Origin: a virus | Lineage: Duplodnaviria > Caudoviricetes | Strand: one strand, 5' to 3' | IMG/VR virus record: IMGVR_UViG_3300023292_000011 | Span: 1 to 56,888 of that record | Length of the DNA: 56,888 nucleotides | Part shown: piece after piece, positions 1 to 56,888 of the stretch | Layout of the letters: each line of letters begins with the position of its first letter | Position numbering within the stretch: the stretch's first letter is position 1 | Translations under genes and position numbers: made by a program | The notes under the pieces: model-generated | Told to the model about the DNA's origin: nothing | Seen by the model: the letters and a program-made list of their open reading frames with translations, nothing else | Databases searched by the model: none

Positions 1-195
1 GCTTGTAAGTGGGATTCAGTTATTCCTTTTGGTAAGATGTGGCTTATATTGAATAAATTGATTAAGCCGAATGGGGCTATTGTATTGTTCGGTTCAGAGC
101 CGTTTAGTAGTGCTTTAAGAATGAGTAATATTAAGAATTATAAATATGATTGGGTATGGCAAAAAAACAAGCCAACAGGTAATTTTATGGCAAAA
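1..195. repeat. Terminal direct repeat, left copy (circular assembly overlap or terminal redundancy)
   Basis: 1-195 matches 56694-56888 except G69 vs A56762. Confidence 0.95.
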
Positions 196-645
196 AGGCA
201 ACCAATGAGAGCATTAGAGCAAATTAGTGTTTTTTATAAAAAACAACCGACTTATAACCCACAAAAAATAAAAAGAACACCTGAAGAATTTAAGGCTTGT
301 TATAGAAAAAATGATAGTGTTAATAATAATGGTGAGCAATTTGGAAAGGGAACAAAAGGCGTTTTAATAAGGAAAACGGAAGAAGAACAATGGTATAAAC
401 ACCCAATAAATTTAATAAAGTTTGATTTACCAGATGGTAGAAAGGGAAAACAACACCCAACACAAAAACCAGTAGCCCTAATGGAATACCTAATCAAGAC
501 ATACACAAATGAAGGTGAGACAGTTTTAGATTTCACAATGGGTTCTGGTACAACAGGAGTAGCTTGTAAAAATACTAATAGAAACTTCATAGGCATTGAA
601 AAAGATGATAAGTATTTTGAAATAGGAAAAGAGAGATTAAAATAA
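1..645 (+). CDS. DNA amino-methyltransferase (N6A/N4C, beta class), 3' part; gene starts at 56583 across the circular join
   Basis: HPTQKP and VLDFTMGSGTT SAM-binding motifs; frame is continuous with the DPPY-containing 5' part at the window end. Confidence 0.92.
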   Translation, partial: ACKWDSVIPFGKMWLILNKLIKPNGAIVLFGSEPFSSALRMSNIKNYKYDWVWQKNKPTGNFMAKRQPMRALEQISVFYKKQPTYNPQKIKRTPEEFKACYRKNDSVNNNGEQFGKGTKGVLIRKTEEEQWYKHPINLIKFDLPDGRKGKQHPTQKPVALMEYLIKTYTNEGETVLDFTMGSGTTGVACKNTNRNFIGIEKDDKYFEIGKERLK

Positions 646-688
646 CCTATACAAATAAAATGTTGTTGACAAATGTAAACAGTCTTTG

Positions 689-717
689 TTGACAAAGTGC
701 AACAAATAGAGTATTTT
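689..717 (+). promoter_or_regulatory. Possible sigma70-type promoter upstream of terS
   Basis: TTGACA-17 nt-TATTTT; weak -10. Confidence 0.35.
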
Positions 718-718
718 T

Positions 719-753
719 AAAGTATATGCAAGTTTTTTGTATATACTTTTTTT
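719..753 (+). terminator. Intrinsic terminator-like hairpin
   Basis: AAAGTATATGCAA / TTGTATATACTTT arms running into a T-tract. Confidence 0.5.
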
Positions 754-769
754 GTTATAGAGGAGAATT

Positions 770-1279
770 ATGAGTGACAACATAAAAGATATTGAAATTG
801 TTCCTGTAATAGAATCTATAATTGAGTTTCTTGAAGACTATCCTGAAACCAATGTCAGTAAAGTATGTGAAACATTTGGAATAACATACTATATCTTCAA
901 TAAAAACTTAAAAAAACTCCCTGATCTTAGACTTAGATATAATGATTTCAAAGGTAATAGAGATACTTGCCTTGCTGAAAAAGGTAAAGTTGCTTTTGTC
1001 AAAATGGCAGAAGGTTATCCTTATGAAGAAGTTAAAACTACTTATGATCCAGAGGGTAAGATAAAAGAGAGAGTTGTATTTGAAAAGATAAAGCATCCTG
1101 ATTATAAGGCTGCTTGCATTATATCTGGTACTAAACCTGACGCAGATGTTGTTGAACAAAAAGAGGTTGAAGATAAGACTGTTAAGACTAAAAGACTGTC
1201 TAATGAAGATTGGCAAAAGAAACATAAAGAAGATAATATGCCTAAGAATATAAAGCCTATGAAGTTCGAAGATAAGTAA
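770..1279 (+). CDS. terS: Terminase small subunit
   Basis: N-terminal HTH-like segment, GYPYEEVKT...HPD pattern, coupled directly to terL; AGGAG RBS. Confidence 0.75.
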   Translation: MSDNIKDIEIVPVIESIIEFLEDYPETNVSKVCETFGITYYIFNKNLKKLPDLRLRYNDFKGNRDTCLAEKGKVAFVKMAEGYPYEEVKTTYDPEGKIKERVVFEKIKHPDYKAACIISGTKPDADVVEQKEVEDKTVKTKRLSNEDWQKKHKEDNMPKNIKPMKFEDK

Positions 1280-3168
1280 TGGCTTTTACAGCAACTAAAC
1301 TAAAAAGACCTAAAGAAGTATTTGCTCCACAGGTAGGCCCACAGACTGCAGCAACAGAGTGTATGGCTTATGAGTTACTATATGGCGGAGCAAAATTCAC
1401 AGGTAAAGGGCAAACTTTAGACTCACTGATATCAACACCTTTCGGACTTATGGAGATGGGAAATTTACAGGTAGGTAGCATTATAACAAGCCCTACAAGC
1501 ACACAAACTGAAGTAATAGCTATACATCCTTTAGGTGTTAAAGATATTTATGATTTTAAATTTTCAGATGAAACAATAGATAGATGTACATTAGAACATT
1601 TATGGAAAATAAAATTTGAAAATGGAGATTGGTTCGTTACTGATACAGAAAAGATAATAATATTTTTAAAAAATGATTTAAAAGTATTTATACAAAAATA
1701 TAATGAAGTTAAAAAAGAATGTGACAAAATAGTTGAAATAGAATCAATATCATTTTCAGGCAGAGAAAAAGCACAATGTATAACTGTAAACAACAGAGAT
1801 GGATTATATGTTACTGGAAACTTTAATGTTACACATAATTCTTTTTGGTTATTGCTTGATTATCTACAAGATGTTGATGAATTTGGCGAAGAATGGAATG
1901 GAATAATATTTAGAAGAAGTATTCCTCAGCTGAATGATTTGAAAAAGAAAGCAAGAAAGATATTTCCTAAGCTTGGTGCTATATGGAATGAGTCTAAAGG
2001 TTTTTGGCTATTTCCTTCAGGTTCAAGACTCTATATGAAGTACCTTGCAAAAGAAGAGGATGTTGAGCAATATTGGGGTCATGAATATCCTTGGATAGGG
2101 ATTGATGAAATAGGTAACTGGCCCACATACGAAATGTATGAAATCATTAGAACTTGTTGTAGAACTTCTGATCCTGAAGTTGCTAAAAGAAAAAGAGTAA
2201 GGTGTACAGGTAATCCAGGTGGTCCAGGTCACTTTTGGGTAAAAGCATATTTTGTAGATCCTGCTCCTCCATATACAATAATGACAGATGATTTAGGTAG
2301 AACAAGAGTTTTCATACAAGCAAAAATGACTGACAACCAGATAGGCATGGCAAACGATCCCACTTACGCACATGAATTGCTTTCGATAAAAGATCCAATT
2401 AAAAGAAAAGCTTTCCTTGATGGAGATTGGGATATTGTACCAGGTGGTTTTTTTACAAATGACTGGAGTGAAAAAAATATAATTCCTTCATTCCCACCTT
2501 TGACTACATGGAAAATAGTAAGGTCAATGGATTGGGGCTCTTCACATCCTTTCAGTATAGGATGGTGGGCTATTGCAGATGGCAGTATGGCTCCTGATGG
2601 GGTTTGTTATCCTTCTGGAAGTGTAATAAGACTTGCTGAATGGTATGGTTGTGAAAAAGATAAGAATGGTGTATCAATTCCTGATAAAGGTATAAGGATG
2701 CACATTGAAGAAGTTACAAAAGGAATATTATATAGAGAAAAGAATTGGAATGTTTCTTATGGTGTTTCGGATTGGAACATTTTTGTAGAAGATGGTGGTT
2801 ACTCTTTATATAGCAGAATGATAAAAGAAGGTAAAGGTAAAGTAAGATTTAGAAAAGCAGATAAGAAAAGGAAGCCCGGCTGGGATTTAATGAGACAATA
2901 CATGACAGGGAAAAATGGCGTTCCTGACTTATATGTAATGGATAATTGCAGAGATTTTATTAGAACTATTCCTGCATTGCAACATGATAAAAGAGACCTT
3001 GACGATATAGACACTAAGTCTGAAGATCATATAGCTGATGAAGCAAGATATTTTCTTAACAGTAGAGCAAAAGACAGAAGATATCAAGCTCCAAGTCAAA
3101 ATATACACAGAAAAAGATATGATGATTATAAAAATCATTACAAGAGGGTATTAGGATATGGCAAATAA
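1279..3168 (+). CDS. terL: Terminase large subunit containing an intein
   Basis: Walker A YGGAKFTGK|S once the intein is removed, Walker B IGIDE, coupling motif TGNPGG, nuclease motifs SMDWG and EDHIADEARY. Confidence 0.95.
   Translation: MAFTATKLKRPKEVFAPQVGPQTAATECMAYELLYGGAKFTGKGQTLDSLISTPFGLMEMGNLQVGSIITSPTSTQTEVIAIHPLGVKDIYDFKFSDETIDRCTLEHLWKIKFENGDWFVTDTEKIIIFLKNDLKVFIQKYNEVKKECDKIVEIESISFSGREKAQCITVNNRDGLYVTGNFNVTHNSFWLLLDYLQDVDEFGEEWNGIIFRRSIPQLNDLKKKARKIFPKLGAIWNESKGFWLFPSGSRLYMKYLAKEEDVEQYWGHEYPWIGIDEIGNWPTYEMYEIIRTCCRTSDPEVAKRKRVRCTGNPGGPGHFWVKAYFVDPAPPYTIMTDDLGRTRVFIQAKMTDNQIGMANDPTYAHELLSIKDPIKRKAFLDGDWDIVPGGFFTNDWSEKNIIPSFPPLTTWKIVRSMDWGSSHPFSIGWWAIADGSMAPDGVCYPSGSVIRLAEWYGCEKDKNGVSIPDKGIRMHIEEVTKGILYREKNWNVSYGVSDWNIFVEDGGYSLYSRMIKEGKGKVRFRKADKKRKPGWDLMRQYMTGKNGVPDLYVMDNCRDFIRTIPALQHDKRDLDDIDTKSEDHIADEARYFLNSRAKDRRYQAPSQNIHRKRYDDYKNHYKRVLGYGK
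1408..1839 (+). mobile_element. 144-aa mini-intein, class-3-like, inserted in the TerL Walker A motif; no homing endonuclease
   Basis: Begins GQTLDSLISTPFG, block B CTLEHLW, block F AQCITV, ends VTHN followed by Ser+1. Confidence 0.9.
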
Positions 3169-5083
3169 AGAAAAAATAGATTCAGATGTATTATCATCTT
3201 ATGTATTAGGATTATATTCAGACTTCTCTACTTTTAGAAAAGATAAAGAAAATGATATGCACCTTAACATTTACCAATGGGAAGGTCGATTTAATGTAAA
3301 GTGGAAAGGCGGAGAAGGTTCTGATTGGAGATCTAAAATATTTGTTAATATGACAAAGAGAAAATGTAGATCTGCACAAGCAATAATTAGAACTACACTC
3401 TTTCCTGGTTCAAGAATACCAATGAAGATAGAGCCTACTCCTGTAATGGAGGGCCCTTGGGCTAAAATGCTTGATAAGGATGAACTTCAATCAAGAGCAG
3501 ATAAACAAGAACAAGTATATAAAGATTGGGCTACTGAAAGTGATATAGAGTCTGAATTTGATAAACTTTCTTTTGATTTAATAGTACATGGCAGTGGTGC
3601 TTGGCGTTCAAAGAAATTTAAAACATCTAAATTAGAAACATGGTTACCTGTAGAAGAAACATTTGTTAAATCTGAAGATGGCACTATTGATATGGAAAAT
3701 CTCAGATATGAAAAGACTTGTATTAAAAAACAGATACCAACAGGTGAACACATTGATATATGGGATGTATTTATGGACCCTGAAGGTAATGATGCTCAAG
3801 ACGGTATAGGTGTTATACACAGACCTTCTATTAGACCTGACGAACTTTTACAAATGGCAAATGACGATCCTACTGAAAGTTACGATATGGACGCAATAAT
3901 AGAAGTTGTAAAAAACTCAAGTAAAGCAAACAGTTCATCAGGCAGTAATGAAGAAAATCCTAACAAAGATAAAAACGCCACAAGAAGAGAAACAATTACA
4001 CTCTATGATTTTTGGGGTAAATGCCCTGTTAAAAAACTATTAGAATATGATGAAGAGGTTTTCGGAGAACTTATAGCAGATCTTTTTGATGAAGAAGATG
4101 ATGATGTTTCTACAGTAGAAGTAAATATTGTTATTGCTGACAGTAAAACTATATCAGTAAAGATAAACATTTGTGGTAAAAGGCCTATCAATGTTGTTAC
4201 ATGGCTTAAACAGAATGGTACTCCTTATGGTATCGGCGTTCCTGAATGTATGAGAGATATGCAAGAAGTACAAAATGGTACTGCAAGAGCTTATATGGAC
4301 GCAAAGAAGTTTGATGGTGTTCCAATAGGTGCTGTTAAAAGATCATTGCTTGCGGATGGTGAAACTCCTGACATATATCCAGGTAAAATGTTTGAACTTC
4401 TTGATGAAGTAGAAAACCTTAGTCAGATAATTCAATTCACTACTGTTCCTTCTGGCAGTCAAAATCTTATAGATGGCCTTCAGTGGTCTTCTAAAGAAGC
4501 AGATGATGATTCAGGTATTCCTAAATTACTTGAAGGTGAAATGGCAGATGTAGAAAAAACAAGATATGAAGTAGAACAATCAATGAGTGGTAGTCATGCT
4601 TTCATTCTTTATATAATGAAAAAAATAGACAGACACATTTTAGCTCCTCAGTGGTATGAGTATTATGATTTCTTTATGAGAAGTGAAGAATATATTCCTT
4701 TTTATGCCGATATGAGTGTAAAGGCTTACGGTTATGAAACATACTCAAGAAGAGTTAAATTAGCAAACTCACTTATGTTCATGCTTCAATCTATAAACAA
4801 TATGAATAATCCTGAAGTAAATATGGAGACTAATTTTAAAGCAATACTTAAAGATTTATATGATTCTCAAAATCTTGATGGTTTCAAATATACTTATTCA
4901 AAAGAAGAAGTGGAACAAAAACAAAGACAGCAAATGCAGATGCAAGCTGAAGAACAAATGAAAGCACAACAGCAAATGCAGATGCAAGAACAACAAAAAC
5001 AACTTCAAAAAGAAGTAAGTAATTTACCTCCTGAAATGCAACAAGCAGTAATAGCAGGTAAAGAACAAGGATTGATTCAATGA
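3158..5083 (+). CDS. Portal protein (podovirus type)
   Basis: 641 aa directly after terL; DIWDVFMDP, PYGIGVPE and IYPGKMF motifs; Gln-rich C-terminus. Confidence 0.9.
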   Translation: MANKEKIDSDVLSSYVLGLYSDFSTFRKDKENDMHLNIYQWEGRFNVKWKGGEGSDWRSKIFVNMTKRKCRSAQAIIRTTLFPGSRIPMKIEPTPVMEGPWAKMLDKDELQSRADKQEQVYKDWATESDIESEFDKLSFDLIVHGSGAWRSKKFKTSKLETWLPVEETFVKSEDGTIDMENLRYEKTCIKKQIPTGEHIDIWDVFMDPEGNDAQDGIGVIHRPSIRPDELLQMANDDPTESYDMDAIIEVVKNSSKANSSSGSNEENPNKDKNATRRETITLYDFWGKCPVKKLLEYDEEVFGELIADLFDEEDDDVSTVEVNIVIADSKTISVKINICGKRPINVVTWLKQNGTPYGIGVPECMRDMQEVQNGTARAYMDAKKFDGVPIGAVKRSLLADGETPDIYPGKMFELLDEVENLSQIIQFTTVPSGSQNLIDGLQWSSKEADDDSGIPKLLEGEMADVEKTRYEVEQSMSGSHAFILYIMKKIDRHILAPQWYEYYDFFMRSEEYIPFYADMSVKAYGYETYSRRVKLANSLMFMLQSINNMNNPEVNMETNFKAILKDLYDSQNLDGFKYTYSKEEVEQKQRQQMQMQAEEQMKAQQQMQMQEQQKQLQKEVSNLPPEMQQAVIAGKEQGLIQ

Positions 5084-5328
5084 AGTTATTTGAAAAAGAA
5101 AATTATAAAGATGCGGAAACTGTAAAAGACTATTATAATAATACAAGTACAGCTTCTGCTATAAAGAATATACTTATTAGAATGAAAGATCATGAAGTTA
5201 AATTTCTTATTTCTCCTAAATGCTCAGTCGATAAGATCAGAGATTCACAGGGTGCTATAAGAATATTGGATAAGCTTCTTCATTTAGAAGAAAGTGCTAC
5301 CGAATTTTTAGTTCATTATAAAAAATAG
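5080..5328 (+). CDS. Small protein following portal
   Basis: ORF overlapping the portal stop; IRDSQGAIRILDKLL helix typical of this position. Confidence 0.65.
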   Translation: MKLFEKENYKDAETVKDYYNNTSTASAIKNILIRMKDHEVKFLISPKCSVDKIRDSQGAIRILDKLLHLEESATEFLVHYKK

Positions 5329-5341
5329 GAGGATTATTATT

Positions 5342-6019
5342 ATGGGTGAAATTAAGTTACCACCAATTAAAACAAATGGTATTGAAGTAGGATCAACAAA
5401 AAACAAACTTGTTGTAGGGGCTGATGGAATACTAAGGCTCACAAAAATAACAATTGGAACAAGTTCGGTTCCTCTCACTTCTGCTACAGCAGATAACAAG
5501 TTTATGGAACTTAGATGTAAAACAACTGCTACATCAGGCGATAACAGGCTTGCATATCTTAGATTCGAACAGAACGGTGCAGGTGGTGGTGGTGAGTGTA
5601 TTAGAGCATTTACAAAAGCAACAGCAGCACTTGGTACAGCAAGAGGGGCTCATATTTCTCTTGATCTATCTACAGCAGGTACTTGTTCAGGTTTTGGAGC
5701 AGGTGTTGATGCACAGGTTCTTATCGGTGATGCCGCACAGGCAAGTTTACTTACAGCACTCAATGCAGAAATTTATGCAGGTGGTGCAAGTACAGCTATT
5801 ACAGCAGGTAAAACAAGTTTCCTTAGATGTGTTATCGGTGGCAATGCAACTGGCATAGCTGATATTGAAAGTAATGCTTCATTCTTGAGTTTTGCTAATG
5901 CAGCAGCTTCAGGCAACATGGTTGATTCTGATATTACTGTTCTTACAGGTAAAGCAGGACTCAGAGTTTATGTAAACAATGCTCTGTATGGTTATATTCC
6001 AATCGTAACAGGAACATAA
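5342..6019 (+). CDS. Putative virion structural protein (Gly/Ala/Thr-rich)
   Basis: GGAGG RBS, composition, head-module location. Confidence 0.6.
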   Translation: MGEIKLPPIKTNGIEVGSTKNKLVVGADGILRLTKITIGTSSVPLTSATADNKFMELRCKTTATSGDNRLAYLRFEQNGAGGGGECIRAFTKATAALGTARGAHISLDLSTAGTCSGFGAGVDAQVLIGDAAQASLLTALNAEIYAGGASTAITAGKTSFLRCVIGGNATGIADIESNASFLSFANAAASGNMVDSDITVLTGKAGLRVYVNNALYGYIPIVTGT

Positions 6020-6027
6020 GGATAACA

Positions 6028-6348
6028 ATGAAACTTAATATAAAAGAAAGATTAATGACACTGGGCTTGATTCCTGAAAAAGGAAATATAATTACTCTAA
6101 GAGTAGTAAGAGAACTTTCTAATAAAGTTTCGTTTACAAGTAAAGAAATAAAAGACTTCGACATAAGTTCTGATGAAACAGGTATGGTCAGATGGGATTC
6201 AGAAAAGACGAAAGATTTAGAGTTTGATATAGATATAACAGAAGCTGAATTAGGTATCATAAAATCTGAATTAATCAAACTTAATGATTCATCAGAACTT
6301 ACTCTCGAACATGAAAGTATCTACAAGAAATTTGTAGAAAGTGTATAG
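6028..6348 (+). CDS. Hypothetical protein, possible assembly chaperone
   Basis: AAGGA RBS; compact acidic ORF. Confidence 0.6.
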   Translation: MKLNIKERLMTLGLIPEKGNIITLRVVRELSNKVSFTSKEIKDFDISSDETGMVRWDSEKTKDLEFDIDITEAELGIIKSELIKLNDSSELTLEHESIYKKFVESV

Positions 6349-6358
6349 GAGGTTTATT

Positions 6359-6772
6359 GTGAAAAAGATATTTCTAAGTTTTATTCTAATATCTATTATC
6401 GCAATACCATTATTTGCATTTAAAACTGTTTATGAAGAAGATGCAAGCATTAATGCAGCAGCTTTAAGTAAAACAATAAAAGTATATAAGCCAAAAGACC
6501 TTATGTCAGTTGCAATAAAATTCACTAATGTTCTTGGTGTGACTCTTGAAACCTCTATTATGGTTCTTGATCCAAACGGAGCAACAAAAGAATTAGACTC
6601 AACTGACTGGATAGCAGGAGAACAGGAAATGATTTATACTCCTCCTGAAAGTGGTTTGTATCCTTTAGTAAAGCATAATGCACAGAATAATGGTATTGAT
6701 CGTCTGTTAATAACAACAGACAAAGCAGACACTGGTAACGGTGTTTCAATAGAAGTTATTTGCGTTGAATAA
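6359..6772 (+). CDS. Hypothetical protein with N-terminal signal peptide
   Basis: AGGAGG RBS before GTG 6359; MKKIFLSFILISIIAIPLFA. Confidence 0.65.
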   Translation: MKKIFLSFILISIIAIPLFAFKTVYEEDASINAAALSKTIKVYKPKDLMSVAIKFTNVLGVTLETSIMVLDPNGATKELDSTDWIAGEQEMIYTPPESGLYPLVKHNAQNNGIDRLLITTDKADTGNGVSIEVICVE

Positions 6773-6868
6773 CTTTTATTATATACATATAGTGGCTTCT
6801 ATAACATAAAAAGAGCCCCTGCAAAGGCTTCACTCTTATAAAATGTTATACCCACAAAGGAGGGTTTG

Positions 6869-7834
6869 ATGAAACAGCAAGGTTTTGAACATGATGATGA
6901 TTTTGGTGCAGGATGGGATTCAGATGGTAAGGAAGAGGTAAAGACACCCGAACTTGATTCGGCTTCTGTTGATACTGAAAATAAATCTGATGAACGAGAT
7001 GACAACATTATATCTGATGATGATTTGTTTGATGATAATGATTCAAGTGATGATAATGATGTTGATGTTGACGGTAAAGAACAGGATGAAGATTCTTCAA
7101 ATGAAGATAAATTAATTGATGATATTTTGAATAAAGAAGAAGAAGAAAGTTATAAGAAGCGTTATGCTGATACAAGAGCTTGGGCTGAAAAGAGCAAGTT
7201 GGAAGCAGATGCTGAAAAAGCTGAAATGAGATCAAAACTTGATGAAGCAACTAAACAGCTTTTAGAACTTAAAAAAACACATTCTTCTAAAGAACTTCAA
7301 AAAATGGATTTCGATGATTTGTTTGATGAAGATGTATCAGAATTATTTGAAACTTATCCTGGTCTTAAAAATGCAATGATTGGTATGGCAGAAAGGGTTT
7401 CTGATAAGAAGTCTAAAGAATCTTTTCAAGAACTTTATCCTAATGCCAGAAAACAAGCCGAAGCAGAAAGAAATAATATTAAAACTGCTGAAGATAAGTA
7501 TTGGTCTGAAATCACAAATGAAGAATTTGGACATGAAAACGGCAAGGAAATTATACAAGGGAATACCTTCAAACGATGGTGGGATCTTCCTATAAATAAT
7601 AGACTTGCAGCACAGGTTAATTCAGACCCTCAAAATACTACTCTTGTAATTCATGCAATAGATAAGTTTAATGCGTGGAAAGCAAAGAAAACGGCTGAAA
7701 GAATTGATGCCAAAAACAAGACAATAAATAAATCCAAAATTGATTCAGCGGCAAGCCAAGTAAAAGCAAAGAAAACATCTGAAAGAAAACCCACATCTGG
7801 TGGAAGCTTTGATGATGGATGGAATTCGGTTTAA
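6869..7834 (+). CDS. Capsid scaffolding protein
   Basis: Acidic disordered N-terminus, YKKRYADT coiled coil, immediately upstream of the capsid gene. Confidence 0.8.
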   Translation: MKQQGFEHDDDFGAGWDSDGKEEVKTPELDSASVDTENKSDERDDNIISDDDLFDDNDSSDDNDVDVDGKEQDEDSSNEDKLIDDILNKEEEESYKKRYADTRAWAEKSKLEADAEKAEMRSKLDEATKQLLELKKTHSSKELQKMDFDDLFDEDVSELFETYPGLKNAMIGMAERVSDKKSKESFQELYPNARKQAEAERNNIKTAEDKYWSEITNEEFGHENGKEIIQGNTFKRWWDLPINNRLAAQVNSDPQNTTLVIHAIDKFNAWKAKKTAERIDAKNKTINKSKIDSAASQVKAKKTSERKPTSGGSFDDGWNSV

Positions 7835-7870
7835 TAACAAACATTTTTTTAACTATGAAAGGAAATAACA

Positions 7871-8899
7871 ATGGCTGATTTTAATAAATATGGCGACTTG
7901 CCTCCCATGAGCGCAGGTAAAGCTGCAAAAGAAATACTTACACAGACAAACCCAAAACTTAACATTCAGAGATATGCTAAGAAATTTATTAAGGCACAGA
8001 ATACAACTGATCACGATTATTTCAGAAGATATTCAAGACTCACTTATGCTGATGTTCCTCTTGCTGAAGGCGAAAACCCTGATGGTCAGAAACCAAGCAC
8101 AAGTGATGTAAACCTTAACATGAAAGAATTTGGTGATTACATCAGACTTTCTTCTAAAATATTTGACATGGATGCTAATAATGTGCCTGCAAATATTATC
8201 GAACTGCTTTCTGAACAGGCTCCTGGTTCAATCGAAAGATTTGACTTTGCAGCACTTAAAGAAGCTACAAATGTTAGATACAGCGGTTCTGCTGATAATA
8301 TTACCGCCGGTCATACAGATGCCGTTGTTGATGTAGTAGATGATTCTCTCTTTGAAGAAGTTGTTGCACTTCTTGAGTCTGATGATGCAGAAAAATTTAC
8401 AAAGATTCAAACTGCAAGTGCTAACTTTGGTACTCAGGCAATTACTGCTGCTTATATCGGTCTTTTACATAACAACCTTAAACCTGATCTTCGTGCTTGC
8501 TCTTCATGGGTTGATGTAAAAGATTATGGCGCAGGTCCTGCTGACAGTATTAGTGAAAATGAAATTGGTTCAGTAAATGAAATCAGATTTGCAACCTCTA
8601 ACCATTACCTTCCAACATTAAGCAGCGGTGGAGCGGTTGATTCAGATGTTATTAGATCAACTGACACAACTAACGCTGATGTGTATCCAATCGTTGTTCT
8701 TGCAAAAAATGCTATCGGTTGTGCAATGCTTAAAGGTAGAGATTCAATGAATGTCTTCCTCATTAAGCCTAAACCTGGTGCAAGTGATGCTCTCGGTCGT
8801 AGAGGTCATGCAGGTTGGTTGTGTATTCACGATATCGTTATTCTTAATCAAAACCGGATGTGCCTTGTATGGGCTGCTGCTTCAAAGAGAAGGGCATAA
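7871..8899 (+). CDS. Major capsid protein (N4-gp56-like family)
   Basis: FRRYSRL..PLAEGENP, EIGSVNEIRF and SDALGRRGHAGW motifs; position. Confidence 0.9.
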   Translation: MADFNKYGDLPPMSAGKAAKEILTQTNPKLNIQRYAKKFIKAQNTTDHDYFRRYSRLTYADVPLAEGENPDGQKPSTSDVNLNMKEFGDYIRLSSKIFDMDANNVPANIIELLSEQAPGSIERFDFAALKEATNVRYSGSADNITAGHTDAVVDVVDDSLFEEVVALLESDDAEKFTKIQTASANFGTQAITAAYIGLLHNNLKPDLRACSSWVDVKDYGAGPADSISENEIGSVNEIRFATSNHYLPTLSSGGAVDSDVIRSTDTTNADVYPIVVLAKNAIGCAMLKGRDSMNVFLIKPKPGASDALGRRGHAGWLCIHDIVILNQNRMCLVWAAASKRRA

Positions 8900-8911
8900 G
8901 GAGGATATATA

Positions 8912-9400
8912 ATGGATAACATGAATAAAACTTTTTCTATCACTGGCGCTACTCTTGACACTCACGCTTTTGGTCTTTTTATAGCTTGTGGGTACACTCC
9001 TTCACAGGTTAATGTTCTTATGCCTGGAGCTGCAAAAACAGCTGTTATGGCTTTGATTCCTACAGATGGAACTACTGCTATTTCTGAAATGTCTATCATT
9101 TTAGCTGCTGCGGTAGCAACTAATGTAGAAAGATATCTTGGCGCAAAATCTATTGCTGCCAGTACGGATCATCCTGCTTATTTCAAACAGGTTGCTGGTG
9201 TAACAAGATTTTATAATTCAGTAGGAACAATCCTTAATGCTAATTATATTCATTGTGTTGTTGATGCTGAAGGCAATGAAATTGCTTATAGTTCAACTAA
9301 TCCTTCATTTCCAAAAGAAGGCAGAATTTCGAAGGGTGTTCTCATTGGAACTGGTCTTTTTGAAGATGGTATTGTAACTGTAATAACACTTCTACCATAG
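8912..9400 (+). CDS. Putative capsid accessory/decoration protein
   Basis: Strong AAGGAGG RBS; lies between MCP and a terminator. Confidence 0.6.
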   Translation: MDNMNKTFSITGATLDTHAFGLFIACGYTPSQVNVLMPGAAKTAVMALIPTDGTTAISEMSIILAAAVATNVERYLGAKSIAASTDHPAYFKQVAGVTRFYNSVGTILNANYIHCVVDAEGNEIAYSSTNPSFPKEGRISKGVLIGTGLFEDGIVTVITLLP

Positions 9401-9417
9401 TAGAGGTTACAAATAAC

Positions 9418-9457
9418 AAAGAGGTTGAGTGCTGCTTCGGCAGCCCTCCCCTCTTTT
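9418..9457 (+). terminator. Terminator after capsid genes
   Basis: AAAGAGG..GCTGC-TTCG-GCAGC..CCTCTTTT hairpin with a cUUCGg loop. Confidence 0.7.
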
Positions 9458-9482
9458 CATTTAAAACAAATATATAAAAATA

Positions 9483-10016
9483 ATGGAGGGCTCCAAAATG
9501 GTATTTAAGAAAAAAGAAGTTAAAAGCGGTGGATTAGATAGCGTATTTGAAAAAGCTGTAGAACCTGAAGAAGTGAAAAGAGCACTTAATAAAGATGATA
9601 TTAAAGCTGCACTTGATGAAGTTATTAGAAATGCTGTTGTAGATGAAGCAGGCATCAAAGCAAAGTCTAAGAGAAAAAAAGAAAATATGAAAAAACTTAT
9701 TGTAGTTCTTGGTCCTGCTCCTAATGATAGATTTGAAAATCCAAAAGTTGGTTCTGTAAATGGACTCAAATATGAAGTATATCGTGGTGTTAAAACAGAA
9801 CTTCATAGAATAGTAGTTAGACACATAGAAGATCATTTTATTACTTCGTGGGTGCAAATAGAAAATGCTGACGGCATCGTAGCAAAGCTTTGTCCAAGAA
9901 AAGTATATGAACAGATAGAAATACTTAACCCTGAAACTGTTGATCTTAAGCGTAAAGCTGAACTTATTGAAAAGAAAACAAGAGAAGTTTCAGAAACAAT
10001 GAAGGATTATAAATAA
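9483..10016 (+). CDS. Hypothetical protein in structural module
   Basis: ORF; start may be 9498 (GGAGG RBS). Confidence 0.65.
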   Translation: MEGSKMVFKKKEVKSGGLDSVFEKAVEPEEVKRALNKDDIKAALDEVIRNAVVDEAGIKAKSKRKKENMKKLIVVLGPAPNDRFENPKVGSVNGLKYEVYRGVKTELHRIVVRHIEDHFITSWVQIENADGIVAKLCPRKVYEQIEILNPETVDLKRKAELIEKKTREVSETMKDYK

Positions 10017-10017
10017 A

Positions 10018-11628
10018 ATGTATAGAACTTTTAGAGAATTTGGCGGTATGATCCCTGTAAAAGACGGTTATACAAGTTTTGGATATGCTGATAATGCAGA
10101 AAATATAGACCTTAGAAGTGGTATAATAAAGTCTGTTAAGTCTCCATTGCAAATAGCAACTGGATATTCAACTACTGCCGATTCTCTATTTAAGTTCAAC
10201 GATCAGTGGATTGCTGATAACGAATATCATATAGATTGGCTTAGAGACAATATTAATCTTCATATATACACTGATAAAGCATCATCTGGAAAACTTCAAT
10301 TACAGATAGGTGCTTTATCAGATGTATTGGGATTAGATCAACCTGCTAACCCTACTACAAGTACCGCTGTTGGAACTGTATCAGGAGCATATTCTTATGT
10401 TGTTGTATGGGAAAGAGAGATGGGAGACTACACAGATGTGTCACAACCTAATCAAACTCCTGTTACATTAGAACTTGCTTCACAACAAACAACTATAAAT
10501 AGACCTGCATTGCCAACGAGTGCTTATGTGGTAAACTGGAAAATATATAGAACTGCTAACCTTGGAAGTAATTATTATCTTCTTGCCACTGTGCCTGTAG
10601 GAACAACAACTTATCTTGATGATGGCACTATTACAGATGATAATTTGATTATAACAGCAAACTTACTTCCTTCATATTACACTTCTACAAGAGTGAATGA
10701 ACTTGGAATAGATATATTTTGGCAACCACCTATTGAAGATTTAGATGGTATTGCAGGTCCTATGAATGGAAGTCTGTATGCTTGGAAAGATGATAAAATA
10801 CTAATATCAGAACCAGGATATCCTCAAGCATGGCCTTCTCAATATGTTGTGTCTGTTGGCGCAAAAGTAAAAAGAATAATTGTATCAGAATTATATGCAA
10901 CTGTGTTACTTGAAAACGGTTCAGCAAGATTAGACTTCACAGAACCTGAAATAGCACTACCAAATAGAACAACAGGTAATGAGGGCAATGTAAATCCAAG
11001 AGCAGCAGTATTAACTCCAATAGGAACTATGTACCTTGCAGATAGCGGCATTGCTCTTGATAATGGTTCTACAAATGAAATAATATCCAATGATGGTTTT
11101 GATGAAAAATGGTTTAAAGAAAATGTTGATAACAATTCAGCATCTATGAACTTTATGGATGATTACTTATATATATTTCATTCAACCAAAACTATCTTAA
11201 TTGATAACTCAGTAGTTAAAAAAAATAAAATAACAATGCTTGATATAATCGTACAAGGTTCTTATCAAGATCATGTTACTGGCGATCTGTATGTTTTATC
11301 AAATGGAACTGTTTACAAACTATATGGTTCTACTGAAATAACAGAGACTTCAACATGGAAATGGAAGAGTGGAAAGATAATATCTCCTGGCGGTAATAGA
11401 ATATGGGATCCAAACATTGATGTAAAAGGTTCTGGAACTATCATAGGGAGACTATTTTTTGATGGCGTACAAGTAGGAACTGACTTTACATTTGATTGGT
11501 CTACTGAGTTTGGTAGATACTTGCAATGCCCTGACGGTACAGATGGTAGAGAATTTCAGTTTGAACTTGAAGGTTCATTAAATGCTGAAGTTTCTAATAT
11601 AAGATTCGAGGTTGCAGGGTGGCAATAG
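10018..11628 (+). CDS. Tail tube/nozzle (DNA stabilisation) protein
   Basis: FREFGGMIP..NAENIDL start, SEPGYPQAWP propeller motif, WKWKSG near C-terminus. Confidence 0.7.
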   Translation: MYRTFREFGGMIPVKDGYTSFGYADNAENIDLRSGIIKSVKSPLQIATGYSTTADSLFKFNDQWIADNEYHIDWLRDNINLHIYTDKASSGKLQLQIGALSDVLGLDQPANPTTSTAVGTVSGAYSYVVVWEREMGDYTDVSQPNQTPVTLELASQQTTINRPALPTSAYVVNWKIYRTANLGSNYYLLATVPVGTTTYLDDGTITDDNLIITANLLPSYYTSTRVNELGIDIFWQPPIEDLDGIAGPMNGSLYAWKDDKILISEPGYPQAWPSQYVVSVGAKVKRIIVSELYATVLLENGSARLDFTEPEIALPNRTTGNEGNVNPRAAVLTPIGTMYLADSGIALDNGSTNEIISNDGFDEKWFKENVDNNSASMNFMDDYLYIFHSTKTILIDNSVVKKNKITMLDIIVQGSYQDHVTGDLYVLSNGTVYKLYGSTEITETSTWKWKSGKIISPGGNRIWDPNIDVKGSGTIIGRLFFDGVQVGTDFTFDWSTEFGRYLQCPDGTDGREFQFELEGSLNAEVSNIRFEVAGWQ

Positions 11629-12056
11629 GAGAAACAATAAATAGGAATATAAACACTTCTCTTAGAATATTAACGAGAAGACTTGAAATATTAGAGGGTA
11701 AACTTGCTTCACCTCAGTTTGGTGGTAAATCTCTTAGAAACATAGGAGCAAACGCCAACACTAAAAGAGCATTAAGGAATAATGAAGAAGAAGCATTAAA
11801 CTTTAAAACATATAAAGTTGTATCTGCTGATTACACAATACTTTCAGATGATAGTTATATAGAGTGTACAAGTCCAATAAATATAACTCTATTGGCTTCA
11901 ACATTAATGGAGAGACAAGAACTTAATATTTTAAATACCTCATTAGGTAATGTAACTATAATTGGAACAGTAAACGCAAGTACAGATAACAAAGTATATA
12001 GAAATAATAATGTAAAATTATTTGCATCACCGAGTTCTGGATGGAGAGCAGTATAA
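11619..12056 (+). CDS. Putative tail-associated protein
   Basis: VSADYTILSDDSYIEC..ITL motif of small phage fibre-type domains. Confidence 0.55.
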   Translation: MAIGETINRNINTSLRILTRRLEILEGKLASPQFGGKSLRNIGANANTKRALRNNEEEALNFKTYKVVSADYTILSDDSYIECTSPINITLLASTLMERQELNILNTSLGNVTIIGTVNASTDNKVYRNNNVKLFASPSSGWRAV

Positions 12057-13609
12057 TGAAAAAACTATTTTTACTTTTATTAGTAATATCACTTTTTGCA
12101 ACACCGATACAAGCATCTTATATAAACAGATTTATACTTCAAGATGAAAGTGAAAACCTTGTAGGTGTAACAAGTAATGCTCTTGATGTGAATATAGCAG
12201 GATCAACAGGAACATCAGATGTCACTATTGTTGATTCACTTGGAAATGCAATAGATTCTCAGCCTGATGCAGATGGTGATTATCATCTCGGAGTAGCTTT
12301 AATTCAATCGATCATTTCTTCAACTAATAATTATACAGATACAAACCTTGCAAGCGGAGCAACCTTTACGGGCACAGCAGATGAAACATTTGGAATTAAT
12401 GGAATCCAGGTTTATCACTTTGCAGATCGTGATTGTATAATTTATATAGACCAGAGTTTAGATGCCACAAATTGGGATATATGCGATACTTTTGAATGTT
12501 TAGCTAATAATGCTTGCAGTAGAACTTTTGCAAGCGTAGCTCCTTATTATAGAGCTAGAGTAACTAATACTGACTTATCAGCAACAACGGCTTTAAGATT
12601 TGCAACAGGCATGGCACCTGTTATATCTACACTCCCAAGATCTTTGACAGACGATGACAGAGTAAAGGTAGAATCAACCATAACAGGTAAAATAAATTCA
12701 GACAGGCACGCTTGGATTTCTCCAACAAACACATTGAATGTAAATGAAAATTCTGGAATAGTAGGCACAAACTTTGATGGAACTTTGAAAGATCCTAATT
12801 TTTGGACTGAAACAGTAACAGGTTCAGGTGCCGTAACACAAACAGGAGAAATTAAACTTACAACCGGAGTAACTGCGAATTCAACAGCTAAATATAATTC
12901 TGTCAGAAGTGGTAGATTTGTTGTAGGTTCCGCTTTAATTTTCACAGGTGCTTATAAATTTAATGATGCCCTGGTCGCTGACAACATTAGAAGATGTGGA
13001 GCCTATGATGTAGATGAAGGCTTTTTCTTTGAATTAGATGGTTTAACCCTCAATGTAGGTTCAAGAAAAGTTACAGTAGACACATTAATTAGCAGTGGTG
13101 ATTTCAATGGTATATATGGACCAAATTTTATTATAGATCCTGCTGTTTATTATAAACTTGATATTGAGTGGACTCCAATAGGTGCATTTTATTATATAAA
13201 TAATAAGCTTTTACATAAATCTGTCGGTGGTCATTTGACAAAAAGATTAACTCAGCCAATAACTTTTGAAAACATTAACAGTAATGGAAACATAATAGAT
13301 GTAACTTTTGACTGTTTAGGTGTTGTTATATCTAGGGAAGGAAAACTTAGAACGGCATCAACATATAAATATATCAGCGGAGCAGCAAACACTCTTTGTA
13401 AGGTTGGGGCAGGAGATTTACATTCAATTAATGTTACTAACAATTCAGGAAGTGTAACCGTTTATGATGGCACAAGCGCAGCAGGAATAATAATAACAAC
13501 CATAGATTCATTGAAAGTTCAAGGTAGTTTTCTGTTTGATGCTCCTTTTAGCACAGGATTATTTATTGTGACAACGGGATCTGCAATAATAACTGTAACT
13601 TATGAATAA
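12056..13609 (+). CDS. Putative fibre/receptor-binding protein with lectin-like domain and N-terminal signal peptide
   Basis: MKKLFLLLLVISLFATPIQA; Thr/Gly-rich; GFFFELDG and YYKLDIEW..FYYINNKL beta-sandwich pattern. Confidence 0.6.
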   Translation: MKKLFLLLLVISLFATPIQASYINRFILQDESENLVGVTSNALDVNIAGSTGTSDVTIVDSLGNAIDSQPDADGDYHLGVALIQSIISSTNNYTDTNLASGATFTGTADETFGINGIQVYHFADRDCIIYIDQSLDATNWDICDTFECLANNACSRTFASVAPYYRARVTNTDLSATTALRFATGMAPVISTLPRSLTDDDRVKVESTITGKINSDRHAWISPTNTLNVNENSGIVGTNFDGTLKDPNFWTETVTGSGAVTQTGEIKLTTGVTANSTAKYNSVRSGRFVVGSALIFTGAYKFNDALVADNIRRCGAYDVDEGFFFELDGLTLNVGSRKVTVDTLISSGDFNGIYGPNFIIDPAVYYKLDIEWTPIGAFYYINNKLLHKSVGGHLTKRLTQPITFENINSNGNIIDVTFDCLGVVISREGKLRTASTYKYISGAANTLCKVGAGDLHSINVTNNSGSVTVYDGTSAAGIIITTIDSLKVQGSFLFDAPFSTGLFIVTTGSAIITVTYE

Positions 13610-13661
13610 TATTTAAAATAATCACAAATAAATACCAACGAAGAAATGAAAGGAGCTTAAT

Positions 13662-14471
13662 ATGTCAGTATTGGGAATAATAAGTATGGGAATAGATGCT
13701 GTTAATGCTTGGAACGCAGGAAAAGATGCAAGAAAAATGGCAGGAGCATCCGCTGATGCCGCTATTACATCACAAGCAATGGCGGATCTTCAATATAGCA
13801 CTACAAAAGAATTATGGACTAACTATAAAAAGAATATTGAACCTGTAGATAATTATTTAGTTCAAAAGAAAAAAGAACTTGTAGAAGCAGGATTTGAAGC
13901 AAAAGATACAACATTTAAACCTGACTATCCAGATGATCTTCCAGGACTCAGAGAACAAGAGGAAGCTATTAACAAAGGTTATGACTCTACACTTGCTAAT
14001 CTCAGAAGAGATATGGCTACAAGGAATCAGTATGAACCTACATCTTCTGCACTTGGAAAGTCTCTTGAATCTTCAGCAGGATTTAGAAGAGCATCGGATA
14101 TAGGGCAAGCAAGAAAAGATGATATCAACAAACAAGCTCTTTGGGATATAGAAAGACAAGATAAAGAAATTCAGAATGTATCTAACTGGTTACAGCTTAT
14201 GCAAGGCATACCTTCATCTGGTCAATCTGCTCCTGTATCTGCTATAAGTTCTGCATCGAACAGTTTGAACAGTAGATCTAATTCATTAAGAAATGCTGCT
14301 AACACCGCTCAAAGTAATGCTAATAGTTCTTTTGAAGGTATAGGCAGTTTTCTCAGTAACATGACTCGGAAAAATTCGGGATCATCAAGTTCATCAGGAT
14401 CTTCAGATTTTGATTTTGGTGCTTATAATAATTTTGACTCAAGTCTTGGTACAAGAAATATTTCTTATTAA
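13662..14471 (+). CDS. Putative DNA ejection (pilot) protein
   Basis: Ala/Ser-rich, helical, Gly-rich hydrophobic N-terminus; position before the large internal protein. Confidence 0.6.
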   Translation: MSVLGIISMGIDAVNAWNAGKDARKMAGASADAAITSQAMADLQYSTTKELWTNYKKNIEPVDNYLVQKKKELVEAGFEAKDTTFKPDYPDDLPGLREQEEAINKGYDSTLANLRRDMATRNQYEPTSSALGKSLESSAGFRRASDIGQARKDDINKQALWDIERQDKEIQNVSNWLQLMQGIPSSGQSAPVSAISSASNSLNSRSNSLRNAANTAQSNANSSFEGIGSFLSNMTRKNSGSSSSSGSSDFDFGAYNNFDSSLGTRNISY

Positions 14472-14481
14472 GGAGTTTGAT

Positions 14482-15489
14482 ATGAGTTTTGCAAAAGGGC
14501 TTGCAGGTATTGCAAGAGGATATATGAACGCTGAAAATCAGCGCATGACAGAAGATAGAAAAAGAAAACAATTTGAATCTGATAGAGCTTATAACGAAGA
14601 AAAATATCAAGGCAGATTAGCAGATCAGAGACGATACAATGAAGAAAAACAAAAAGAAGATCGCACTTATAGAGAAGGTCAGCAACAGTCACAAAGAAAA
14701 TATCAAGAAGGTAAAACTAAAAGTTCAAGAGAATATGAACAAGAAAAGTTTGAACGAAAAGTATTAATCGATGTTGCAACTAAATTACCTCAAGTGTATA
14801 AAGATGCTTTTAATCAAACTGGAAGTTATGAAGCTGCTCAAAAAGAAGTAGATAATGTTGTTGCCATGTATAAAAAAAATGGTGTTAATGTTCCTGAAAG
14901 TGACTTTTCACAATTTCAGAGTGACGGTAAAGTATATATGAACACTCCAAAAGGTAGACTTTCATTTATTCCAAAAGAAGTTATTGAAAAAGGAATGAAT
15001 GAAGATATAGACAAATTGTTTACAAAAGAAGTTGCTTCTACTGTAGAGGGTGCAATGAGTTCTGTCATGGGTATAGATCCAAGCACAAGTAAAGCAACAG
15101 GCAGTATGCTTTCAAATGTAGATAGACCTCAAACTAAACTTGACGGTTACCAAAAGACTCTTAAATATGAGGGTTCTGGTACAGAGGGTATGCCTAAAAG
15201 CACAAGAGAAAAGATCAATGATGTTAAGCTTCAAATTGAAGAATTAAGATTATCCAAAGCTAAAGGTGAACTTAGTCAAGTCGTTGAAAACAGAATGATT
15301 GAAATATCTAAAAGATTGAATGTACTCTACAAAAGGATGATTGATCTCAAAGAAGGTTCTCCTGGTAACATAAAAATTCAAGAAGAAATAGAAGGTTTAA
15401 AAGCTGAACTTGAAAATATATCAGCAGGATCTTCAGAAAAAACTCCTGTTGTAGGAACTTTAGCAGGGGGAGTAAAAAACTTCCTATGA
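14482..15489 (+). CDS. Putative DNA ejection protein
   Basis: AAGGAG RBS before ATG 14482; MSFAKGLAGIARGY start followed by charged coiled coil. Confidence 0.65.
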   Translation: MSFAKGLAGIARGYMNAENQRMTEDRKRKQFESDRAYNEEKYQGRLADQRRYNEEKQKEDRTYREGQQQSQRKYQEGKTKSSREYEQEKFERKVLIDVATKLPQVYKDAFNQTGSYEAAQKEVDNVVAMYKKNGVNVPESDFSQFQSDGKVYMNTPKGRLSFIPKEVIEKGMNEDIDKLFTKEVASTVEGAMSSVMGIDPSTSKATGSMLSNVDRPQTKLDGYQKTLKYEGSGTEGMPKSTREKINDVKLQIEELRLSKAKGELSQVVENRMIEISKRLNVLYKRMIDLKEGSPGNIKIQEEIEGLKAELENISAGSSEKTPVVGTLAGGVKNFL

Positions 15490-15611
15490 GTGGTTCTAAC
15501 GCCCCTATATCAAGACAACCGTCGACAGGAACGCTTGATGGTGGTAGAATTGAAACAACACCTTCTACTTCTGAACAGCAAAGTAAAAGAAGAAAATCTT
15601 TCTTTCAATAA
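15486..15611 (+). CDS. 41-aa ORF, or -1 frameshift extension of the upstream protein
   Basis: ATGA overlap; fills the gap before the giant gene. Confidence 0.35.
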   Translation: MSGSNAPISRQPSTGTLDGGRIETTPSTSEQQSKRRKSFFQ

Positions 15612-15645
15612 TTTTCATTCAATAAAACGGATTAGGACTTAAAAC

Positions 15646-18600
15646 ATGGCTTCATCAAGATATGTATATGATAAATTAATGGCTAATGAACCTGCATTTA
15701 AAGCATTAACAGAACAGGAAAGACAGACTGCTGCTGATGATATAGCAAACCAAAGAACTACACAAGAAGAGTCTCCTGAACCTGTACAGGGTGGTTTAAG
15801 TAGTATTCAAAGAAATCAATCTTTGCCTTCTTTAAGTGAATCTATATCTTTACCAGAGTTATCACAACCTCAACAGCCACAACAACAGCAAGTACAACCT
15901 GATAATGAAACAAACTCTATATTTATGAATGGTCAGAAGACTGTATTTGGCGGTGATGAAACTGCTGTAAAGAATGTTATTGATTACGATGATACAATAG
16001 ACTTTGTGGATAAGTTCAATCCATTAAAAGAGAAAGGTATAGCTCCTGAAAAGGCCGCTGTATCTGCTTTTGCTTATGGAGCAATAAAGAATAAGATACA
16101 GAATGTTTCTCTCAAAAAACTTTTACAGACAGGTAGAGAAACTTTCAAACAGAGACTTAAAACATTAGTTCCAACTGCAACAGATAATGTAGTTGATAAT
16201 ATGACCAACAATGCTTTTAGAAGAGTTGCAAAGGGTGATGTGACATTGAATGATTTTTTTGTAGAAGCAGGACAGACTAACTCTGTAAATGCTCCTACAA
16301 TGGAATCAGTACAAGTAGATGCTTCACAAGGCCCTTCTGCATCAACAGCAAGAGAAGGTAAAGATATTGCTGAGTTCATATATAAGAATGTAAAAGCAGA
16401 TGAAAGTGATAGAAAGTTTGCTTCTAAAAACTATTATGAATACTTGATGTTCCAAGATGAAAACAATCTTATTAATGAAAATGAAAAAGTAAAGCTTGAT
16501 TACATAAATACTAAAATGGATATGTCACTTGATATAGCAGATGATAATGAATATGAAATATCAAAGAAGAGTTTGATGAATGATATATTCAATATTATAC
16601 CTGAGAAGTCTATGCAATCTTTTGAATATCGTGGTGATGTAAGAGAGAGTAAAATTGAACAAGTTTCTGATAATGTTGAAGTTAAGGATGAAGAATCGTT
16701 AGATACTGACCAATATTTTGATGTCAATAATATGGATCAATATGATGATGCTACAATAGCACAAGCAATGTCAGTTCTTGGCAAGAGAGCATCTTCTATA
16801 CTTGGGGATTTTCTTCCTGCTAAAATAGGTTCTACGATAAAAGGTAAAGATGTAAAACTTGAAGATGTTGGAGCGATAGATAAATTTATTGCCCGTAATA
16901 TGAAAGAGGGAGCTACAACAAGAACTCTTACACCTGAAGAAAGAAAGAAAGTAGTTATACCATTACCTTATGTAGATGATATAACTCTTGGAACAGTAGA
17001 AGATGCTGCTGAAAGTCTTGCTTTTTCTTTATCTAATTTACTTGTAACAGGTAGTGCAGCTTTAGTTGGTTCAGCAATAGGAGCAGGAGAAGGTTCTCTT
17101 GTGAGTCCTGGTGTTGGAACTGCTATTGGAGCAGGTCTTGGCCTTGTAGGTGGTATTGCTTCTACTAAGAGACAAATAGAAAATGATTTTCTTAGAGATA
17201 TGAGAGCAAGATTTTTAGAAGCAAATCCTGGTCCTATAACTCCTGAGTTAAAAGAAAAATGGAATAAAACTAAAAAACTTTTAGATAAACACGCTGAGTT
17301 TAGAGGTTGGTGGGAAGCAGGGCCTGAAACAGTTGGAAATCTTTTAACAATGGGAATGTTCAGACTTCCTGTTGGAAAAGCCATAGGAGCGATTCCTGGA
17401 CTTAAAAGTGATACAGCTAAACTTATAGGCAGTGCATTAATAAAAACAAGCTTTGCACAGAGTACAGAATTACTTGGAGAAACAGTAACAGAAGTAAAGC
17501 AATCTGAAGATGATGCAAAACTTGGATTAATAAAGAAGCCTCTTACATATAATGAAGCTTTCAAAAGAGTTGCACCAGGAACTATAATTCAAGGATTACT
17601 TTCAGCAAGCGGCGGTAAGGTTACTACAGAATTAGAATCTAAAATAAAAAAATACTTTCCTAAAAAAGATAAAAATAAAACTAATCAAACTGATAATGAA
17701 AAACTTGACAAACTACAAGCACAAGAAGCTGACAGAGGTGTAGAAGTAGACCTTACTGAACAAACTAAGCCAGAAGTAATAGCAGAAGATATTGATAATC
17801 TTGATGCTTTATTTGCAGAAGCAGAAGCAACATTTGAGCCTGCTGAAACAGAAACTAAACCTGAAGTAGAACCTGTTGTTGACAAAGTGCAACAAAAACC
17901 TGTAATTGAACCTATACAAGAAAAAATACAATCAGAAACAAAAATAGAATCTGTTAAAGAAGATATTAATGTAAAAGAAAAACCTCTTGTTGAAACAGTT
18001 AAAGACAAAGTTGAACCTAAGAAAAAAGAAATTATAAAACCTAATGAAAAACAAATAAAAATTATTAATATATTGAAGAAAACAACATCATTATTTAAAC
18101 AAAATTTTTTATCCTCAACACCAGAAGCTATAAAAAAATATATTGATAGTTTAAAAGATTCATTAATGGTTGGCGAAGAATTAAATATTAAAAATGTTGG
18201 AGTAAATACTGATAAATTAAAAACTTTTATGAGTAATCATATTAAAAAAATTATTAAAAAAACTGGTGTAAGTGATGGCGATATTAATATTATATATAAA
18301 AGACTTACAGATGAAATAAATAAAGCAGGAAATGAACTTGTTCCTATAAAAAATTTATTAGATAATGTTATAAAAAAAGCGTCTAATGAAATAAGAACTG
18401 GAACAGTACAAGAAAACATAAATAGAGAAGCAAGTTTAAGTTTAAAACAAAATAAAAAAAAATTAAAATATTACCAAGGAGAAATTGACGCTAATTTAAA
18501 TAGAACTAAAGAATATAAAAAAGAAATAAAAGAATATAAAAAAAGAAAAGAAAATTATAAAGGGCAATGGGATAGTTCAATAAAATTAAGAGAAAGATTT

Positions 18601-21600
18601 ATAAAAGAAAACAAAAATAGATTAGTTGAATATAAAGAAAAAATAGAAACATTTAATAAAAAAATTAAAGAATTAAATATTGAAACAGGTAAAATTATAG
18701 GGAAAACTAATTTTGATATAGAATCTAAAAAAGAAGTAGAACCAGTACATGAAACAGCGATTTCAAGAGCAATGAAGTTAGCAAAAGAAAAGAAAGCTAA
18801 CAAGAAACCTCTCGTTGAAGCTGTGAAGACTAAAGTAGAAGCTAAAAAACAAAAGACTATAATCACACCACAAAAACAAGAAGTACAGCCAGAAGCTAAA
18901 ATAGAGCCTGTTAAAGTTAAACCTACACTCAAAGAAACAGTTAAGCAGAAAGTGGCAGTAAAGAAAGCTGATAAATATACTTTTGATATTCCAAAAGATA
19001 AGTTTTCAATATATAAAGTAAACACTCCTAAAGGTGTTAAGTATGCTGTGAAATTGCCAAAAGAATTATCACAAAGTTTCAGTGATCCGTTTTATGATAC
19101 TATTGAAATTGCTGAAAAAGAACAAACATTTGAAATAGAAAAAGAAAAGCGTAATATTGCTTTTAATAAAAAACAAGAAATAATTAAAACAGAAGAAACA
19201 ATAAAGAAAAAAGAACAAGAAAATGTAGATGGCTTTGATAAAGATATGCCTAAAATGCGCAGAGGTCAAGTTATAAAAGCATTAAATAAAATGTTTAATT
19301 TTGATGGCAAACTAATGACAAGAAAAGAAAAGGTTAGAGAACTTGTAAATGACAATGCTAAAATAAGCGTAGAAGAGGTTGATAAAATTCAGCCTATGAC
19401 AAGGTTGGCATCTAACAGAGCGAATCAAAGAGAGCAAGACGCTCATGAACAGAGAATAAAAGATTCAGGTAAGAAAAAAATATATTATGTAGGTGGATAT
19501 GATTTAGGTAAGACTGCTTATGACTATGCTAATCATCTGATGGAGAAAAAAACATCTGTTGGTGATATGAGTGAAAAAAACGTTACATCAAAAGGTAATT
19601 TAATAGCAGGTGAATACTATGGTAAGAACTTTCCTGAAAGTTTTATATCTAAATTAAAAGAACTGTTATCAGGTGTTCTTCCTAAAACTCCAAAGAAAAA
19701 AGAAGATAAAATAATAATTCCAGGACTTGCTAAAGTTATTGATATAGATGTTACTCCAATAAAGAAAAAAATTAAAAAGTCAAATAATCCTATTGAAGAA
19801 ATAATAATTCCTTTTGCAGATAAAACAAGAGAAAAAATTCAATATTCAGGAGTGTTCTTCGATAAAAAGAATCAAAGAATACAAGCAACCAATGGTGGCA
19901 TTTTCATTACTGTAGAAGCAGATGTAAAAGAAGGTGGCATTTTTGAAATAGATAAAAATAATAAAAAACTAACAGGTAAAAAATTAAATGCTGAGTTCCC
20001 TTATGCATCAGAAATAATTGACAATTCAAGCAATCAAAAATATAAACAAATGAAAACAGACGATCTTTTAGATAAAGCAAGAGGTATGTCTGCTGTTGAA
20101 AAACTTTTACAAAATAAAGACGATGTGTTAGCTAAAATAAAACAAGGTGATTTAGAACTTCGTATAAATCCAAATAATTTGCAAAAGGCATTAGAAACTT
20201 TTAAAAAGTTAGGAATAGATGAAATAGAAGTTTCAATTAAAGAAGCCTATGAACCTATGAGAATAAGAGACGCTAACAATAAAAAAAATATAGCTTTTAT
20301 AATGCCTATTAGAAATTCATTCGCTAAGGTTACTACTTCATTTGACTTGAATAATCCTACTGGTAAACAAGACACTAAGCTACAAGCAGTTGACAAAGAT
20401 ATAGATGATACTTGGAATAAGTTAAATAAAGAAAATAATAAAAGATTAGGTATGAACCCTTTGCCTTCATTAAAAGCAACAGTGCTTACAACAAAACTTG
20501 TTTATAATTATGCTAAAAAAGGAATGTATATATTTGAAGATATAATTAATGATTTAAAAAATAAATTTGGAGTTGTGTCAGAAAAAATAAAAAATAATAT
20601 CAAAAATATTTTAAGTAAAAGTCCTATAAAAACTAAAAGTGGAACTAAAATAAAAAGATATAAAAATATAGTAGGAAAAGAAATTGGTGGTAAAATTTAT
20701 GTTCATAAAAAATATGCAGATAAAGTAATTCCAAAACAATTATTAAATAATGCTAAAAAAATATTAAATGAATCAAATCCAGAATTTAAATATAACGCTA
20801 TATCTTATGATAAAAAAACTGATACAGTAAGATTTGATGAAGCCCCTGATTTTAACTCTGCAACTGAACCAACTATAGGTAATTATATTTCAATTACACA
20901 AAATAAAGAAGTTTCAAAAGGAAGCAGTAATTCTATATGGCATCATAAGTGGTTATGGGTAACTGATGATTATAACGGATTTAATGTTTATGACAGTAAA
21001 AATAGAAGCAGATATTGGCTTTCTAAAATAAATGGAAAAGCAAGTGGTTCTAAAACAATATTTGAACAACAATTAAAAGCTAATGACGAAAATAAAGAAA
21101 ATGAAATTTTTACAGATACTTTTTCAGAACAAGCAGGAAAAACAGCGAGACCATGGAAAGTAACAAAAACATACAAAGCGGCTTTAGAAATAATAAAAGA
21201 TGGAGATAATGTTCTTGATTATGGTTCAGGACCATTTCAAAAAGTTAAATCCTCTGTAAAGTCTAAAGGTGGAAAATATTTTGCATTTGATAGATATGGG
21301 AATATAGGAGATATTTCTTTTTTAAAAAACAAAGATGTTGTAATGGGAAGTAATGTTTTAAATACTGCTGTATATGCAGATAATCCAACAAAAGCATATC
21401 ATGAAGCACTTAACGAAATGGCAAGTGCATTAAAACCAAATGGAACATTAGTTGTAAATATGCCTTCGTCTGGCCCACAGGCAACATGGATGAATTCTAT
21501 AGGTCTTGAAAATGATTTAAAAAATATTTTTAAAAATGTAAAAAGAAAAGGTGAAGTTGTTTTTGCATCTGGATTAAAAGAAAAATCAATAAGAAATATT

Positions 21601-24600
21601 AATATTGACAAAGAAATAGAAAATGCTTGGAAAGAAGTTAAGAGGGCACAAGGTAAAATACTTGGCGGTTTAGTACCAATGAACGCACCGCTTGTTAAAG
21701 CTTCTGTTAAGCTCATTAAAGCTTGCTTTAAAAAAGGTATATATAAACTACAAGACATAACTAAAAGTGTTCTCAGTAGAGTTACAGCAGATAAAAGAAA
21801 CGATTATATAAAAGGATTAAAGCAAGCAATGAATCAGCTCATAGATGATCCTAACACTGATACATCTAAAGTTGGTATGACTAAGGATGAAGTTAATGCT
21901 TATGATCCTGATAAAGTTGTAGAGCCTATTAAGATTGATACAAAAGAAATAAAGAAATCTGAAGTTAAGAAAACTGAAAAGATTGAAACTAAACCTACTG
22001 GAAATATAGAAGATAACAGAGTGTTTAAGTCTCTTGAAAACTCAAGACAGCTTTCTAAAATAAAAAGAAAAATAACTGCAAAGAAAATTTTTAAATCATT
22101 AAAAAGAAACTTAATTGATGAATCAGGCAATTTAAAAGATAAACTACTTGAAACTCCATTAGGTAAAAAAGCAGTAAAATATCAAGAGTTAATGGCAGGT
22201 GCTACTTCAAAGGCTGAACTTCAAATAGATAAAGCTCACAACGATATATATAAAGATCTTACGAAAAAAGAAAAGACAAATTATTTAGATACTTATGTTT
22301 TTGCTAAAAGGTCTATTGAAATATTGAAAAGAAAACCTAATTTTACAGTACAAGCAAATGCTTCCATAGCAGAACTTGAAGCTTTAATAGATGAAATACC
22401 AGATAATGTTATGAAGAAAATAGAGTCTAAGGCAAGTATTTATTGGAAGACACTTGATAGTCAATTAAATCAATTAAAAGAAGCAGGACTTATTACAGAA
22501 AAAGGAATTAAAAGATTAAAAGAAACAGGTGAATATTATTCTCCAAGAGAAGTTCTTGATTATATAGATCCTGACGGAACTTTTTATGATGGCAATGGAA
22601 AAATAACTATTCCTGATAGTGGTATAAAAAAACTTACTGATGAAGGTAGTTTAAGACTTGTAGAAACTGACACAGCATATTTGCTCACATCTGTAATATC
22701 AAGAACTCAAGCAAGAATATCTAAAAATAAAGCAAATGTAGCATTATATGAAATGGCAAAATCTAATCCTGATAACGAAATAGTTACTATTGCTAAAAAA
22801 GATGAAGACCTTCAACCTGGATTTGAAAAGATAAGTGTTATGATAGATGGTAATAAAGAACAATTAATTATGCCATCTGACTTAGCTGTTGAGTGGGTTA
22901 AAAGTAATCCTATATTAAATTCTTTTCAAGCCGAAGTATTAAGTTTAGCAACAGGAACTAAAATTTTAAAAACAATGGCTACTGGTATAAATCCTGAATT
23001 TGTAATTACAAACATGCCAAGAGATATTGCACATATATTTTTATCCACAAATGAATTTTCTCCAACATCTCCTATTGCCGCTGCTCAAATGGCAAAAAGA
23101 CTTTCAGAAGTATTTTCAGATGCAATAAAAAGAAAAGGTCGCTATATTGATTTTATAAACGAAGGTGGTGGAATGGGTTTTCTTACACATCAAGGTAGAA
23201 TTTTTGAAAGAAATATAAACTCAGAAATATCTAAAATCCAAGATGTATTAGGCTATTCAGGAGAAACTTCAGAAATACTTACAAGATTAGCATTAAGAGA
23301 ACAAGCACTTATAAATATTGCAAAAGAAAAAGGTGTTAAAATTTCAGAGCTTTCATTAGAAGATAGAGAAGAAGCAACATGGATAGCAAGAGGCTATCTT
23401 GATTTCTCTCAAGGTGGTAGAATGGCGAAAGCTTTAAACAGTGGCCTTCCATATATAAATGCAAGGATTCAAGGCACAAGAGGTATTTTTAGGGCTTTTA
23501 AAGAAAGACCTGTTCAAACTACTTATAAAGCGGTACAGATTGGAATTGTAAGTTCTCTTCTTTATATGTTGAATTTAGGAATAGATGAAGATGAATATGA
23601 TAAAATATCTCCTTCTGATAAAAGAAATTATTTCAATATATTAGTACCTAACAGCGATTATAAAGATAAAGAAGGAAACAGTAGAAAAGTTTATGTAAAA
23701 ATAGCAAAAGACCAAGGACAAAGAACTATAAGTTATATATTTGAAGCATTGACCGCGAAAGCGTTAGGAAAAGAAATTGATGTAAACCAAATAGTTGAAA
23801 CAATTAAAGACCTTTCACCATATATACCTTCTCAAGATTTACCTCCATTCGTAGATGCTTTTATTTCTTATGGTTCAAATATAGATTTTTGGAGAGGTCA
23901 ACCTATTTGGAAAAAAGAAAAAGTAGAAGCAGGTGCAGAACAAACTTCTTATACACATCCTTTTTTCAGAGCTATAGGAGATAAAACAAACTTGTCTCCT
24001 AATAGATTAAAAGTTGCTCTTGAACAAGTTTTCACATCAGGAAATATTTATACATCAGCAGCAGATTTAGCTTGGAATAAACTTTTCGGGAAAGACAAAA
24101 TAGATGATACTGTAATTCAGAATAAAATATTAAACTTTCCTTTTATACGCAAATTTATGAAAAAGACTGATTCTTATAATAAATATCAAAAGAAAATAGA
24201 TGAAGCTAAAATTAAAGCTAATACAAAAAAATATAGAAACACACTTAAATTAGATGATATGATTCAAGATTATTTCAATGAAAGAAAAACTAAAGAAGAG
24301 GTAAATACTTTTATAGAAAACCAAGAGACTCCTTTAGAAACAAAAAGATTGAAAAGAAGGTTTTCTGATAGTGAAAAGTTAAAAGATATTCCTGATAGAA
24401 GATGGTGGTTTGGAATTAAAGAACTCTCTCCTGAAATAAAAGCACAACAGTTTTGGTTAAGATGGTCTCAATCAAATGATGCTGAAAAGAAACAGTTAAA
24501 AGAAACATTAGATAAATTTCCTGGAATGAAGTCTAAAAGGTTTCTTAAAGCTTTAAACGCAAGAACTGAAAGAGATGAAAAATTTGAACAGGCTTCTAAA

Positions 24601-24648
24601 AAATCTGGTAGAATTAGAACAACAAGGCGAAGAGTGAAAAGAAGATAA
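15646..24648 (+). CDS. 3000-aa internal virion/ejection polyvalent protein with beta-clamp-like, SAM-methyltransferase and LPD38-like regions
   Basis: Gly-rich hydrophobic segment near aa 460-505; QATNG..EFP..INP..FIMPIR; VLDYGSG..SNVLN; NPEFVITNMPRD, LDFSQGG and PYINARIQG C-terminal motifs. Confidence 0.75.
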   Translation: MASSRYVYDKLMANEPAFKALTEQERQTAADDIANQRTTQEESPEPVQGGLSSIQRNQSLPSLSESISLPELSQPQQPQQQQVQPDNETNSIFMNGQKTVFGGDETAVKNVIDYDDTIDFVDKFNPLKEKGIAPEKAAVSAFAYGAIKNKIQNVSLKKLLQTGRETFKQRLKTLVPTATDNVVDNMTNNAFRRVAKGDVTLNDFFVEAGQTNSVNAPTMESVQVDASQGPSASTAREGKDIAEFIYKNVKADESDRKFASKNYYEYLMFQDENNLINENEKVKLDYINTKMDMSLDIADDNEYEISKKSLMNDIFNIIPEKSMQSFEYRGDVRESKIEQVSDNVEVKDEESLDTDQYFDVNNMDQYDDATIAQAMSVLGKRASSILGDFLPAKIGSTIKGKDVKLEDVGAIDKFIARNMKEGATTRTLTPEERKKVVIPLPYVDDITLGTVEDAAESLAFSLSNLLVTGSAALVGSAIGAGEGSLVSPGVGTAIGAGLGLVGGIASTKRQIENDFLRDMRARFLEANPGPITPELKEKWNKTKKLLDKHAEFRGWWEAGPETVGNLLTMGMFRLPVGKAIGAIPGLKSDTAKLIGSALIKTSFAQSTELLGETVTEVKQSEDDAKLGLIKKPLTYNEAFKRVAPGTIIQGLLSASGGKVTTELESKIKKYFPKKDKNKTNQTDNEKLDKLQAQEADRGVEVDLTEQTKPEVIAEDIDNLDALFAEAEATFEPAETETKPEVEPVVDKVQQKPVIEPIQEKIQSETKIESVKEDINVKEKPLVETVKDKVEPKKKEIIKPNEKQIKIINILKKTTSLFKQNFLSSTPEAIKKYIDSLKDSLMVGEELNIKNVGVNTDKLKTFMSNHIKKIIKKTGVSDGDINIIYKRLTDEINKAGNELVPIKNLLDNVIKKASNEIRTGTVQENINREASLSLKQNKKKLKYYQGEIDANLNRTKEYKKEIKEYKKRKENYKGQWDSSIKLRERFIKENKNRLVEYKEKIETFNKKIKELNIETGKIIGKTNFDIESKKEVEPVHETAISRAMKLAKEKKANKKPLVEAVKTKVEAKKQKTIITPQKQEVQPEAKIEPVKVKPTLKETVKQKVAVKKADKYTFDIPKDKFSIYKVNTPKGVKYAVKLPKELSQSFSDPFYDTIEIAEKEQTFEIEKEKRNIAFNKKQEIIKTEETIKKKEQENVDGFDKDMPKMRRGQVIKALNKMFNFDGKLMTRKEKVRELVNDNAKISVEEVDKIQPMTRLASNRANQREQDAHEQRIKDSGKKKIYYVGGYDLGKTAYDYANHLMEKKTSVGDMSEKNVTSKGNLIAGEYYGKNFPESFISKLKELLSGVLPKTPKKKEDKIIIPGLAKVIDIDVTPIKKKIKKSNNPIEEIIIPFADKTREKIQYSGVFFDKKNQRIQATNGGIFITVEADVKEGGIFEIDKNNKKLTGKKLNAEFPYASEIIDNSSNQKYKQMKTDDLLDKARGMSAVEKLLQNKDDVLAKIKQGDLELRINPNNLQKALETFKKLGIDEIEVSIKEAYEPMRIRDANNKKNIAFIMPIRNSFAKVTTSFDLNNPTGKQDTKLQAVDKDIDDTWNKLNKENNKRLGMNPLPSLKATVLTTKLVYNYAKKGMYIFEDIINDLKNKFGVVSEKIKNNIKNILSKSPIKTKSGTKIKRYKNIVGKEIGGKIYVHKKYADKVIPKQLLNNAKKILNESNPEFKYNAISYDKKTDTVRFDEAPDFNSATEPTIGNYISITQNKEVSKGSSNSIWHHKWLWVTDDYNGFNVYDSKNRSRYWLSKINGKASGSKTIFEQQLKANDENKENEIFTDTFSEQAGKTARPWKVTKTYKAALEIIKDGDNVLDYGSGPFQKVKSSVKSKGGKYFAFDRYGNIGDISFLKNKDVVMGSNVLNTAVYADNPTKAYHEALNEMASALKPNGTLVVNMPSSGPQATWMNSIGLENDLKNIFKNVKRKGEVVFASGLKEKSIRNINIDKEIENAWKEVKRAQGKILGGLVPMNAPLVKASVKLIKACFKKGIYKLQDITKSVLSRVTADKRNDYIKGLKQAMNQLIDDPNTDTSKVGMTKDEVNAYDPDKVVEPIKIDTKEIKKSEVKKTEKIETKPTGNIEDNRVFKSLENSRQLSKIKRKITAKKIFKSLKRNLIDESGNLKDKLLETPLGKKAVKYQELMAGATSKAELQIDKAHNDIYKDLTKKEKTNYLDTYVFAKRSIEILKRKPNFTVQANASIAELEALIDEIPDNVMKKIESKASIYWKTLDSQLNQLKEAGLITEKGIKRLKETGEYYSPREVLDYIDPDGTFYDGNGKITIPDSGIKKLTDEGSLRLVETDTAYLLTSVISRTQARISKNKANVALYEMAKSNPDNEIVTIAKKDEDLQPGFEKISVMIDGNKEQLIMPSDLAVEWVKSNPILNSFQAEVLSLATGTKILKTMATGINPEFVITNMPRDIAHIFLSTNEFSPTSPIAAAQMAKRLSEVFSDAIKRKGRYIDFINEGGGMGFLTHQGRIFERNINSEISKIQDVLGYSGETSEILTRLALREQALINIAKEKGVKISELSLEDREEATWIARGYLDFSQGGRMAKALNSGLPYINARIQGTRGIFRAFKERPVQTTYKAVQIGIVSSLLYMLNLGIDEDEYDKISPSDKRNYFNILVPNSDYKDKEGNSRKVYVKIAKDQGQRTISYIFEALTAKALGKEIDVNQIVETIKDLSPYIPSQDLPPFVDAFISYGSNIDFWRGQPIWKKEKVEAGAEQTSYTHPFFRAIGDKTNLSPNRLKVALEQVFTSGNIYTSAADLAWNKLFGKDKIDDTVIQNKILNFPFIRKFMKKTDSYNKYQKKIDEAKIKANTKKYRNTLKLDDMIQDYFNERKTKEEVNTFIENQETPLETKRLKRRFSDSEKLKDIPDRRWWFGIKELSPEIKAQQFWLRWSQSNDAEKKQLKETLDKFPGMKSKRFLKALNARTERDEKFEQASKKSGRIRTTRRRVKRR

Positions 24649-24671
24649 TATAATAAAGTAAAGGAATAAAC

Positions 24672-25574
24672 ATGGCTACAATGACTTTAGCAGACATGAT
24701 TGAAAAAGTTGCCTACGCTATCCATGATCCGAATCATCAACGATTTACAAAGAAGCAAATAAGAAATGCTATTGCTGATGAAATGACATGGTACTGTAAA
24801 GATCTTGGAATCTTAAAGAAGATATCAAAGTTGATTATCTTTACTAAGGGTGTTGCTATTTACAAGATAGCTTCTGACTGTATGGAAATAATCAGAATGA
24901 AGATGGTTGGATATAGTGGACAAGTTATAAGACCAACTACACAAGAAATTATTGATATAAACCAAAGTAACGGTAATGCTTATGGCTATGACTTTGAAAA
25001 CAATTATGACGAAAGCAACCAGGGAACTCCCTCATACTTTCTAAAAGACACAGTGGAGTATGGATATATAAAACTGTTTCCTATACCAAATTTAAGTGGT
25101 GGTGCTACTGTTGATGGAGATTATGGTGCAGCAAGTGTTATTACAGTAGGTGGAGAAGTGGTAGACACAGAAGGTGAATATGGTATTCCAAGATACCTCA
25201 CTGATGATTCAGGTACATTCATAGAAGCTGATACAGGTGCTATGTCAACAGATGGCGATGTAGGGGCTCCTGTATTGTTTGCTGCTGATAATGGTGGAGC
25301 ATTGTATGATTATTACAAAACAGCAAGTGTACCTGCATGGGCTACAACAGCTGATGATGCTAACCTTACTGAAGTTGTAGTAGATACTGTACCAGACTTT
25401 ATGTTAAAAGATTTTGAATTACTTGCTGCAAGTAGCATACTCAGAACTTCAAGAAAGAAAGAAGATAAAGAAGAAGCTGCTTATTATGCAATGGAATTTA
25501 AAAGAGAAAAACAACAAACAAAAAGAGTTAAAAGCAGCTTAGCTTCATTACATAATAATTGTACTCCTATGTAG
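24672..25574 (+). CDS. Head-tail adaptor (tail tubular A-like)
   Basis: TLADMIEKV..DPNHQRFT N-terminus, GTPSYF..IKLFPIP motif. Confidence 0.7.
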   Translation: MATMTLADMIEKVAYAIHDPNHQRFTKKQIRNAIADEMTWYCKDLGILKKISKLIIFTKGVAIYKIASDCMEIIRMKMVGYSGQVIRPTTQEIIDINQSNGNAYGYDFENNYDESNQGTPSYFLKDTVEYGYIKLFPIPNLSGGATVDGDYGAASVITVGGEVVDTEGEYGIPRYLTDDSGTFIEADTGAMSTDGDVGAPVLFAADNGGALYDYYKTASVPAWATTADDANLTEVVVDTVPDFMLKDFELLAASSILRTSRKKEDKEEAAYYAMEFKREKQQTKRVKSSLASLHNNCTPM

Positions 25575-25593
25575 GGAGTTGAAAGGGTTTAAA

Positions 25594-26454
25594 ATGAAAA
25601 AGAAAATACTATCATTTATTTTGATTACTTTTATGATTGCAAGCATTTCAAATGCTGCAGTAGTAAAAGACGGTAAGAGAGAAGAAACTTTTAATAACAT
25701 AGTTACTTCTGTATTAGCTGTAACTGGCAACGGAACTATCGGTGGTAGTCTTGCAGTGACAGGCGCAGCAAGTGCAGGTTCTATGCTTGTTGAAACATCA
25801 GGTGCAGCAAAGTTAGATCTCAATGATACAGCAGGTCTAAGATTTAGAATATACTCTGAAAATGGTATAGGACTTAGTTTTTTAGATGTTACAAATGCTG
25901 CGTTAAGAATGTTAATAGGACCAACAGGCGATGTCAATATATATGAAAAATTAACAGTAGCAAAGAAGCTGACAGTATCTTCTGGTGGTGCTGATATTAG
26001 TGGCACTCTCACAACAGGTGGAAGTGTTGATACCACTGGTCAACTAATTGTAGGATCAAGAGGTGGTTTGGATGAAGATGTTATAACAGAACGATTTGAT
26101 ATTGCGACAGGCGGAGTTAAGGGACTTTTAACAGTAAATGATATAGTTGGTCCTTCTGATATTTTTAGACAAGATTTATTATTTGATGGAACTACTATGA
26201 GTCTATCTTTTAATAGTCTTTATAACACTACTGATGGATATAACTCTTTTGAGATTCTGAAGTTGAGTGGCGATAAGTCCGCTACATTCGGTGGCACTCT
26301 CACAACTGCCGACAAGCTGACAGTATCTTCTGGTGGACTCGATGTAACAGGCACTATAACGACATCAACAGGTGCAACAGGTTCATTCACCACGGTAGAC
26401 GGCAAAACAGTAACAGTAATATCTGGCATAATAACAGCTATTGTAACACCATAA
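25594..26454 (+). CDS. Tail-fibre-like protein with internal repeats and N-terminal signal peptide
   Basis: LTVSSGG/GTLTT repeats; C-terminal GSFTTVDGKTVTVISGIIT; MKKKILSFILITFMIASISNA. Confidence 0.7.
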   Translation: MKKKILSFILITFMIASISNAAVVKDGKREETFNNIVTSVLAVTGNGTIGGSLAVTGAASAGSMLVETSGAAKLDLNDTAGLRFRIYSENGIGLSFLDVTNAALRMLIGPTGDVNIYEKLTVAKKLTVSSGGADISGTLTTGGSVDTTGQLIVGSRGGLDEDVITERFDIATGGVKGLLTVNDIVGPSDIFRQDLLFDGTTMSLSFNSLYNTTDGYNSFEILKLSGDKSATFGGTLTTADKLTVSSGGLDVTGTITTSTGATGSFTTVDGKTVTVISGIITAIVTP

Positions 26455-26477
26455 TTAATACGAGGAGAATAAATAAA

Positions 26478-28388
26478 ATGATTAAAAAAAACTGGATAAT
26501 ACTTTTTATATTTTTATCAATAATAGGATTATCTTCTGCTAAATCTATAACTGCATATTTTACACAACTTGCACTTGAAGATTTGTATGTAACATCTGGT
26601 TCAACAGTTTCTGCTACAGATAGTCATGGACGAGCATTTAAGAGTCCATCAGGCACAGCAAGAACTATGACTCCTATTAATCTTCAAAACATTGCAGATC
26701 AAGCAGGTGAAACATATCCACCAGAAGTAGTTAATAAATATTGGCACACTGTAAAAGAAGCTCCTTATAGTGCAACAGGAGACGGAACAACTAACGATTA
26801 TATAGCCATAAATTCAGCTATAATAGCAATAGGTTCAGATAACGCTACTCTCTATTTTCCTTCTGGTAGTTATTACACAACGAATAATTTAAGTTTTGGA
26901 AATAATATAGAACTTAGATTTGACGAAGGTGCAAGTTTAAAGCCTGCTTCAGGAATTGTAATTTCTGTAGGTGGAAGTATAACAAGTACAAATACAAATA
27001 TACTTGATATATCTTTAAGCGGTTCATTTACTTTTGGAACACAAACAAGTTTAGAAATAATACCTCAATGGTTCGGTTTTTCTTCTTCTGCTACTGCAAC
27101 TGTAAATACAACAGCATTGCAAACTTCATTAGAATTAGCTCAAACTCATGGAAAACTTAAATTATTACCAGGAAACTATCTTATAAATGACACTATAACT
27201 GCATCTTTTACTGCAACAGCAACACAAGTAAATTTAATAGGTTGTGATGGTTTCATACTTACATGGTCTGGTTCTGGAAGCAAGCCTGTAATAAATTTTA
27301 AAGGTGTTACAGGTGGAGGATATTATACCACTTGTACTATTGAAAATATTAAAATAGTAAATGGAAATTTAGCTTCTGACTTAATAGGGATTCAATTAGG
27401 AACATCTGGCGTATCTAATGCAGGTGTAGGAAATGTAACAATAAATAAAAATGAAATAATTGAATGTGCTAAAGGAATAGTTAATTATTTTGAATCAGAT
27501 GAAATGTCATGCAAAGAAAATTATATTGCTAAATATACTACAACTGGCATTGAAAGTTACAGTAACGCTTTAGTTATAGAAAAAAATCATTTACAAGCAG
27601 GAGCTACTTCGAGCATAGGAATAAATGTAGAAGGAGCATCTGTATATATAAAATCTAATATTATTCAAAGCTCAGAAGGAATAACTGGAATACAATTAAC
27701 TGATGTATATGTTTTTTCTGTTAATGAAAATTATATTGAAGCACTTGCTTCTTGTTTAGGTAAAGAGGCTATAAGTCTTATTAATTGTAATTCAGGAAAT
27801 ATTTCAGAAAACAAAACAAATGGCATGGTTGGTGGAACAATGTTGAAAATAGATGCTACTTGTGAAAATATAACAATAGGGGCAAATAGACACACCATCA
27901 GTGGAGGTTCTGTAACTTTAACAGATATAGATTCAAGTGCTATTCAAATATCCTTTATAGGAACATTTTCAAGTTCTGCTGGATGTGACTTTCCAGATAA
28001 TGTAAATGTTAGATTTAAAGCTGATATTCCTGAAAATTTTACAACAGGCACAGGCTCAAGAACTGTATCTAAAATTTTTAATTCTATAGGTGGAGATAAA
28101 TCTGCAGCTTGTTATGGCTCTTTTGTAAATATTTCTGGCATAAGTACGAAAACTATTTTTACAGCGGTTGCAGGTTCTTGTTATATAGTGCATGCATCTC
28201 AAGGTGTAGAGGATTATGCAGTTTCAGGAATAGTTCATGTTCCTTTAACTGGTTCTACTGCTGAATATACTGAGCTTCAAAAAACTAACGCAAACTTAAT
28301 TATTTCAACAACTGGTTTAGAAGTTCAAGCAGAAAACGGAATAAGTGCAACCAGAACAATACAATATGGAGCAATAAGAATATATTAG
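26478..28388 (+). CDS. Tailspike/depolymerase (pectate-lyase-like beta-helix) with N-terminal signal peptide
   Basis: ATGDGTTNDYIAINSAI..LYFPSGSY, IPQWFG, LLPGNYLI; Asn/Ile beta-helix repeats. Confidence 0.8.
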   Translation: MIKKNWIILFIFLSIIGLSSAKSITAYFTQLALEDLYVTSGSTVSATDSHGRAFKSPSGTARTMTPINLQNIADQAGETYPPEVVNKYWHTVKEAPYSATGDGTTNDYIAINSAIIAIGSDNATLYFPSGSYYTTNNLSFGNNIELRFDEGASLKPASGIVISVGGSITSTNTNILDISLSGSFTFGTQTSLEIIPQWFGFSSSATATVNTTALQTSLELAQTHGKLKLLPGNYLINDTITASFTATATQVNLIGCDGFILTWSGSGSKPVINFKGVTGGGYYTTCTIENIKIVNGNLASDLIGIQLGTSGVSNAGVGNVTINKNEIIECAKGIVNYFESDEMSCKENYIAKYTTTGIESYSNALVIEKNHLQAGATSSIGINVEGASVYIKSNIIQSSEGITGIQLTDVYVFSVNENYIEALASCLGKEAISLINCNSGNISENKTNGMVGGTMLKIDATCENITIGANRHTISGGSVTLTDIDSSAIQISFIGTFSSSAGCDFPDNVNVRFKADIPENFTTGTGSRTVSKIFNSIGGDKSAACYGSFVNISGISTKTIFTAVAGSCYIVHASQGVEDYAVSGIVHVPLTGSTAEYTELQKTNANLIISTTGLEVQAENGISATRTIQYGAIRIY

Positions 28389-28414
28389 TAAACAAAACAT
28401 AGAAAGATTTAACA

Positions 28415-28813
28415 ATGACAAAACTAACGATAATACTTAAAACAATACAAGAAATGATTAAATCAGGCATACCTTGGTATGTATGGTTGTTCATATTTGT
28501 AATAGCTTCAGTATTCTCTATTCCTGCAATTATATCCTTTTACACAGCATATAAGATTAAAAACGCTCCATGTATGAATAGTAAGATGTCTTGTGCAGAT
28601 GCAGTTATGACTTCAGATATATTCATTTCAATAAATAAAATTGCTCCTGCTATATCTGAAATGCAAAGAGATGTTAATATTTGTAAGGATAAACTAAAAG
28701 AAATGAGAAACGATAATAATAGTTTTAATTCTCATGTACAGGATTTAGCTCTCTTAATGGCAAGGTTACAAGGCAGTCTTGATACCATACTAAGTCAGGG
28801 AGGTCGTAAATGA
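28415..28813 (+). CDS. Membrane protein (one TM plus coiled coil), holin-like candidate
   Basis: Hydrophobic IPWYVWLFIFVIASVFSIPAIISFY; upstream of endolysin. Confidence 0.5.
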   Translation: MTKLTIILKTIQEMIKSGIPWYVWLFIFVIASVFSIPAIISFYTAYKIKNAPCMNSKMSCADAVMTSDIFISINKIAPAISEMQRDVNICKDKLKEMRNDNNSFNSHVQDLALLMARLQGSLDTILSQGGRK

Positions 28814-28992
28814 TTGACTACGAAGCTGCTCAGTTAGGTGTCAGGAGCATGGATAAGCTTATAGAACATTATAAAAAGAAACATCCTGATAAGAATATGA
28901 CTACTGTAATAATAAATGTTATTGCAAAACATCAAGATGAATGTGGTTTTGGAAGGAATGTTCATGAACAGTTACAGTCCAGAATGGTTTAA
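28810..28992 (+). CDS. Hypothetical protein
   Basis: GGAGG RBS; ATGA overlap. Confidence 0.5.
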   Translation: MIDYEAAQLGVRSMDKLIEHYKKKHPDKNMTTVIINVIAKHQDECGFGRNVHEQLQSRMV

Positions 28993-29401
28993 AATATTTG
29001 AATTAGTAGATAAAAAAACTTATGAAAAATATAAAAATAGACCTGATTATTTATTAAGATTTTTTGATCCAAGAATACTATGGACTATGGATTCTATCAG
29101 AAATCACTTTAAACGCTCTGTAACAGTAAATGATTGGTATTGGGGTGGTAATTATCAATATAGAGGATTAAGGCCTTTTAATTGCAAAATAGGAGCAATA
29201 TTAAGTATGCACAAATATGGCAGGGCTATTGATTCTAAAATGGAGGATATGTCTGCTGAAGAAATAAGACAAGATATATTTAATAACCAAGATGCAGATA
29301 GATATAAATATATAACCAGGGTAGAAATGAAAGTTTCATGGCTTCATCTGGATACAAGTAATGTAGATATAAGTAAAGGTATAATAAAAATATTTCCTTA
29401 G
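28964..29401 (+). CDS. Endolysin, peptidase M15 family
   Basis: R..SMHKYGRAID and WLHLD zinc-ligand motifs; RBS favours ATG 28964. Confidence 0.85.
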   Translation: MNSYSPEWFKIFELVDKKTYEKYKNRPDYLLRFFDPRILWTMDSIRNHFKRSVTVNDWYWGGNYQYRGLRPFNCKIGAILSMHKYGRAIDSKMEDMSAEEIRQDIFNNQDADRYKYITRVEMKVSWLHLDTSNVDISKGIIKIFP

Positions 29402-29411
29402 GAGGAACAAA

Positions 29412-29786
29412 ATGGGTTTATTTAGTTTTAATAATTTAAAGAATGGTGTAGCAAAGAAGGCAGTTGATTATCTTTTGAATAAGAAGGATGCTCTTAAAAC
29501 ATTGGGAGCTATGGCAATAGGATTAGTCAAAGAAGAGGTAATATCTTTCCTAAGAGATCCTAAGAGACTTCAGGATGCAAGAATAGCTGTTGTTGATTTT
29601 CTTAATGATTTCATAGACACCGAAAGTGAAAGACAGAACTATGTTGACGGACTTAAAAAGGTTCTTCCTTTTATTGATCCAAAAGATATAGACACTTACA
29701 TGGGAATTGAAAAGATATCTCAGCTTAATGACTTCCTTCAGAAACTTGAATTTAATCTCAGAGAAGAAAGAAAAGAGTTGAAATGA
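29412..29786 (+). CDS. Hypothetical protein in lysis module
   Basis: AGGAGG RBS. Confidence 0.6.
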   Translation: MGLFSFNNLKNGVAKKAVDYLLNKKDALKTLGAMAIGLVKEEVISFLRDPKRLQDARIAVVDFLNDFIDTESERQNYVDGLKKVLPFIDPKDIDTYMGIEKISQLNDFLQKLEFNLREERKELK

Positions 29787-29989
29787 ACAAGGAACTTTTA
29801 ACACAAGTATTTACAGAATCATCTAAAGACGGCCTGCTTGTTGTTATGACTGCTTTATTATTCTTTGCATATCAATTTAAAGATAACTTTAATCATTGTG
29901 CTTACTGCCTTACAGGAGCCTTTATAATAGCAATGATAAGAGTATTTTTGAAAACATATCTCTCTATCAAATATAAAAAGAAACTTTAA
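29783..29989 (+). CDS. Two-TM small membrane protein, holin candidate
   Basis: Two hydrophobic helices and a basic C-terminus. Confidence 0.5.
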   Translation: MNKELLTQVFTESSKDGLLVVMTALLFFAYQFKDNFNHCAYCLTGAFIIAMIRVFLKTYLSIKYKKKL

Positions 29990-29998
29990 GGTGATATC

Positions 29999-30313
29999 AT
30001 GGCAATAAAAAGGTTTAATGAGTCAGAAGAAGATTCTAAAAAAAGAGCAAAAAAAATAAACAATAAGTACAGCAGAAAGAAAACAAAAGCCGATCTAAAA
30101 CAGATGCACAAAGAAGCATTTTATCAGAGAAAAAATAAAGCTCCTTTTTTCATAGAAGAATTGGGAACAAGATTTGATGATTTTGTTGATGGTTTTGAAA
30201 ACAAAAGAGATCTTGAAAAGAAAGTGAACAAAACTCCAATGTCAGGAACACTGGCAGGAATAGTGAGAGAGCCTATGAAAAAGAAAAATAAAAAGAAAAC
30301 AATGAAAAAATAA
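29999..30313 (+). CDS. Basic hypothetical protein
   Basis: AAGGTGA RBS; Lys-rich. Confidence 0.55.
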   Translation: MAIKRFNESEEDSKKRAKKINNKYSRKKTKADLKQMHKEAFYQRKNKAPFFIEELGTRFDDFVDGFENKRDLEKKVNKTPMSGTLAGIVREPMKKKNKKKTMKK

Positions 30314-30349
30314 CACTTTCAAGTCCACCACCTTTATACTATATTATAT

Positions 30350-30386
30350 ATTGCCTGGCATATCATGTGTCAGGCAATTCTTTTTT
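30350..30386 (+). terminator. Terminator ending the late operon
   Basis: ATTGCCTGGCA / TGTCAGGCAAT stem then TCTTTTTT. Confidence 0.75.
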
Positions 30387-30406
30387 AAATAAAAAAAAAT
30401 AAAGTG

Positions 30407-30435
30407 TTGACATAGGTTTTAATAGGTGATATAGT
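30407..30435 (+). promoter_or_regulatory. Sigma70 promoter for the middle operon
   Basis: TTGACA-17-TATAGT with extended -10 TG and an A-tract upstream. Confidence 0.8.
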
Positions 30436-30437
30436 TG

Positions 30438-30480
30438 GTGTACTTGAGTGGTACTCAAGTGGTACTCAGGTGGTACTTGA
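30438..30480. repeat. Tandem 11-bp GTGGTACTYRR repeats, putative operator
   Basis: GTGTACTTGA GTGGTACTCAA GTGGTACTCAG GTGGTACTTGA over the predicted transcription start. Confidence 0.7.
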
Positions 30481-30505
30481 ACAATAAGAAAAAGGAGGTG
30501 AAATA

Positions 30506-30661
30506 GTGACCGACAAAGATGAAGACAACAAAATAAGAAAGGTTTTTCATTTAATGTCAGATACAGATGATTATGTGGAGAAACAAAGTAAAGAATTAGG
30601 TTTATCAAGAGGACAAGTAGTTGACAAGCTTGTACGAGAAAAAAAGAAAAGAGGAAAGTAA
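30506..30661 (+). CDS. Ribbon-helix-helix DNA-binding protein (51 aa, not in ORF track)
   Basis: AAGGAGGTGA RBS, GTG start; IRKVFHL strand then helix-GLSRGQVVDKLV. Confidence 0.7.
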   Translation: MTDKDEDNKIRKVFHLMSDTDDYVEKQSKELGLSRGQVVDKLVREKKKRGK

Positions 30662-31024
30662 ATGAGTCATGTATTAACAATTATTGCACAGAATGGTGGA
30701 TCAGTACCTTATACAAGAAAAGAAAACAGCTTATGGCCTGGTGAAGAGTTTCAGGAACTTGACAATGGTAAAGAAGAGAAGACAGATGCAACAGGCAGAG
30801 TAGTAAAAGGAATTACAAAGTACGGTGTCATATGGGCCTCAATAGAAGGTTCAGGAAGATTCATAGGAAAATATTCAAAAATATCTCACATTAAGACTGT
30901 AGTTGAAATGATAAATGGAGCTTTTGATGATGAAGAGGAATACTTTGTTATGCCAACTCAGACAGAACTTAAACAGATAATTAAAGATACCAAGGGTGAT
31001 GTTCCTGCATATTTTAGAAACTAA
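30662..31024 (+). CDS. Hypothetical protein
   Basis: GAGG RBS; abuts RHH gene. Confidence 0.65.
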   Translation: MSHVLTIIAQNGGSVPYTRKENSLWPGEEFQELDNGKEEKTDATGRVVKGITKYGVIWASIEGSGRFIGKYSKISHIKTVVEMINGAFDDEEEYFVMPTQTELKQIIKDTKGDVPAYFRN

Positions 31025-31026
31025 AA

Positions 31027-31266
31027 ATGACAAAGCCACTTAAAATTATATGTCAGAACTGCTTTTGCATATTCAGAGACTATGAAGCTACCAATGGTTG
31101 CTTATCTCCACAGATAGATGTGAAGATGTGTCCGCAAAGATTGCTCTATCACAGGATAGCAGCGAAGATGAAAAGCATTAAGACAGGCAATGAAGGTAAG
31201 AGTCTTTGGTTAAAGGAAACAAGAAACTTTAAGAGAGAGTTTTTAACAAGGGTTAGAGAGGGATAG
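31027..31266 (+). CDS. Hypothetical Cys-containing protein
   Basis: ORF in operon. Confidence 0.5.
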   Translation: MTKPLKIICQNCFCIFRDYEATNGCLSPQIDVKMCPQRLLYHRIAAKMKSIKTGNEGKSLWLKETRNFKREFLTRVREG

Positions 31267-31268
31267 AT

Positions 31269-31466
31269 ATGAAAGTACATTATTTTGAACAAGAAAAAGC
31301 AGATGAAGATGATGGTATTTTAAATATGGCTAAAGCACAAGGGTATGTGCCTTGCACTTGTTTATTAGGTGGCAACACTGTAATGGGATTAGTTCTTTCT
31401 GGTCATAACCCTTGCAGCGGTTGTAAGTGTGATAGAGCTAAATGCAAAAGCGACTTTAAATCATGA
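31269..31466 (+). CDS. Small Cys-rich hypothetical protein
   Basis: GAGG RBS; PCSGCKCDRAKC. Confidence 0.6.
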   Translation: MKVHYFEQEKADEDDGILNMAKAQGYVPCTCLLGGNTVMGLVLSGHNPCSGCKCDRAKCKSDFKS

Positions 31467-32455
31467 CAGATACAAGAATGAAAACCACTTATTCACTTTG
31501 GGCTTTATTCAAGAATTGCAGAAAGAAATGTGAAATAAGGTACTTGCTTGAATATGTGTCACCTGATAAGAATGATAATTTCACATACGGTACACTCATA
31601 CATAACTGCTTAGAACACTGGTACAAGACTGACGAAAGAAACTTTGATGCTGAACTTACTGAAGCTGAATTGAAGATAGACCAAGAAATAAAATCTATTG
31701 CAATGATGGATGAATACTTAAATGTATATCCTACTGAAGATTTTAAAGTAATTGAAGTTGAATATGAGTTTGAAGATGACATTATTAATCCAGAAACAGG
31801 ACACAAGAGCAGAAGCTTTAAACTTGGCGGTAAGGTAGATGGAATAGTTCAGAAACCTGATGGCACATACTGGATACTTGAGCATAAGACAGCAAGCACT
31901 ATTGATGCAGGATATATCAGTAAGTTATGGACTGACTTTCAAATACTGCTCTATGCTTATTCCGTTGAAAGAACTCTTGACATCAAAATAGAAGGTATTA
32001 TTTATAACATACTTGGTAAGTGTGGTTTAAAGATGGGTAAGGGTGAATCAGAAGCGGAATATCAGACAAGATACGATGTTCTTGTTGCTAAATCTAAATC
32101 AGGTAAGAGTTCAGCTAAACGAAAGATGTCAGAAACAGAAGATATGTTCTTTGATAGATGCACAGAGTGGTATCAGGATAAGTCAAATCAGGTATTTCAT
32201 AGAGAGGAGATACTATTAGATAGAAATAGAATAAAAGAGCTTCAGATAGAATTATGGGATCTTACAAAGAGTTTCCTTGAAGCACAAAAGAGAGGAGTGT
32301 TTTATAAAAACAATACATTTTGTACTCAATTCAATAGTCTTTGTGAGTATTATCAATATTGTTCTTCAGGAGAGAACCCAATGATACTTGAGAACTTCTT
32401 TATAAAAAAAGAAGCACATGAAGAATTAACAACAGAAAAAGAAAAAGTATTTTAA
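31463..32455 (+). CDS. PD-(D/E)XK exonuclease (RecB/Cas4-like)
   Basis: GTLIH, LGGKVDG..ILEHKT, QILLY; one N-terminal plus three C-terminal Cys. Confidence 0.9.
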   Translation: MTDTRMKTTYSLWALFKNCRKKCEIRYLLEYVSPDKNDNFTYGTLIHNCLEHWYKTDERNFDAELTEAELKIDQEIKSIAMMDEYLNVYPTEDFKVIEVEYEFEDDIINPETGHKSRSFKLGGKVDGIVQKPDGTYWILEHKTASTIDAGYISKLWTDFQILLYAYSVERTLDIKIEGIIYNILGKCGLKMGKGESEAEYQTRYDVLVAKSKSGKSSAKRKMSETEDMFFDRCTEWYQDKSNQVFHREEILLDRNRIKELQIELWDLTKSFLEAQKRGVFYKNNTFCTQFNSLCEYYQYCSSGENPMILENFFIKKEAHEELTTEKEKVF

Positions 32456-32553
32456 TGGGAGAACATTCTAATTATTTGATAGAAGAATATTACAATAATT
32501 TATTAGACGATAATTATGGATATCCCACAGAAGAAGATTATGAAGGAGATAAA

Positions 32554-33303
32554 ATGTTACCAACAAAAAAATCAGAAATAATTACAGATTTCAGTCAGTA
32601 TAGCATATTAATGTATGGAATAGCGAAAATAGGAAAGAGTACATTCTGTTCTAACGCAGAAAAAGCATTGTTCATTGCAACGGAACAAGGACTCAACACT
32701 CTTTCAGTATATAAGATAGATACATTAAATTGGCAAGAGTTCCTTGATGCTTGTGCATTGATAGCAGAAGGTAAGCATGATTACAAAACAATAATCATTG
32801 ATACAGTAGATAATCTTTATACATTCTGTGAAGAATACATTTGTAAAAAGTATGGTGTTGATGCTCCTAATGATGGGGTTCTTAGTTTCGGTAAAGGTTC
32901 AGCACTTATACTTAATGAGTTCAGAAGAGTTTTGAATAAGCTTGCAAGTATGCCTTACGGACTCATAATGACAAGCCATGCTTATGACAAGGATGTAGAT
33001 GATCGTACAGGCAAGTACACAAAAACAGTTCCCACAATACCAGATGCAAAGAAAAGCAGCCCTTACAGGTTTATTACAGGCTTTGTTGATATGATTCTAT
33101 TCTGTTCACAGGAGAAGGCTAAAGTTGATGGAGAACTTAAAACGGTAAGAGTGATTAATACAAAACCTTCAATGAGTTTTGATGCAGGAGACAGATCAGG
33201 TAAGTTACCTGCTAAGTTACCATTGGACTTTAATAAATTCATAGCATACTTCAACACAGCAACAAAAACAAATACAATCACAACAAAGAAAGAGGTAAAA
33301 TAA
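32554..33303 (+). CDS. Sak4-like AAA ATPase / single-strand annealing protein
   Basis: Walker A GIAKIGKS, Walker B IIIDT; AAGGAG RBS before ATG 32554 (ORF track starts at 32455). Confidence 0.85.
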   Translation: MLPTKKSEIITDFSQYSILMYGIAKIGKSTFCSNAEKALFIATEQGLNTLSVYKIDTLNWQEFLDACALIAEGKHDYKTIIIDTVDNLYTFCEEYICKKYGVDAPNDGVLSFGKGSALILNEFRRVLNKLASMPYGLIMTSHAYDKDVDDRTGKYTKTVPTIPDAKKSSPYRFITGFVDMILFCSQEKAKVDGELKTVRVINTKPSMSFDAGDRSGKLPAKLPLDFNKFIAYFNTATKTNTITTKKEVK

Positions 33304-33752
33304 TGTTAGATCTTACAGTTTATGATGAAATTTATGAAGCAACAGAAGTAGAAGAGCAGAAGACAGACTTTAAACCAATACCTGATGGCAATTACAATGT
33401 TATGATAATGGAAGCTGAACTTGAAGAAACCAAAGAGTCAAGAAAGCCTATGATTGTGCTTCAAATGAAAGTTATGGTAGGCAATCATACAAACAGAGTT
33501 CTTTTCAAAAACTCAGTTATCAATTCAGCAAAAAGCCTTAAATATATCAAGAAAGATTTTGCAGTATGTGGACTGAAACTTGATAAATTCTCAGATATTG
33601 AAAACAGAGTAAGTGAACTCATAGGACTTAAACTTGAAATTTATGTAAAAAATAAAGGTGAGAACCAGAATGTTTATATCAACAAGTGCATAGATGATAT
33701 GTCCATTGATGAAAGTAACAGTATTACTTCAGGTTACAGTAATCCGTTTTAG
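33303..33752 (+). CDS. DUF669-like ssDNA-binding protein
   Basis: FKPIPDGNY motif, C-terminal NPF, follows the Sak4-like gene. Confidence 0.8.
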   Translation: MLDLTVYDEIYEATEVEEQKTDFKPIPDGNYNVMIMEAELEETKESRKPMIVLQMKVMVGNHTNRVLFKNSVINSAKSLKYIKKDFAVCGLKLDKFSDIENRVSELIGLKLEIYVKNKGENQNVYINKCIDDMSIDESNSITSGYSNPF

Positions 33753-33778
33753 CATAAACCATTGCAAGCGGTTTGACT

Positions 33779-33787
33779 TGCTATAAT
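33779..33787 (+). promoter_or_regulatory. Extended -10 promoter
   Basis: TGCTATAAT perfect TGnTATAAT, upstream of the first tRNA-like element. Confidence 0.5.
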
Positions 33788-33825
33788 TAATATTTTTAGT
33801 GGCCTTTTAATATTAATTTAAATGT

Positions 33826-33870
33826 TCAGCTGGCAGTGGTGCTTTACTTGGTTCGATTCCAGGCGGCTGA
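33826..33870 (+). ncRNA. Miniature tRNA-like element 1 (acceptor-like stem, small D-like hairpin, T-arm; no anticodon arm)
   Basis: TCAGCTG/CGGCTGA stem; GCA-GTGG-TGC; CTTGG-TTCGATT-CCAGG. Confidence 0.6.
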
Positions 33871-33939
33871 GTTTGAAAGGGAGGTAAATATGGAAAAGCA
33901 ATGCCGCCGGCATTTGTAAAAAGAATATAGGAGTGTGAT

Positions 33940-34212
33940 ATGATTACAAAAACATTTATATGTGATAAGTGCGGAAAATCAGTGGGTGAGACAGATCTCA
34001 TCAATCTCAAAATCAATGCAAAACTGGTAACCAGCCGCAGTCAACAGCTTGTAGAGAAAGACATTTGTAAAGAATGTCTGAAGACCAAGGGTATCTTAAC
34101 TGAGAGAAAAGAAGGTACTTCCTCTGAAGATCTAATGGTAAACAACGCCAAAACATTTAGAGACAAGTTTATAGAGCTCTTGAATGATCTCGAAGTGGTA
34201 TTCGAGGAGTAG
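33940..34212 (+). CDS. Zinc-finger hypothetical protein
   Basis: CDKCG...CKEC; AGGAG RBS. Confidence 0.7.
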   Translation: MITKTFICDKCGKSVGETDLINLKINAKLVTSRSQQLVEKDICKECLKTKGILTERKEGTSSEDLMVNNAKTFRDKFIELLNDLEVVFEE

Positions 34213-34220
34213 CTTATATT

Positions 34221-34278
34221 TCAGTCGGCTATGGTTAGCAACATCCCGAATGTTTCAGGTTCGATTCCTGGCGACTGA
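34221..34278 (+). ncRNA. Miniature tRNA-like element 2 (compact cloverleaf)
   Basis: TCAGTCG/CGACTGA stem; GCTA-TGGT-TAGC; AACAT-CCCGA-ATGTT; TCAGG-TTCGATT-CCTGG. Confidence 0.65.
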
Positions 34279-34296
34279 GTTTGAAAGGAGAATGTT

Positions 34297-34593
34297 ATGA
34301 AAGAAAAAACAGAATATTTGATAATGGAACTATCTAATGTCACTTTGACTTGTCCTTTTTGCGGAAATACAGGACATATAGCTTTACTCGAAAACGAGTT
34401 TCAAAAGTTAGAACATGCTTTTGAAACAAGATTCTTTAATTTATATAACGCAATAAAATGCAATAAATGTTCAGCTAAGGGGCCAAGTATAAGCGGTGGG
34501 CGGTGTAGTTATGGCACGGTTGGGTACTATAGTGAGATAAAAGAAGCAGTTAAATTGTGGCAGCAGCAACTTAAAATTTTGTATAAAATGTAA
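34297..34593 (+). CDS. Lar-like restriction-alleviation zinc-finger protein
   Basis: CPFCG...CNKCSAKGP...EAVKLW pattern. Confidence 0.6.
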   Translation: MKEKTEYLIMELSNVTLTCPFCGNTGHIALLENEFQKLEHAFETRFFNLYNAIKCNKCSAKGPSISGGRCSYGTVGYYSEIKEAVKLWQQQLKILYKM

Positions 34594-34792
34594 AAATGCT
34601 TATGTTTCTCAGTTTGAAAGGGAGGTAAGCAATGAAAGTTTCTATCCTTGTTATAGTTGGCACTGTCGCGCGACGAACAGCAAGAGAAGGTAAAGATATT
34701 GCTGATAACACAAGTGCAAAAAGAGGTTAATCCTTGACTGAGTATCTTGCAAGTCGCATGGAAAAAGTTATTGCTTTAGAGGATGATAAGTA

Positions 34793-35926
34793 ATGAATAT
34801 TTTATCACTTTTTGACGGTATGAGTTGCGGACAAATAGCACTTAATGAGCTTGGCATAGATTATGATAATTATTATGCGAGTGAAATAGACAAATATGCT
34901 ATGAAAGTTACTCAAGCTAATTATCCAAATACTATTCAATTAGGTGATGTTGTGAAAGCTTCTAATCATCTCGGGGTATTCCCTGATATGCTCGGTAAGA
35001 TAGATTTGCTTATGGCAGGAAGTCCATGTCAAGGATTCAGTTTCGCAGGTAAACAATTAAACTTTGAGGATGATAGAAGTAAGTTATTTTTTGAATTTAT
35101 TAAAATTAAAAATGCAGTTAAGCCTAAATATTGGTTGCTTGAAAATGTGAAGATGAAAAAAGAATATCAGGATGTGATTTCTAAATTGCTCGGCGTTCAG
35201 CCTATTCAGATTAATTCAGCTTTAGTGTCAGCACAAAACAGAAAAAGATTATACTGGACAAATATCCAAAATATATTACAGCCAGAAGATAAAAGTATTA
35301 TGCTAAAGGATATAGTACATGAATATCTTGATGAAATATTGGATATCAATATTGACACTTTTAATATAAATCCATCTGGAAAAGGAATGAATGGAAATGT
35401 TTATTCTATAAATAAGCCTAAAAGTAATTGTTTAACTACAAATAAAGGAGAAGGTTCAAGAATGTCAGTTGCAATAGCTGAATATATTGTTCCATTTGAT
35501 AAAACTCTTCAAATATTAGATAAAGAAGTTGAAAGAGGTAAAGTAGGTTATTTTAGAAAAGATTCTCAGGCTAATAGAGTTTATTACATACATGATAAGG
35601 CAGTAACATTATGCGGTGATGCAGGTGGTGGTGCAGCAAAGATGGGTCAGTATTTATTTGGTTGCATAACACCCGATAGGATAAACAAAAGACAGAATGG
35701 ACAACGATTTTCAGATGGAAAGAAATTTTATACTCTTACAGCACAAGACAAGCATGGAGTTTTAATTGAAGGATATATAAGGAAACTTACACCGATAGAG
35801 TGCGAGAGACTTCAAACAGTGCCAGATAATTATACTAATCATGTCAGCAACTCTCAGCGTTACAAAATGCTTGGCAACGGTTGGACAATAGCAGTAATAA
35901 AGCACATACTTAAAAATATCATTTGA
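34793..35926 (+). CDS. DNA cytosine-C5 methyltransferase
   Basis: SLFDGMSC, GSPCQGFS, ENV, QNRKRLYW, RKLTPIECERLQ, LGNGW. Confidence 0.95.
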   Translation: MNILSLFDGMSCGQIALNELGIDYDNYYASEIDKYAMKVTQANYPNTIQLGDVVKASNHLGVFPDMLGKIDLLMAGSPCQGFSFAGKQLNFEDDRSKLFFEFIKIKNAVKPKYWLLENVKMKKEYQDVISKLLGVQPIQINSALVSAQNRKRLYWTNIQNILQPEDKSIMLKDIVHEYLDEILDINIDTFNINPSGKGMNGNVYSINKPKSNCLTTNKGEGSRMSVAIAEYIVPFDKTLQILDKEVERGKVGYFRKDSQANRVYYIHDKAVTLCGDAGGGAAKMGQYLFGCITPDRINKRQNGQRFSDGKKFYTLTAQDKHGVLIEGYIRKLTPIECERLQTVPDNYTNHVSNSQRYKMLGNGWTIAVIKHILKNII

Positions 35927-35951
35927 CTGAAAACATTTAAAGCATTATAAT
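35923..35951 (+). promoter_or_regulatory. Sigma70 promoter for replication genes
   Basis: TTGACT-17-TATAAT. Confidence 0.8.
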
Positions 35952-35971
35952 ATATATGTTTGGTAACAGGC

Positions 35972-36128
35972 AGGTGACGGCAAGCACCTTTTGCAAGGAT
36001 AGGAAACAACGACATGAACAATAAAATTAATAGCCTTTTAGGGTATAAAAATATAGAGAAGACTTACTTGCGACTTGCCAAAATCGTTTCCGAGTCTTTT
36101 CTTTTTTTTATCCCTATTAGGCTTTTTT
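35972..36128 (+). promoter_or_regulatory. Structured leader/attenuator upstream of the initiator gene
   Basis: Hairpin loop ACGGCAAG complementary to CTTGCC inside a long hairpin ending AGGCTTTTTT. Confidence 0.6.
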
Positions 36129-36146
36129 ATTATCAGGAGGTTTGTA

Positions 36147-37286
36147 ATGAATAAACTTACAGGAATTTTTTCAAAAGGATATGGCATTATTCCAAAGGCT
36201 TTTATGAAAGATAAAGAAATATCTAAAAACGCTAAATTGATAATGGCTTATTTCTTGTCTTTTACAGGAGGAGGTAAAATAGAATGTTATCCTAAAGTGG
36301 AAACTATAACAGAAGACTTAGGCATAGCAAGAGCAACTTTCTTCAAATCAATAAAAGAATTAGAGGAGTTAAATTTACTTTCAAAAGTTAAAAAAATACC
36401 AAATAGTCCTATACAATCTAACAAATATATCATCAAAATGATTGATTTTACTCAGAGTTCACCCAGTGAATTGCCAAGGGCAACGAATGTTACCACCCAG
36501 AGTTCAGCCAGTGAACTCTCCATACTTAATAATAACATACTTAATAATAACAAGCTTAATAATAGGAAAGAGTCTAAAGACTCTTATTATGTTGAAACAA
36601 GCTCAACATCTTCTTTTACGGAAAAGAAAGTAGAAGAATCAGAATCCAAAAGTACACCGTACAAGGAAGTCTTTGAGTTCTACCAGACCCTTGGTTTAAT
36701 AAAACATAGAAAATACATTCCTGCTATGAGAAGAGCAATGGAAAAGGCTAAAAGGGATTTAGGTGTAGATGCAGAAGAAATGAAAAGAATGCTTCAAAGA
36801 CATAAAGATAGAGTAGAAACTTCTAAGGGCTTTAAGGTAAAAGGTGAATCAAGATCCGTAAAAGCAAGAACTCTAAGCACCTTCTTCGGTCAAACTAAAT
36901 GTAATAGCATAGAATTAATATGTGCTGAGTATACAGATGATGCATTTAAAACTAAAATATATTCAAATAAAGGAGCTCTCCATGTAAGAGACATCGTAAA
37001 AGAAGAAAAGGAACAGTCCTTCGCATTACACAGAGCAGAGCAAGAGAGAGAGTTCATAAAAGAACGAAACATATATGATAGAGTTGGCAGAAGATTTGAT
37101 GAAAGAGATAAAGCTAAAGAGGATGCTGAATATCAGATAGCAGCAAAAAGAGGAGACACACAGTTTCCTTCTAAGTGGAGACTTCTAATAGCAACATACG
37201 CTAAGTCACCTGAAGATTATAATGCAAAGATAGCGTATTCAGTAAAGAACCAGGGTGTACCAGAAGAGTACATGAGAGAGGGATGA
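36147..37286 (+). CDS. Replication initiator with N-terminal winged HTH (lambda O/DnaD-like role)
   Basis: AGGAGG RBS before ATG 36147; YGIIPK..ISKNAKLI..CYPKVETITEDLGI..IKELEELNLL; internal iterons. Confidence 0.8.
   Translation: MNKLTGIFSKGYGIIPKAFMKDKEISKNAKLIMAYFLSFTGGGKIECYPKVETITEDLGIARATFFKSIKELEELNLLSKVKKIPNSPIQSNKYIIKMIDFTQSSPSELPRATNVTTQSSASELSILNNNILNNNKLNNRKESKDSYYVETSSTSSFTEKKVEESESKSTPYKEVFEFYQTLGLIKHRKYIPAMRRAMEKAKRDLGVDAEEMKRMLQRHKDRVETSKGFKVKGESRSVKARTLSTFFGQTKCNSIELICAEYTDDAFKTKIYSNKGALHVRDIVKEEKEQSFALHRAEQEREFIKERNIYDRVGRRFDERDKAKEDAEYQIAAKRGDTQFPSKWRLLIATYAKSPEDYNAKIAYSVKNQGVPEEYMREG
36450..36565. other. Putative replication origin inside the initiator gene
   Basis: Two ACYCAGAGTTCASCCAGTGAA repeats followed by three AT-rich 15-mers (CATACTTAATAATAA x2, CAAGCTTAATAATAG). 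Confidence 0.65.
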
Positions 37287-37501
37287 TGATGAAAAGAACA
37301 CCTATAGATTTAACTGATAAGGAAATGGAAGAAGTGTATAGAGCTTTATTTTTATCTTTGAATGAAAGAAACTCATATTGGAATATAGGCAGAACGAGAG
37401 TGTTCAATCATCTTTTGAATAAATTAAATTTTAGTTCTTGTGATAGAAAATATGGTAAAAGAATCATGAGTAATTTTTATAATTTCAAAGATGAAGATTA
37501 A
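37283..37501 (+). CDS. Hypothetical protein
   Basis: ORF coupled to initiator. Confidence 0.55.
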   Translation: MMMKRTPIDLTDKEMEEVYRALFLSLNERNSYWNIGRTRVFNHLLNKLNFSSCDRKYGKRIMSNFYNFKDED

Positions 37502-37516
37502 AGAAAGGATTAAATA

Positions 37517-37744
37517 ATGAAAAAATCATTTAACATCGAATGGGATATTTTAGGTGCTGAGTTAGCAAATTTATCTGATTCAGAACAGGCAAACTTCTTT
37601 CATGGATTTGCTAAAGAACTTGATTCTTGGCCTTCTCATTATGTAAGAGAAATGCAAATGGTATCTATCAATCTTAAATTGGACGATAAGGTTAGAGATA
37701 CTTTAGAAAAATATTTATCAACTATATTTTTAAGAAAGGATTAA
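37517..37744 (+). CDS. Hypothetical protein
   Basis: Preceded by the repeated junction GAAAGGATTAAATAATG. Confidence 0.65.
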   Translation: MKKSFNIEWDILGAELANLSDSEQANFFHGFAKELDSWPSHYVREMQMVSINLKLDDKVRDTLEKYLSTIFLRKD

Positions 37745-37747
37745 ATA

Positions 37748-37999
37748 ATGCCAACAGAAATTAAAGCTTATAAGTGTCAATATTGCAAAGGTAAGTTTCT
37801 TAGAGTCTCAAAGAAAGCAGTTGAGAGACATGAAGAGAGAGCATGTTTATTGAATCCAGATAGAAAAACTTGCTTAACTTGTGAACATTTAAAAGAGGGG
37901 GATGCAGGTAAATATTGTGATATTGAAAAAACAGAAGGTATGGGATATTATTTAAAACTTAAAGTTAAGTGTCCATATTACTGTAAAAGAAAGGATTAA
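37748..37999 (+). CDS. Cys-rich zinc-finger protein
   Basis: YKCQYCK..HE..C, CLTCEH. Confidence 0.7.
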   Translation: MPTEIKAYKCQYCKGKFLRVSKKAVERHEERACLLNPDRKTCLTCEHLKEGDAGKYCDIEKTEGMGYYLKLKVKCPYYCKRKD

Positions 38000-38002
38000 A
38001 TA

Positions 38003-38431
38003 ATGACAGCTGTAAGATTTTTTGAACTTGAAGCTAAGAAGATAGCAAAGGCAATCAATGGCAAGGTTATATTCGACGAAACTTATAAAGTGTGGCTGAT
38101 TTCATCTCCGTTGGTAGTGGTTGCAATCAAAGGAGAGGACTCTGAATGGTTGAAGTTTCCAAACCTTGACTGTGATGTAATATGTGCCGAGAGCGCAACA
38201 ACTTTTGATATGTGCAAAGGAACATTCTTTGCGACCGATCTTCCATTTGCGGAGAATTGTATTGATAACATTATCAAAATTATTAATATGCTTCACGAAG
38301 AACCGTTTGTCAGTCTGTCGGATACAGATATCTCCGAGTTGAATGTTAAAAATATTGAACTTATCGAAGATATGGTGCATGAGACAGAGTTTTATGAGAA
38401 TGTGTTGAATGTAATTAAAAGGAATATGTGA
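38003..38431 (+). CDS. Hypothetical protein
   Basis: Repeated junction RBS. Confidence 0.65.
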   Translation: MTAVRFFELEAKKIAKAINGKVIFDETYKVWLISSPLVVVAIKGEDSEWLKFPNLDCDVICAESATTFDMCKGTFFATDLPFAENCIDNIIKIINMLHEEPFVSLSDTDISELNVKNIELIEDMVHETEFYENVLNVIKRNM

Positions 38432-38435
38432 AACA

Positions 38436-38693
38436 ATGTTCAAAGTAATTATTGAAGTTGAAACAAGATTAGAAGCGTGTGATATTTTTAGTGAAAATAT
38501 GGCTTCAGGTAGAAAGATGCAAATTAAAGATGAAAATGATTTTTGTATAGTGGCTTCAGGTGAATGTGACAAATTTATAGAAGCAATGTCTAAAACTGAA
38601 AATTTATCACATAATCATTGTGATATACCTATTTTTCCTACAACAGCAACAAAGAACTGGATAAGACCCTTTTACGATAAATTAAGAAAGTGA
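38436..38693 (+). CDS. Hypothetical protein
   Basis: ORF in operon. Confidence 0.55.
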   Translation: MFKVIIEVETRLEACDIFSENMASGRKMQIKDENDFCIVASGECDKFIEAMSKTENLSHNHCDIPIFPTTATKNWIRPFYDKLRK

Positions 38694-38704
38694 GGTAGAT
38701 TAAT

Positions 38705-38857
38705 ATGAAATGTCCTGTGTGTAAAGGTTGGGGATTTTTGATACTGTGTGATGGTGGCCCAATTAATCATGTCGATTGTACAGAATGTAAAAACTCTGGG
38801 AAAGTTAGTTTCAAACAATGGATTATCTACCAAATGAGAGATAAAGAGGTGAAATAA
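38705..38857 (+). CDS. Small DnaJ-type zinc-finger protein (50 aa, not in track)
   Basis: GAGGT RBS; CPVCKGWG...CTECKNSG. Confidence 0.6.
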   Translation: MKCPVCKGWGFLILCDGGPINHVDCTECKNSGKVSFKQWIIYQMRDKEVK

Positions 38858-39053
38858 AATTTGGAAACTCAAACTCAGCAAGACTACTGACAGTGATTGG
38901 TGTACTGCTTATTTTCAAACTCAAGCATTACAGAGACAAAGAAACAAAGATGCAAGGGCGTGTATTGACAATGCTTGTAAACTCAAATATGTAAATGGCT
39001 TCACCGATGATCGTAAAAATGAATTACCAGATTATTTACTTTAGGAACTAACA

Positions 39054-40862
39054 ATGAAACCTTCTGAACTAAAAGAACAAATAGGATATCAAGCAAAGGA
39101 TATCATTCTACAAGGCTTATCTAAGAAAGAAAAGTCCGGAAAGATACTTTGCCCTTACCATGATGATAAGAATCCCTCTATGTCATGGGATAAAGAACAT
39201 AACTGCTTTAAATGTTTTGCTTGTGATGAAAACATGGATATATACAGATACTACATGGACTTCAAAGGTATGGACTTTGCAGAATCTATGGAAAAGGCAG
39301 CAAAAATAATAAATGTTAAAATTGAAGTTCACAAAAAGAGTATTGAAACAAAGAAAACATTTAAATCAGCAAGAATAGGCTATGATGAACTTACTCCTGA
39401 TGCAATAATCTTTGCAATAAACAGGCACATATCAGAAGATACTTTAAGAGCATGGAATGTTAAGAGTTCTGTTAAGCCTTCAAATGAATGGCTTGTATTT
39501 CATCATTATGATGAAAATAATAAACTTGTATTCAACACTTTTAGAAGTATAAAGTCTAAAGATTTTTTGAGACAGCCTGGTACAAAATCTATTTTATGGG
39601 GTATTAATCATATTGATGTTGAAAAGCCTGTTTTGATTGTAGAAGGTCATTGTGATTGCCTTGCTGTATGGCAGAGTGGCTTTAAGAATGTCGTAAGCAT
39701 ACCGTCAGGAGCAAAAGAACTTTCATGGATAGAGAATTGTCACGATTGGTTAAAAGTGCTTGTAAGGGTGGTTGTGTGGGCTGATAACGATACACCTGGT
39801 TTAAAGTGTGCTGAAACCATAAGATCAAGAATTGGTAGAGAAAAGTGTACAATAGAAGTTAATCCTGATTTTAAGGATGCAAATGAGTTCTTAAAATGTA
39901 GAGGTGAACATGATCTTTATAAATTCATAGAAGAAATAATGAGAGAAAAAGTATCTGGCTTAATAAATATGTCCAGAAGGAAAGATAAGACAAGGGCAAG
40001 TACATCATTCTATTCTGGCTTTTACGAAGTGGATAAACACTTTAGAAAGTTCTCTGGTGGTGATCTTACAATACTCTTTGGTAGAGATAATGAAGGTAAG
40101 TCTACATTCATGTCACAGATGCTTGCTACAGTCTTAAAGACACAAAGAGTATTCTTATATTCAGGTGAGCTTACAGAAAATAGAATAGAAGAATGGCTTA
40201 TGAGACAGCTTGTAGGCAGCGATTCAAGTATGTTCTACACTCTTGCAGATGAATTTCAGAATATAGATTATTTCATTAAACCAGAAGCTAAGAATAAGAT
40301 TAAAAAATGGTATGAAGATAAGTTTTATGTATATGAAACTAAAGTTGAAATGTCAGATACAAATAAATTATTTAATGTAATGACAAGAGGATTTAAAAAG
40401 TTTGGTATAAAGTTTTTTGTAATAGATAACTTAATGACTGCATTAGATGAAAGTTCTTCAGATGAAAATAAAAATCAAACAGCATTTGTAAAACAATGTA
40501 AACAGTTTTGTCTTGCTTTTGACACTCATATAATTGTTGTAGCACATCCAAATAAAACAGGCAGTGCAGAACAAACACCATTGTTTAAGTATCACATATC
40601 AGGAAGTAAGAATATTAGTAACATTGCTGACAATATACTTGCAGTAGAGAGAATCTGGAAACAGGACGAAGAGGCAAATGATTGTTATAAGAAAAAAGAC
40701 CTTAGTGGAATATACTATTCTGCATTGATAAGAAGTTTAAAGGATAGAGTGGGAGCAGGTAGAAAAGAATTTTATTATCACTTTGATCCTGTAAGTAATA
40801 GGTTTTATAATGAACTTACTTTTCAGAATGAAGATTATGGAATATTTAAGGGAGGAAAATGA
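39054..40862 (+). CDS. Bifunctional primase-helicase (zinc finger + TOPRIM + SF4 helicase)
   Basis: CPYHDD..CFAC; VEGHCD, WADND; Walker A GRDNEGKS, FVIDNL, VAHP, ISGS. Confidence 0.92.
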   Translation: MKPSELKEQIGYQAKDIILQGLSKKEKSGKILCPYHDDKNPSMSWDKEHNCFKCFACDENMDIYRYYMDFKGMDFAESMEKAAKIINVKIEVHKKSIETKKTFKSARIGYDELTPDAIIFAINRHISEDTLRAWNVKSSVKPSNEWLVFHHYDENNKLVFNTFRSIKSKDFLRQPGTKSILWGINHIDVEKPVLIVEGHCDCLAVWQSGFKNVVSIPSGAKELSWIENCHDWLKVLVRVVVWADNDTPGLKCAETIRSRIGREKCTIEVNPDFKDANEFLKCRGEHDLYKFIEEIMREKVSGLINMSRRKDKTRASTSFYSGFYEVDKHFRKFSGGDLTILFGRDNEGKSTFMSQMLATVLKTQRVFLYSGELTENRIEEWLMRQLVGSDSSMFYTLADEFQNIDYFIKPEAKNKIKKWYEDKFYVYETKVEMSDTNKLFNVMTRGFKKFGIKFFVIDNLMTALDESSSDENKNQTAFVKQCKQFCLAFDTHIIVVAHPNKTGSAEQTPLFKYHISGSKNISNIADNILAVERIWKQDEEANDCYKKKDLSGIYYSALIRSLKDRVGAGRKEFYYHFDPVSNRFYNELTFQNEDYGIFKGGK

Positions 40863-40991
40863 TAAGATGCCAATTCTGCCAGGTAAACAAGGCTACTACT
40901 AAAATTGAAATATTAAAGTATTCTACTGAAGACTGTGCAAAGCTTGCAGTATCTTATTTGAGTGGAGAAAGGAAATAAATAAACTTAATAC

Positions 40992-41020
40992 TTGCACTAA
41001 ATGTCAGACTGAGATATAAT
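40992..41020 (+). promoter_or_regulatory. Sigma70 promoter for the RNA cluster
   Basis: TTGCAC-17-TATAAT; predicted +1 near 41027. Confidence 0.75.
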
Positions 41021-41026
41021 GTAAAT

Positions 41027-41243
41027 AAGCAAGTGGTGAAATGGTAAACACTATTACTGGTAAGAGAGATTGATTATTGTTGTTGTTCGGTTCTTAGTAA
41101 TAAGAATGAAACTTATACGGAACAACGTGTTAGGCATAAGGGGCCACCTACTAAACACATTTTGCAATATACCAGACTGAAAGAATCCCGGTTACATCTT
41201 TCAGGTGACTAATCTCATGCAGGTTCGAATCCTGCCTTGCTTT
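41027..41243 (+). ncRNA. ~216-nt tRNA-framed structured RNA
   Basis: AAGCAAG/CTTGCTT acceptor-like stem, D-arm GTG-AAATGGTAAA-CAC, T-arm GCAGG-TTCGAAT-CCTGC, ~165-nt multi-hairpin insert. Confidence 0.7.
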
Positions 41244-41252
41244 TAAGATTAT

Positions 41253-41325
41253 GCAGGATTAGCTCAACTGGTAGAGCGTCGCCCTTTGACGGCGAATGTT
41301 AAAGGTTCAAATCCTTTATCCTGTG
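41253..41325 (+). tRNA. trnQ: tRNA-Gln (anticodon TTG), no encoded CCA
   Basis: GCAGGAT/ATCCTGT, GCTC/GAGC, TCGCC-CTTTGAC-GGCGA, AAAGG-TTCAAAT-CCTTT. Confidence 0.9.
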
Positions 41326-41334
41326 AAACAAACA

Positions 41335-41438
41335 AAGCTACGCCAAGAGCTTAACAGTGTACAACGATGGTATATTATAGCAGATCTTTTCGGAGGAGCT
41401 TGGCGGCTTGTACACACTCTGATAAGGTCTGCTTTTTT
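41335..41438 (+). promoter_or_regulatory. Structured leader/attenuator, second copy
   Basis: Loop ACGCCAAG and GTGTACAA are complementary to CTTGGCG and TTGTACAC within the terminator AGCAGATCTT/AAGGTCTGCT-TTTTT. Confidence 0.65.
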
Positions 41439-41453
41439 ATTAAGGGAGGTATA

Positions 41454-41720
41454 ATGTTCACAATATTCATTAACAAGGTAGAGTACAGATGTGAAACTAC
41501 AATTGGTGTAGCTAACATCATTAAAGCAAACTACAAGGACGGTATGGAAGCTGAAGTTATCAATAATGAAGGTATAGTTCTTATGAAGTATGGTAAGCAC
41601 AAAGATGTGTATATCTATGATGATGTTAAGAAGGAACTTGTTGTTGCTAAAAGAATACCAACTGTTAATCCAGATAAGAAGAAACAAAAAGCACAGAAGT
41701 TTAAAAAGAAGATGCTGTAA
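41454..41720 (+). CDS. Hypothetical protein
   Basis: AAGGGAGGT RBS before ATG 41454; an in-frame ATG at 41367 lies within the leader. Confidence 0.65.
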   Translation: MFTIFINKVEYRCETTIGVANIIKANYKDGMEAEVINNEGIVLMKYGKHKDVYIYDDVKKELVVAKRIPTVNPDKKKQKAQKFKKKML

Positions 41721-42157
41721 TGGTAAGTTATAAGATTGCAAGGTTGCTTAAAGAAAGTGGCTGGACAAAGAAAACAGTTCAAACATTTCCTTTAGAAACA
41801 CCTGGAGTTTGGGAATTTAAACATTTCTTTTATGCCCCTTCACTTGAAGAGTTGCTTGAAGAGTTGCCTGATGGTGTAAGTATTACACCTGTTCGGAAAG
41901 AATTTGGTGTTTGGTGTGTAAGTGGAATGTTTTTTGAACATCATGGCAAACAACAATGTTTTAGTGATAATAACCCTTGTGATGCTGCTGCAAGATTGTG
42001 GATTGAATTAAAAGGAGTTAGGAGTGTTAAACAATGTGATGAATGTACTAATGAGGATAGAGTTCTTATTTGGAAACACAAGAATCTTTTCAAGTTCTGT
42101 CCTTATTGTGGTGAATCTTTAAAGAAGGGTGTGAACAATGAAACCAAGCCAGTTTAA
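41720..42157 (+). CDS. Hypothetical protein with C-terminal zinc ribbon
   Basis: APSLEELLEELP, DAAARLWI, FCPYCGE. Confidence 0.7.
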   Translation: MVSYKIARLLKESGWTKKTVQTFPLETPGVWEFKHFFYAPSLEELLEELPDGVSITPVRKEFGVWCVSGMFFEHHGKQQCFSDNNPCDAAARLWIELKGVRSVKQCDECTNEDRVLIWKHKNLFKFCPYCGESLKKGVNNETKPV

Positions 42158-42431
42158 AAAGAAAGTAAGGTATCTTGATAATCTTATTGCAAGGTATAAG
42201 AATCTTGGTGCAATAGAATTTATTAAGTTTAAAAGAAATGAATTGCTTAATACTAATCGTGGGTTTAACTTTATGAGACAAGATTATAATGTTAAACTTA
42301 GAAAAGATAGAAAGACTGTTGAAGAGGTTCATGAAATTATACAAAATATAAATAATCATACTGATAATCCTAAAGTTTCAGCTAATATACCTACTGCGGT
42401 GAATCAGCATAAGACTATTTGTAAACCATAA
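42138..42431 (+). CDS. Hypothetical protein
   Basis: ORF in operon. Confidence 0.55.
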   Translation: MKPSQFKKKVRYLDNLIARYKNLGAIEFIKFKRNELLNTNRGFNFMRQDYNVKLRKDRKTVEEVHEIIQNINNHTDNPKVSANIPTAVNQHKTICKP

Positions 42432-42622
42432 GAGACAAACAAAGGAAATATTATGAAAGAAATAAGTAAAATAATTATTGATTATATCGGAATCGAATCA
42501 TTAAAATCTGAAACTGAAATTAAAATTAAAAACCGGGCTAAAAATGTTAAAGCAGAAGAAATAAAATTAAATGTTCCTCAATATATTATAAATAGATTAA
42601 ATCTAACAAAGGGGAGTGAACA

Positions 42623-42949
42623 ATGAGTGAAGTAAAGTGTCCATATTGTGACGCAAAAACAGAAATTAATCATGATGATGGTTATGGTTATGAAGAAAAC
42701 CAAATCCACGAACAGCAGTGTTGGAATTGTGATAGAAATTTTGGTTTTAAAACTGAAGTAAGTTTTTATTATGAAACTTTAAAAGTGCCCTGTTTTAATG
42801 GTGGCGAACATGATCTTAAGGAAATACATGGTTATCCAAAGGCATTTTTTGTAGGAAAAAAAAGGTGCCAAAGTTGTGGCGAAACAATAACGGTTGATGA
42901 AGATGCTCACGATAGGGCTATGTTAGATTATGTTAGTGAGAAAAAATGA
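42623..42949 (+). CDS. Zinc-ribbon hypothetical protein
   Basis: CPYC, CWNC, CQSC; GGGGAG RBS. Confidence 0.7.
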   Translation: MSEVKCPYCDAKTEINHDDGYGYEENQIHEQQCWNCDRNFGFKTEVSFYYETLKVPCFNGGEHDLKEIHGYPKAFFVGKKRCQSCGETITVDEDAHDRAMLDYVSEKK

Positions 42950-43125
42950 AGAATGATCAGATAAGAAGACTAAAAAAATTAGATGCAATGATTTCTAATT
43001 TCGAGAAAAATGGACTGTTTCAAATGCAGTGTCATTTTGAAAAAGAAAGAAGAAAACTGCTCAACAACATTAGAGGCATTAGCATTGATAGGAGAAGCAA
43101 TGAAACAAATACCATTTCCGAATAA
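42946..43125 (+). CDS. Hypothetical 59-aa protein (not in track)
   Basis: ATGA overlap with the previous gene; open to TAA 43123-43125. Confidence 0.45.
   Translation: MKNDQIRRLKKLDAMISNFEKNGLFQMQCHFEKERRKLLNNIRGISIDRRSNETNTISE
43055..43111. repeat. 57-bp direct repeat, copy 1
   Basis: 55/57 identical to 43656-43712. Confidence 0.9.
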
Positions 43126-43642
43126 AAAATATCAGATAATTTATGCTGACCCACCGTGGTCATATAGAGATAAAGCCCTTGCAGGGAATAGAGGGGCTGG
43201 TTGTAAATATCCAACTCAAGAAAAGGATTGGATAGACAATCTGCCAGTGTCGGAAATAGCAGATAAAAATTGTATTCTGTTTTTGTGGGTAACAATGCCA
43301 AAATTAAATGAGTGTTGGCAACTCATAGAAAAATGGGGGTTTGAGTATAAAACAGTTGGATTTACTTGGGTTAAAAAAAACAAAAAAGCACCCTCTTGGT
43401 TTTGGGGTATGGGGAGGTGGACAAGAGCCAATGCGGAATTGTGTTTAATTGCCACAAAAGGGAAGCCAAAGAGAATAGATGCAGGAGTTCATTCTGTTAT
43501 TGACACTCCTATTCAAGCACACAGTCAAAAACCAAATGAAGCAAGGGAACGAATTATTAAACTTATGGGTGATTTGCCTCGCATAGAACTATTTGCCAGA
43601 GAGAAAACAGATGGGTGGGATGTTTGGGGCAATGAAGTATGA
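43100..43642 (+). CDS. MT-A70 family N6-adenine methyltransferase
   Basis: IIYADPPW, LFLWVT, WGFEYKT, HSQKP, IELFAR; AGGAG RBS before ATG 43100. Confidence 0.92.
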   Translation: MKQIPFPNKKYQIIYADPPWSYRDKALAGNRGAGCKYPTQEKDWIDNLPVSEIADKNCILFLWVTMPKLNECWQLIEKWGFEYKTVGFTWVKKNKKAPSWFWGMGRWTRANAELCLIATKGKPKRIDAGVHSVIDTPIQAHSQKPNEARERIIKLMGDLPRIELFAREKTDGWDVWGNEV

Positions 43643-43655
43643 AAATATATAAAAT

Positions 43656-43712
43656 AACTGCTCAACAACATTAGAGGCATTAGCCTTGATAGGAGAAACA
43701 ATGAAACAAATA
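43656..43712. repeat. 57-bp direct repeat, copy 2
   Basis: Matches 43055-43111. Confidence 0.9.
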
Positions 43713-44237
43713 TTTGATAATATACATAAACTGTTAATAAGTTTGGAAGAGTCGTTTATAGAGCTTAAAATTAAAGTTGAAGAACAAATAGAGCTTAAAA
43801 TTAAAGTTGAAGAACAAACGGAAGATAAAAAGATTGACACTCACAAATACATTACATCAGCCTCAGATGTTGCTCCATGGCAATATTATATTGATGAACA
43901 CAATAGAATCCTTAAATTTTATAAAATTTATATGAACGAAAACTTTATGAGATTATGCACGGATTCGGGTGAAGCAATAGAAATATATAGAACATCAGTT
44001 TTAGATGAAAATAAATTCAGGGTTGCTAAGATACATGAGATTCCTGAGCATTGTCTTATTGGCAAGAAAGTCAGAGCGTGGGATACAGATTATTCCAAAT
44101 CTGAAAATGTGTGTGGGATATTGGTTAATGTATATAGAGATGACGCATACCCTTATACGATTTGTGATGTTGACGACAGAGGCACCCGTTATCATTATAA
44201 AAACATCGAGTTGATAGATGATTCAATTAACTATTAG
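43701..44237 (+). CDS. Hypothetical protein with tandem IELKIKVEEQ duplication
   Basis: AGGAG RBS before ATG 43701; perfect 30-bp tandem repeat at 43758-43817. Confidence 0.65.
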   Translation: MKQIFDNIHKLLISLEESFIELKIKVEEQIELKIKVEEQTEDKKIDTHKYITSASDVAPWQYYIDEHNRILKFYKIYMNENFMRLCTDSGEAIEIYRTSVLDENKFRVAKIHEIPEHCLIGKKVRAWDTDYSKSENVCGILVNVYRDDAYPYTICDVDDRGTRYHYKNIELIDDSINY

Positions 44238-44634
44238 GAGGTTTTATGTTTGGAATATACACAACTGACACATTTTTAGGCAGAGATAGAACAAATTATA
44301 GAGGCACTGACAATGTAGAAACTTGTACCGTATGCAATGGCACTGGATACATTACAAGTGGTGGAACTGAAGTGTTGGAGTGCGAGTATTGTAAAGTAAA
44401 GGAGATGCCTTTAACGAAATGATTGGGTGTGAGGGAATAAAATTAGAAAAGGAAAGGAACCATGAAAACAGAAATAACGATTCAAGCAGTATGTGACAAT
44501 GGAGAAGAATGTGAGGGGTGTATGCTTAATTTCCCAGGTGAGCCTTGTTTAGATTGTGCAGCACTAATGGAGAGAATAGGACTGCCGGCTTGTGACTCCG
44601 GTTACATATACCAAATTAAAGAAAGTGATACAAA

Positions 44635-44844
44635 ATGAACTTAATAATAAATGATTGCACAGAATATTCTATGTGCTGTTTGTGTAAGAAGAGAGCGGAG
44701 CCCTTGCACGAGATTAAGCCAGATATATCTGGCATAAGAAACTGTATTATTCTATGCAATTATTGCATAGAAGAGATTGCCCTTAAAACGGTGGGCTCTA
44801 AAAATGAGAGAAACAACTTTTTAAAAGTATTGGAGAGAATATGA
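44635..44844 (+). CDS. Small zinc-finger protein
   Basis: CCLC...LCNYC. Confidence 0.55.
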   Translation: MNLIINDCTEYSMCCLCKKRAEPLHEIKPDISGIRNCIILCNYCIEEIALKTVGSKNERNNFLKVLERI

Positions 44845-45047
44845 AAATAACAGCAGAAACTAATGCAATACCTAAAAAAGAAACATATCCTGTAATTAAA
44901 GAGAATCATAATGGGGTTATTGTCCTGTTTACAAAACAATGCACAGGAGTATGTTTAAGCCCTAATAATATTGGTGATTTTTCTGAAACATGGTGGGAAA
45001 GAGATTTTACAATAATTCCAGATAGTATAACATTGTATCAAGAATAG
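44841..45047 (+). CDS. Hypothetical protein, paralog A
   Basis: Similar to 45788-46006. Confidence 0.7.
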   Translation: MKITAETNAIPKKETYPVIKENHNGVIVLFTKQCTGVCLSPNNIGDFSETWWERDFTIIPDSITLYQE

Positions 45048-45109
45048 GAGAGTGATGAATGTTAAGATGTTCAGGGAAAGATATTCTGAGCCAAAAGGAG
45101 TGATTAAAA

Positions 45110-45319
45110 ATGCAGAGTAGAAAGCAATTGGGAATTAGCAGACTAGGTTATATATTTTATTGTTTAGGAATGGTCAATACCACCAAGATGAAAGTTCGTT
45201 TAGCGCATCCTTTGGGGTTGTTGTGGTATGTGCCCATAATGTTAATAGCCGTCTTCCTGATGATCTTTATTGATGAGAATATAGTAGAGTTTCATCGAGA
45301 TACCTGGTGCCTTTGGTAA
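45110..45319 (+). CDS. Small membrane protein
   Basis: AAGGAG RBS; one hydrophobic helix. Confidence 0.6.
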   Translation: MQSRKQLGISRLGYIFYCLGMVNTTKMKVRLAHPLGLLWYVPIMLIAVFLMIFIDENIVEFHRDTWCLW

Positions 45320-45487
45320 TGTGATCTTCGGGCAATAAGAGGGGCTCGGGGAAAGCATGCTGAAAAAGGGCGAAAGGAAGGGCGGTAACTGGTATTGTGA
45401 AAATTGTGGGTATTGGAGGGATGAAAGCGATGAAGAATGAGGTAACTATAATAGCAATACATAATCCTAAATTGGGAGGTATAAAAA

Positions 45488-45757
45488 ATGATGTTAGAAA
45501 ATAGTATATACATAGTGTTTCTGTGCGATATTTGGAGAACAAGAAGTTCTATGGAGTTAATAGGCGGGACAATGGATGGACATAAGTTAGCTGATATGGT
45601 TGAAGAATTATATAATAATAAGGAGATCCGCTTTGCTGATGATAATGTAAAAAAGATACCTAAATTAAAATGCCCTGAGGATATAGCAAAAGAAGTAAAT
45701 GATACTTTTAATTACATATTTGTAGATGTAATTAAAAATGGAGAAATAAATCTTTAA
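45488..45757 (+). CDS. Hypothetical protein
   Basis: GGGAGGT RBS. Confidence 0.65.
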   Translation: MMLENSIYIVFLCDIWRTRSSMELIGGTMDGHKLADMVEELYNNKEIRFADDNVKKIPKLKCPEDIAKEVNDTFNYIFVDVIKNGEINL

Positions 45758-45787
45758 TTTAATATACGAAAAAAAAAGGAGAAAATA

Positions 45788-46006
45788 ATGAAAATAACAT
45801 TTAAATGCAATGCAATACCTAAAAAAGAAACATATCCTGTAATTAAAGAGAATAGTAAAGGGACTATCATACTGTTTACAGAACAATATACAGGAGTATG
45901 TTTATCTTCTAAGGATGACTTCTATAAAATAGGACACAGTTCAGGAGAGTGGAATGAAAAAGTTTTCACAATAATTCCTGATAGCGTAACACTGTATCAA
46001 AAATAG
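45788..46006 (+). CDS. Hypothetical protein, paralog B
   Basis: Similar to 44841-45047; AAGGAG RBS. Confidence 0.7.
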   Translation: MKITFKCNAIPKKETYPVIKENSKGTIILFTEQYTGVCLSSKDDFYKIGHSSGEWNEKVFTIIPDSVTLYQK

Positions 46007-46016
46007 AGGAATAAAT

Positions 46017-46334
46017 ATGAATAACTGCAAAATATGTGGGGTCGAAATAAATTCCATAACATCGTCAAAGAAAAGACCGAGTTTAGTTTTGTATTGTGAT
46101 CCTTGCTTTAAAAAACATAACTTAGAGTACATGAAAAAGTATTTAAAAGGTTATAAATCTCCATGCTCACATAAATCGTCGCCAACAAATTTCAAGTTTT
46201 TAGAATCTTCAGTTGACCATAAAAAGGTATTGAGGTATCTTGAAAAAGAGTATATCAAGAAATTTGGAGTGCCTTACAAGGGCAAGTTAAGATATATCCC
46301 TTATGTACCACCGATTAAGGGTATGTTGGCATGA
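46017..46334 (+). CDS. Zinc-finger hypothetical protein
   Basis: CKICG...YCDPC. Confidence 0.6.
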   Translation: MNNCKICGVEINSITSSKKRPSLVLYCDPCFKKHNLEYMKKYLKGYKSPCSHKSSPTNFKFLESSVDHKKVLRYLEKEYIKKFGVPYKGKLRYIPYVPPIKGMLA

Positions 46335-46410
46335 ATGAAATATGCAACTTCCATTAATTTAGCGTGTTCAGGTGGTGCTTGCACCATAACAAGGTTATAG
46401 GGGAAATAAT

Positions 46411-47001
46411 ATGAGTAATATTGAAGTTTTTAATATTGAAACAAGTTTTATTCAGCAAGCTATTACAGGCATGAGGTTTGCTTTAAAATCTGCTAAGCAT
46501 AGTGATAGCAAAGTTTATAATAATGGTTTTGAAATAGGCGATAAGGATAAGGCATTAGCTTTAAAACTGATAAAAGCAGGTACAAGTCATTCTAAGTTTA
46601 TGAGGTTTATTCAGGTTAATTTTACTGTAAAAGCTCCATTGTACTGGTGGAAACATTTTGCAACATATCACTTTGCAGACTCTTTATCTGAATCTACCAT
46701 GCATACACTTATGAAAAGACAGTTAGATAAAAATGATTTTGCGAAAGATACAGATGAAGATATTATCGCTATAGTGAATGAAAATATTTATCTTGGAAAG
46801 TTTGAAGAAGCTGTTAATAATCTTCCTTGTTCGTTTTTGCAGTCCAGGATGATAAGCACTAATTATGCTTGTTTGAGAAATATGTATTTTCAAAGAAGGA
46901 ATCATAAATTGCAGGAATGGCATGATTTTTTTGAGGAATTGCTACCTCATTTGCCAGAAAATATTTTTATTATTGCTGAAAAAGGAAAGAGTGATGAATA
47001 A
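46411..47001 (+). CDS. ThyX/Thy1-like protein (divergent phage type)
   Basis: HSKFMRFI..KAPLYWW, SESTMH, NYACLRNMYFQRRNHKLQEW. Confidence 0.75.
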   Translation: MSNIEVFNIETSFIQQAITGMRFALKSAKHSDSKVYNNGFEIGDKDKALALKLIKAGTSHSKFMRFIQVNFTVKAPLYWWKHFATYHFADSLSESTMHTLMKRQLDKNDFAKDTDEDIIAIVNENIYLGKFEEAVNNLPCSFLQSRMISTNYACLRNMYFQRRNHKLQEWHDFFEELLPHLPENIFIIAEKGKSDE

Positions 47002-47179
47002 GAAAATATTAGTAGTAACAGGCTTTAAAAAAAGTGTTGAATTAATTAGTCAAAATAAATGCCCTATATGTTTAACAGATATAAATAAAGAATCTTTTGA
47101 AAATGATGTTTCATATAAAGAAAGTTTAATATCTGGATTATGTCAAAAATGTCAAGATGAAGTATTTGGAAAGGATTAA
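46994..47179 (+). CDS. Small zinc-finger protein
   Basis: CPIC...ISGLCQKCQDEVF. Confidence 0.65.
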   Translation: MNKKILVVTGFKKSVELISQNKCPICLTDINKESFENDVSYKESLISGLCQKCQDEVFGKD

Positions 47180-47182
47180 ATA

Positions 47183-47410
47183 ATGTCTAACATATCAAAA
47201 AACTATTCTCTATGCCTGTATAAGCATAAATTAAAAGACAAGTGTCCTTTTGTATATGCAGGTAATAAGTGTATTAAGACTAAGAAAACAGAGCGTGTAT
47301 TCAAGTCAGGATGGACAGAAGAAGATAAATATATATTTTGTCCAGTAGAGAAGGATTATAAACTTAGGCGTGAAGCTGAAGTAAAGGAAAACCAAGGGAG
47401 GTTGTTTTAA
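47183..47410 (+). CDS. Hypothetical Cys-containing protein
   Basis: Repeated junction RBS. Confidence 0.6.
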   Translation: MSNISKNYSLCLYKHKLKDKCPFVYAGNKCIKTKKTERVFKSGWTEEDKYIFCPVEKDYKLRREAEVKENQGRLF

Positions 47411-47595
47411 TGATTAAATTTGATAGTCTTATAAGTATTTTAGAAAGGGTTTGCAATTCTGATTGTGATGATATTCAGAGTGAAATGTGTGTGTATTGTG
47501 AATCTCTTATTAAGTGTGAATATTGTCCGTTTCATTCAGAAAATAATGCAATGAGAGCAGCTGAAATGTTGAGAGGATTGATAAAACATGATTGA
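47410..47595 (+). CDS. Cys-rich small protein
   Basis: GGGAGG RBS; CEYCPF. Confidence 0.6.
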   Translation: MIKFDSLISILERVCNSDCDDIQSEMCVYCESLIKCEYCPFHSENNAMRAAEMLRGLIKHD

Positions 47596-47758
47596 AAAAT
47601 TGATTGATCTTTTAGGATCTTGTTCCCAATATGAAGTAGAAGAGGTTTGCAATAGTTTTGACCACAGTTGTGATGATAATTGTGTAAATTGTCCGTTCTA
47701 TTCAGCTGACAATGCTAAGAAAACGGCAAAGTCATTAAAGGAGTTGATAGAGCAATGA
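47588..47758 (+). CDS. Cys-rich small protein, paralog of the previous gene (not in track)
   Basis: VCNS..CDD..CVNCPFYS..NA pattern shared with 47410-47595. Confidence 0.55.
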   Translation: MIEKLIDLLGSCSQYEVEEVCNSFDHSCDDNCVNCPFYSADNAKKTAKSLKELIEQ

Positions 47759-47979
47759 GTGAATTTTACAAAGATAGAATAGAACTCGGCGTGTGTTGTT
47801 CTAACGCTGCTGATGAAATGTATGATGCAAGGATTCAATTCAAGCATAATAACTTCGGTGAGTGTTCATGTGCATTAGCAAGAGCATTAGATAATCTTAA
47901 TAAGGCAATGAAAATGGCAAATGGTAAGTTGAAGTCTGGTGTAGAGGATAAAACAGATGGTAAAAGTAAAGACTGTTAA
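47755..47979 (+). CDS. Hypothetical protein
   Basis: AAGGAG RBS. Confidence 0.55.
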   Translation: MSEFYKDRIELGVCCSNAADEMYDARIQFKHNNFGECSCALARALDNLNKAMKMANGKLKSGVEDKTDGKSKDC

Positions 47980-48562
47980 GAAGGAAAACATATATAATGG
48001 CGTAGAGTTTGATTCACAAGAAGAGATTATGTTTTATATATGGCTTGTAGAAGCTGAGTTGAATGGCTTTATATTTCCTAAGAGTGTTGTGTATCATCCT
48101 GATCCTTTTCTATTGCAAGATAAGATTTCCGCTCCTTCCCTTAAAAGAATGAAAATTAAAAATAAGATAGTAATGAAACATTTATTGCATCCCATTACTT
48201 ATCAGGCTGATTTTAAAGTTACCTTTACTAAAAAGTTTCAAGATACTTTTATAAATCATGGATTATATTTTCCTGCTAAAAAAAATAAAGGAAAGATAGT
48301 TGAGGATCTTTGTGTATATTTTGATGTAAAGGGTGGTGTTGGTGCTAATTTGAACAGAAATAATTCTTCTGCTTATACTTTTATGCCTAAAATTAAGTGG
48401 CTATGGAACAAATACAATATATATATAAATAAACTTGTTCCAAAAAAATATTTTTCTAAGACTTTCTGTCCTGAACTGCTTTATTATTGCAAAAATAGAA
48501 AAGTGGCAACAGTAAGGTCTGCATTTAAACGGTGTAAGCTACTTAAAGACATTATTAAGTAA
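47957..48562 (+). CDS. DUF1064-like PD-(D/E)XK endonuclease (resolvase-like)
   Basis: NGVEFDSQEE, ITYQADF, FDVKGG. Confidence 0.75.
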   Translation: MVKVKTVKKENIYNGVEFDSQEEIMFYIWLVEAELNGFIFPKSVVYHPDPFLLQDKISAPSLKRMKIKNKIVMKHLLHPITYQADFKVTFTKKFQDTFINHGLYFPAKKNKGKIVEDLCVYFDVKGGVGANLNRNNSSAYTFMPKIKWLWNKYNIYINKLVPKKYFSKTFCPELLYYCKNRKVATVRSAFKRCKLLKDIIK

Positions 48563-48564
48563 AG

Positions 48565-48600
48565 AAATAGCCCTCTGAAGCGTATCAGGGGGCTATTTTT
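48565..48600. terminator. Bidirectional terminator between convergent operons
   Basis: AAATAGCCCTCTGA / TCAGGGGGCTATTT stem with A and T flanks. Confidence 0.85.
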
Positions 48601-48630
48601 ATGTTTACGATGATTCTTGTTAGTTATAAT

Positions 48631-48888
48631 TTACTTTCTCCTTGAAAAGTATAAGCGTCTCTCTACTGGCTTAGTTTTAGGTTTCCACTTACCAGGTATC
48701 CATCTACCGAACTGACACTTAGTACATCTTAGGTCTGTAAAACTCTTGCTTGTTATAAAAGTATGCCCACAGTGAGCACAATGGTATTTTCTGCGTTCCA
48801 CTACCTCTAAAAGCGTAAAATTCTTATTCATCAACACCATATCATCATCAGTCAATTTTGATCCATCCATTTTAATTATTCCTTTCAA
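48631..48888 (-). CDS. Zinc-ribbon protein
   Basis: CAHCGH..CTKC. Confidence 0.6.
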   Translation of the reverse strand: MKGIIKMDGSKLTDDDMVLMNKNFTLLEVVERRKYHCAHCGHTFITSKSFTDLRCTKCQFGRWIPGKWKPKTKPVERRLYFSRRK

Positions 48889-49219
48889 ATTTTCGTCTCT
48901 TATCTTTTTCGTAATAGTAATCGTTTCTTATGCACGCCCTGATATATTCGGAGTTTGTAAGTTTCTTTACCTTAACAAGATACTTCAGCATTTCAATCTC
49001 TTCTCTGTACAGATTGAAACCTTTTACTTTTACTTTCAGCTTCGGGTCTTTGGCAGGTCTGCCTTTTGTCTGTGTACCTTTGTATAAAGGATTATCCTTT
49101 GGCATAACTGGTTCTTTTATGTGTGATCTCTTTATGTAGCCTATTTTAATCACCTCCCTTGTTATCGTCTGGCGTGTCTTCTTTGTCGTCTCCTGTGTAG
49201 GCTTCTTCTGGTTCTTCAA
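48872..49219 (-). CDS. RHH-type DNA-binding protein with an AT-hook-like KGRP; start uncertain
   Basis: KVKGFNL strand, LTNSEYIRACI helix. Confidence 0.55.
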   Translation of the reverse strand: MKNQKKPTQETTKKTRQTITREVIKIGYIKRSHIKEPVMPKDNPLYKGTQTKGRPAKDPKLKVKVKGFNLYREEIEMLKYLVKVKKLTNSEYIRACIRNDYYYEKDKRRKFERNN

Positions 49220-49285
49220 TGAATGATTTGAAAAAACTATCCTTCAGGGTTTCAGACACTAAACAATTTTTGATAATACAATCTT

Positions 49286-49453
49286 TCATTTTTTATCTTT
49301 CCTTTCATTTGCATCATAGGCAATATCAATTTCCATTTTCTTCCGGCAGGTTTTACACATACCATGAGAAAAAATATTGTCCTTGGACGGTTTCATAATG
49401 AATCCACAGTAAGAACATTTAAAGCCTATTTCTTGACCTTTATTATTCAGCAT
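49286..49453 (-). CDS. Small zinc-finger protein (not in track)
   Basis: CSYCG...SHGMCKTC. Confidence 0.5.
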   Translation of the reverse strand: MLNNKGQEIGFKCSYCGFIMKPSKDNIFSHGMCKTCRKKMEIDIAYDANERKDKK

Positions 49454-49535
49454 GGTTTGCCTTCTTTCTTTATCCAGGACTTGAGACCTGAACTGTCCTT
49501 TAATATCGGATGTATAGTCCGATACCTCTCAGGGA

Positions 49536-49787
49536 TTAATCAAATATTCTCATTTCCCATGATTCTTTATTTGGATATATCAATTTAAAAGCTTTATTTG
49601 TTTTAAACTCTGCAATCATGTTATTTGCTATTTGCTTTAACTCTTCGTCTGTCTTTGCTGAAAAACTTTTACCTTGTTGCCTACCTTCATAAACTAAAAT
49701 AGCATCCTTTGTTATATCTCCTATTACGACTCCTCTTACTGATTCAATCATTTTTTTCCTCTTTCGTTCCTTAATATTAAATACCAT
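49536..49787 (-). CDS. Hypothetical protein (start probably 49751)
   Basis: GAGG RBS before the second ATG. Confidence 0.5.
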   Translation of the reverse strand: MVFNIKERKRKKMIESVRGVVIGDITKDAILVYEGRQQGKSFSAKTDEELKQIANNMIAEFKTNKAFKLIYPNKESWEMRIFD

Positions 49788-49835
49788 GTTATGCAGCTTG
49801 TAACGCTGTAAACTATTGCACCAAGTATAATGTAT

Positions 49836-49985
49836 TTATCTGACATACTCAAACTCGCTTCTGGTTCGGATTACAAGCTTTCCAGTATGTTTAAGTGCTA
49901 TGGTGTAAATAGTTCCTCTCTGGCTTATGATTGTGCCTTGTGTGCAGTCTTTTAAATAAACTTGTTTCCCTATGTTGAATCGCAT
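49836..49985 (-). CDS. 49-aa SH3-like hypothetical protein (not in track)
   Basis: AAAGGA RBS; MRFNIGKQVYL..GTII. Confidence 0.45.
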   Translation of the reverse strand: MRFNIGKQVYLKDCTQGTIISQRGTIYTIALKHTGKLVIRTRSEFEYVR

Positions 49986-50056
49986 TGTTATTAATTCCTT
50001 TCCATTATTTCAAGAGCCCAACTGTTTCAAGTGTTGCCATGATATCCCCTCTCAGT

Positions 50057-50275
50057 CTAATAAAAACAACTGTGATAATCGTCAATTCCGAAGTCGACTA
50101 TTTCAGCACATATTATGTCTGTGTGGTCTGTTGCTTCGTCTGTGATTGCATATCCGTAAGTTTCTTTGATAATGCAAAATTCCTCTATGTCATAATTTTC
50201 TTTTGCTTCCGCATCGTTTGCCATTTCAGAAAGCTTTTTTAGTGCTTTGTTGTAATCTTCAAATTTTAACATCAT
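50057..50275 (-). CDS. Acidic hypothetical protein
   Basis: AAGGGAG RBS. Confidence 0.6.
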   Translation of the reverse strand: MMLKFEDYNKALKKLSEMANDAEAKENYDIEEFCIIKETYGYAITDEATDHTDIICAEIVDFGIDDYHSCFY

Positions 50276-50311
50276 GTTTTATACTCTCCCTTATATTTAT
50301 TTGGTTGTAAT

Positions 50312-50352
50312 AAAAAAACCCGATATAACATCAATTAAGACATTATATCGGG
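50312..50352 (-). terminator. Terminator of the early operon
   Basis: Minus strand CCCGATATAA..TTATATCGGG then T7. Confidence 0.8.
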
Positions 50353-50407
50353 CTAACCGAATAATTTGATTTAAGGTTCAAATTAGCAAAAACCTTTTAA
50401 TTGTTTT

Positions 50408-50977
50408 TTAGAAACTTGCAAGCTTAATTTCTTGCCAGTCTCCATTTTCAGTCCAGTCTTCCAGAACTATCCAGCCGACGTTAGAAAGTTTGACGGCTTT
50501 AAAAAACCATGAATCACCATCACCACACTGGTTTTCACCAAGCTCCAAGGTTGCTCCTTTTTTTGCTTGTGTTAAGGCCTCAAAGAAGGCCTGAAATCCC
50601 TCTTTTACTTCTTCTTCGGTTGGGATGTCATCCTCTATGTGATTAGACCCATCGGTATTAGCGGAAGGGATATAAGAAACACCATCCAAAATATTCCAAG
50701 CACAACCACCACCTGCACTTGTTTCGTGATTCCAAGGTGCTGGGGCAGTTTGTATCCTTGAAATAAGTTTTTTTTCTGAAAGGATCTGAATATCTCCAAG
50801 ATTGAACTGTGGGTTGAAATCTTTGTGAGAGGATTTAAATGTTTCCACAAAGAAGTTTTTTAACTCCTTGTGGATTTTCACGGTCGTTAAACCGCTTTTG
50901 TAAACTATCTTTGTTAAAAAATCATTTACTTGCCTGGTCTCTTGGTTTCTTCTTGCTTTTAATGTTGTAAAGTTCAT
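50408..50977 (-). CDS. Hypothetical early protein
   Basis: AAGGGAG RBS; 189 aa. Confidence 0.7.
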   Translation of the reverse strand: MNFTTLKARRNQETRQVNDFLTKIVYKSGLTTVKIHKELKNFFVETFKSSHKDFNPQFNLGDIQILSEKKLISRIQTAPAPWNHETSAGGGCAWNILDGVSYIPSANTDGSNHIEDDIPTEEEVKEGFQAFFEALTQAKKGATLELGENQCGDGDSWFFKAVKLSNVGWIVLEDWTENGDWQEIKLASF

Positions 50978-51050
50978 ATTAATTCTCCCTTTTTCGATTC
51001 TTATCCAGAACCGCCCACAAGAATTTAAGAGCTTGTTTTCTCTTTGGTTT

Positions 51051-51107
51051 CCTATTAGCCCAATTAAGGGCTTTCGACCGATTACCGTTCGGCTCTCTTC
51101 AAACAGG
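51051..51107 (-). ncRNA. Hammerhead ribozyme candidate (type I, U3 variant)
   Basis: CCUGU-UUGAAGA-GAGCCGA(ACGGUAA)UCGGUC-GAAA-GCCC(UUAAUU)GGGC-UA-AUAGG. Confidence 0.7.
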
Positions 51108-51509
51108 TTAGTTAATTAAGAAGTCAACACCATGATTTTTAGCGGTTTGGATTATTTTATGCGCCATAAAAGCAAACCAAGAATTTACCATATTATCTTT
51201 TTGTTTTTCGGTATAGCTTTTATCGTCTGTGAAGTTATGGAGCTTTTTGCAGGTTTCGAAAATCTGGTAATAAGTATAATCAAGATTAAAAGCTGTAGGA
51301 AGGCCGGAAAGCCATTCCTTTAAAACATTTTCAATGCTGCCATATCTTTTAAGATGTGCTGGAAAAACATATTCAGTGCAAAAGCGATCTTTTAAAGTTT
51401 GAAGTTTTTCGGTTTCTGTCATGTTTTTTGGATATGTTTCTATATCGTCCATACACTCAAAAATATATGTTTCCATTCTGCCATTAAATTCTTTTGTATT
51501 TGTTTTCAT
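51108..51509 (-). CDS. Hypothetical early protein
   Basis: GGGAGGT RBS; EWLSGLP motif. Confidence 0.7.
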   Translation of the reverse strand: MKTNTKEFNGRMETYIFECMDDIETYPKNMTETEKLQTLKDRFCTEYVFPAHLKRYGSIENVLKEWLSGLPTAFNLDYTYYQIFETCKKLHNFTDDKSYTEKQKDNMVNSWFAFMAHKIIQTAKNHGVDFLIN

Positions 51510-51634
51510 AATTAATACCTCCCAGTATTGTTATTATTGTTTAACCTGTCTCATCAGTGCCAAGCAGTAGTTTAATTTCGTCAATATGCGCTATTTCTAC
51601 AATAAAATTGTAGATGTATAATCCTATTCTGCTT

Positions 51635-52006
51635 TTAAAAGTTTTCATAATTTGCGACTGTATGTATAATATTTGATATCATTTCTGTTGTGAAAATAAA
51701 TTGATATTTCTTTGTCCCACATTGATATCTTTCAATTTTGGATATATCCCAGCTCGATTTTTTTCTAATAAGAGTGAATTGTGTACTTTCAGGAGTACCT
51801 TTATATCTCCCCGAAAATTTTTGTGCTTCAGGATCTACATTTACTTTTGTATCAACCCAGTACTTTTTCGGTGAATACTGGGAAAGATATTTCTCGATTT
51901 TTTTGATTTCTGTTAAAATATCTTGATAATTAATATTTCTCGATCTGGATCTGCTTTGGCATTTTGCCAATTCTGCTGTTATTTTCTTTTCATTGTTAAT
52001 ATTCAT
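51635..52006 (-). CDS. Hypothetical early protein
   Basis: GGGAGGT RBS before ATG 52006. Confidence 0.7.
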   Translation of the reverse strand: MNINNEKKITAELAKCQSRSRSRNINYQDILTEIKKIEKYLSQYSPKKYWVDTKVNVDPEAQKFSGRYKGTPESTQFTLIRKKSSWDISKIERYQCGTKKYQFIFTTEMISNIIHTVANYENF

Positions 52007-52042
52007 TGTCAATACCTCCCAGTATTACTTTAAGAATGTTAC

Positions 52043-52106
52043 GCAGGGCTTGAGACCTGCTAAGCCCTTTAATAAGAGAGCAATTAAACCCTCTTATCTC
52101 TCAGGA
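52043..52106 (-). ncRNA. Twister ribozyme candidate (P5-type permutation)
   Basis: CCU-GAGAG-AUAAGAG..CUCUUAU-UAA-AGG-GC-UUA-GCAGG(UCUCAAGC)CCUGC. Confidence 0.75.
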
Positions 52107-52107
52107 T

Positions 52108-52677
52108 TTAAGCAGCTTCCCAGAGTTCTTCTATTTGCCAACCTTCAAGCGTTCCACCTGTTTTTATTTTATCGTCCTTTGTGTAAACATCATAATAAAT
52201 ATTATTTAAGCTATAATCTTTTACTATATCTTCAATAATATTTAATTGATTTCGTTTAATATTATCGTTTATTCTTACTGTTAAATCTCCATCTGATATG
52301 TGAACTGTAATTATTTGTTCGTTGTACCAAGTATCAATATCTATTATTCTGTGATCATCACCAGGTATTGACACCATAGAACCATCGGAAAATATAAATC
52401 CATGATCGCCAGCATGACCAGTAAAACAATTATAATCTTCTTTTCTTTTTTCAAGGTATTCGTTAAAATTTGAATCTTCTATAAATGCAGAATCTGATAA
52501 AGGGCTTTCTTCTTCTTCTTTATACCATGTACAAAACTCTTCAAAATTACAACATACGATTTCAAAAGCTTTTTGTTCTGCTATTGTTTCAAAACTTTCT
52601 GACCATGTTATAAATTCTTGTTCTAAGTTTTCGTATCTCTCAGTTATATCTTTTATTTCTTCTTGTAAAAAACTCAT
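52108..52677 (-). CDS. Acidic hypothetical early protein
   Basis: AAGGAGGT RBS; GFIFSDG..DHR motif. Confidence 0.7.
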   Translation of the reverse strand: MSFLQEEIKDITERYENLEQEFITWSESFETIAEQKAFEIVCCNFEEFCTWYKEEEESPLSDSAFIEDSNFNEYLEKRKEDYNCFTGHAGDHGFIFSDGSMVSIPGDDHRIIDIDTWYNEQIITVHISDGDLTVRINDNIKRNQLNIIEDIVKDYSLNNIYYDVYTKDDKIKTGGTLEGWQIEELWEAA

Positions 52678-52689
52678 GTTAATACCTCC

Positions 52690-52893
52690 TTATATTTTTG
52701 ATACTAATTCTTTTAATTCTTTTAATGTTTTAGCTTTAATTTCACCGTCGAAAGCTGTGTATATATCATCTCTAACTTTTATTATTTTATTTGTTTTATA
52801 ATCAAAGTCTTTTTCAAAATTGTATAATGCTATGCACTTAAATTCACATCCATTTGAATCTTTAGTTATAAATGTTTTTGTTGTCATATTCAT
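52690..52893 (-). CDS. Hypothetical protein, first gene of the early operon
   Basis: AAAGGA RBS, downstream of a consensus promoter. Confidence 0.65.
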   Translation of the reverse strand: MNMTTKTFITKDSNGCEFKCIALYNFEKDFDYKTNKIIKVRDDIYTAFDGEIKAKTLKELKELVSKI

Positions 52894-52943
52894 TTTGTTA
52901 TTCCTTTCATTTATTTGTCTTACATTAAACCCCGATTTCCTTA

Positions 52944-52971
52944 ATTATACTCCTATATCGTATCATGTCAA
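52944..52971 (-). promoter_or_regulatory. Strong early sigma70 promoter
   Basis: Minus strand TTGACA-16-TATAAT with AT-rich UP-like region. Confidence 0.85.
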
Positions 52972-53079
52972 TGGGTTATTTAATTATTTTTCATTTTATT
53001 TATATTTAATTTGTACTTGCCAGTAATACCAGTACATCCAAGCGTTATATATATACATCTATATTATATATAACTCATA

Positions 53080-53120
53080 GGTAACGGTAAGTAACGGTGG
53101 GTAACGATTGGTAACGGTAG
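53080..53120. repeat. Four GTAACG repeats at ~10-11 bp spacing
   Basis: GGTAACGGTAA GTAACGGTGG GTAACGATTG GTAACGGTAG. Confidence 0.75.
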
Positions 53121-54000
53121 TGGTCATGTGTATATTGTCACTTTTATAGCCATATTGCCAATAAATTCTCATAATGATACACTTTGTTTATATATATCTC
53201 CATATCTCATATATCCCCTGAACCAGTTCAATATAATATATATCGTCTGCAATATATCATCATATCCCTACATCATCACACAGTAGCTTTACAGGCTCTT
53301 ATATATAGTATTATATATATATCTATATATAGGAAGATATCGGCATCATGCTTCAATCACGATTCATTGTGTTGCTATATGCTGTCATCATTATTATATA
53401 TATCATTATTCAATCATTGCAGAAATATATCAGCATATCCACATATAGAGCTATATCATACAGGAGAATAGCATATACCACCCCGATATATATTATCATC
53501 ATGATCATTATATATAGAGATAGATGTTTATATTATGTTGTTTGCCTGGTCATTATGTTAGATCATGTTTTTTCAAGGATTTATTCCTGGCCATGGTAGG
53601 GTAGGGGATGGATTTCAGAATTTATTTATTAGATACTATATACATCCCTATGATTATATATGGGGTAAATTACTCGTAGGAATAGGCCCCTATGATTATA
53701 TATTACCTTATATTTTCTGTAGAATGATGTTTCATAAATCATTATCCGCCATGTTAGTTGTCATATTAATCATTATTCATAAAAAATATAAAAAAATTAA
53801 AAAAAATAAAGCATTGAAAACCGTTGATATCACTTAGATATAAAAATTATTTTAAAAAATTAAAAAAAAAATTAAAATAAAATGAATGGAATGAATGTAA
53901 AAACAGTCTAACAAGTAAAGCTTGGCACAAGCTTGAGAATGTTCACAGGCTCACGCTCTCAGCTTGCTGAAGCACTTGTTAGTTTTAGAAATAATCTCAC

Positions 54001-54036
54001 TTAGTTAGTTAATAACTTACTTAGTTAGTTAGTTAG
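54001..54036. repeat. (TTAG)n short tandem repeats
   Basis: TTAGTTAGTT..TTAGTTAGTTAGTTAG. Confidence 0.7.
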
Positions 54037-54081
54037 CGTGTAAGACAAATAAACAAATAGTATATATAAACAAAATAATAG

Positions 54082-54110
54082 TTGTATGAAATTAAAAAAG
54101 TAAGTATAAT
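54082..54110 (+). promoter_or_regulatory. Sigma70 promoter for a candidate sRNA
   Basis: TTGTAT-17-TATAAT. Confidence 0.6.
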
Positions 54111-54116
54111 TAAATA

Positions 54117-54212
54117 GACATTAAAAATCTCCAATCGAATATTGCTAACTCTCTCAGGTTACGGTGTTCTATCTCCCTTAAAGGTATGTGTTTAGCGGCA
54201 CATGCCTTTTTT
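54117..54212 (+). ncRNA. Candidate ~95-nt small RNA with CU-rich anti-SD segments
   Basis: Bounded by promoter and terminator; no credible ORF. Confidence 0.45.
54180..54212 (+). terminator. Intrinsic terminator
   Basis: AAAGGTATGTG / CACATGCCTTT then T-tract. Confidence 0.8.
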
Positions 54213-54214
54213 AT

Positions 54215-54242
54215 TTGCAAAAGATAGATATTAGTGTATAAT
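54215..54242 (+). promoter_or_regulatory. Sigma70 promoter for the DUF2829 gene
   Basis: TTGCAA-16-TATAAT. Confidence 0.65.
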
Positions 54243-54282
54243 GAAAGTGTAATACAAATAGATAATAAGGGAGATTAACATT

Positions 54283-54612
54283 ATGATGATTTGTGGTTTA
54301 ACAAATGAAGAAAGAGCAAATGGAACATTATGCAGATCAATGGATTGTAAAGCTTGTACAGAATTTAGGAGTAAAGGGTTAGCACCAAGACTTTTTGGAT
54401 TTGGAGAAGCTATACATGTTTTACAAAGGAATGGCAAGATTACTCGTGATGGATGGAATGACAAGGGTCAATATGTATGTTTGCAATGCCCTGATGAAAA
54501 TTCAAAAATGACACAACCTTATATGTATCTTAAAAATGCACAAGGTGGCTTAATTCCTTGGATTCCTTCCCAGGGCGATGTCTTAACTTATGATTGGAAA
54601 GAAATGGATTAA
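54283..54612 (+). CDS. tad2: DUF2829 / Tad2-family anti-defence sponge protein with Cys-rich N-terminal extension
   Basis: FGEAI..L..G.I.R.GWN.KGQYV, PYMYLKNAQG.LIPWIPSQGDVL..DW. Confidence 0.8.
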   Translation: MMICGLTNEERANGTLCRSMDCKACTEFRSKGLAPRLFGFGEAIHVLQRNGKITRDGWNDKGQYVCLQCPDENSKMTQPYMYLKNAQGGLIPWIPSQGDVLTYDWKEMD

Positions 54613-54645
54613 CAAAGCATAACTTCACTCAATAATAAGATTATC

Positions 54646-54687
54646 AATCCTCAGTATGGTAACAATATTACTTACTGAGGATTTTTT
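54646..54687 (+). terminator. Terminator after the DUF2829 gene
   Basis: AATCCTCAGTA / TACTGAGGATT then T-tract. Confidence 0.75.
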
Positions 54688-54723
54688 ATATATAAAAATA
54701 ATAATATATATTGATAATAACAC

Positions 54724-54760
54724 TTGTCTTACAATTAATATTGAAGTATAATGTAAGACA
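54724..54760 (+). promoter_or_regulatory. Promoter overlapped by a TGTCTTACA/TGTAAGACA inverted repeat
   Basis: TTGTCT-17-TATAAT; IR arms at 54725-54733 and 54752-54760. Confidence 0.65.
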
Positions 54761-54771
54761 GGAGGTGAATA

Positions 54772-55491
54772 ATGATTGAAATTTTAAAGTCTATGGTTAA
54801 TTTTAAAGAAGTTAAGAAAGGTGATTTTGTTTTATTATTAGAATTTAATAATGAAGGAATGAATAAAATTCAAACTCTTGAAGGTAAGGTTTATTTTATT
54901 AATTATAGTCCTGTTTGTAGTTTTAAAAACACAAGAATTGTAGAAAAACTTAAAAATAAAGTTTTACAAGCAAGAGATCTTAATAATATTTTAAAACCAC
55001 GAATTTTATTTTTAGACAAATCTGAATTTACTTTTTTGAGTTCAGGTATTAGCATATTTTCTATTTCAGGATTAACAGAAATGATGAATTATACTCAAGA
55101 AGTCATTAAACAAATTTATGAAAATATAGATTCAATATCTTTTGAAAAAAATGAAGATACTGACTCTGAACCTTTTGATTATTTTTGTAGAAGATCACCG
55201 GATTATTTAAAAGGTTTTCTTGTTAAAGATTGTAAAAAATATATTAAAGGAATATGTATAATGAAAAAACTTAAAGATTTTTTTGAAAGAATTATATTTA
55301 ATGGTAAAACAACTATTACATACGCAAGTAATAAAAAAGTTATAGTTACTTGTTCAAAGGACGATGAACACGATCCTACTGTAGCTATGGCGTTATCTTT
55401 TGCCTATCATTCGTTTGGTGGTAAGAGAAAGTTTAAAGAACTTGTACAGAGAGAATTTAATAAACAAGCAAAGCAACATCTTAAAAAATAA
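54772..55491 (+). CDS. Hypothetical protein with a conserved-looking phage C-terminal domain
   Basis: AGGAGGTGA RBS; IIFNGKTTI..VTCSKDDEHDP..AMA. Confidence 0.7.
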   Translation: MIEILKSMVNFKEVKKGDFVLLLEFNNEGMNKIQTLEGKVYFINYSPVCSFKNTRIVEKLKNKVLQARDLNNILKPRILFLDKSEFTFLSSGISIFSISGLTEMMNYTQEVIKQIYENIDSISFEKNEDTDSEPFDYFCRRSPDYLKGFLVKDCKKYIKGICIMKKLKDFFERIIFNGKTTITYASNKKVIVTCSKDDEHDPTVAMALSFAYHSFGGKRKFKELVQREFNKQAKQHLKK

Positions 55492-55505
55492 ACAGGAGAG
55501 TAACA

Positions 55506-55673
55506 ATGACAATTAAAAAAAGAGCAACTAAAAAAGAAGTATTAACAGAGAAGATGGATCTTAGATTAAAGAAACATCATAAGGAAAAGATACTTAAAGT
55601 TGCCTGTTCAGAAAACATCAGTCCTTCAGCAGCAGTAAGATTCATGATAAAGGAACATAAGGTTAATGTATGA
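55506..55673 (+). CDS. Ribbon-helix-helix protein (55 aa, not in track)
   Basis: AGGAG RBS; KMDLRL strand, ENISPSAAVRFMI. Confidence 0.6.
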   Translation: MTIKKRATKKEVLTEKMDLRLKKHHKEKILKVACSENISPSAAVRFMIKEHKVNV

Positions 55674-55855
55674 GCAGTACAAGATGTAATTTTTGTGGTA
55701 GATTGATTGGTAACAAAGAGCAGATTAAACAGATTCAGATAGCGTATGGAGATAATCAGAAGGTGTGTCAACTATGCTATAAGAAACTTAATAAGTATGC
55801 CAAGAAGATTAATCCAGTAGTGGATAAGATAATTAATAGGGGGATTAAAAAATGA
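55670..55855 (+). CDS. Small zinc-finger protein
   Basis: CNFCG...VCQLC. Confidence 0.6.
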   Translation: MSSTRCNFCGRLIGNKEQIKQIQIAYGDNQKVCQLCYKKLNKYAKKINPVVDKIINRGIKK

Positions 55856-56283
55856 ATAAAGGAATAACCATAACTGAGAGTGATTATGATGATAGAACAC
55901 TTCTTATAAGTGGTAAGATTGATTTTAACTATAATATGAGAGTTGCTAAAAGACTTATTCATGACGCACATTTCAATGTAATAAAAGAATCTCACGAAAG
56001 AATTGTTTGTGAAATAAGTCATCTTATAATTAAAAGAGCAAATGAAGTATCAACTGGTAACAAGATGGATTGTAATAAATATAATGAATTAGTAAAAGAC
56101 TTATTTGATAGATTTATTAATCCTATACTTCCTATATATTGCCATGATAGGGTAACTTGTCCTGTATGTGGATGTGTTATGGATAATAATATTAAAGAGG
56201 GTGATAAGTGGATGCACGATAAAGACTGTGTAGTTAAAAGAACATTAGATGTTCTTGGATTAAGTGAACGGAGATTAAAATGA
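55852..56283 (+). CDS. Hypothetical protein with zinc motif
   Basis: CPVCG...HDKDC. Confidence 0.6.
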   Translation: MNKGITITESDYDDRTLLISGKIDFNYNMRVAKRLIHDAHFNVIKESHERIVCEISHLIIKRANEVSTGNKMDCNKYNELVKDLFDRFINPILPIYCHDRVTCPVCGCVMDNNIKEGDKWMHDKDCVVKRTLDVLGLSERRLK

Positions 56284-56573
56284 ATAATAAAGTAATAAAT
56301 CTATGTGACCCTGCAACTGAGAAAGCAGTATTTGAGGAACGATGCAGACAGATAGCTGCTGATAACTTGAAGAAGGAAATGAAGCTTGCTTGTCATAATA
56401 TGATGTGCCCTTATTTCAAGAAAAGTGCTAAGTGTTACATAGAAAAAGCAATATCTAATTGTACTGAGAAGAAGGATTATGTTGATGATGTAACAGGATG
56501 CTACGGCTATAAGCTTTGGGATAAGCTTGATGATGAAACTAAGAAAGCAATATTTATAGATTTAAAAAAGTGA
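56280..56573 (+). CDS. Cys-containing hypothetical protein
   Basis: GGAG RBS; ATGA overlap. Confidence 0.6.
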   Translation: MNNKVINLCDPATEKAVFEERCRQIAADNLKKEMKLACHNMMCPYFKKSAKCYIEKAISNCTEKKDYVDDVTGCYGYKLWDKLDDETKKAIFIDLKK

Positions 56574-56582
56574 TGGAGTGAT

Positions 56583-56888
56583 ATGAACAATATACGATTG
56601 ATTAATGGAGAATGTTTAGAGGAGATGGATAAACTGATAGCAGAAGGTGTTGTTGTAGACGCTATAATTACAGACCCTCCTTATGGCACAACTGCTTGTA
56701 AGTGGGATTCAGTTATTCCTTTTGGTAAGATGTGGCTTATATTGAATAAATTGATTAAGCCAAATGGGGCTATTGTATTGTTCGGTTCAGAGCCGTTTAG
56801 TAGTGCTTTAAGAATGAGTAATATTAAGAATTATAAATATGATTGGGTATGGCAAAAAAACAAGCCAACAGGTAATTTTATGGCAAAA
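56583..56888 (+). CDS. DNA amino-methyltransferase, 5' part (continues through the join to 645)
   Basis: GGAG RBS; MNNIRLINGECLEEM..VDAIITDPPYG. Confidence 0.9.
   Translation, partial: MNNIRLINGECLEEMDKLIAEGVVVDAIITDPPYGTTACKWDSVIPFGKMWLILNKLIKPNGAIVLFGSEPFSSALRMSNIKNYKYDWVWQKNKPTGNFMAK
56694..56888. repeat. Terminal direct repeat, right copy
   Basis: Matches 1-195 with one mismatch. Confidence 0.95.

What the first reader, a model, noticed from the sequence alone, without database searches (positions are those of the whole stretch)
33826..34632. Miniature tRNA-like elements fused to a conserved RBS leader between genes
Seen: two elements (33826-33870, 34221-34278) have 7-bp closing stems (TCAGCTG/CGGCTGA and TCAGTCG/CGACTGA, pairing kept despite substitutions), a GG-loop mini D-arm and a canonical TTCGATT T-loop. 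Element 1 lacks an anticodon arm; element 2 has a non-canonical one. Each is followed at once by GTTTGAAAGG(G)AG and an ATG, and a third bare copy of that leader sits at 34612-34625. Established: RNase P and RNase Z recognise the acceptor/T-arm elbow. Inference: tRNA mimics used as mRNA processing or stabilising tags, as decoys for anti-phage tRNA nucleases, or as cassette recombination boundaries.
Basis: partly seen in the sequence, partly recalled or inferred. Interest (0 to 1): 0.72.

Follow-up and report, generated by a model that had tools for sequence, protein, structure and literature searches.

The report
Mini tRNA mimics bounding phage gene cassettes
Two very small tRNA-shaped sequences, each fused to a strong ribosome-binding leader, sit between accessory genes of a salt-lake phage and mark the points where related phages have swapped gene cassettes; they probably also act as RNA-cutting signals, which has not been tested.

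Summary
E1 (33826-33870, 45 nt) and E2 (34221-34278, 58 nt) have a 7-bp acceptor-like stem, a 5-bp T stem with loop TTCGATT and a small GG hairpin. Each is followed at once by GTTTGAAAGG(G)AG and an ATG. A bare leader lies at 34612-34625. ARAGORN and Rfam call neither a tRNA.

E1 and E2 differ at 7 of 24 stem bases, yet all 12 pairs hold (two double compensatory changes). Random substitution does this in under 0.6% of trials. G-U pairs make the fold specific to the sense strand.

The elements occur only in this phage lineage: the window, one sister phage and salt-lake metagenome variants. None was found in 80 loci of more distant relatives, and no ordinary tRNA shares their 3' end.

Comparison shows cassette gain, loss and relocation with breakpoints inside the shared 3' block and leader, or just after the ATG. 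Degenerate copies exist.

Best reading (0.45): a repeated intergenic module whose tRNA-like top half is a constrained RNA signal, probably for RNase P/Z processing, and whose repeated sequence drives cassette exchange. Main rival (0.3): relic tRNA-derived sequence with no RNA role. No RNA data exist. I rate it a new variant of known kinds, interest about 0.55.

The parts
33764..33787 (+). Hairpin GCAAGC-GGTTTG-ACTTGC after the DUF669 stop, overlapping an extended -10-like TGcTATAAT (33779-33787). Possible promoter placing E1 in a 5' UTR. This is inferred.
   Evidence: Read. The hairpin is listed, where it is scored on the minus strand. The consensus promoter scan did not list a -35/-10 pair here.
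33826..33870 (+). E1: a 45-nt tRNA 'top half' mimic with a 7-bp acceptor-like stem, a 3-bp GG hairpin, a TTTA linker and a T arm with loop TTCGATT. It has no anticodon arm.
   Evidence: (59.5 bits with model R1). Identical in L003.
33871..33919 (+). Leader GTTTGAAAGGGAGG (strong SD), ATG at 33890 and a 9-codon mini-ORF. The crossover zone with the sister phage ends at 33895.
   Evidence: Variants of the mini-ORF appear in L003 and in run X4 (table 5c).
33940..34212 (+). Cassette gene, 90 aa, a small CxxC...CxxC protein of unknown function.
   Evidence: Only weak family hits.
34221..34278 (+). E2: a 58-nt linker-less cloverleaf with a 7-bp acceptor-like stem, a 4-bp GG hairpin, a 5-bp arm with a 5-nt loop, and a T arm with loop TTCGATT.
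   Evidence: z -2.37; 81.1 bits. Identical in L009. Population variants fall only in the anticodon-like arm.
34279..34299 (+). Leader GTTTGAAAGGAG and the ATG (34297) of the 98-aa gene.
34297..34593 (+). Cassette gene, 98 aa, weakly Lar-like (restriction alleviation) zinc-ribbon protein.
   Evidence: PF14354, E 0.0046, below cut-off. (phrog_599, E 3.8e-4).
34596..34634 (+). Element-less copy of the module: GCTTATGTTTCTCAG + GTTTGAAAGGGAGGTAAGCA + ATG. Its 5' flank resembles the 5' flank of E2 (GCTTATATTTCAG). Divergence from L009 starts at 34641.
   Evidence: family D15.
34632..34730 (+). 32-aa ORF, a remnant. L009 has a 77-aa ORF here that shares only the first 9 nt and the 3' end.

Best explanation
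E1 and E2 are paralogous copies of a repeated intergenic module: a miniature tRNA mimic followed by a strong Shine-Dalgarno leader and an ATG. The module punctuates an array of small accessory genes (Lar-like protein, PAPS-reductase-like protein, DNA methyltransferases). The array lies just downstream of the recombination genes of a phage known from salt-lake metagenomes.

Shown: the acceptor-like and T stems are under pairing constraint on the sense strand. Shown: the 3' block plus leader (about 30-50 bp), or the first codons behind it, is where close relatives have gained, lost or relocated cassettes.

Inferred mechanism at the RNA level: the element is transcribed inside the early polycistronic mRNA and folds into a 12-bp acceptor/T coaxial stack with a GG elbow hairpin. 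The host's tRNA-end enzymes then treat it as a CCA-less pre-tRNA. RNase P cuts at its 5' edge (33825/33826 and 34220/34221). RNase Z or an equivalent cuts after the discriminator G (33871 and 34279). Each cassette is thereby separated into its own mRNA, whose 5' end lies a few bases ahead of a very strong SD.

Inferred mechanism at the DNA level: the repeated copies give the phage's own recombination module (PD-(D/E)XK nuclease, AAA_24/Sak4-type ATPase, DUF669) short homology for cassette exchange. Degenerate copies are left behind as scars.
For: Structure. Seven of the 24 stem bases differ between E1 and E2, yet all 12 pairs are kept. Two changes are double compensatory (C-G to U-A; U-A to A-U) and three are single and wobble-compatible. 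Random substitution keeps all 12 pairs in 426 of 1,000,000 trials at equal rates, or 5,139 of 1,000,000 with transition bias. E1 has 2 G-U pairs and E2 has 1; these would be A-C mismatches on the other strand, so the fold is specific to the sense strand.

The 7+5 bp stack, T loop TTCGATT, a GG in the small hairpin, U at position -1 and no encoded CCA are all read. In run X5, the three substitutions and one insertion listed within E2 for the variant contigs all lie in the 15-nt anticodon-like arm (34245, 34248, 34253, and an A inserted after 34248). None is listed in the remaining 43 nt. This matches E1 lacking that arm altogether.

Not a decayed local or host tRNA. Of 60 loci around AAA_24 homologues, 0 have a tRNA downstream of the module and 3 have tRNAs elsewhere. 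Of 15 genome-contig hits to the 3' end GGTTCGATTCCNGGCGNCTGA, 0 are called tRNA. The same pattern in IMG/VR finds only the sister phage.

Recombination. The sister contig L003 is 99% identical up to window 33895 (E1 + leader + ATGGAA). It then carries a 306-aa PAPS-reductase-like gene (phrog_424, E 6.5e-56) and a degenerate element copy with leader, and rejoins the window from 33847 on. The indel is therefore bounded by a 49-bp repeat of the module. Run X2 has an E2-type block followed by the start of that same gene. Run X4 has an E2-type block followed by the mini-ORF that follows E1 in the window (tables 7 and 5c). L009 diverges from the window 9 nt after the ATG of the bare leader. A second repeated leader family (AAGAAAGGATTAAATAATG, 4 copies) also coincides with a homology boundary at 37731.

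Context. The recombination genes lie directly upstream. Two twister-P5 ribozymes occupy the same kind of stop-codon-to-RBS gap on the minus strand, so intercistronic RNA-cleaving elements are already a feature of this genome.

Precedent. [quoted passage not shown] B. subtilis RNase Z cuts CCA-less precursors 3' of the discriminator, and RNase P cleaves CCA-less precursors in vivo (PMC1874595, passages read).
Against: No RNA evidence exists: no processing, no ends, not even transcription has been shown.

E1's fold is not more stable than shuffles (39 of 200 fold as well).

Degenerate or element-less copies sit before ORFs all the same. These are: the L003 copy, which lacks the 5' acceptor strand, has T loop TTAGATT and has a U-U mismatch in the T stem; an X4 contig that keeps only GATTCCTGGCGACTGA + leader; and the bare leader at 34612. 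So the tRNA shape is not needed for every cassette.

E1's leader drives only a 9-codon ORF in the window.

Only two intact sequence types exist, so covariation rests on one pairwise comparison. The pairing could have been inherited from two functional tRNA ancestors.

No homologue was found outside the lineage: 0 further compact elements in 80 related loci, and pattern scans of IMG/VR and JGI metagenomes returned only the lineage or ordinary tRNAs.

The host, and therefore its RNase Z status, is unknown.
Confidence: 0.45

Rival explanations
1. Relic reading. The tRNA-like parts are leftovers of tRNA-derived sequence that hitch-hiked with a duplicated RBS leader. They have no RNA function of their own. 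The module's only roles are the SD leader and accidental homology for recombination.
For: Several copies are degenerate or element-less and still precede ORFs. E1's fold is no better than shuffles. The elements are confined to one lineage. The genome has other repeated plain leaders that also coincide with recombination boundaries. The E2 anticodon-like stem carries a pair-breaking variant in run X5 (34253 T>C).
Against: All 12 acceptor and T pairs survive 7 substitutions (under 0.6% of neutral trials). E2 is a linker-less perfect four-way cloverleaf, which random deletion of a tRNA is unlikely to leave. No ancestral tRNA was found: 0 of 60 related loci have one at that position, and 0 of 15 genome hits plus no IMG/VR hit outside the lineage share the 3' end.
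Confidence: 0.3
2. Protein-binding tRNA mimic next to the SD. One version is a translational operator bound by a host or phage tRNA-binding protein. Another is a decoy or sponge for defence enzymes that act on the tRNA acceptor end or elbow.
For: The mimic abuts the SD with no spacer. The cassettes are anti-restriction or DNA-modification type genes. The constrained part is the acceptor/T/GG-hairpin top half.
Against: No candidate binding protein was identified. There is no CCA-adding enzyme in the record. E1 has no anticodon arm and E2's is variable, which excludes decoys for anticodon nucleases. There are only two copies per genome, and they are embedded in mRNA. Nothing tests this reading directly.
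Confidence: 0.1
3. Folded single-stranded DNA site (attC-like), or the end of a small mobile element recognised by a dedicated recombinase. The bare leader would be an empty or precisely excised site.
For: Cassettes move between copies. The bare copy looks like E2 with everything between TCAG and TTTGAAAGG removed; AGT microhomology is read. G-T pairs are also tolerated in DNA hairpins.
Against: Neither a tyrosine nor a serine recombinase was found in the 56.9-kb record, although the record is estimated only 64% complete. The crossovers lie in homologous stretches of about 30-50 bp, or at the start codon, as expected for general recombination. The full tRNA T-loop consensus has no role in known attC sites (that statement is recalled).
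Confidence: 0.07

Closest known systems
t-elements of plant mitochondria, and more broadly the mitochondrial tRNA-punctuation model
   Same: Non-canonical cloverleaves that keep the GGTTCRANYCC T-arm motif, lie next to or between protein genes on the sense strand, and coincide with mRNA ends attributed to RNase P and RNase Z cleavage (PMC1920247, passages read).
   Different: The setting here is a phage. The elements are much smaller (45 and 58 nt against about 74), linker-less, and fused directly to a Shine-Dalgarno leader. Processing is not shown here. There is no sequence homology.
PeSL mobile regulatory cassettes of T4-type phages
   Same: Short repeated intergenic regulatory motifs in hyperplastic regions rich in non-essential genes. 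Recombination between copies explains insertions, deletions and replacements between close relatives (PMC2839356, abstract read; PMC4122927, search listing only).
   Different: PeSLs are a sigma-70 promoter plus a terminator stem-loop. This module is a tRNA mimic plus an SD leader. Mini-circles were not looked for here.
Canonical phage tRNA genes
   Same: 7-bp acceptor stem, 5-bp T stem and T loop TTCGATT. The same genome carries a real tRNA-Gln between ORFs at 41252-41326.
   Different: Bases 8, 9 and 26 and the variable loop are absent. The D loop has 4 nt. The anticodon arm is absent (E1) or has a 5-nt loop (E2). Neither ARAGORN in bacterial mode nor Rfam RF00005 calls them.
Other tRNA-like RNase P substrates: the phage P1/P7 C4 RNA precursor and mammalian mascRNA (both recalled, no call)
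   Same: Small tRNA mimics embedded in longer transcripts and released by tRNA-end enzymes.
   Different: They are unrelated in sequence and context. Rfam gave no match to any such family at E<=10.

Membership tests
Canonical tRNA gene | Recognised by tRNA finders or by the covariance model RF00005 | tested here: not met
   ARAGORN in bacterial mode finds none, even with relaxed -ps. Rfam finds none at the gathering score or at E<=10. Only the metazoan-mitochondrial mode calls E2.
Canonical tRNA gene | Anticodon arm with a 7-nt loop and U33, plus linker bases 8, 9 and 26 and a variable loop | tested here: not met
   E1 has TTTA in place of the arm. E2 has a 5-nt loop, or a 7-nt loop with C33 if one pair is opened. 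E2 has no linkers.
Canonical tRNA gene | 7-bp acceptor stem, 5-bp T stem and T-loop consensus | tested here: met
t-element-type tRNA-like processing signal (a functional class) | Non-canonical cloverleaf with a conserved T-arm motif, on the sense strand beside or between ORFs | tested here: met
t-element-type tRNA-like processing signal (a functional class) | Mapped RNA 5'/3' ends that coincide with the element's edges, and cleavage by RNase P/Z | not testable with these tools
   No RNA holder was listed for the region. The runs that were laid are DNA contigs.
PeSL-like mobile regulatory cassette | Repeated intergenic motif whose copies coincide with indel or replacement breakpoints between close relatives | tested here: met
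PeSL-like mobile regulatory cassette | Made of a strong sigma-70 promoter plus a terminator stem-loop | tested here: not met
   The consensus scan lists no promoter or plus-strand terminator at the elements. Only an extended -10-like TGcTATAAT lies upstream of E1.
Integron attC / site-specific recombination site | Cognate integrase or recombinase encoded nearby | tested here: not met
   PF00589 and PF00239: 0 matches each in the 56.9-kb record. The record is estimated 64% complete, so absence is not proven.

The most novel reading that the evidence does not exclude
A phage uses miniature (45-58 nt) tRNA top-half mimics, fused directly to Shine-Dalgarno leaders, as portable punctuation. Host RNase P/Z would cut each anti-restriction or DNA-modification cassette into its own mRNA. 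The same repeated tag would make the cassettes exchangeable by the phage's own recombination system. That would be a bacterial-virus counterpart of mitochondrial tRNA punctuation combined with an integron-like cassette array that needs no integrase.
Probability: 0.3. Interest if true: 0.75.

Novelty: new variant of a known kind. Interest (0 to 1): 0.55.

Why it matters
If the elements are processed, this would be a natural example in a phage of tRNA-type punctuation of mRNAs. That principle is known from organelles and is used in synthetic tRNA-guide-RNA arrays. It would also define a minimal natural substrate for tRNA-end enzymes: 45 nt with no anticodon arm.

Whatever the RNA role, the locus documents how short repeated regulatory modules mediate the turnover of anti-defence genes between nearly identical phages. 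Some breakpoints are resolved to within a few bases.

My four full-text searches and a fifth on truncated or armless tRNAs in phages listed no paper describing such elements in phages. This holds only for the open-access library searched.

Tried and rejected
- Phage GenBank collection, blastn of 33300-34800: no match.
- The search for related loci with the DUF669 protein alone returned only the sister contig.
- JGI metagenome pattern scan: 10 loci. Two belong to the lineage (L009, L014). The other 8 are ordinary-looking tRNAs that happen to be followed by GTTTGAAA.
- Genome-contig scan: 15 loci. By eye, 13 are GC-rich and look like coding sequence; this was not checked further. The 2 Pedobacter loci are non-coding, but there CGGCTGA belongs to a 12-bp downstream hairpin, and Rfam sees no tRNA. 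They were judged unrelated.
- The IMG/VR scan for GGTTAGCAACATCCCGA gave two unrelated matches, L110 and L111.
- A weak YrlA hit at 41218-41277 (22.5 bits against a gathering score of 69) comes from a T arm lying next to the D arm of the following tRNA.
- Sequencing runs: no RNA holder was listed, so expression and RNA ends could not be examined.
- No structure prediction or protein complex job was run; none bears on the question.
- I considered and dropped an attP-type fragment of a host tRNA: no tRNA has this 3' end, there is no integrase, and both acceptor strands are present.
- I considered and dropped a coding explanation: only short ORFs of 38 aa on the plus strand and 31-67 aa on the minus strand, with no support, cross the elements.

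Full report
WHAT THE WINDOW IS

The window is a whole IMG/VR virus record of 56,888 bases, classed as linear and estimated 64% complete by CheckV. Nearly all long ORFs are on the plus strand.

The finding lies just downstream of a recombination module: a PD-(D/E)XK nuclease (31463-32455), an AAA_24 ATPase (32455-33303) and a DUF669 protein (33303-33752). It lies upstream of a C5 DNA methylase (34793-35926), an HTH protein (36075-37286) and a primase-helicase (39054-40862).

Public runs that hold the region are labelled salt-lake metagenomes.

CHECK OF THE OBSERVATION

- E1 (33826-33870) reads TCAGCTG / GCA-GTGG-TGC / TTTA / CTTGG-TTCGATT-CCAGG / CGGCTGA.
- E2 (34221-34278) reads TCAGTCG / GCTA-TGGT-TAGC / AACAT-CCCGA-ATGTT / TCAGG-TTCGATT-CCTGG / CGACTGA.
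- E2 is a four-helix cloverleaf with no unpaired junction base.
- Both elements are followed at once by GTTTGAAAGG(G)AG and an ATG. A third leader without an element is at 34612-34625.

One correction is needed. The ATG behind E1 (33890) opens only a 9-codon ORF, and the 90-aa gene at 33940 has its own RBS.

The proposed folds are the ViennaRNA minimum-energy structures. E2 is more stable than shuffles (z -2.37; 6 of 200). E1 is not (z -0.87; 39 of 200).

ARAGORN in bacterial mode and Rfam call neither element. Only ARAGORN's metazoan-mitochondrial mode calls E2.

A scan of my own looked for a T loop TTCRANN, a 5-bp T stem and a 7-bp closing stem, with total length 38-67. It finds exactly these two elements in the window. 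In 300 dinucleotide shuffles the mean was 0.11 hits, and 2 of 300 shuffles had two or more.

IS THE FOLD CONSTRAINED?

E1 and E2 differ at 7 of the 24 acceptor and T stem bases, yet all 12 pairs remain standard pairs. Two changes are double compensatory. Three are single changes through G-U.

When 7 random substitutions are placed on E1's stems, all pairs survive in 426 of 1,000,000 trials at equal rates, or 5,139 of 1,000,000 with transition bias.

The G-U pairs (two in E1, one in E2) would be A-C mismatches on the complementary strand. The fold therefore belongs to the sense strand, which is the mRNA strand.

Variant contigs in run X5 add a smaller point. The substitutions listed within E2 are at 34245, 34248 and 34253, with an A inserted after 34248. 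All lie in the 15-nt anticodon-like arm, and one of them breaks a pair. None is listed in the remaining 43 nt.

Together with E1's lack of that arm, this points to constraint on the top half only: the acceptor/T stack plus the GG hairpin.

The caveat is that there is just one pairwise comparison. Pairing could also have been inherited from two functional ancestors.

DISTRIBUTION

The elements are confined to one lineage.

- Pattern scans of IMG/VR found only one other contig, L003, of 34,396 bases.
- The JGI metagenome scan found that same contig again, plus L009. L009 carries E2 identically and overlaps L003's end (both match window 33923-34049), so it may continue the same phage. The other 8 of its 10 loci are ordinary-looking tRNAs.
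- I fetched 80 loci around AAA_24 homologues of about 46-53% identity, apart from the sister contig itself.
- Neither my scan nor a covariance model built from E1 and E2 (1.26 Mb searched) found another copy there. The scan's single other hit, in L039, looks like chance.

No ordinary tRNA was found with the same 3' end.

- Of 15 hits among the genomes of 185,579 species, 0 are called tRNA.
- Of 60 related loci, 0 have a tRNA downstream of the recombination module.

So there is no sign that these are recently decayed copies of a host tRNA or of an ancestral tRNA at this position.

THE COMPARATIVE EVIDENCE

L003 is 99% identical to the window through E1, the leader and ATGGAA, up to window 33895. 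It then carries a 306-aa PAPS-reductase-like gene (PF01507, E 3.2e-25; phrog_424, E 6.5e-56).

After that gene comes a degenerate element copy. This copy lacks the 5' acceptor strand, has T loop TTAGATT, has a U-U mismatch in the T stem, and has a middle part like E2. The leader follows, and the contig rejoins the window from 33847 onward.

The indel is therefore bounded by a 49-bp repeat of the module.

Contigs of other salt-lake runs show further arrangements.

- An E2-type block is followed by the start of the PAPS-reductase-like gene (run X2).
- An E2-type block is followed by the mini-ORF that follows E1 in the window (run X4).
- A copy is reduced to GATTCCTGGCGACTGA plus the leader (run X4).

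L009 diverges from the window 9 nt after the ATG behind the bare leader. It carries a 77-aa ORF where the window has a 32-aa remnant, and a different DNA methyltransferase in place of the C5 methylase.

A second family of repeated plain leaders (AAGAAAGGATTAAATAATG, four copies) also coincides with a homology boundary at 37731.

No tyrosine or serine recombinase is encoded in the record. The breakpoints lie within homologous stretches. General or relaxed homologous recombination, perhaps by the adjacent phage recombination genes, is thus the simplest cause. That last step is inference.

HOW IT MOST LIKELY WORKS

I commit, at about 0.45, to a dual reading.

At the RNA level the element offers the 12-bp acceptor/T coaxial stack with a T loop and a GG hairpin. 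It has U at position -1 and no CCA. It therefore resembles a CCA-less pre-tRNA top half.

In B. subtilis, such precursors are cut by RNase Z 3' of the discriminator, and RNase P cleaves CCA-less precursors in vivo (PMC1874595, passages read). [quoted passage not shown]

Cleavage would leave the downstream cistron with a short leader that starts just ahead of a very strong SD.

This genome also places two twister-P5 ribozymes in the equivalent stop-codon-to-RBS gaps of its minus-strand genes. That makes intercistronic RNA cleavage a recurring theme here, though it is an analogy and not proof.

At the DNA level the repeats behave like the PeSL cassettes of T4-type phages (PMC2839356, abstract read).

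RIVAL READINGS

The main rival, at about 0.3, is that the tRNA shape is a relic and only the leader and its homology matter. The degenerate copies and E1's unremarkable folding energy support it.

Less likely readings are a protein-binding operator or acceptor-end decoy (about 0.1) and a site for a dedicated recombinase or mobile element (about 0.07). The bare leader does look like E2 with everything between TCAG and TTTGAAAGG removed.

One element has no anticodon arm, and the other has a variable one.

NOVELTY

The parts are known kinds: tRNA-like processing signals and repeated regulatory cassettes that drive modular shuffling. The combination is not among the papers listed by my searches. 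That combination is a 45-58-nt linker-less mimic fused to an SD leader, in a phage, at cassette boundaries.

The supplementary tables of PMC10690425 (10,006 candidate viral structured RNAs; passages of the main text read) could contain this motif.

I rate it a new variant of a known kind, with interest about 0.55. The structure and the recombination role are reasonably supported. The RNA mechanism is untested, and the element is known from one sparsely sampled lineage.

Noticed in passing
window 49475-49533 (-) and 52044-52105 (-): Two type-P5 twister ribozymes (45.8 and 42.6 bits; gathering score 37.6). Each sits exactly between the stop codon of one minus-strand gene and the RBS of the next.
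   Followed up: partly
window 41027-41245 (+); L009 6532-6648: An odd tRNA-like RNA just upstream of tRNA-Gln. It has a 7-bp acceptor-like stem AAGCAAG/CTTGCTT, a D-like hairpin with GG and a T arm GCAGG-TTCGAAT-CCTGC, but about 75-175 nt in between. The window carries 100 nt (41054-41154) that L009 lacks, flanked by AAACAC repeats. ARAGORN and Rfam do not call it. Unexplained.
   Followed up: partly
window 41252-41326 vs L009 6648-6733: At the same position the window has tRNA-Gln(ttg), while the sister phage has a different 86-nt gene that ARAGORN calls tRNA-Thr(agt). The tRNA slot therefore also appears to be swapped.
   Followed up: no
window 37497, 37728, 37983, 47163 (+); 51512, 52009, 52679 (minus-strand genes): Other families of repeated RBS leaders: AAGAAAGGATTAAATAATG in four copies, and AATACTGGGAGGTATT-type in three copies. 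One coincides with a homology boundary to L009 at 37731.
   Followed up: partly
window 34793-35926 vs L009 946-1587; L003 238-1158 (-); window 43010-43642: The variable cassettes are DNA-modification or anti-restriction type genes: a C5 methylase (window) against a different methyltransferase (phrog_757) in L009, a PAPS-reductase-like gene only in L003, and an MT-A70 methylase further on.
   Followed up: partly
window 43041-43111 / 43642-43712; 44841-45047 / 45788-46006; 43758-43817: Internal duplications: a 71-nt pair at 90% identity, a 117-nt pair at 85%, an 83-nt pair at 72%, and a perfect 30-nt tandem repeat.
   Followed up: no
window 15646-24648 (+): A single ORF of 3000 aa. It was not examined.
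   Followed up: no
L095 4890-5015 (-) and L108 (Pedobacter genomes): A conserved non-coding stretch with a T-arm-like TCCGG-TTCGATT-CCGGG followed by a 12-bp hairpin, upstream of a 240-aa ORF. Neither ARAGORN nor Rfam calls it a tRNA.
   Followed up: partly

What the first reader, a model, noticed from the sequence alone, without database searches (positions are those of the whole stretch)
41335..41454. Second copy of the loop-pairing leader with compensatory changes
Seen: same architecture as 35972-36128 with different sequence. AAGCT-ACGCCAAG-AGCTT (loop differs from ACGGCAAG at one base) is followed by GTGTACAACGA and ATG; both copies share ACAACGA just before an ATG. Targets CTTGGCG and TTGTACAC sit inside a terminator hairpin. 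Both pairings change in step between the copies, which is within-genome covariation. Inference: a family of orthogonal RNA switches gating read-through into the accessory operon.
Basis: partly seen in the sequence, partly recalled or inferred. Interest (0 to 1): 0.7.

Follow-up and report, generated by a model that had tools for sequence, protein, structure and literature searches.

The report
Phage leader RNA docking its terminator
Two leader RNAs in this uncultured phage, and a third in an unrelated phage, share a small 5' hairpin whose loop, together with a nearby stretch, is complementary to the tip of the transcription terminator that follows, which points to a small undescribed RNA fold whose job is still unproven.

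Summary
At 41335-41454 a 5-bp hairpin with loop ACGCCAAG is followed by GTGTACAA. After these comes a long intrinsic terminator whose tip carries CTTGGCG and TTGTACAC, then a ribosome-binding site and an ATG. A paralogue lies at 35972-36128, ahead of the replication-initiator gene.

The two hairpin loops are 7/8 identical, and the stems differ by compensated changes. Each loop is complementary to its own terminator tip: 6 nt in copy 1 (p=0.012) and 7 nt in copy 2 (p=0.0025).

A pattern scan of IMG/VR found a third, independent member (L244) in an otherwise unrelated phage. It has the same loop, a new 6-bp stem, the same CTTGGCG target, and a different second pairing of 10/10 bp.

This makes the architecture a real, recurrent RNA fold. 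It is a double pseudoknot between the 5' region and the terminator tip, and it has no Rfam match.

Constrained folding keeps the terminator stem intact when the tip is docked, so this is not a classical antiterminator.

My best guess is a cis-acting conditional terminator, or leader lock, at the head of early operons (about 0.4). No RNA data exist, and only three independent members are known.

The parts
41252..41326 (+). tRNA-Gln(UUG), 9 nt upstream of the copy-2 hairpin. tRNA 3' processing would set the 5' end of the copy-2 RNA (inference).
   Evidence: ARAGORN. Rfam tRNA hit at 70.4 bits. In run X2 this tRNA is replaced by other sequence, and identity resumes at 41326.
41335..41352 (+). Copy 2 hairpin P1: stem AAGCU/AGCUU, loop ACGCCAAG. 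Site A is CGCCAAG at 41341-41347.
   Evidence: Stem covariation.
41357..41364 (+). Copy 2 site B, GUGUACAA, in the single-stranded linker.
   Evidence: It is 8/8 complementary to 41408-41415. 83 of 20,000 random segments do as well.
41379..41438 (+). Copy 2 intrinsic terminator. Basal stem is AGCAGAUCUU/AAGGUCUGCU, inner stem UCGGAG/CUCUGA, with a 21-nt tip and a U6 run at 41433-41438.
   Evidence: Folding gives -24.8 kcal/mol on the + strand against -14.1 on the - strand.
41399..41415 (+). Copy 2 receptor in the terminator tip: A' CUUGGCG (41399-41405), a GC spacer, then B' UUGUACAC (41408-41415).
41442..41720 (+). Ribosome-binding site AAGGGAGG (41442-41449) and an 88-aa ORF from ATG 41454. 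This is the first gene of a run of small genes of unknown function.
   Evidence: No PHROG or Pfam match.
35923..35951 (+). Promoter-like site TTGACT-17-TATAAT (11 of 12) that would start the copy-1 RNA about 13-15 nt before P1.
   Evidence: Homology with the mosaic relative L084 begins at 35913, just upstream of it.
35972..35989 (+). Copy 1 hairpin P1: stem AGGUG/CACCU, loop ACGGCAAG. Site A is GGCAAG at 35979-35984.
   Evidence: The variant loop AUGGCAAG occurs in L084, X2 and X4.
36002..36012 (+). Copy 1 candidate site B, GGAAAC(AA)CGA. This pairing is weak.
   Evidence: It gives a 6-nt match to 36086-36091, which is not significant. Net energy is about 0.
36056..36109 (+). Copy 1 inner terminator. 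Stem is GAGAAGACUU/GAGUCUUUUC with a 26-nt loop and a U8 run. The loop holds CUUGCG (36067-36072), A' CUUGCC (36074-36079) and B' UCGUUUCC (36084-36091).
36032..36128 (+). Copy 1 outer hairpin AGCCUUUUAGGG...CCCUAUUAGGC with a U6 run at 36123-36128. It is a second, nested terminator.
36135..37286 (+). Ribosome-binding site AGGAGG (36135-36140) and the DnaD-like replication-initiator gene, which starts at ATG 36147.
   Evidence: PHROG 270/7882. Pfam PF13730 is recorded for the 99%-identical P0001.

Best explanation
**What it is.** These are cis-acting structured leader RNAs at the heads of early phage operons.

**The fold.** Each RNA begins, about 10-35 nt from its 5' end, with a short hairpin (P1). 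Its 8-nt loop, AYGSCAAG, carries site A. A single-stranded site B follows. The RNA ends in a long intrinsic terminator whose tip is a receptor that carries A' and then B'.

A pairs with A' as a kissing-loop helix, and B pairs with B'. Both helices cross the terminator stem, so the folded leader is a double pseudoknot that ties the 5' region to the terminator tip.
- A/A' is conserved in sequence across members.
- B/B' is a private address that differs in every element.

**What is shown.** The sequence elements, their complementarity, covariation in P1, A:A' and B:B', and recurrence in an unrelated phage are all shown.

**What is inferred.** I infer that the fold sets how much transcription stops at the terminator and how much reads into the operon (replication genes for copy 1, small unknown genes for copy 2, a methyltransferase operon in L244).

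Docking replaces the small apical hairpin of the terminator (5 bp in copy 2 and in L244) but leaves the lower stems free. I therefore take it to act kinetically or through a bound factor, not as a classical antiterminator. The conserved P1 loop is the likely handle for such a factor, or for the accumulated short leader RNA acting in trans.

The direction of the effect is not known.
For: **Same plan in all three elements.**
- All three share the order P1(A) - B - [T5 - A' - spacer of 2-4 nt - B' - T3] - U-run, with the next ORF starting 0-19 nt later.
- The three elements are copy 1, copy 2 and L244.

**P1.**
- 20 of 20 cells pair.
- 5 of 5 pairs change on both sides.
- 0 of 500 shuffles reach the covariation score, and slid controls drop to 25-56% paired.

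**A:A'.**
- The match is 6, 7 and 7 nt. It is 7 nt in the natural C35978T variant of copy 1.
- p=0.012 for copy 1 and p=0.0025 for copy 2, against all phage 8-mers.

**B:B'.**
- 10/10 bp in L244 (9 of 20,000 random segments do as well).
- 8/8 bp in copy 2 (83 of 20,000).
- The sequences are unrelated between elements.

**Accessibility.**
- Opening costs are low: 0.4-0.7 kcal/mol for A in the P1 loop and 1.5-6.5 kcal/mol for the targets.
- Net energies are favourable: -5.5, -6.4 and -3.0 for A:A', and -2.1 and -5.5 for B:B' in copy 2 and L244.

**Strand.**
- The + strand folds much better than its complement: -48.1 against -37.0 for copy 1, and -33.0 against -20.9 for copy 2.
- U-runs follow the hairpins on this strand only.

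**Leaders travel with the downstream genes.**
- In the mosaic relative, homology starts at 35913, just before the promoter. It starts again at 41326, just after the tRNA. The upstream DNA is different in both places.

**Position.**
- No promoter-like site was listed between the copy-1 terminators and the rep start. Rep expression therefore needs read-through (inference).

**Specificity of the architecture.**
- A descriptor scan of 2.41 Mb of fetched DNA, both strands, gave 8 hits. Three were these elements.
Against: - There are no RNA data. No RNA run holds this phage, so transcription, 3' ends and read-through are all unverified.
- Only three independent members exist, plus near-identical variants. 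The family-level statistics rest on that.
- With A' and B' forced unpaired, the terminator stems still fold. Docking therefore need not affect termination at all. In L244 the terminator is a 26-bp hairpin of -42.5 kcal/mol that should terminate regardless.
- B:B' in copy 1 is not significant.
- Overall duplex energy against shuffles is unremarkable.
- The A/A' covariation between the copies is a single position.
- No antiterminator-like protein was recognised among 26 neighbouring gene products scanned: 10 against PHROGs and 20 against Pfam, with four in both.
Confidence: 0.4

Rival explanations
1. The element is a structured small RNA, or a 5' stability knot, and not a termination switch. The terminator is simply the 3' hairpin of a compact RNA of about 110-170 nt. 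Docking the 5' hairpin and linker onto its tip makes a knotted fold. That fold could protect the RNA, or the 5' end of the read-through mRNA, from 5' exonuclease. Alternatively it could present or hide sequences for action in trans.
For: - Docking is compatible with the complete terminator stem.
- Local tip hairpins would form faster than long-range kissing during transcription. Docking is therefore more likely a feature of the finished RNA (inference).
- Copy 1 and L244 have their own TATAAT boxes, and copy 2 follows a tRNA. Small RNAs are often arranged this way.
- The private B/B' addresses fit a need to avoid cross-pairing between abundant RNAs.
Against: - In all 3 of 3 elements the next ORF starts 0-19 nt after the U-run, with no promoter-like site in between. 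This is the position of a leader.
- No trans target was identified.
- A test of whether the 5' part masks the downstream ribosome-binding site gave nothing beyond shuffles: 21 of 60 and 30 of 60.
Confidence: 0.3
2. The element is a nut/put-like processive antitermination site. P1, with its conserved loop and freely varying stem, would be bound by a phage or host protein, or would act on RNA polymerase directly. The polymerase would then read through the terminator(s) that follow. The complementarity to the terminator tip would be secondary, for example an off-state that hides the loop.
For: - There are two copies per genome, each upstream of terminators at the start of an operon.
- The loop sequence is conserved across unrelated phages while the stems covary. 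This is the pattern of a protein-recognised hairpin.
- Copy 1 has two nested terminators. A processive mechanism would bypass them more easily than a structure aimed only at the inner one.
- RNA-only processive antiterminators in mobile elements of Gram-positive bacteria are known, for example canT of Tn916 (abstract of PMC11658703).
Against: - It does not explain why A' and B' sit in the terminator tip in 3 of 3 elements, nor why B/B' covary.
- No recognisable antiterminator protein was found nearby.
- The resemblance to lambda nut and HK022 put is recalled from memory, not tested.
Confidence: 0.15
3. The feature acts at the DNA level, or arises by chance. The short GCAAG/CTTGC-type inverted repeats could be protein-binding sites, for example for the initiator near an origin. 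Alternatively the complementarities are coincidences in AT-rich intergenic DNA.
For: - Copy 1 has several GCAAG-like and CTTGC-like words within 110 bp, next to an AT-rich stretch and the rep gene.
- The overall duplex energy test is not significant.
- If the variable loop position tolerated G or C, matching within each copy would happen by chance about 1 time in 4 (my estimate).
Against: - A DNA site would keep its half-sites and vary its spacer. Here the flanks (stems) vary with full compensation and the centre is conserved.
- G-U pairs favour the + strand as RNA.
- The 10/10 and 8/8 B:B' matches are unrelated sequences. One DNA-binding protein cannot explain them.
- The design recurs in an unrelated phage. 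Only one protein region (the methyltransferase) is shared, hit by 2 of 53 ORF pieces.
Confidence: 0.08

Closest known systems
Zipper-type transcriptional attenuator cATT of pLS20-family conjugative plasmids (PMC13401043; abstract and outline read)
   Same: - It is a leader at the head of a mobile-element operon in Gram-positive bacteria.
- A weak upstream stem-loop has sequence complementary to the downstream intrinsic terminator.
- It is RNA-only and cis-acting.
   Different: - In cATT the complementarity extends a long central stem and takes up the terminator sequence itself, which makes an antiterminator.
- Here the upstream segments pair with the terminator's tip, and the stem arms stay free.
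- Here the pairings are pseudoknots, not a nested alternative.
- There is no central long stem-loop.
Phage immunity antisense RNAs: P4 CI RNA with seqA/seqC, and P1/P7 c4 (Rfam family C4). The P4 description comes from passages of PMC4825925. The P1/P7 details are recalled.
   Same: - It is a phage leader region upstream of replication genes.
- Short complementary sequence pairs lie within one leader transcript.
- The pairing is linked to transcription termination.
- Specificity is set by co-varying sequence pairs.
   Different: - Those RNAs are processed, trans-acting RNAs of phages of Gram-negative bacteria.
- No Rfam family, C4 included, matched at E<=10.
- Here the partner sites sit in a hairpin loop and in the tip of an intrinsic terminator on the same molecule.
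Lambda nut and HK022 put sites (recalled) and canT of Tn916 (abstract of PMC11658703)
   Same: - Phages carry paired copies downstream of early promoters and upstream of terminators.
- The hairpins have conserved loops and covarying stems.
- They act in cis on the nascent RNA.
   Different: - Those elements do not base-pair with the terminator they overcome.
- No binding protein or polymerase contact can be tested here.
IsrK of the Gifsy-1 prophage (PMC4825925; passages read)
   Same: A promoter-proximal RNA ends at its own intrinsic terminator, while a fraction reads through into downstream phage genes. The short and long forms interact.
   Different: - IsrK acts on translation of the long form.
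- Masking of the ribosome-binding site by the 5' part was not supported here.
- There is no sequence or Rfam similarity.
Kissing-loop riboswitch aptamers (purine L2-L3; guanidine-II ACGR loops; recalled)
   Same: Two hairpin loops on one leader pair with each other next to an expression platform. The P1 loop begins with ACG.
   Different: - No Rfam riboswitch family matched.
- The natural variant loop AUGGCAAG breaks ACGR.
- One kissing partner is the terminator itself.

Membership tests
Any Rfam 15 family (4,227 models) | A covariance-model match at the gathering score, or at least a weak match | tested here: not met
   The whole window at gathering score gave only tRNA and two Twister-P5 hits. 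At E<=10, the best hit at copy 1 is the rimP leader at 18.9 bits against 47 needed. Nothing overlaps copy 2 except the tRNA. L244 has only 12-bit hits.
Intrinsic (Rho-independent) terminator | A stable hairpin followed directly by a U-run on the transcribed strand | tested here: met
   Copy 2 folds at -24.8 kcal/mol and is followed by U6. The copy-1 inner hairpin folds at -16.5 and is followed by U8, with an outer hairpin followed by U6. L244 folds at -42.5 and is followed by U7. Whether they function as terminators was not tested.
C4 antisense RNA / P4 CI RNA | A match to the Rfam C4 model. The RNA is processed and trans-acting, and pairs with two target sites. | tested here: not met
   There is no C4 match at E<=10 in either copy or in L244. 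Processing and trans action cannot be tested with these tools.
Zipper-type attenuator (cATT) | The upstream stem-loop pairs with the terminator sequence so that the terminator cannot form | tested here: not met
   The complementary sites lie in the terminator tip. With them held unpaired, the stems still fold at -10.2, -21.7 and -36.3 kcal/mol.
T-box leader | Stem I with a specifier loop, and a conserved T-box antiterminator bulge | tested here: not met
   No Rfam T-box match. I noticed CAA in the P1 loop and UUG in A' beside a tRNA-Gln(UUG), but only 3-4 bp with the anticodon would be possible (my reading).
Guanidine-II (mini-ykkC) riboswitch | Two hairpins, each with an ACGR tetraloop | tested here: not met
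   The loops are 8 nt. Copy 2 and L244 have ACGC, and the L084 variant has AUGG. No Rfam match.
nut/put-type processive antitermination site | A hairpin bound by an antiterminator protein or by RNA polymerase, giving read-through of downstream terminators in general | not testable with these tools
   Only position and conservation pattern can be compared. No candidate protein was recognised.

The most novel reading that the evidence does not exclude
This is a new class of phage RNA element. The tip of an intrinsic terminator acts as a two-site receptor, captured by a conserved 5' hairpin loop and by a private 'address' sequence. That would make an RNA-only, individually addressable terminator switch, or an exonuclease-resistant knot. 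One genome could then run several such elements without cross-talk, and the element would move between unrelated phages as a module together with the operon it heads.
Probability: 0.25. Interest if true: 0.75.

Novelty: new variant of a known kind. Interest (0 to 1): 0.55.

Why it matters
If the fold controls read-through, it would be a compact, protein-free way for phages to time replication and accessory genes. The pairs would be naturally orthogonal, because the conserved A/A' handle is combined with a variable B/B' address. That design is of direct use for synthetic terminator switches.

If instead it is a stability knot, it would be a bacterial-virus counterpart of the exonuclease-resistant RNAs known from eukaryotic viruses.

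Either way, it is an RNA motif that neither Rfam nor the three full-text paper searches run here (two of them aimed at this kind of architecture) turned up. It is shared by two otherwise unrelated uncultured phages. It gives a concrete, small set of mutate-and-rescue experiments.

Tried and rejected
**Searches for relatives.**
- Near and distant DNA searches of cultured phage records found nothing meaningful for copy 1, copy 2, the 7.5-kb region or the L244 element.
- A tblastn search with the rep protein found only distant N-terminal matches.
- The rep protein has 2 homologues in the 5.8-billion-protein set.
- Protein-anchored locus searches:
  - Rep and the 145-aa protein gave none in IMG/VR.
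  - Primase-helicase gave 2 distant loci.
  - The methyltransferase gave 80 loci, with no motif in any of the 80. The downstream flanks of the 17 closest were read and showed no shared gene order.
  - The rep N-terminal alignment gave 4 metagenome loci and 19 genome loci. Only L084 (99% identical) carries the element. Several of the others have unrelated terminator-containing leaders.

**Pattern scans of IMG/VR.**
9 have a stem of 3 bp or more, and none has a target site or T-run.
- A strict copy-2-like pattern: 0 matches.
- Loop ACGCCAAG plus its complement plus a T-run: 32 matches in 30 loci, of which 1 is real (L244).
- The ACGGCAAG version: 64 matches, of which 6 have a stem of 3 bp or more. 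Five are one repeated sequence without a terminator hairpin. L300 looked like coding sequence and was not folded.

**Alignment and modelling.**
- MAFFT alignments of whole elements were too poor to build a covariance model. No model was built.

**Structural tests that gave nothing.**
- Masking of the ribosome-binding site or start codon by the 5' part is no better than shuffles: 21 of 60 and 30 of 60.
- Global duplex energy against shuffles was not significant.

**Other.**
- Leader peptide idea: the two frames opened by the ATGs are unrelated, and copy 2 has no ribosome-binding site there.
- No RNA holder was listed for this phage.
- Reads laid from 4 DNA runs gave variants but no transcript information.
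- Literature: three full-text searches turned up no description of a terminator-tip docking leader. Most listed papers were seen only as search listings.

Full report
**Setting.** The window is a whole IMG/VR virus record of 56,888 nt, classed as linear with 64% estimated completeness. Almost all genes lie on the + strand.
- Around the finding lie an SSB, a C5 DNA methyltransferase (34793-35926), a DnaD-like replication initiator (36147-37286) and a primase-helicase (39054-40862).
- After a tRNA comes a run of small genes without family matches.
- Protein matches point to phages and prophages of Bacillota.
- Near-identical DNA is held only by runs labelled salt lake metagenome.

**The observation.**
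- Copy 2:
  - It starts 9 nt after tRNA-Gln (41252-41326).
  - Hairpin P1 is AAGCU-ACGCCAAG-AGCUU (41335-41352), followed by GUGUACAA (41357-41364).
  - A long hairpin spans 41379-41433 and is followed by U6. The ribosome-binding site AAGGGAGG and the ATG at 41454 come next.
  - The tip of that hairpin carries CUUGGCG (41399-41405) and, 2 nt later, UUGUACAC (41408-41415).
- Copy 1:
  - It starts after the best promoter-like site of the region, TTGACT-17-TATAAT at 35923-35951.
  - P1 is AGGUG-ACGGCAAG-CACCU (35972-35989).
  - The inner terminator (36056-36109) has a 26-nt loop that carries CUUGCC and UCGUUUCC.
  - A second, outer terminator hairpin ends at 36128. AGGAGG and the rep start at 36147 follow.

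**Is it more than chance?**
- The loop word ACGSCAAG occurs 4 times against 0.53 expected, and 0 of 100 shuffles reach 4. The other two hits are in coding sequence without hairpins.
- With every 8-mer of the phage used as a mock loop, 1.2% match the copy-1 terminator loop over 6 nt or more. 0.25% match the copy-2 interior over 7 nt or more. Each loop matches the other copy's terminator over only 4 nt.
- The P1 stems differ at 3 of 5 pairs between the two copies, always on both sides.
- The + strand folds far better than its complement.
- Coverage of the terminator interior by complementary words from the upstream leader is high for copy 2: 15 of 35 nt at k=7, matched by 18 of 20,000 random windows. 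It is moderate for copy 1: 23 of 30 nt at k=5, matched by 254 of 20,000.
- Two measures were not significant. One is the global duplex energy. The other is the second pairing in copy 1, a 6-mer matched by 5,072 of 20,000 random segments.

**Relatives.** The phage is nearly an orphan.
- Cultured-phage records hold nothing similar.
- The rep protein has two homologues in 5.8 billion proteins.
- A metagenome contig (L084) and the contigs of runs X2-X4 are mosaic relatives:
  - Identity begins at 35913, just before the promoter, and again at 41326, just after the tRNA. The DNA upstream of each point is different.
  - The leaders therefore travel with the genes they precede.
  - Copy 2 is identical in X2.
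  - Copy 1 differs at five positions, all between 35952 and 35978. One of them, C35978T in the P1 loop, turns a C-A mismatch into a U-A pair and lengthens the loop-target match from 6 to 7 nt.

**A third, independent member.** I scanned IMG/VR for the loop ACGCCAAG, its complement 45-75 nt later, and a T-run. This gave 32 matches in 30 loci. In 31 of them the loop is not flanked by a stem, and most lie in GC-rich coding DNA. One is different.

That one is L244 (minus strand, 1341-1214), a 17.8-kb viral contig of about 36% GC. Reading downstream from a TATAAT box, it contains:
- P1, AGACCU-ACGCCAAG-AGGUCU. The loop is the same and the 6-bp stem is new.
- A linker ending in UUCGAUAAGC.
- A long terminator, AAAAGUCGUG...CACGACUUUU followed by further U's.
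- In the terminator tip, CUUGGCG, then AAA, then GCUUAUCGAA.

The last word is 10/10 complementary to the linker word, and 9 of 20,000 random segments do as well. The next ORF starts right after the U-run and is followed by an N6/N4 DNA methyltransferase.

The two phages share only one protein region, the methyltransferase, hit by 2 of 53 ORF pieces. With L244 added, all 5 P1 pairs show double changes and 20 of 20 cells pair.

A companion scan for the ACGGCAAG type gave 64 matches and no convincing member.

**Anatomy.** The order is always A (in the P1 loop), B, terminator 5' arm, A', a short spacer, B', terminator 3' arm, U-run. A pairs with A' and B with B'. The two helices cross each other, and both cross the terminator stem, so this is a double pseudoknot that standard folding cannot show.
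- A/A' is conserved: CGCCAAG/CUUGGCG in two unrelated phages and GGCAAG/CUUGCC in copy 1.
- B/B' is a different sequence in each element.
- In copy 2 and L244 the receptor overlaps a 5-bp apical hairpin of the terminator. The tip can therefore either fold on itself or dock.
- Energetically, A sits open in the P1 loop, and the A:A' duplex more than pays for opening the target. B:B' is favourable in copy 2 and L244 and neutral in copy 1.

**What it does.** The position argues for a cis-acting leader.
- In 3 of 3 elements the next ORF starts 0-19 nt after the U-run.
- Copy 1 and L244 follow promoter-like boxes. For rep there is no other promoter-like site after the terminators.

That model meets a difficulty. 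With A' and B' held single-stranded the terminator stems remain, so docking is not an antiterminator in the usual sense.

I therefore rank the explanations as follows:
- A conditional terminator whose tip docking acts kinetically, or through a factor that recognises the conserved loop: about 0.4.
- A structured RNA or 5' stability knot in which the terminator is only a scaffold: about 0.3.
- A nut/put-like site: about 0.15.
- A DNA-level feature or chance: under 0.1.

No RNA data are available, and no antiterminator-like protein was recognised nearby. Masking of the downstream ribosome-binding site by the 5' part was tested and not supported.

**Comparison with known systems.**
- No Rfam family matches any of the three elements.
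- The nearest described mechanism I found is the zipper-type attenuator of pLS20-family plasmids (abstract of PMC13401043). It also uses an upstream weak hairpin complementary to a terminator, but it does so to prevent terminator formation.
- The phage P4 CI RNA system (passages of PMC4825925) shares the theme of paired complementary words in a leader ahead of replication genes, but it acts in trans.
- Resemblances to lambda nut, HK022 put, P1/P7 c4 and kissing-loop riboswitches are recalled, not tested.
- Three full-text searches showed no description of this architecture.

**Verdict.** This is a real, recurrent and undescribed leader RNA fold with three independent members. Its effect on termination is plausible but unproven.

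Noticed in passing
window 49475-49533 (-) and 52044-52105 (-): There are two Twister-P5 self-cleaving ribozyme matches above the Rfam gathering score (45.8 and 42.6 bits against 37.6). They lie inside the minus-strand gene cluster.
   Followed up: no
In run X2, 102 nt of this stretch (41053-41154) are absent. It could be an interrupted or degenerate tRNA. Rfam gave a weak Y-RNA-like (YrlA) hit at 41218-41277, E=0.017, running from this gene's 3' end into tRNA-Gln.
   Followed up: partly
window 56583-56888 (+) and 1-645 (+): The open frame at the right end starts an N6/N4 DNA methyltransferase (DPPY region). The open frame at the left end is the C-terminal part of one (Pfam PF01555). The record's ends may therefore join inside one gene, which would make it a circularly permuted genome. 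That methyltransferase is the only protein shared with L244.
   Followed up: partly
window 41351-41378 (+): A promoter-like site, TTAACA-16-TATTAT (10 of 12), lies between P1 and the copy-2 terminator. A contig of run X3 reads ...GGTATAAT just before 41375, which is a better -10 box. A transcript starting there would lack part of the terminator's 5' arm.
   Followed up: no
window 41340-41347, 41399-41405, 41252-41326: The P1 loops contain CAA and the targets contain UUG. These are the codon and anticodon of the adjacent tRNA-Gln(UUG). Only 3-4 bp with the tRNA anticodon loop would be possible, so this may be coincidence.
   Followed up: no
window 30406-30480 (+): After the strong terminator at 30381 comes TTGACA...TATAGT. 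It is followed by four tandem GTGGTACT-like repeats, which look like operators at the start of the early region.
   Followed up: no
window about 54090-54212 (+): This is another short promoter-to-terminator unit (TATAAT-like box, two hairpins, a T-run at 54207) with no similarity to the finding.
   Followed up: no
L244 about 1370 (-); window 36006-36011 and 41361-41366: ACAACG occurs in all three leaders. In L244 it lies 5' of P1, near the presumed RNA start, and not between P1 and the terminator. Its meaning, if any, is unexplained.
   Followed up: partly
L208-L210, L218/L220, L087 (upstream of rep homologues): Several prophage or metagenome homologues of the rep N-terminal domain are also preceded by leaders that hold one or two terminator-like hairpins right before the ribosome-binding site. 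These leaders lack the loop-tip design.
   Followed up: no

Follow-up and report, generated by a model that had tools for sequence, protein, structure and literature searches.

A minus-strand operon and its intergenic elements

The window, meaning the whole stretch of viral DNA that was analysed (an entire virus record, 56,888 bases, 32.5% G+C), encodes a terminase, a portal or adaptor protein, a major head protein, a primase-helicase and one tRNA-Gln. Its plus strand also carries a single 3000-aa ORF (15646-24648), for which the sole PHROG match covers residues 1655-1794 and belongs to a family of unknown function. The locus described here is a minus-strand operon with five ORFs between a promoter-like site and a terminator-like hairpin, in which a type I hammerhead occupies an intergenic position on the sense strand. 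The main features, in the order of the minus strand, are the following.

52944-52971, minus strand: sigma-70-type promoter-like site, 12 of 12 consensus matches, before the first ORF of the operon
52044-52105, minus strand: Twister-P5 ribozyme in the operon (Rfam RF02684, 42.6 bits, gathering score 37.6); an ORF ends at 52108
51108-51509, minus strand: upstream ORF of 133 aa (phrog_11100, function unknown), with its stop codon directly against stem I of the hammerhead
51051-51107, minus strand: type I hammerhead, from the 5' strand to the 3' strand of stem I (found by sequence, descriptor and covariance model R1)
50408-50977, minus strand: downstream ORF of 189 aa, without a family; a structured leader of 73 nt (50978-51050) precedes it
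50317-50354, minus strand: intrinsic terminator-like hairpin, 16 pairs and a T run, z = -3.98, after the downstream ORF
49475-49533, minus strand: second Twister-P5 ribozyme, past the terminator in the next gene block (Rfam RF02684, 45.8 bits, gathering score 37.6); an ORF ends at 49536

No nucleotide separates the hammerhead from the stop codon of the 133-aa ORF, and each twister begins 2 nt after a stop codon. Together, the two twisters and the hammerhead punctuate the gene blocks of the minus strand with self-cleaving RNAs of mixed class. Excerpted accounts describe hammerheads flanking single prophage genes, and twisters sharing gene neighbourhoods with hammerheads (PMC3088659, PMC6765202). 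Two ribozyme classes at equivalent post-stop places would fit phages that punctuate their polycistronic RNAs with interchangeable self-cleaving modules.

Several other observations were made around the operon. The 73-nt leader (50978-51050, minus strand) folds far better than its shuffles (z = -3.98, 0 of 200), and its fold pairs a Shine-Dalgarno-like GGGAGA with a UUCUU stretch upstream of it. A second hammerhead was considered in the 125-nt gap at 51510-51634 (minus strand), where CUGAUGAG and an upstream CGAAA are both present; since only 18 nt separate the two, no hammerhead topology fits and the resemblance is probably due to chance. Upstream of the operon promoter lies a 1.2-kb non-coding, very A+T-rich stretch (52990-54200) with GGTAACGNT-like units every 10 bases at 53080-53118, an exact 16-nt repeat at 53646 and 53688, and numerous ATATAT-rich repeats. 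This stretch may be an origin or a regulatory region.

The whole 2.8-kb stretch studied was found in only one sequencing run, labelled salt lake metagenome, which shares all of the sampled 31-letter words with it (share 1.00); the run may be the source of the window DNA, so this agreement is not independent. Contigs from four other salt-lake runs leave 51022-51484 uncovered, and no RNA run was among the listed runs holding the stretch. The salt-lake contigs of other runs diverge from the window at 49487, 50041, 51021 and 51485. One of these points falls inside the twister at 49475-49533, and the other sequence continues beyond it as an apparent different version of the twister, so that gene-plus-ribozyme modules seem to have been exchanged.

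Architecture of the hammerhead

The original prediction had placed a type I hammerhead with a U at core position 3 on the minus strand from 51107 to 51051, and every one of its elements was found where it had been located. They are given below together with a predicted tertiary contact.

51107-51103 with 51055-51051, minus strand: stem I, 5 bp, CCUGU with AUAGG, from the sequence
51096-51102, minus strand: core strand U3 U4 G5 A6 A7 G8 A9, with U3 at 51102 and G8 at 51097
51076-51095, minus strand: stem II hairpin, 20 nt, 6 bp with one bulged G, closing pair G10.1-C11.1, 7-nt loop at 51082-51088
51073-51075, minus strand: G12 A13 A14, from the sequence; GAA in 13 of 13 rows of the family alignment
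51057-51072, minus strand: stem III hairpin, A15.1-U16.1 and GCCC/GGGC, 6-nt loop
51056, minus strand: A17 of the triplet CUA; predicted scissile bond 51056/51055, from hammerhead numbering
51046-51048, minus strand: ACC in the 3' tail, predicted 3-bp pseudoknot with GGU of loop II at 51084-51086

The connectivity is that of a type I hammerhead, with stem I open and three helices of 5, 6 (one bulge) and 5 bp. The core bases U4 G5 A6 N7 G8 A9 are present as U G A A G A at 51101-51096, G12 A13 A14 lie at 51075-51073, the A15.1-U16.1 pair joins 51072 to 51057, and position 17 is an A (51056) and hence not G. All of the strictly conserved hammerhead bases are therefore in place except C3. The minus strand has U at that position (plus-strand 51102), which removes the C3-G8 Watson-Crick pair and makes the element a core variant by the strict consensus.

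At 46% G+C the element stands 14 points above the genome (32%). In the nearest-neighbour model stem III is nearly always formed (pair probabilities 0.93-1.0) and stem II seldom (0.05-0.21). The hammerhead fold, at -15.3 kcal/mol, lies 2 kcal/mol above the minimum free energy fold (-17.3 kcal/mol), a competitor that pairs the UUGA and UCGA core strands with each other.

How readily such a motif arises by chance depends strongly on the quality of the stems. A type I descriptor allowing at most one core mismatch found this site alone on either strand of the 56,888-base record. Stems as good as 5/6/5 occurred in 15 of 1598 dinucleotide shuffles of the record (0.9%) and relaxed 4/4/4 stems in 355 of the 1598 (22%), while a smaller first set gave no match to the observed motif in 100 shuffles. 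Looser type II and type III descriptors matched the window several times, in coding regions only, and this noise again indicates that stem quality matters. Core-letter patterns with fixed spacing, run against public collections, returned 45 matches (30 viral, 11 metagenome and 4 genome), none of which had all three stems. Patterns combining core and stems gave no match in one viral and one metagenome scan, and two patterns based on the twisters gave nothing or one random match.

No Rfam hammerhead model (RF00163, RF00008 and others) reports the site at E <= 10, and the window copy does not reach the gathering threshold for hammerheads. This silence weighs little, since RF00163 (Hammerhead_1) gives a relative with a fully canonical core, in the phage NatCom_6392, only 15.8 bits and so also leaves it below the gathering score of 34. 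Type I connectivity and core consensus are common to RF00163 and the phage copies described below, and the model fails to reach this phage subgroup.

A reading of the element as a variant twister was also considered. The hammerhead segment GGUCGAAAGCCCU (51067-51079, minus strand) agrees with the conserved 3' motif of the twisters, GGUCUCAAGCCCU (52046-52058, minus strand), in 11 of 13 places. This is likely a coincidence: 174 of 5000 shuffles did as well, no twister model matches the site, and the reading was rejected.

Relatives in published phages, covariation and a predicted pseudoknot

Relatives of the element were not easily reached through its neighbourhood. The 2.8-kb stretch had no relative among phage records by blastn, and protein-seeded scans for viral contigs with both flanking genes came back empty. 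A relative identified through the terminase was 100% identical and proved to be a fragment without the hammerhead region, and protein searches turned up no more than a truncated copy at 96% and, on an ENA contig, one at 61%. In phi92, RcCWillis and Av-05 the gene homologous to the upstream one is followed by a gap of 12-59 nt, too short for a ribozyme. Neither a twister-P5 nor a type II hammerhead was found in the two phages with terminases at 32% identity (L002 and L003) or in the fragment L001.

The ribozyme itself proved to be the better query. When the 68-nt site was compared with 50,697 phage records by a permissive blastn, one match emerged (E 3e-3), in the Christensenellales phage NatCom_6392. 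This intergenic locus contains a canonical type I hammerhead (core CUGACGA, triplet GUC, stem I CCCGC/GCGGG), and copy 1 of the phage is identical to the window in 18 of the 20 bases of stem II, the bulge and the 7-nt loop included. A covariance model, R1, was then built from three copies (the window, NatCom_6392 and IMGVR 15666929). In whole phage records it made 16 matches at 26-81 bits, 13 of them distinct including the window, which leaves 12 relatives, in eight records: two Christensenellales phages, two IMG/VR records, CL131, FP_Brigit, SSIP-1 and Castelnaud. CL131 is an Aphanizomenon phage, FP_Brigit a Faecalibacterium phage, SSIP-1 a Salisaeta phage and Castelnaud a Flavonifractor phage. 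Members outside the training set scored 26-47 bits. The window copy scored 80.8 bits (51049-51109), partly by construction as a training row, and the next-best match in the window, at 13.6 bits, lies inside an ORF. A ninth record, Caulobacter phage S2B, gave two weaker matches (18.3 bits, E about 3e-4). The copies in published phages are located as follows.

L054, 1501-1558; L058, 1083-1147; L059, 522-580, 1090-1148 and 1501-1562: type I pseudoknot hammerheads
L074, 1078-1141 and 1501-1562; L072, 1501-1559; L071, 1501-1559; L076, 1501-1560: type I pseudoknot hammerheads
L073, 1214-1276; L081, 919-983 and 1501-1567: type I hammerheads

Each related phage carries one to three copies, and each copy lies 0-41 nt after a gene. 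None has a ribozyme annotation; they fall in unannotated DNA or, in part, under 'hypothetical protein' calls. This type I subgroup is thus unannotated in published phage genomes, and it lies well below the threshold of the Rfam type I model. The flanking proteins are unrelated between the window and the related phages, and the ribozyme behaves as an independent module.

The likeness extends to details of the fold. The copies of NatCom_6392 (PV036419.1) and IMGVR 15666929 (PV036454.1), Christensenellales phages, are type I hammerheads between small genes. These and the related copies of SSIP-1, FP_Brigit, CL131, Castelnaud and S2B share the topology of the window and its place just after a gene, and the 13 copies examined for it share a pseudoknot between loop II and the 3' tail. 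In the closest copies stem II repeats that of the window, 20 nt long with a bulged purine and a loop of 7 nt. Against these likenesses, the relatives have C3 where the window has U3; their stem I is mostly CCCGC/GCGGG and their triplet GUC in all but one, whereas the window has an A/U-rich stem I and CUA; and their hosts and habitats differ from those of the window.

Across the 13 distinct sequences, 94.7% of 190 cells hold standard pairs and 11 of the 15 pairs have changed on both sides, in an alignment that was fitted to the model and so leans toward the structure. None of 500 shuffles matched any of the covariation measures, and slid controls were 33-45% paired. A MAFFT alignment of three sequences gave 44 of 45 cells paired and double changes at 6 of 15 pairs; its sole unpaired cell sits in a relative, so that the window copy has no broken pair. 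Between the window and its relatives most pairs of stems I and III have changed and all are still paired. Stem III covaries at three of its four modelled pairs, and stem II covaries across the family as well.

A loop II triplet is complementary to a triplet 1-2 nt past stem I in all 13 copies examined, the distinct sequences of the eight records. The pairing is GGC:GCC in nine copies, GGU:ACC in the window and in CL131 copy 2, CGC:GCG in SSIP-1 copy 2 and GGGC:GCCC in Castelnaud. In the window this predicted pseudoknot (51086-51084 with 51046-51048), which is 3 bp only and was read from the sequence alone, has been kept by a compensatory change (GGU:ACC against GGC:GCC). No convincing pseudoknot of at least 4 bp was found. 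Contacts of this kind are described in about 40% of hammerheads and as needed for fast cleavage, according to excerpts of the source (PMC3088659). The compensated pseudoknot argues, with moderate weight, for functional selection through most of the divergence; the weight is moderate since this is a single event in which both changes run from G/C to A/U. Together with the intact, compensated stems it shows long selection for the fold.

The canonical-core homologues, the covariation in three stems and the conserved pseudoknot strongly support the predicted type I hammerhead with U3. The element is with near certainty a hammerhead ribozyme by descent. As judged from sequence comparison, it is a member of a pseudoknot-stabilised type I group that lies between small genes of diverse phages.

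Position 3 and the activity of the window copy

The U at position 3 sets the window copy apart from its family. The original prediction had proposed that relatives be inspected for C at this position (plus-strand 51102), and C was found in all 14 related copies, the 12 aligned and the two of S2B, each with a CUGAYGA core. U3 is therefore a derived state peculiar to the window copy, and the invariance of C3 while the stems vary freely argues that the change is costly. The other variable core positions also differ: N7 and H17 are both A in the window, most relatives have C or U there, and position 17, otherwise C in the relatives, is A in copy 2 of the Aphanizomenon phage CL131. High salt alone does not call for U3, given that the copies in the phage of the halophile Salisaeta are canonical, with C3.

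Published work bears on the likely effect, as far as the excerpts drawn on here go. The C3-G8 pair belongs to the active fold (PMC3884650), and in a type III hammerhead that was mutagenised comprehensively every single mutant of the CUGA turn showed low activity, with rescue only for the swap from C:G to G:C (PMC9901934). Some activity is documented in natural core variants as well, for example A6C and U3-A8 covariation (PMC3088659, PMC7151607), the latter including examples in Penelope-like elements (PMC3088659, PMC4209133). In the saltern core variant that was assayed, a rate of 0.13 per min required Mg2+ at about 300 mM (PMC3088659). Our literature search returned no paper on 'U3-G8' with 'hammerhead'. 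The invariance of C3 and the published mutagenesis point to reduced activity of the window copy, which probably cuts slowly or not at all.

How the element would act can be laid out from the operon and from established hammerhead chemistry. The layout suggests that the operon is transcribed from the promoter-like site (52971-52944) to the terminator (50354-50317), and right after the stop of the 133-aa ORF the RNA would fold into three helices with the loop II-tail pseudoknot, a fold backed by the covariation. In hammerheads G12 activates the 2'-OH of nucleotide 17, and the 2'-OH of G8 protonates the leaving group. By the same chemistry G12 (51075) would activate the 2'-OH of A17 (51056), that of G8 (51097) would protonate the leaving group, and cleavage would fall between 51056 and 51055. 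The 3' end of the upstream mRNA would then carry a 2',3'-cyclic phosphate, with stems II and III as a cap, and the mRNA of the 189-aa ORF would start with a 5'-OH. Since U3 turns the C3-G8 Watson-Crick pair into a U·G wobble, the window copy would be expected to cleave far more slowly than the relatives with C3, and the outcome would be partial processing of the polycistronic RNA.

Our main reading, that the element is a slow but real cutter, has a probability of about one half. Stems that are intact and compensated, a pseudoknot that has been kept and a G+C content exceeding that of the genome by 14 points speak for continued constraint; that C3 never varies in the relatives speaks for a defect in the window copy. 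The C3-G8 pair positions the general acid in the hammerhead, and the window copy amounts to a natural experiment on this pair, with an intact and compensated scaffold and 14 C3 relatives for comparison.

A serious though somewhat doubtful alternative is that the element is a recently inactivated relic, in which a C-to-U change at position 3 abolished useful catalysis and which serves at most as a stable 3' structure for the upstream message. The conservation of C3 in 14 of 14 relatives and the low activity described for single CUGA-turn mutants (PMC9901934) are in keeping with such a loss. C-to-U is also the type of change most common where a genome drifts to so low a G+C content (32%), N7 and H17 are A as well, and the distant relatives of the upstream gene, with their gaps of 12-59 nt, do without any ribozyme. 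Several features of the locus speak against decay. The window copy has no broken stem pair and its pseudoknot is compensated, so any loss of function must be very recent, and its G+C content has not come down to that of the genome. The two same-strand twisters nearby are intact, and ribozyme processing therefore appears to be in use in this phage.

It is possible, though unlikely, that the U3·G8 wobble is a selected setting and not decay, giving a slow or ion-dependent hammerhead in place of a fast one. The original prediction had inferred either a deliberately partial cutter or a decaying ribozyme, and no sign of a deliberate attenuation emerged from the analysis. If the setting is selected, the proportion of joined to separated messages for the 133-aa and 189-aa proteins would depend on Mg2+ or salt in the host of a salt-lake phage, and a natural hammerhead would for the first time be shown to work with U·G in place of C3-G8 without an insertion. 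The nearest comparisons, in the portions of the sources consulted, are the saltern hammerheads HHmeta and HHphage (Perreault et al. 2011, PMC3088659; PMC7151607), natural hammerheads from saline viral DNA whose alteration lies at position 3 or next to it. Like the window, HHphage is written with U3 and G8, but both saltern variants carry a two-base insertion (2a, 2b) beside position 3 that the window does not have (PMC7151607). HHmeta, which has C3, is the saltern variant described as assayed (PMC3088659). The U3-A8 covariants share U3 with the window (PMC3088659, PMC4209133); in them the change of G8 to A keeps a Watson-Crick pair, whereas the window retains G8 and forms a U·G wobble (PMC3088659). 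The A6C hammerhead of phage Bcep176 is, like the window copy, an intergenic single-base core variant, and it is described as having low activity with Mg2+ and as functional with Mn2+; the position and the contact affected differ from those in the window (PMC3088659, PMC7151607).

Less probable still is that U3 is not the real or majority base of the phage and reflects an assembly or sequencing error or a minor allele in a population with C3. The data searched hold one assembled sequence of the window copy, the other salt-lake runs leave 51022-51484 uncovered and all relatives have C, so the base could be an outlier of this kind. The run holding the whole 2.8-kb stretch nevertheless agrees with the window (share 1.00, perhaps as its source and then not independently), and there is no positive sign of error. 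That the element is a chance look-alike, or another structured element such as mRNA-stabilising hairpins that happens to match 10 of the 11 core bases, is hardly credible: relaxed descriptors do match 22% of shuffled genomes, loose type II and III descriptors do match coding regions and Rfam is silent at the site, but equally good motifs are rare in shuffles, none of the 45 core-pattern matches elsewhere has three stems, and the element has canonical hammerheads as homologues, three covarying helices and the pseudoknot.

One further match to R1, in Nostoc phage Nsp-JY18 (L080, 1501-1564, minus strand; 18.7 bits), was left out of the counts because it has CAA where GAA is needed. Its core strand reads CUGAAGA and its stem II is good; it could be a decayed copy or a further core variant.

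Follow-up and report, generated by a model that had tools for sequence, protein, structure and literature searches.

The twister class of self-cleaving RNAs was described in 2014 by Roth et al., as related in the reviews PMC5408937 and PMC6765202. In the account of PMC5408937, the bioinformatic consensus has a P2 stem of four Watson-Crick pairs and P5 is an optional stem. According to PMC6765202, twisters were placed in bacterial 3' UTRs by Felletti et al. 2017, they share the contexts of hammerhead ribozymes, and they have been suggested to process polycistronic transcripts, with the role unproven. Both PMC6765202 and PMC10085705 say that it is not established what twisters do in bacteria and phages, and PMC10085705 adds that there is as yet no explanation for the association of twisters and hammerheads with one another and with phage genes. 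A literature search outside the primary twister papers found no paper on phage twister arrays, on forms without P5 or on conversion between twister modules.

Hammerhead ribozymes of prophages occur in multiple copies that flank single genes, and they cleave in vitro and in vivo, as reported by Perreault et al. 2011 (PMC3088659). Like the twisters studied here, they are found in phage DNA on the gene strand and flank genes or short gene blocks, and the same paper proposed that they process long phage transcripts. They form a structurally unrelated class, and their cleavage was shown, whereas that of the ribozymes of the present phage is predicted. The glmS ribozyme is likewise a bacterial self-cleaver embedded in mRNA that alters the fate of the message (as summarized in PMC6765202). 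It differs in its metabolite cofactor, its location in a 5' UTR and its family; the twister described below shows no sign of a ligand pocket, and an Rfam scan gave no glmS match in the window, as we call the whole stretch of DNA that was analyzed.

The window is an IMG/VR virus record of an uncultured phage, which is 56.9 kb long, linear and estimated to be 64% complete. It encodes a large terminase, a primase-helicase, a C5 methylase and a PD-(D/E)XK nuclease, and its G+C content ranges from 26 to 37% in 2-kb windows. The identity of the terminase to named phages does not exceed about 39%. No DNA relative of positions 48500-53200 was found in INPHARED by blastn at a distant setting, and no relatives of the flanking proteins (189 aa; 133 aa) were found in IMG/VR. 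Elsewhere in the window, a tRNA-Gln with anticodon UUG was found at 41252-41326(+) by both Rfam and ARAGORN, and a single ORF of 3000 aa extends over 15646-24648(+) in the structural region.

The initial annotation had described a twister ribozyme candidate opened at P5, and all the elements it had listed were found on the minus strand where it had placed them. They belong to the first of two copies in the window, the 52k copy:

52044-52105, minus strand: type-P5 twister ribozyme (52k copy), 62 nt, a match to Rfam RF02684
52105-52103 and 52068-52066, minus strand: P2, CCU with AGG, 3 pairs
52102-52098, minus strand: L1, GAGAG
52097-52090 and 52079-52072, minus strand: P1, AUAAGAG(G) with (U)CUCUUAU
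52071-52069, minus strand: UAA, with the predicted scissile bond between U52071 and A52070
52065-52064, minus strand: GC after P2, a strand of T2
52059-52056 and 52047-52044, minus strand: P4, CAGG with CCUG, extended to 52043 by an additional G-C pair
52055-52048, minus strand: P4 loop, UCUCAAGC
52100-52098 and 52054-52052, minus strand: T1 pseudoknot, GAG with CUC, complementary
52065-52064 and 52049-52048, minus strand: T2 pseudoknot, GC with GC, complementary

A cmsearch with the Rfam Twister-P5 model, which had been named in advance as a test, was positive. The 52k copy matched RF02684 (Twister-P5, clan CL00120) over model positions 1-58 of 58 with 42.6 bits against a gathering score of 37.6 bits, and with an E value of 1.4e-5 as computed for the whole window against 4227 Rfam families. 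At the gathering score, these families gave exactly three matches in the window, the tRNA and two Twister-P5 ribozymes, and the scan found no other ribozyme family up to E 5. A core descriptor matched twice in the window and in none of 100 dinucleotide-preserving shuffles. The match of the 52k copy thus exceeds chance expectation. With our own covariance model R1 it scored 54.5 bits, the sequence itself being one of the seeds of that model. No third twister was found in the window with our own model and filters off, the next best match having an E value of 1.9. The Rfam score of the 52k copy is low, with 84 of the 93 Rfam hits from the window and the related loci described below scoring higher.

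The elements follow one another as P2 strand, P1 hairpin, UAA, P2 strand and P4 hairpin, in agreement with the structure line of RF02684, so the termini are at P5 and both P1 and P4 are closed hairpins. The proposed opening at P5 is therefore borne out by the order of the type-P5 permutation in the RF02684 alignment. The two proposed pseudoknots hold as well, both being complementary, with T1 formed between L1 and L4 and T2 between the GC of L2 and L4. The stems comprise 8-10 pairs in P1, 3 in P2 and 4-5 in P4; the P1 strands (AUAAGAGG and UCUCUUAU) are extendable to 10-11 pairs in the predicted fold. The cleavage site that had been predicted between U52071 and A52070 falls correctly on the U-A step of UAA. 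The locus is like RF02684 in its element order, its P1, P2 and P4 stems, T1 and T2, the UAA junction and the L1 and L4 nucleotides. It deviates from the consensus in three ways: P2 of the 52k copy has 3 pairs and the consensus 4 in the description of PMC5408937, with cmscan dropping one position on each side; the middle pair of its T1 is A-U and that of the consensus g-c; and the ends of the window copies are not closed by a P5 helix, their flanks forming no more than 3 adjacent pairs (-1.3 and +0.1 kcal/mol). These deviations are common to many phage copies in IMG/VR. The conserved features of the window copies correspond to the defining twister features that PMC5408937 lists.

The initial annotation did not contain a second copy, nor the intercistronic context of these ribozymes in phages. 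The second copy lies on the same strand:

49475-49533, minus strand: second type-P5 twister (49k copy), RF02684 45.8 bits, predicted scissile bond between U49502 and A49501

P1, P2, P4, T1 and T2 are all retained in both window copies. In their pairwise alignment, the sequence of P1 differs throughout with the pairing kept, and T2 shows a compensatory swap from GC/GC in the 52k copy to AC/GU in the 49k copy. Both copies match 14 of the 14 columns with at least 90% conservation in 85 other distinct phage twister rows, including UAA, the GA of L1, and the G, U, AAG and C of L4/P4, and both carry the nucleotides that the Rfam consensus gives in upper case. The minimum-free-energy fold of the 49k copy is the native one with P1, P2 and P4. 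That of the 52k copy is non-native in nested folding, at -23.4 kcal/mol compared with -11.4 kcal/mol for the native nested fold, a value that leaves the pseudoknots uncounted and includes only 8 P1 pairs. The competing hairpin pairs AGGGCUU with AAGCCCU within 52044-52068(-), takes up the 3' strands of P2 and P4, and contains both T2 pairs. Since this hairpin is favored over the native nested fold, the 52k copy may fold less efficiently than the 49k copy. In the downstream product of the 52k copy, the same hairpin would form a cap at the 5' end after cleavage.

Since no syntenic twister was available for comparison, relatives were gathered through a ribozyme-core pattern, which makes the sample biased: IMG/VR was scanned with a core descriptor derived from the window's own copies, and 28 loci were obtained. 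A scan of these loci at the Rfam gathering score gave 91 matches (45 + 46), all of them Twister-P5 and located in 27 of the 28 loci, and no other ribozyme family was found in them at that score. Together with the two from the window, these made 93 Rfam sequences, from which 24 were hand-picked for diversity and aligned with MAFFT. Under the structure with both pseudoknots, 97.9% of the 480 cells of this alignment were paired, compared with 62.5% in shuffles, and 18 of the 20 pairs showed changes on both sides. Our own model from the 24-sequence alignment found 101 hits in the window and the 28 loci. Among the 87 distinct model-aligned rows, 98.3% of cells were paired, compared with 26.0-41.0% when the partners were slid by 1-3 columns. 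The stems P1, P2 and P4 were 96.9-99.4% paired in these rows, figures that lean towards the model as far as the nested stems are concerned. T1 and T2 were part of no model used; they were 98.8% and 100% paired, with changes on both sides. Some loci are redundant, L008, L010 and L025 being identical and L003 and L019 99.7% alike.

Two caveats had been attached to the candidate from the start, a P2 of 3 bp and the lack of a strong P5, and both are real. To judge their weight, one can consider the 86 complete phage twisters, no two of them identical, that the window and the 28 IMG/VR loci provide. Only 43 of the 86 could form a fourth pair in P2, and this pair would consume a nucleotide needed by T2. 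No P5 signal was found in the flanks of the 86, which pair no better than mismatched flanks: the duplex energy was -1.17 kcal/mol compared with -1.05 ± 0.17 kcal/mol for mismatched flanks, a value this low being reached by 49 of 200 controls, while the junction helix had 2.28 pairs compared with 2.26 in the mismatched-flank controls. The absence of a P5 signal across the set indicates that the phage twisters are open at the P4/P2 junction with no closing stem. A P2 of four pairs is not a family-defining feature, and, judging from these relatives, the short P2 and the absent P5 do not weigh against membership among the twisters. On its sequence features, we assign 52044-52105(-) as a genuine type-P5 twister self-cleaving RNA, an ordinary addition to a known family. 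Taken by itself, the 52k twister is a routine annotation within a curated family.

Both ribozymes lie on the gene strand within the sole minus-strand gene block of the window (about 52893 to 48631). The neighboring features, in the direction of the genes, are:

52944-52971, minus strand: promoter-like site TTGACA-16-TATAAT, 12 of 12 sigma-70 consensus matches, from a scan only
52690-52893, minus strand: first minus-strand gene, downstream of the promoter-like site
52108-52677, minus strand: upstream ORF, 189 aa, TAA stop at 52110-52108, 2 nt before the 52k ribozyme, no family
51635-52006, minus strand: downstream ORF, 123 aa, ATG at 52006, 37 nt past the 3' end of the ribozyme, no family
50317-50354, minus strand: terminator-like hairpin, 16 pairs then a T run, after the ORF 50408-50977, from a scan only
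49536-49787, minus strand: ORF, 83 aa, TAA stop 2 nt before the 49k ribozyme
49286-49453, minus strand: ORF, 55 aa, start 21 nt after the 49k ribozyme, weak zinc-ribbon matches

The Shine-Dalgarno (SD) sequence GGGAGG at 52020-52015 lies 8 nt ahead of the ATG at 52006. In PHROGs and Pfam, the neighboring proteins matched no family with a known function. On sequence grounds, 52971-52944(-) is a candidate start and 50354-50317(-) a candidate end of the transcript carrying the 52k ribozyme; the promoter scan of the window gave 50 promoter-like sites with 36.5 expected, and the terminator-like site falls between the 52k and 49k copies. A plus-strand ORF of 81 aa at 51993-52238, which overlaps the ribozyme and the end of the 189-aa ORF, was treated as spurious.

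Upstream of the block, positions 53000-54200 form about 1.2 kb of AT-rich sequence with many AT-rich repeats and without convincing ORFs, which may be a regulatory region or an origin lying between gene blocks that diverge. GGTAACG-type repeats with 10-nt spacing occur at 53080-53118, directly upstream of the minus-strand promoter, and TAACTAA-type repeats at 53996-54031. Our own model found a weak twister-like stretch without P1 and UAA at 53927-53963(-) (E 2.3), and a 17-nt direct repeat is present at 53949-53965 and 54144-54160, the minus-strand reading of which has CUGAGAG, a motif of the ribozyme 5' end. The stretch and the repeat could be a relic or due to chance.

The same placement was seen in the relatives. 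All 101 hits in the window and the 28 IMG/VR loci lie on one strand per locus. A same-strand ORF ends beside the ribozyme in 91 of the 101 hits, within -5 to +8 nt in 81 and with a median of 1 nt, and an SD-like site with a start codon follows in 97 at a median of 28 nt; these distances stand without a null model, in loci that were chosen by a pattern from the window's own copies. In the related contigs the arrangement seems strict, the ribozyme beginning at the stop codon and the SD lying about 15-20 nt behind it. The window copies occupy the intercistronic position that is typical of their phage relatives. Dense one-strand arrays were found in eight of the loci (L013, L019, L030, L003, L022, L007, L020 and L015), with 13 hits in 12.8 kb in L013 (11 at the Rfam gathering score), 12 in L019, 9 in L030, and 8 each in L003 and L022. 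Consecutive ribozymes are mostly 200-1100 nt apart, which is about the length of one small gene, and in the arrays there is roughly one ribozyme between neighboring small genes of unknown function. The proteins directly behind the ribozymes (80 distinct, median 105 aa) hit 15 PHROG families and 5 Pfam families, none of known function.

We consider it probable that 52044-52105(-) is a functional type-P5 twister within a polycistronic phage transcript and splits the mRNA by co-transcriptional cleavage. The transcript would start at the promoter at 52971-52944(-), carry two small genes, the ribozyme and three genes, and end at the terminator at 50354-50317(-). After the 62 nt emerge, P1, P2 and P4 would form, T1 and T2 would lock the fold, and self-cleavage would take place between U52071 and A52070. 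A cut at U52071 is predicted to give one product with a 3'-terminal hairpin and one with a 5'-proximal hairpin. The upstream mRNA would keep a 37-nt tail past its stop codon, ending in the P1 hairpin and a 2',3'-cyclic phosphate. The downstream mRNA would have a 5'-OH end and, two nucleotides from it, a hairpin, followed by the leader, the Shine-Dalgarno sequence and the ATG at 52006. 5'-OH ends stabilize mRNA against RNase E, and in the glmS case 5'-OH mRNA ends are reportedly attacked by RNase J1. The two halves of the operon would then be translated and degraded independently of each other, and the 49k copy would act likewise in the next gene block. RiboJ-type parts are engineered ribozyme insulators, and the window ribozyme would be like them in cutting off the context upstream of the SD and leaving a defined, hairpin-capped 5' end; the engineered insulators are synthetic, whereas the window ribozyme is natural. 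The family membership rests on sequence, structure and covariation and the intercistronic placement is observed, and to these we add cleavage, transcript boundaries and an effect on expression, which we infer. The idea of splitting by cleavage is not new, having been proposed earlier for prophage hammerheads in PMC3088659 and for twisters in PMC6765202.

The same structure and placement would be expected if cleavage served to lower or time the expression of accessory genes, by exposing the downstream mRNA (through its 5'-OH) or the upstream mRNA (through loss of the terminator hairpin) to host RNases. The evidence for such control is identical to that for mRNA splitting, and glmS offers a precedent in which cleavage reduces expression (described in PMC6765202). 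However, the type-P5 order leaves hairpins at both new ends, which seem protective rather than exposing, and in related phages twisters border nearly all small genes of a block (in L013, L019, L022 and L030 the gaps measure 120-1100 nt). Since twisters surround nearly every small gene, general processing fits better than control of particular genes, and we regard down-regulation as an unlikely main function.

A role at the DNA level was also considered, in which the stop-to-start module is a junction for cassette exchange by homologous recombination and RNA cleavage is secondary or ancestral. Several homology breaks are consistent with it. A match of 1580 bp between L022 and L030 stops at the first nucleotide of a twister, and HSPs of 90-113 bp between non-syntenic sites span a twister and 26-52 nt downstream. 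DNA contigs from related strains (runs X2-X4; run X1 gave none) are mosaic with respect to the window: in runs X2 and X4 the homology ends at 49487, within the 49k twister, and in runs X2 and X3 it ends precisely at the ATG at 52006. The loci L003 and L019 are 99.7% identical over 7143 bp, but L003:1900-2080(-) and L019:5155-5335(+) differ by a patch of about 35 nt in which precisely the P4 stem, with its pairing kept, and the leader are exchanged. The replacement patch matches another twister module of the same phage (L003:3289), and in sequence it looks like gene conversion between modules. On the other hand, covarying stems and pseudoknots and the invariant core columns show selection on an RNA fold, which a DNA junction would not need. 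Internal HSP ends fall inside twisters in 20 of 62 cases with about 11.5 expected, but this count mostly reflects the repeated module, which inflates it, and informative, independent breakpoints are few. The contigs compared with the window come from DNA metagenomes (the 8 listed runs are all DNA), and joints at 80% likeness in such contigs can stem from other organisms. An exchange junction with cleavage as a by-product or leftover is therefore quite improbable in our judgement. In the same contigs, a 170-nt segment within 49239-49410, most of the 55-aa ORF, was skipped in three runs (X2-X4).

Cleavage of the mRNA, which we prefer, would fail if the 52k match were a decayed or chance look-alike that does not cleave. 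Its score is only 5 bits over the gathering threshold, its P2 has only 3 pairs, and nested folding favors the competing hairpin. But the E value of 1.4e-5 for the window, the absence of the descriptor from all 100 shuffles, the intact 14 conserved columns, the complementary T1 and T2 and the compensatory differences in the 49k copy speak against a look-alike; a 3-pair P2 and the lack of P5 are usual among the 86 relatives. We hold a non-cleaving look-alike to be very unlikely. Least probable is a reading in which the cleavage ends feed an RtcB-type RNA ligase to yield circular or rejoined RNAs, or serve counter-defense. It draws only on the chemistry of 5'-OH and 2',3'-cyclic-phosphate ends described in PMC8782182 and on the small genes without assigned function behind the twisters. 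Against it, a Pfam scan of ten ORFs of the window showed no ligase gene, and a terminator-like site separates the two copies in the window.

With splitting of the mRNA as the preferred reading, the window is a compact natural test case, in which a consensus promoter is followed by two genes, the ribozyme, three genes and a terminator. The layout rule of a ribozyme at the stop codon with an SD behind it makes the mRNA-processing hypothesis directly testable. A broader and more tentative idea, which we consider rather unlikely, is that everything from the stop codon to the next start codon forms one portable module of about 90-105 nt, made up of a P5-less type-P5 twister, an A-rich leader and an SD, with roles in both RNA and DNA. 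If this is true, the module would act on RNA by separating groups of small orphan genes into messages of one gene each, whose ends are hairpin-capped, and on DNA it would be a site of cassette swapping, with modules converting each other. The two copies in the window would then be a sparse instance of this portable-module system, which would belong to a widespread group of uncultured phages and in which the unit of RNA processing is also the unit of genome mosaicism.
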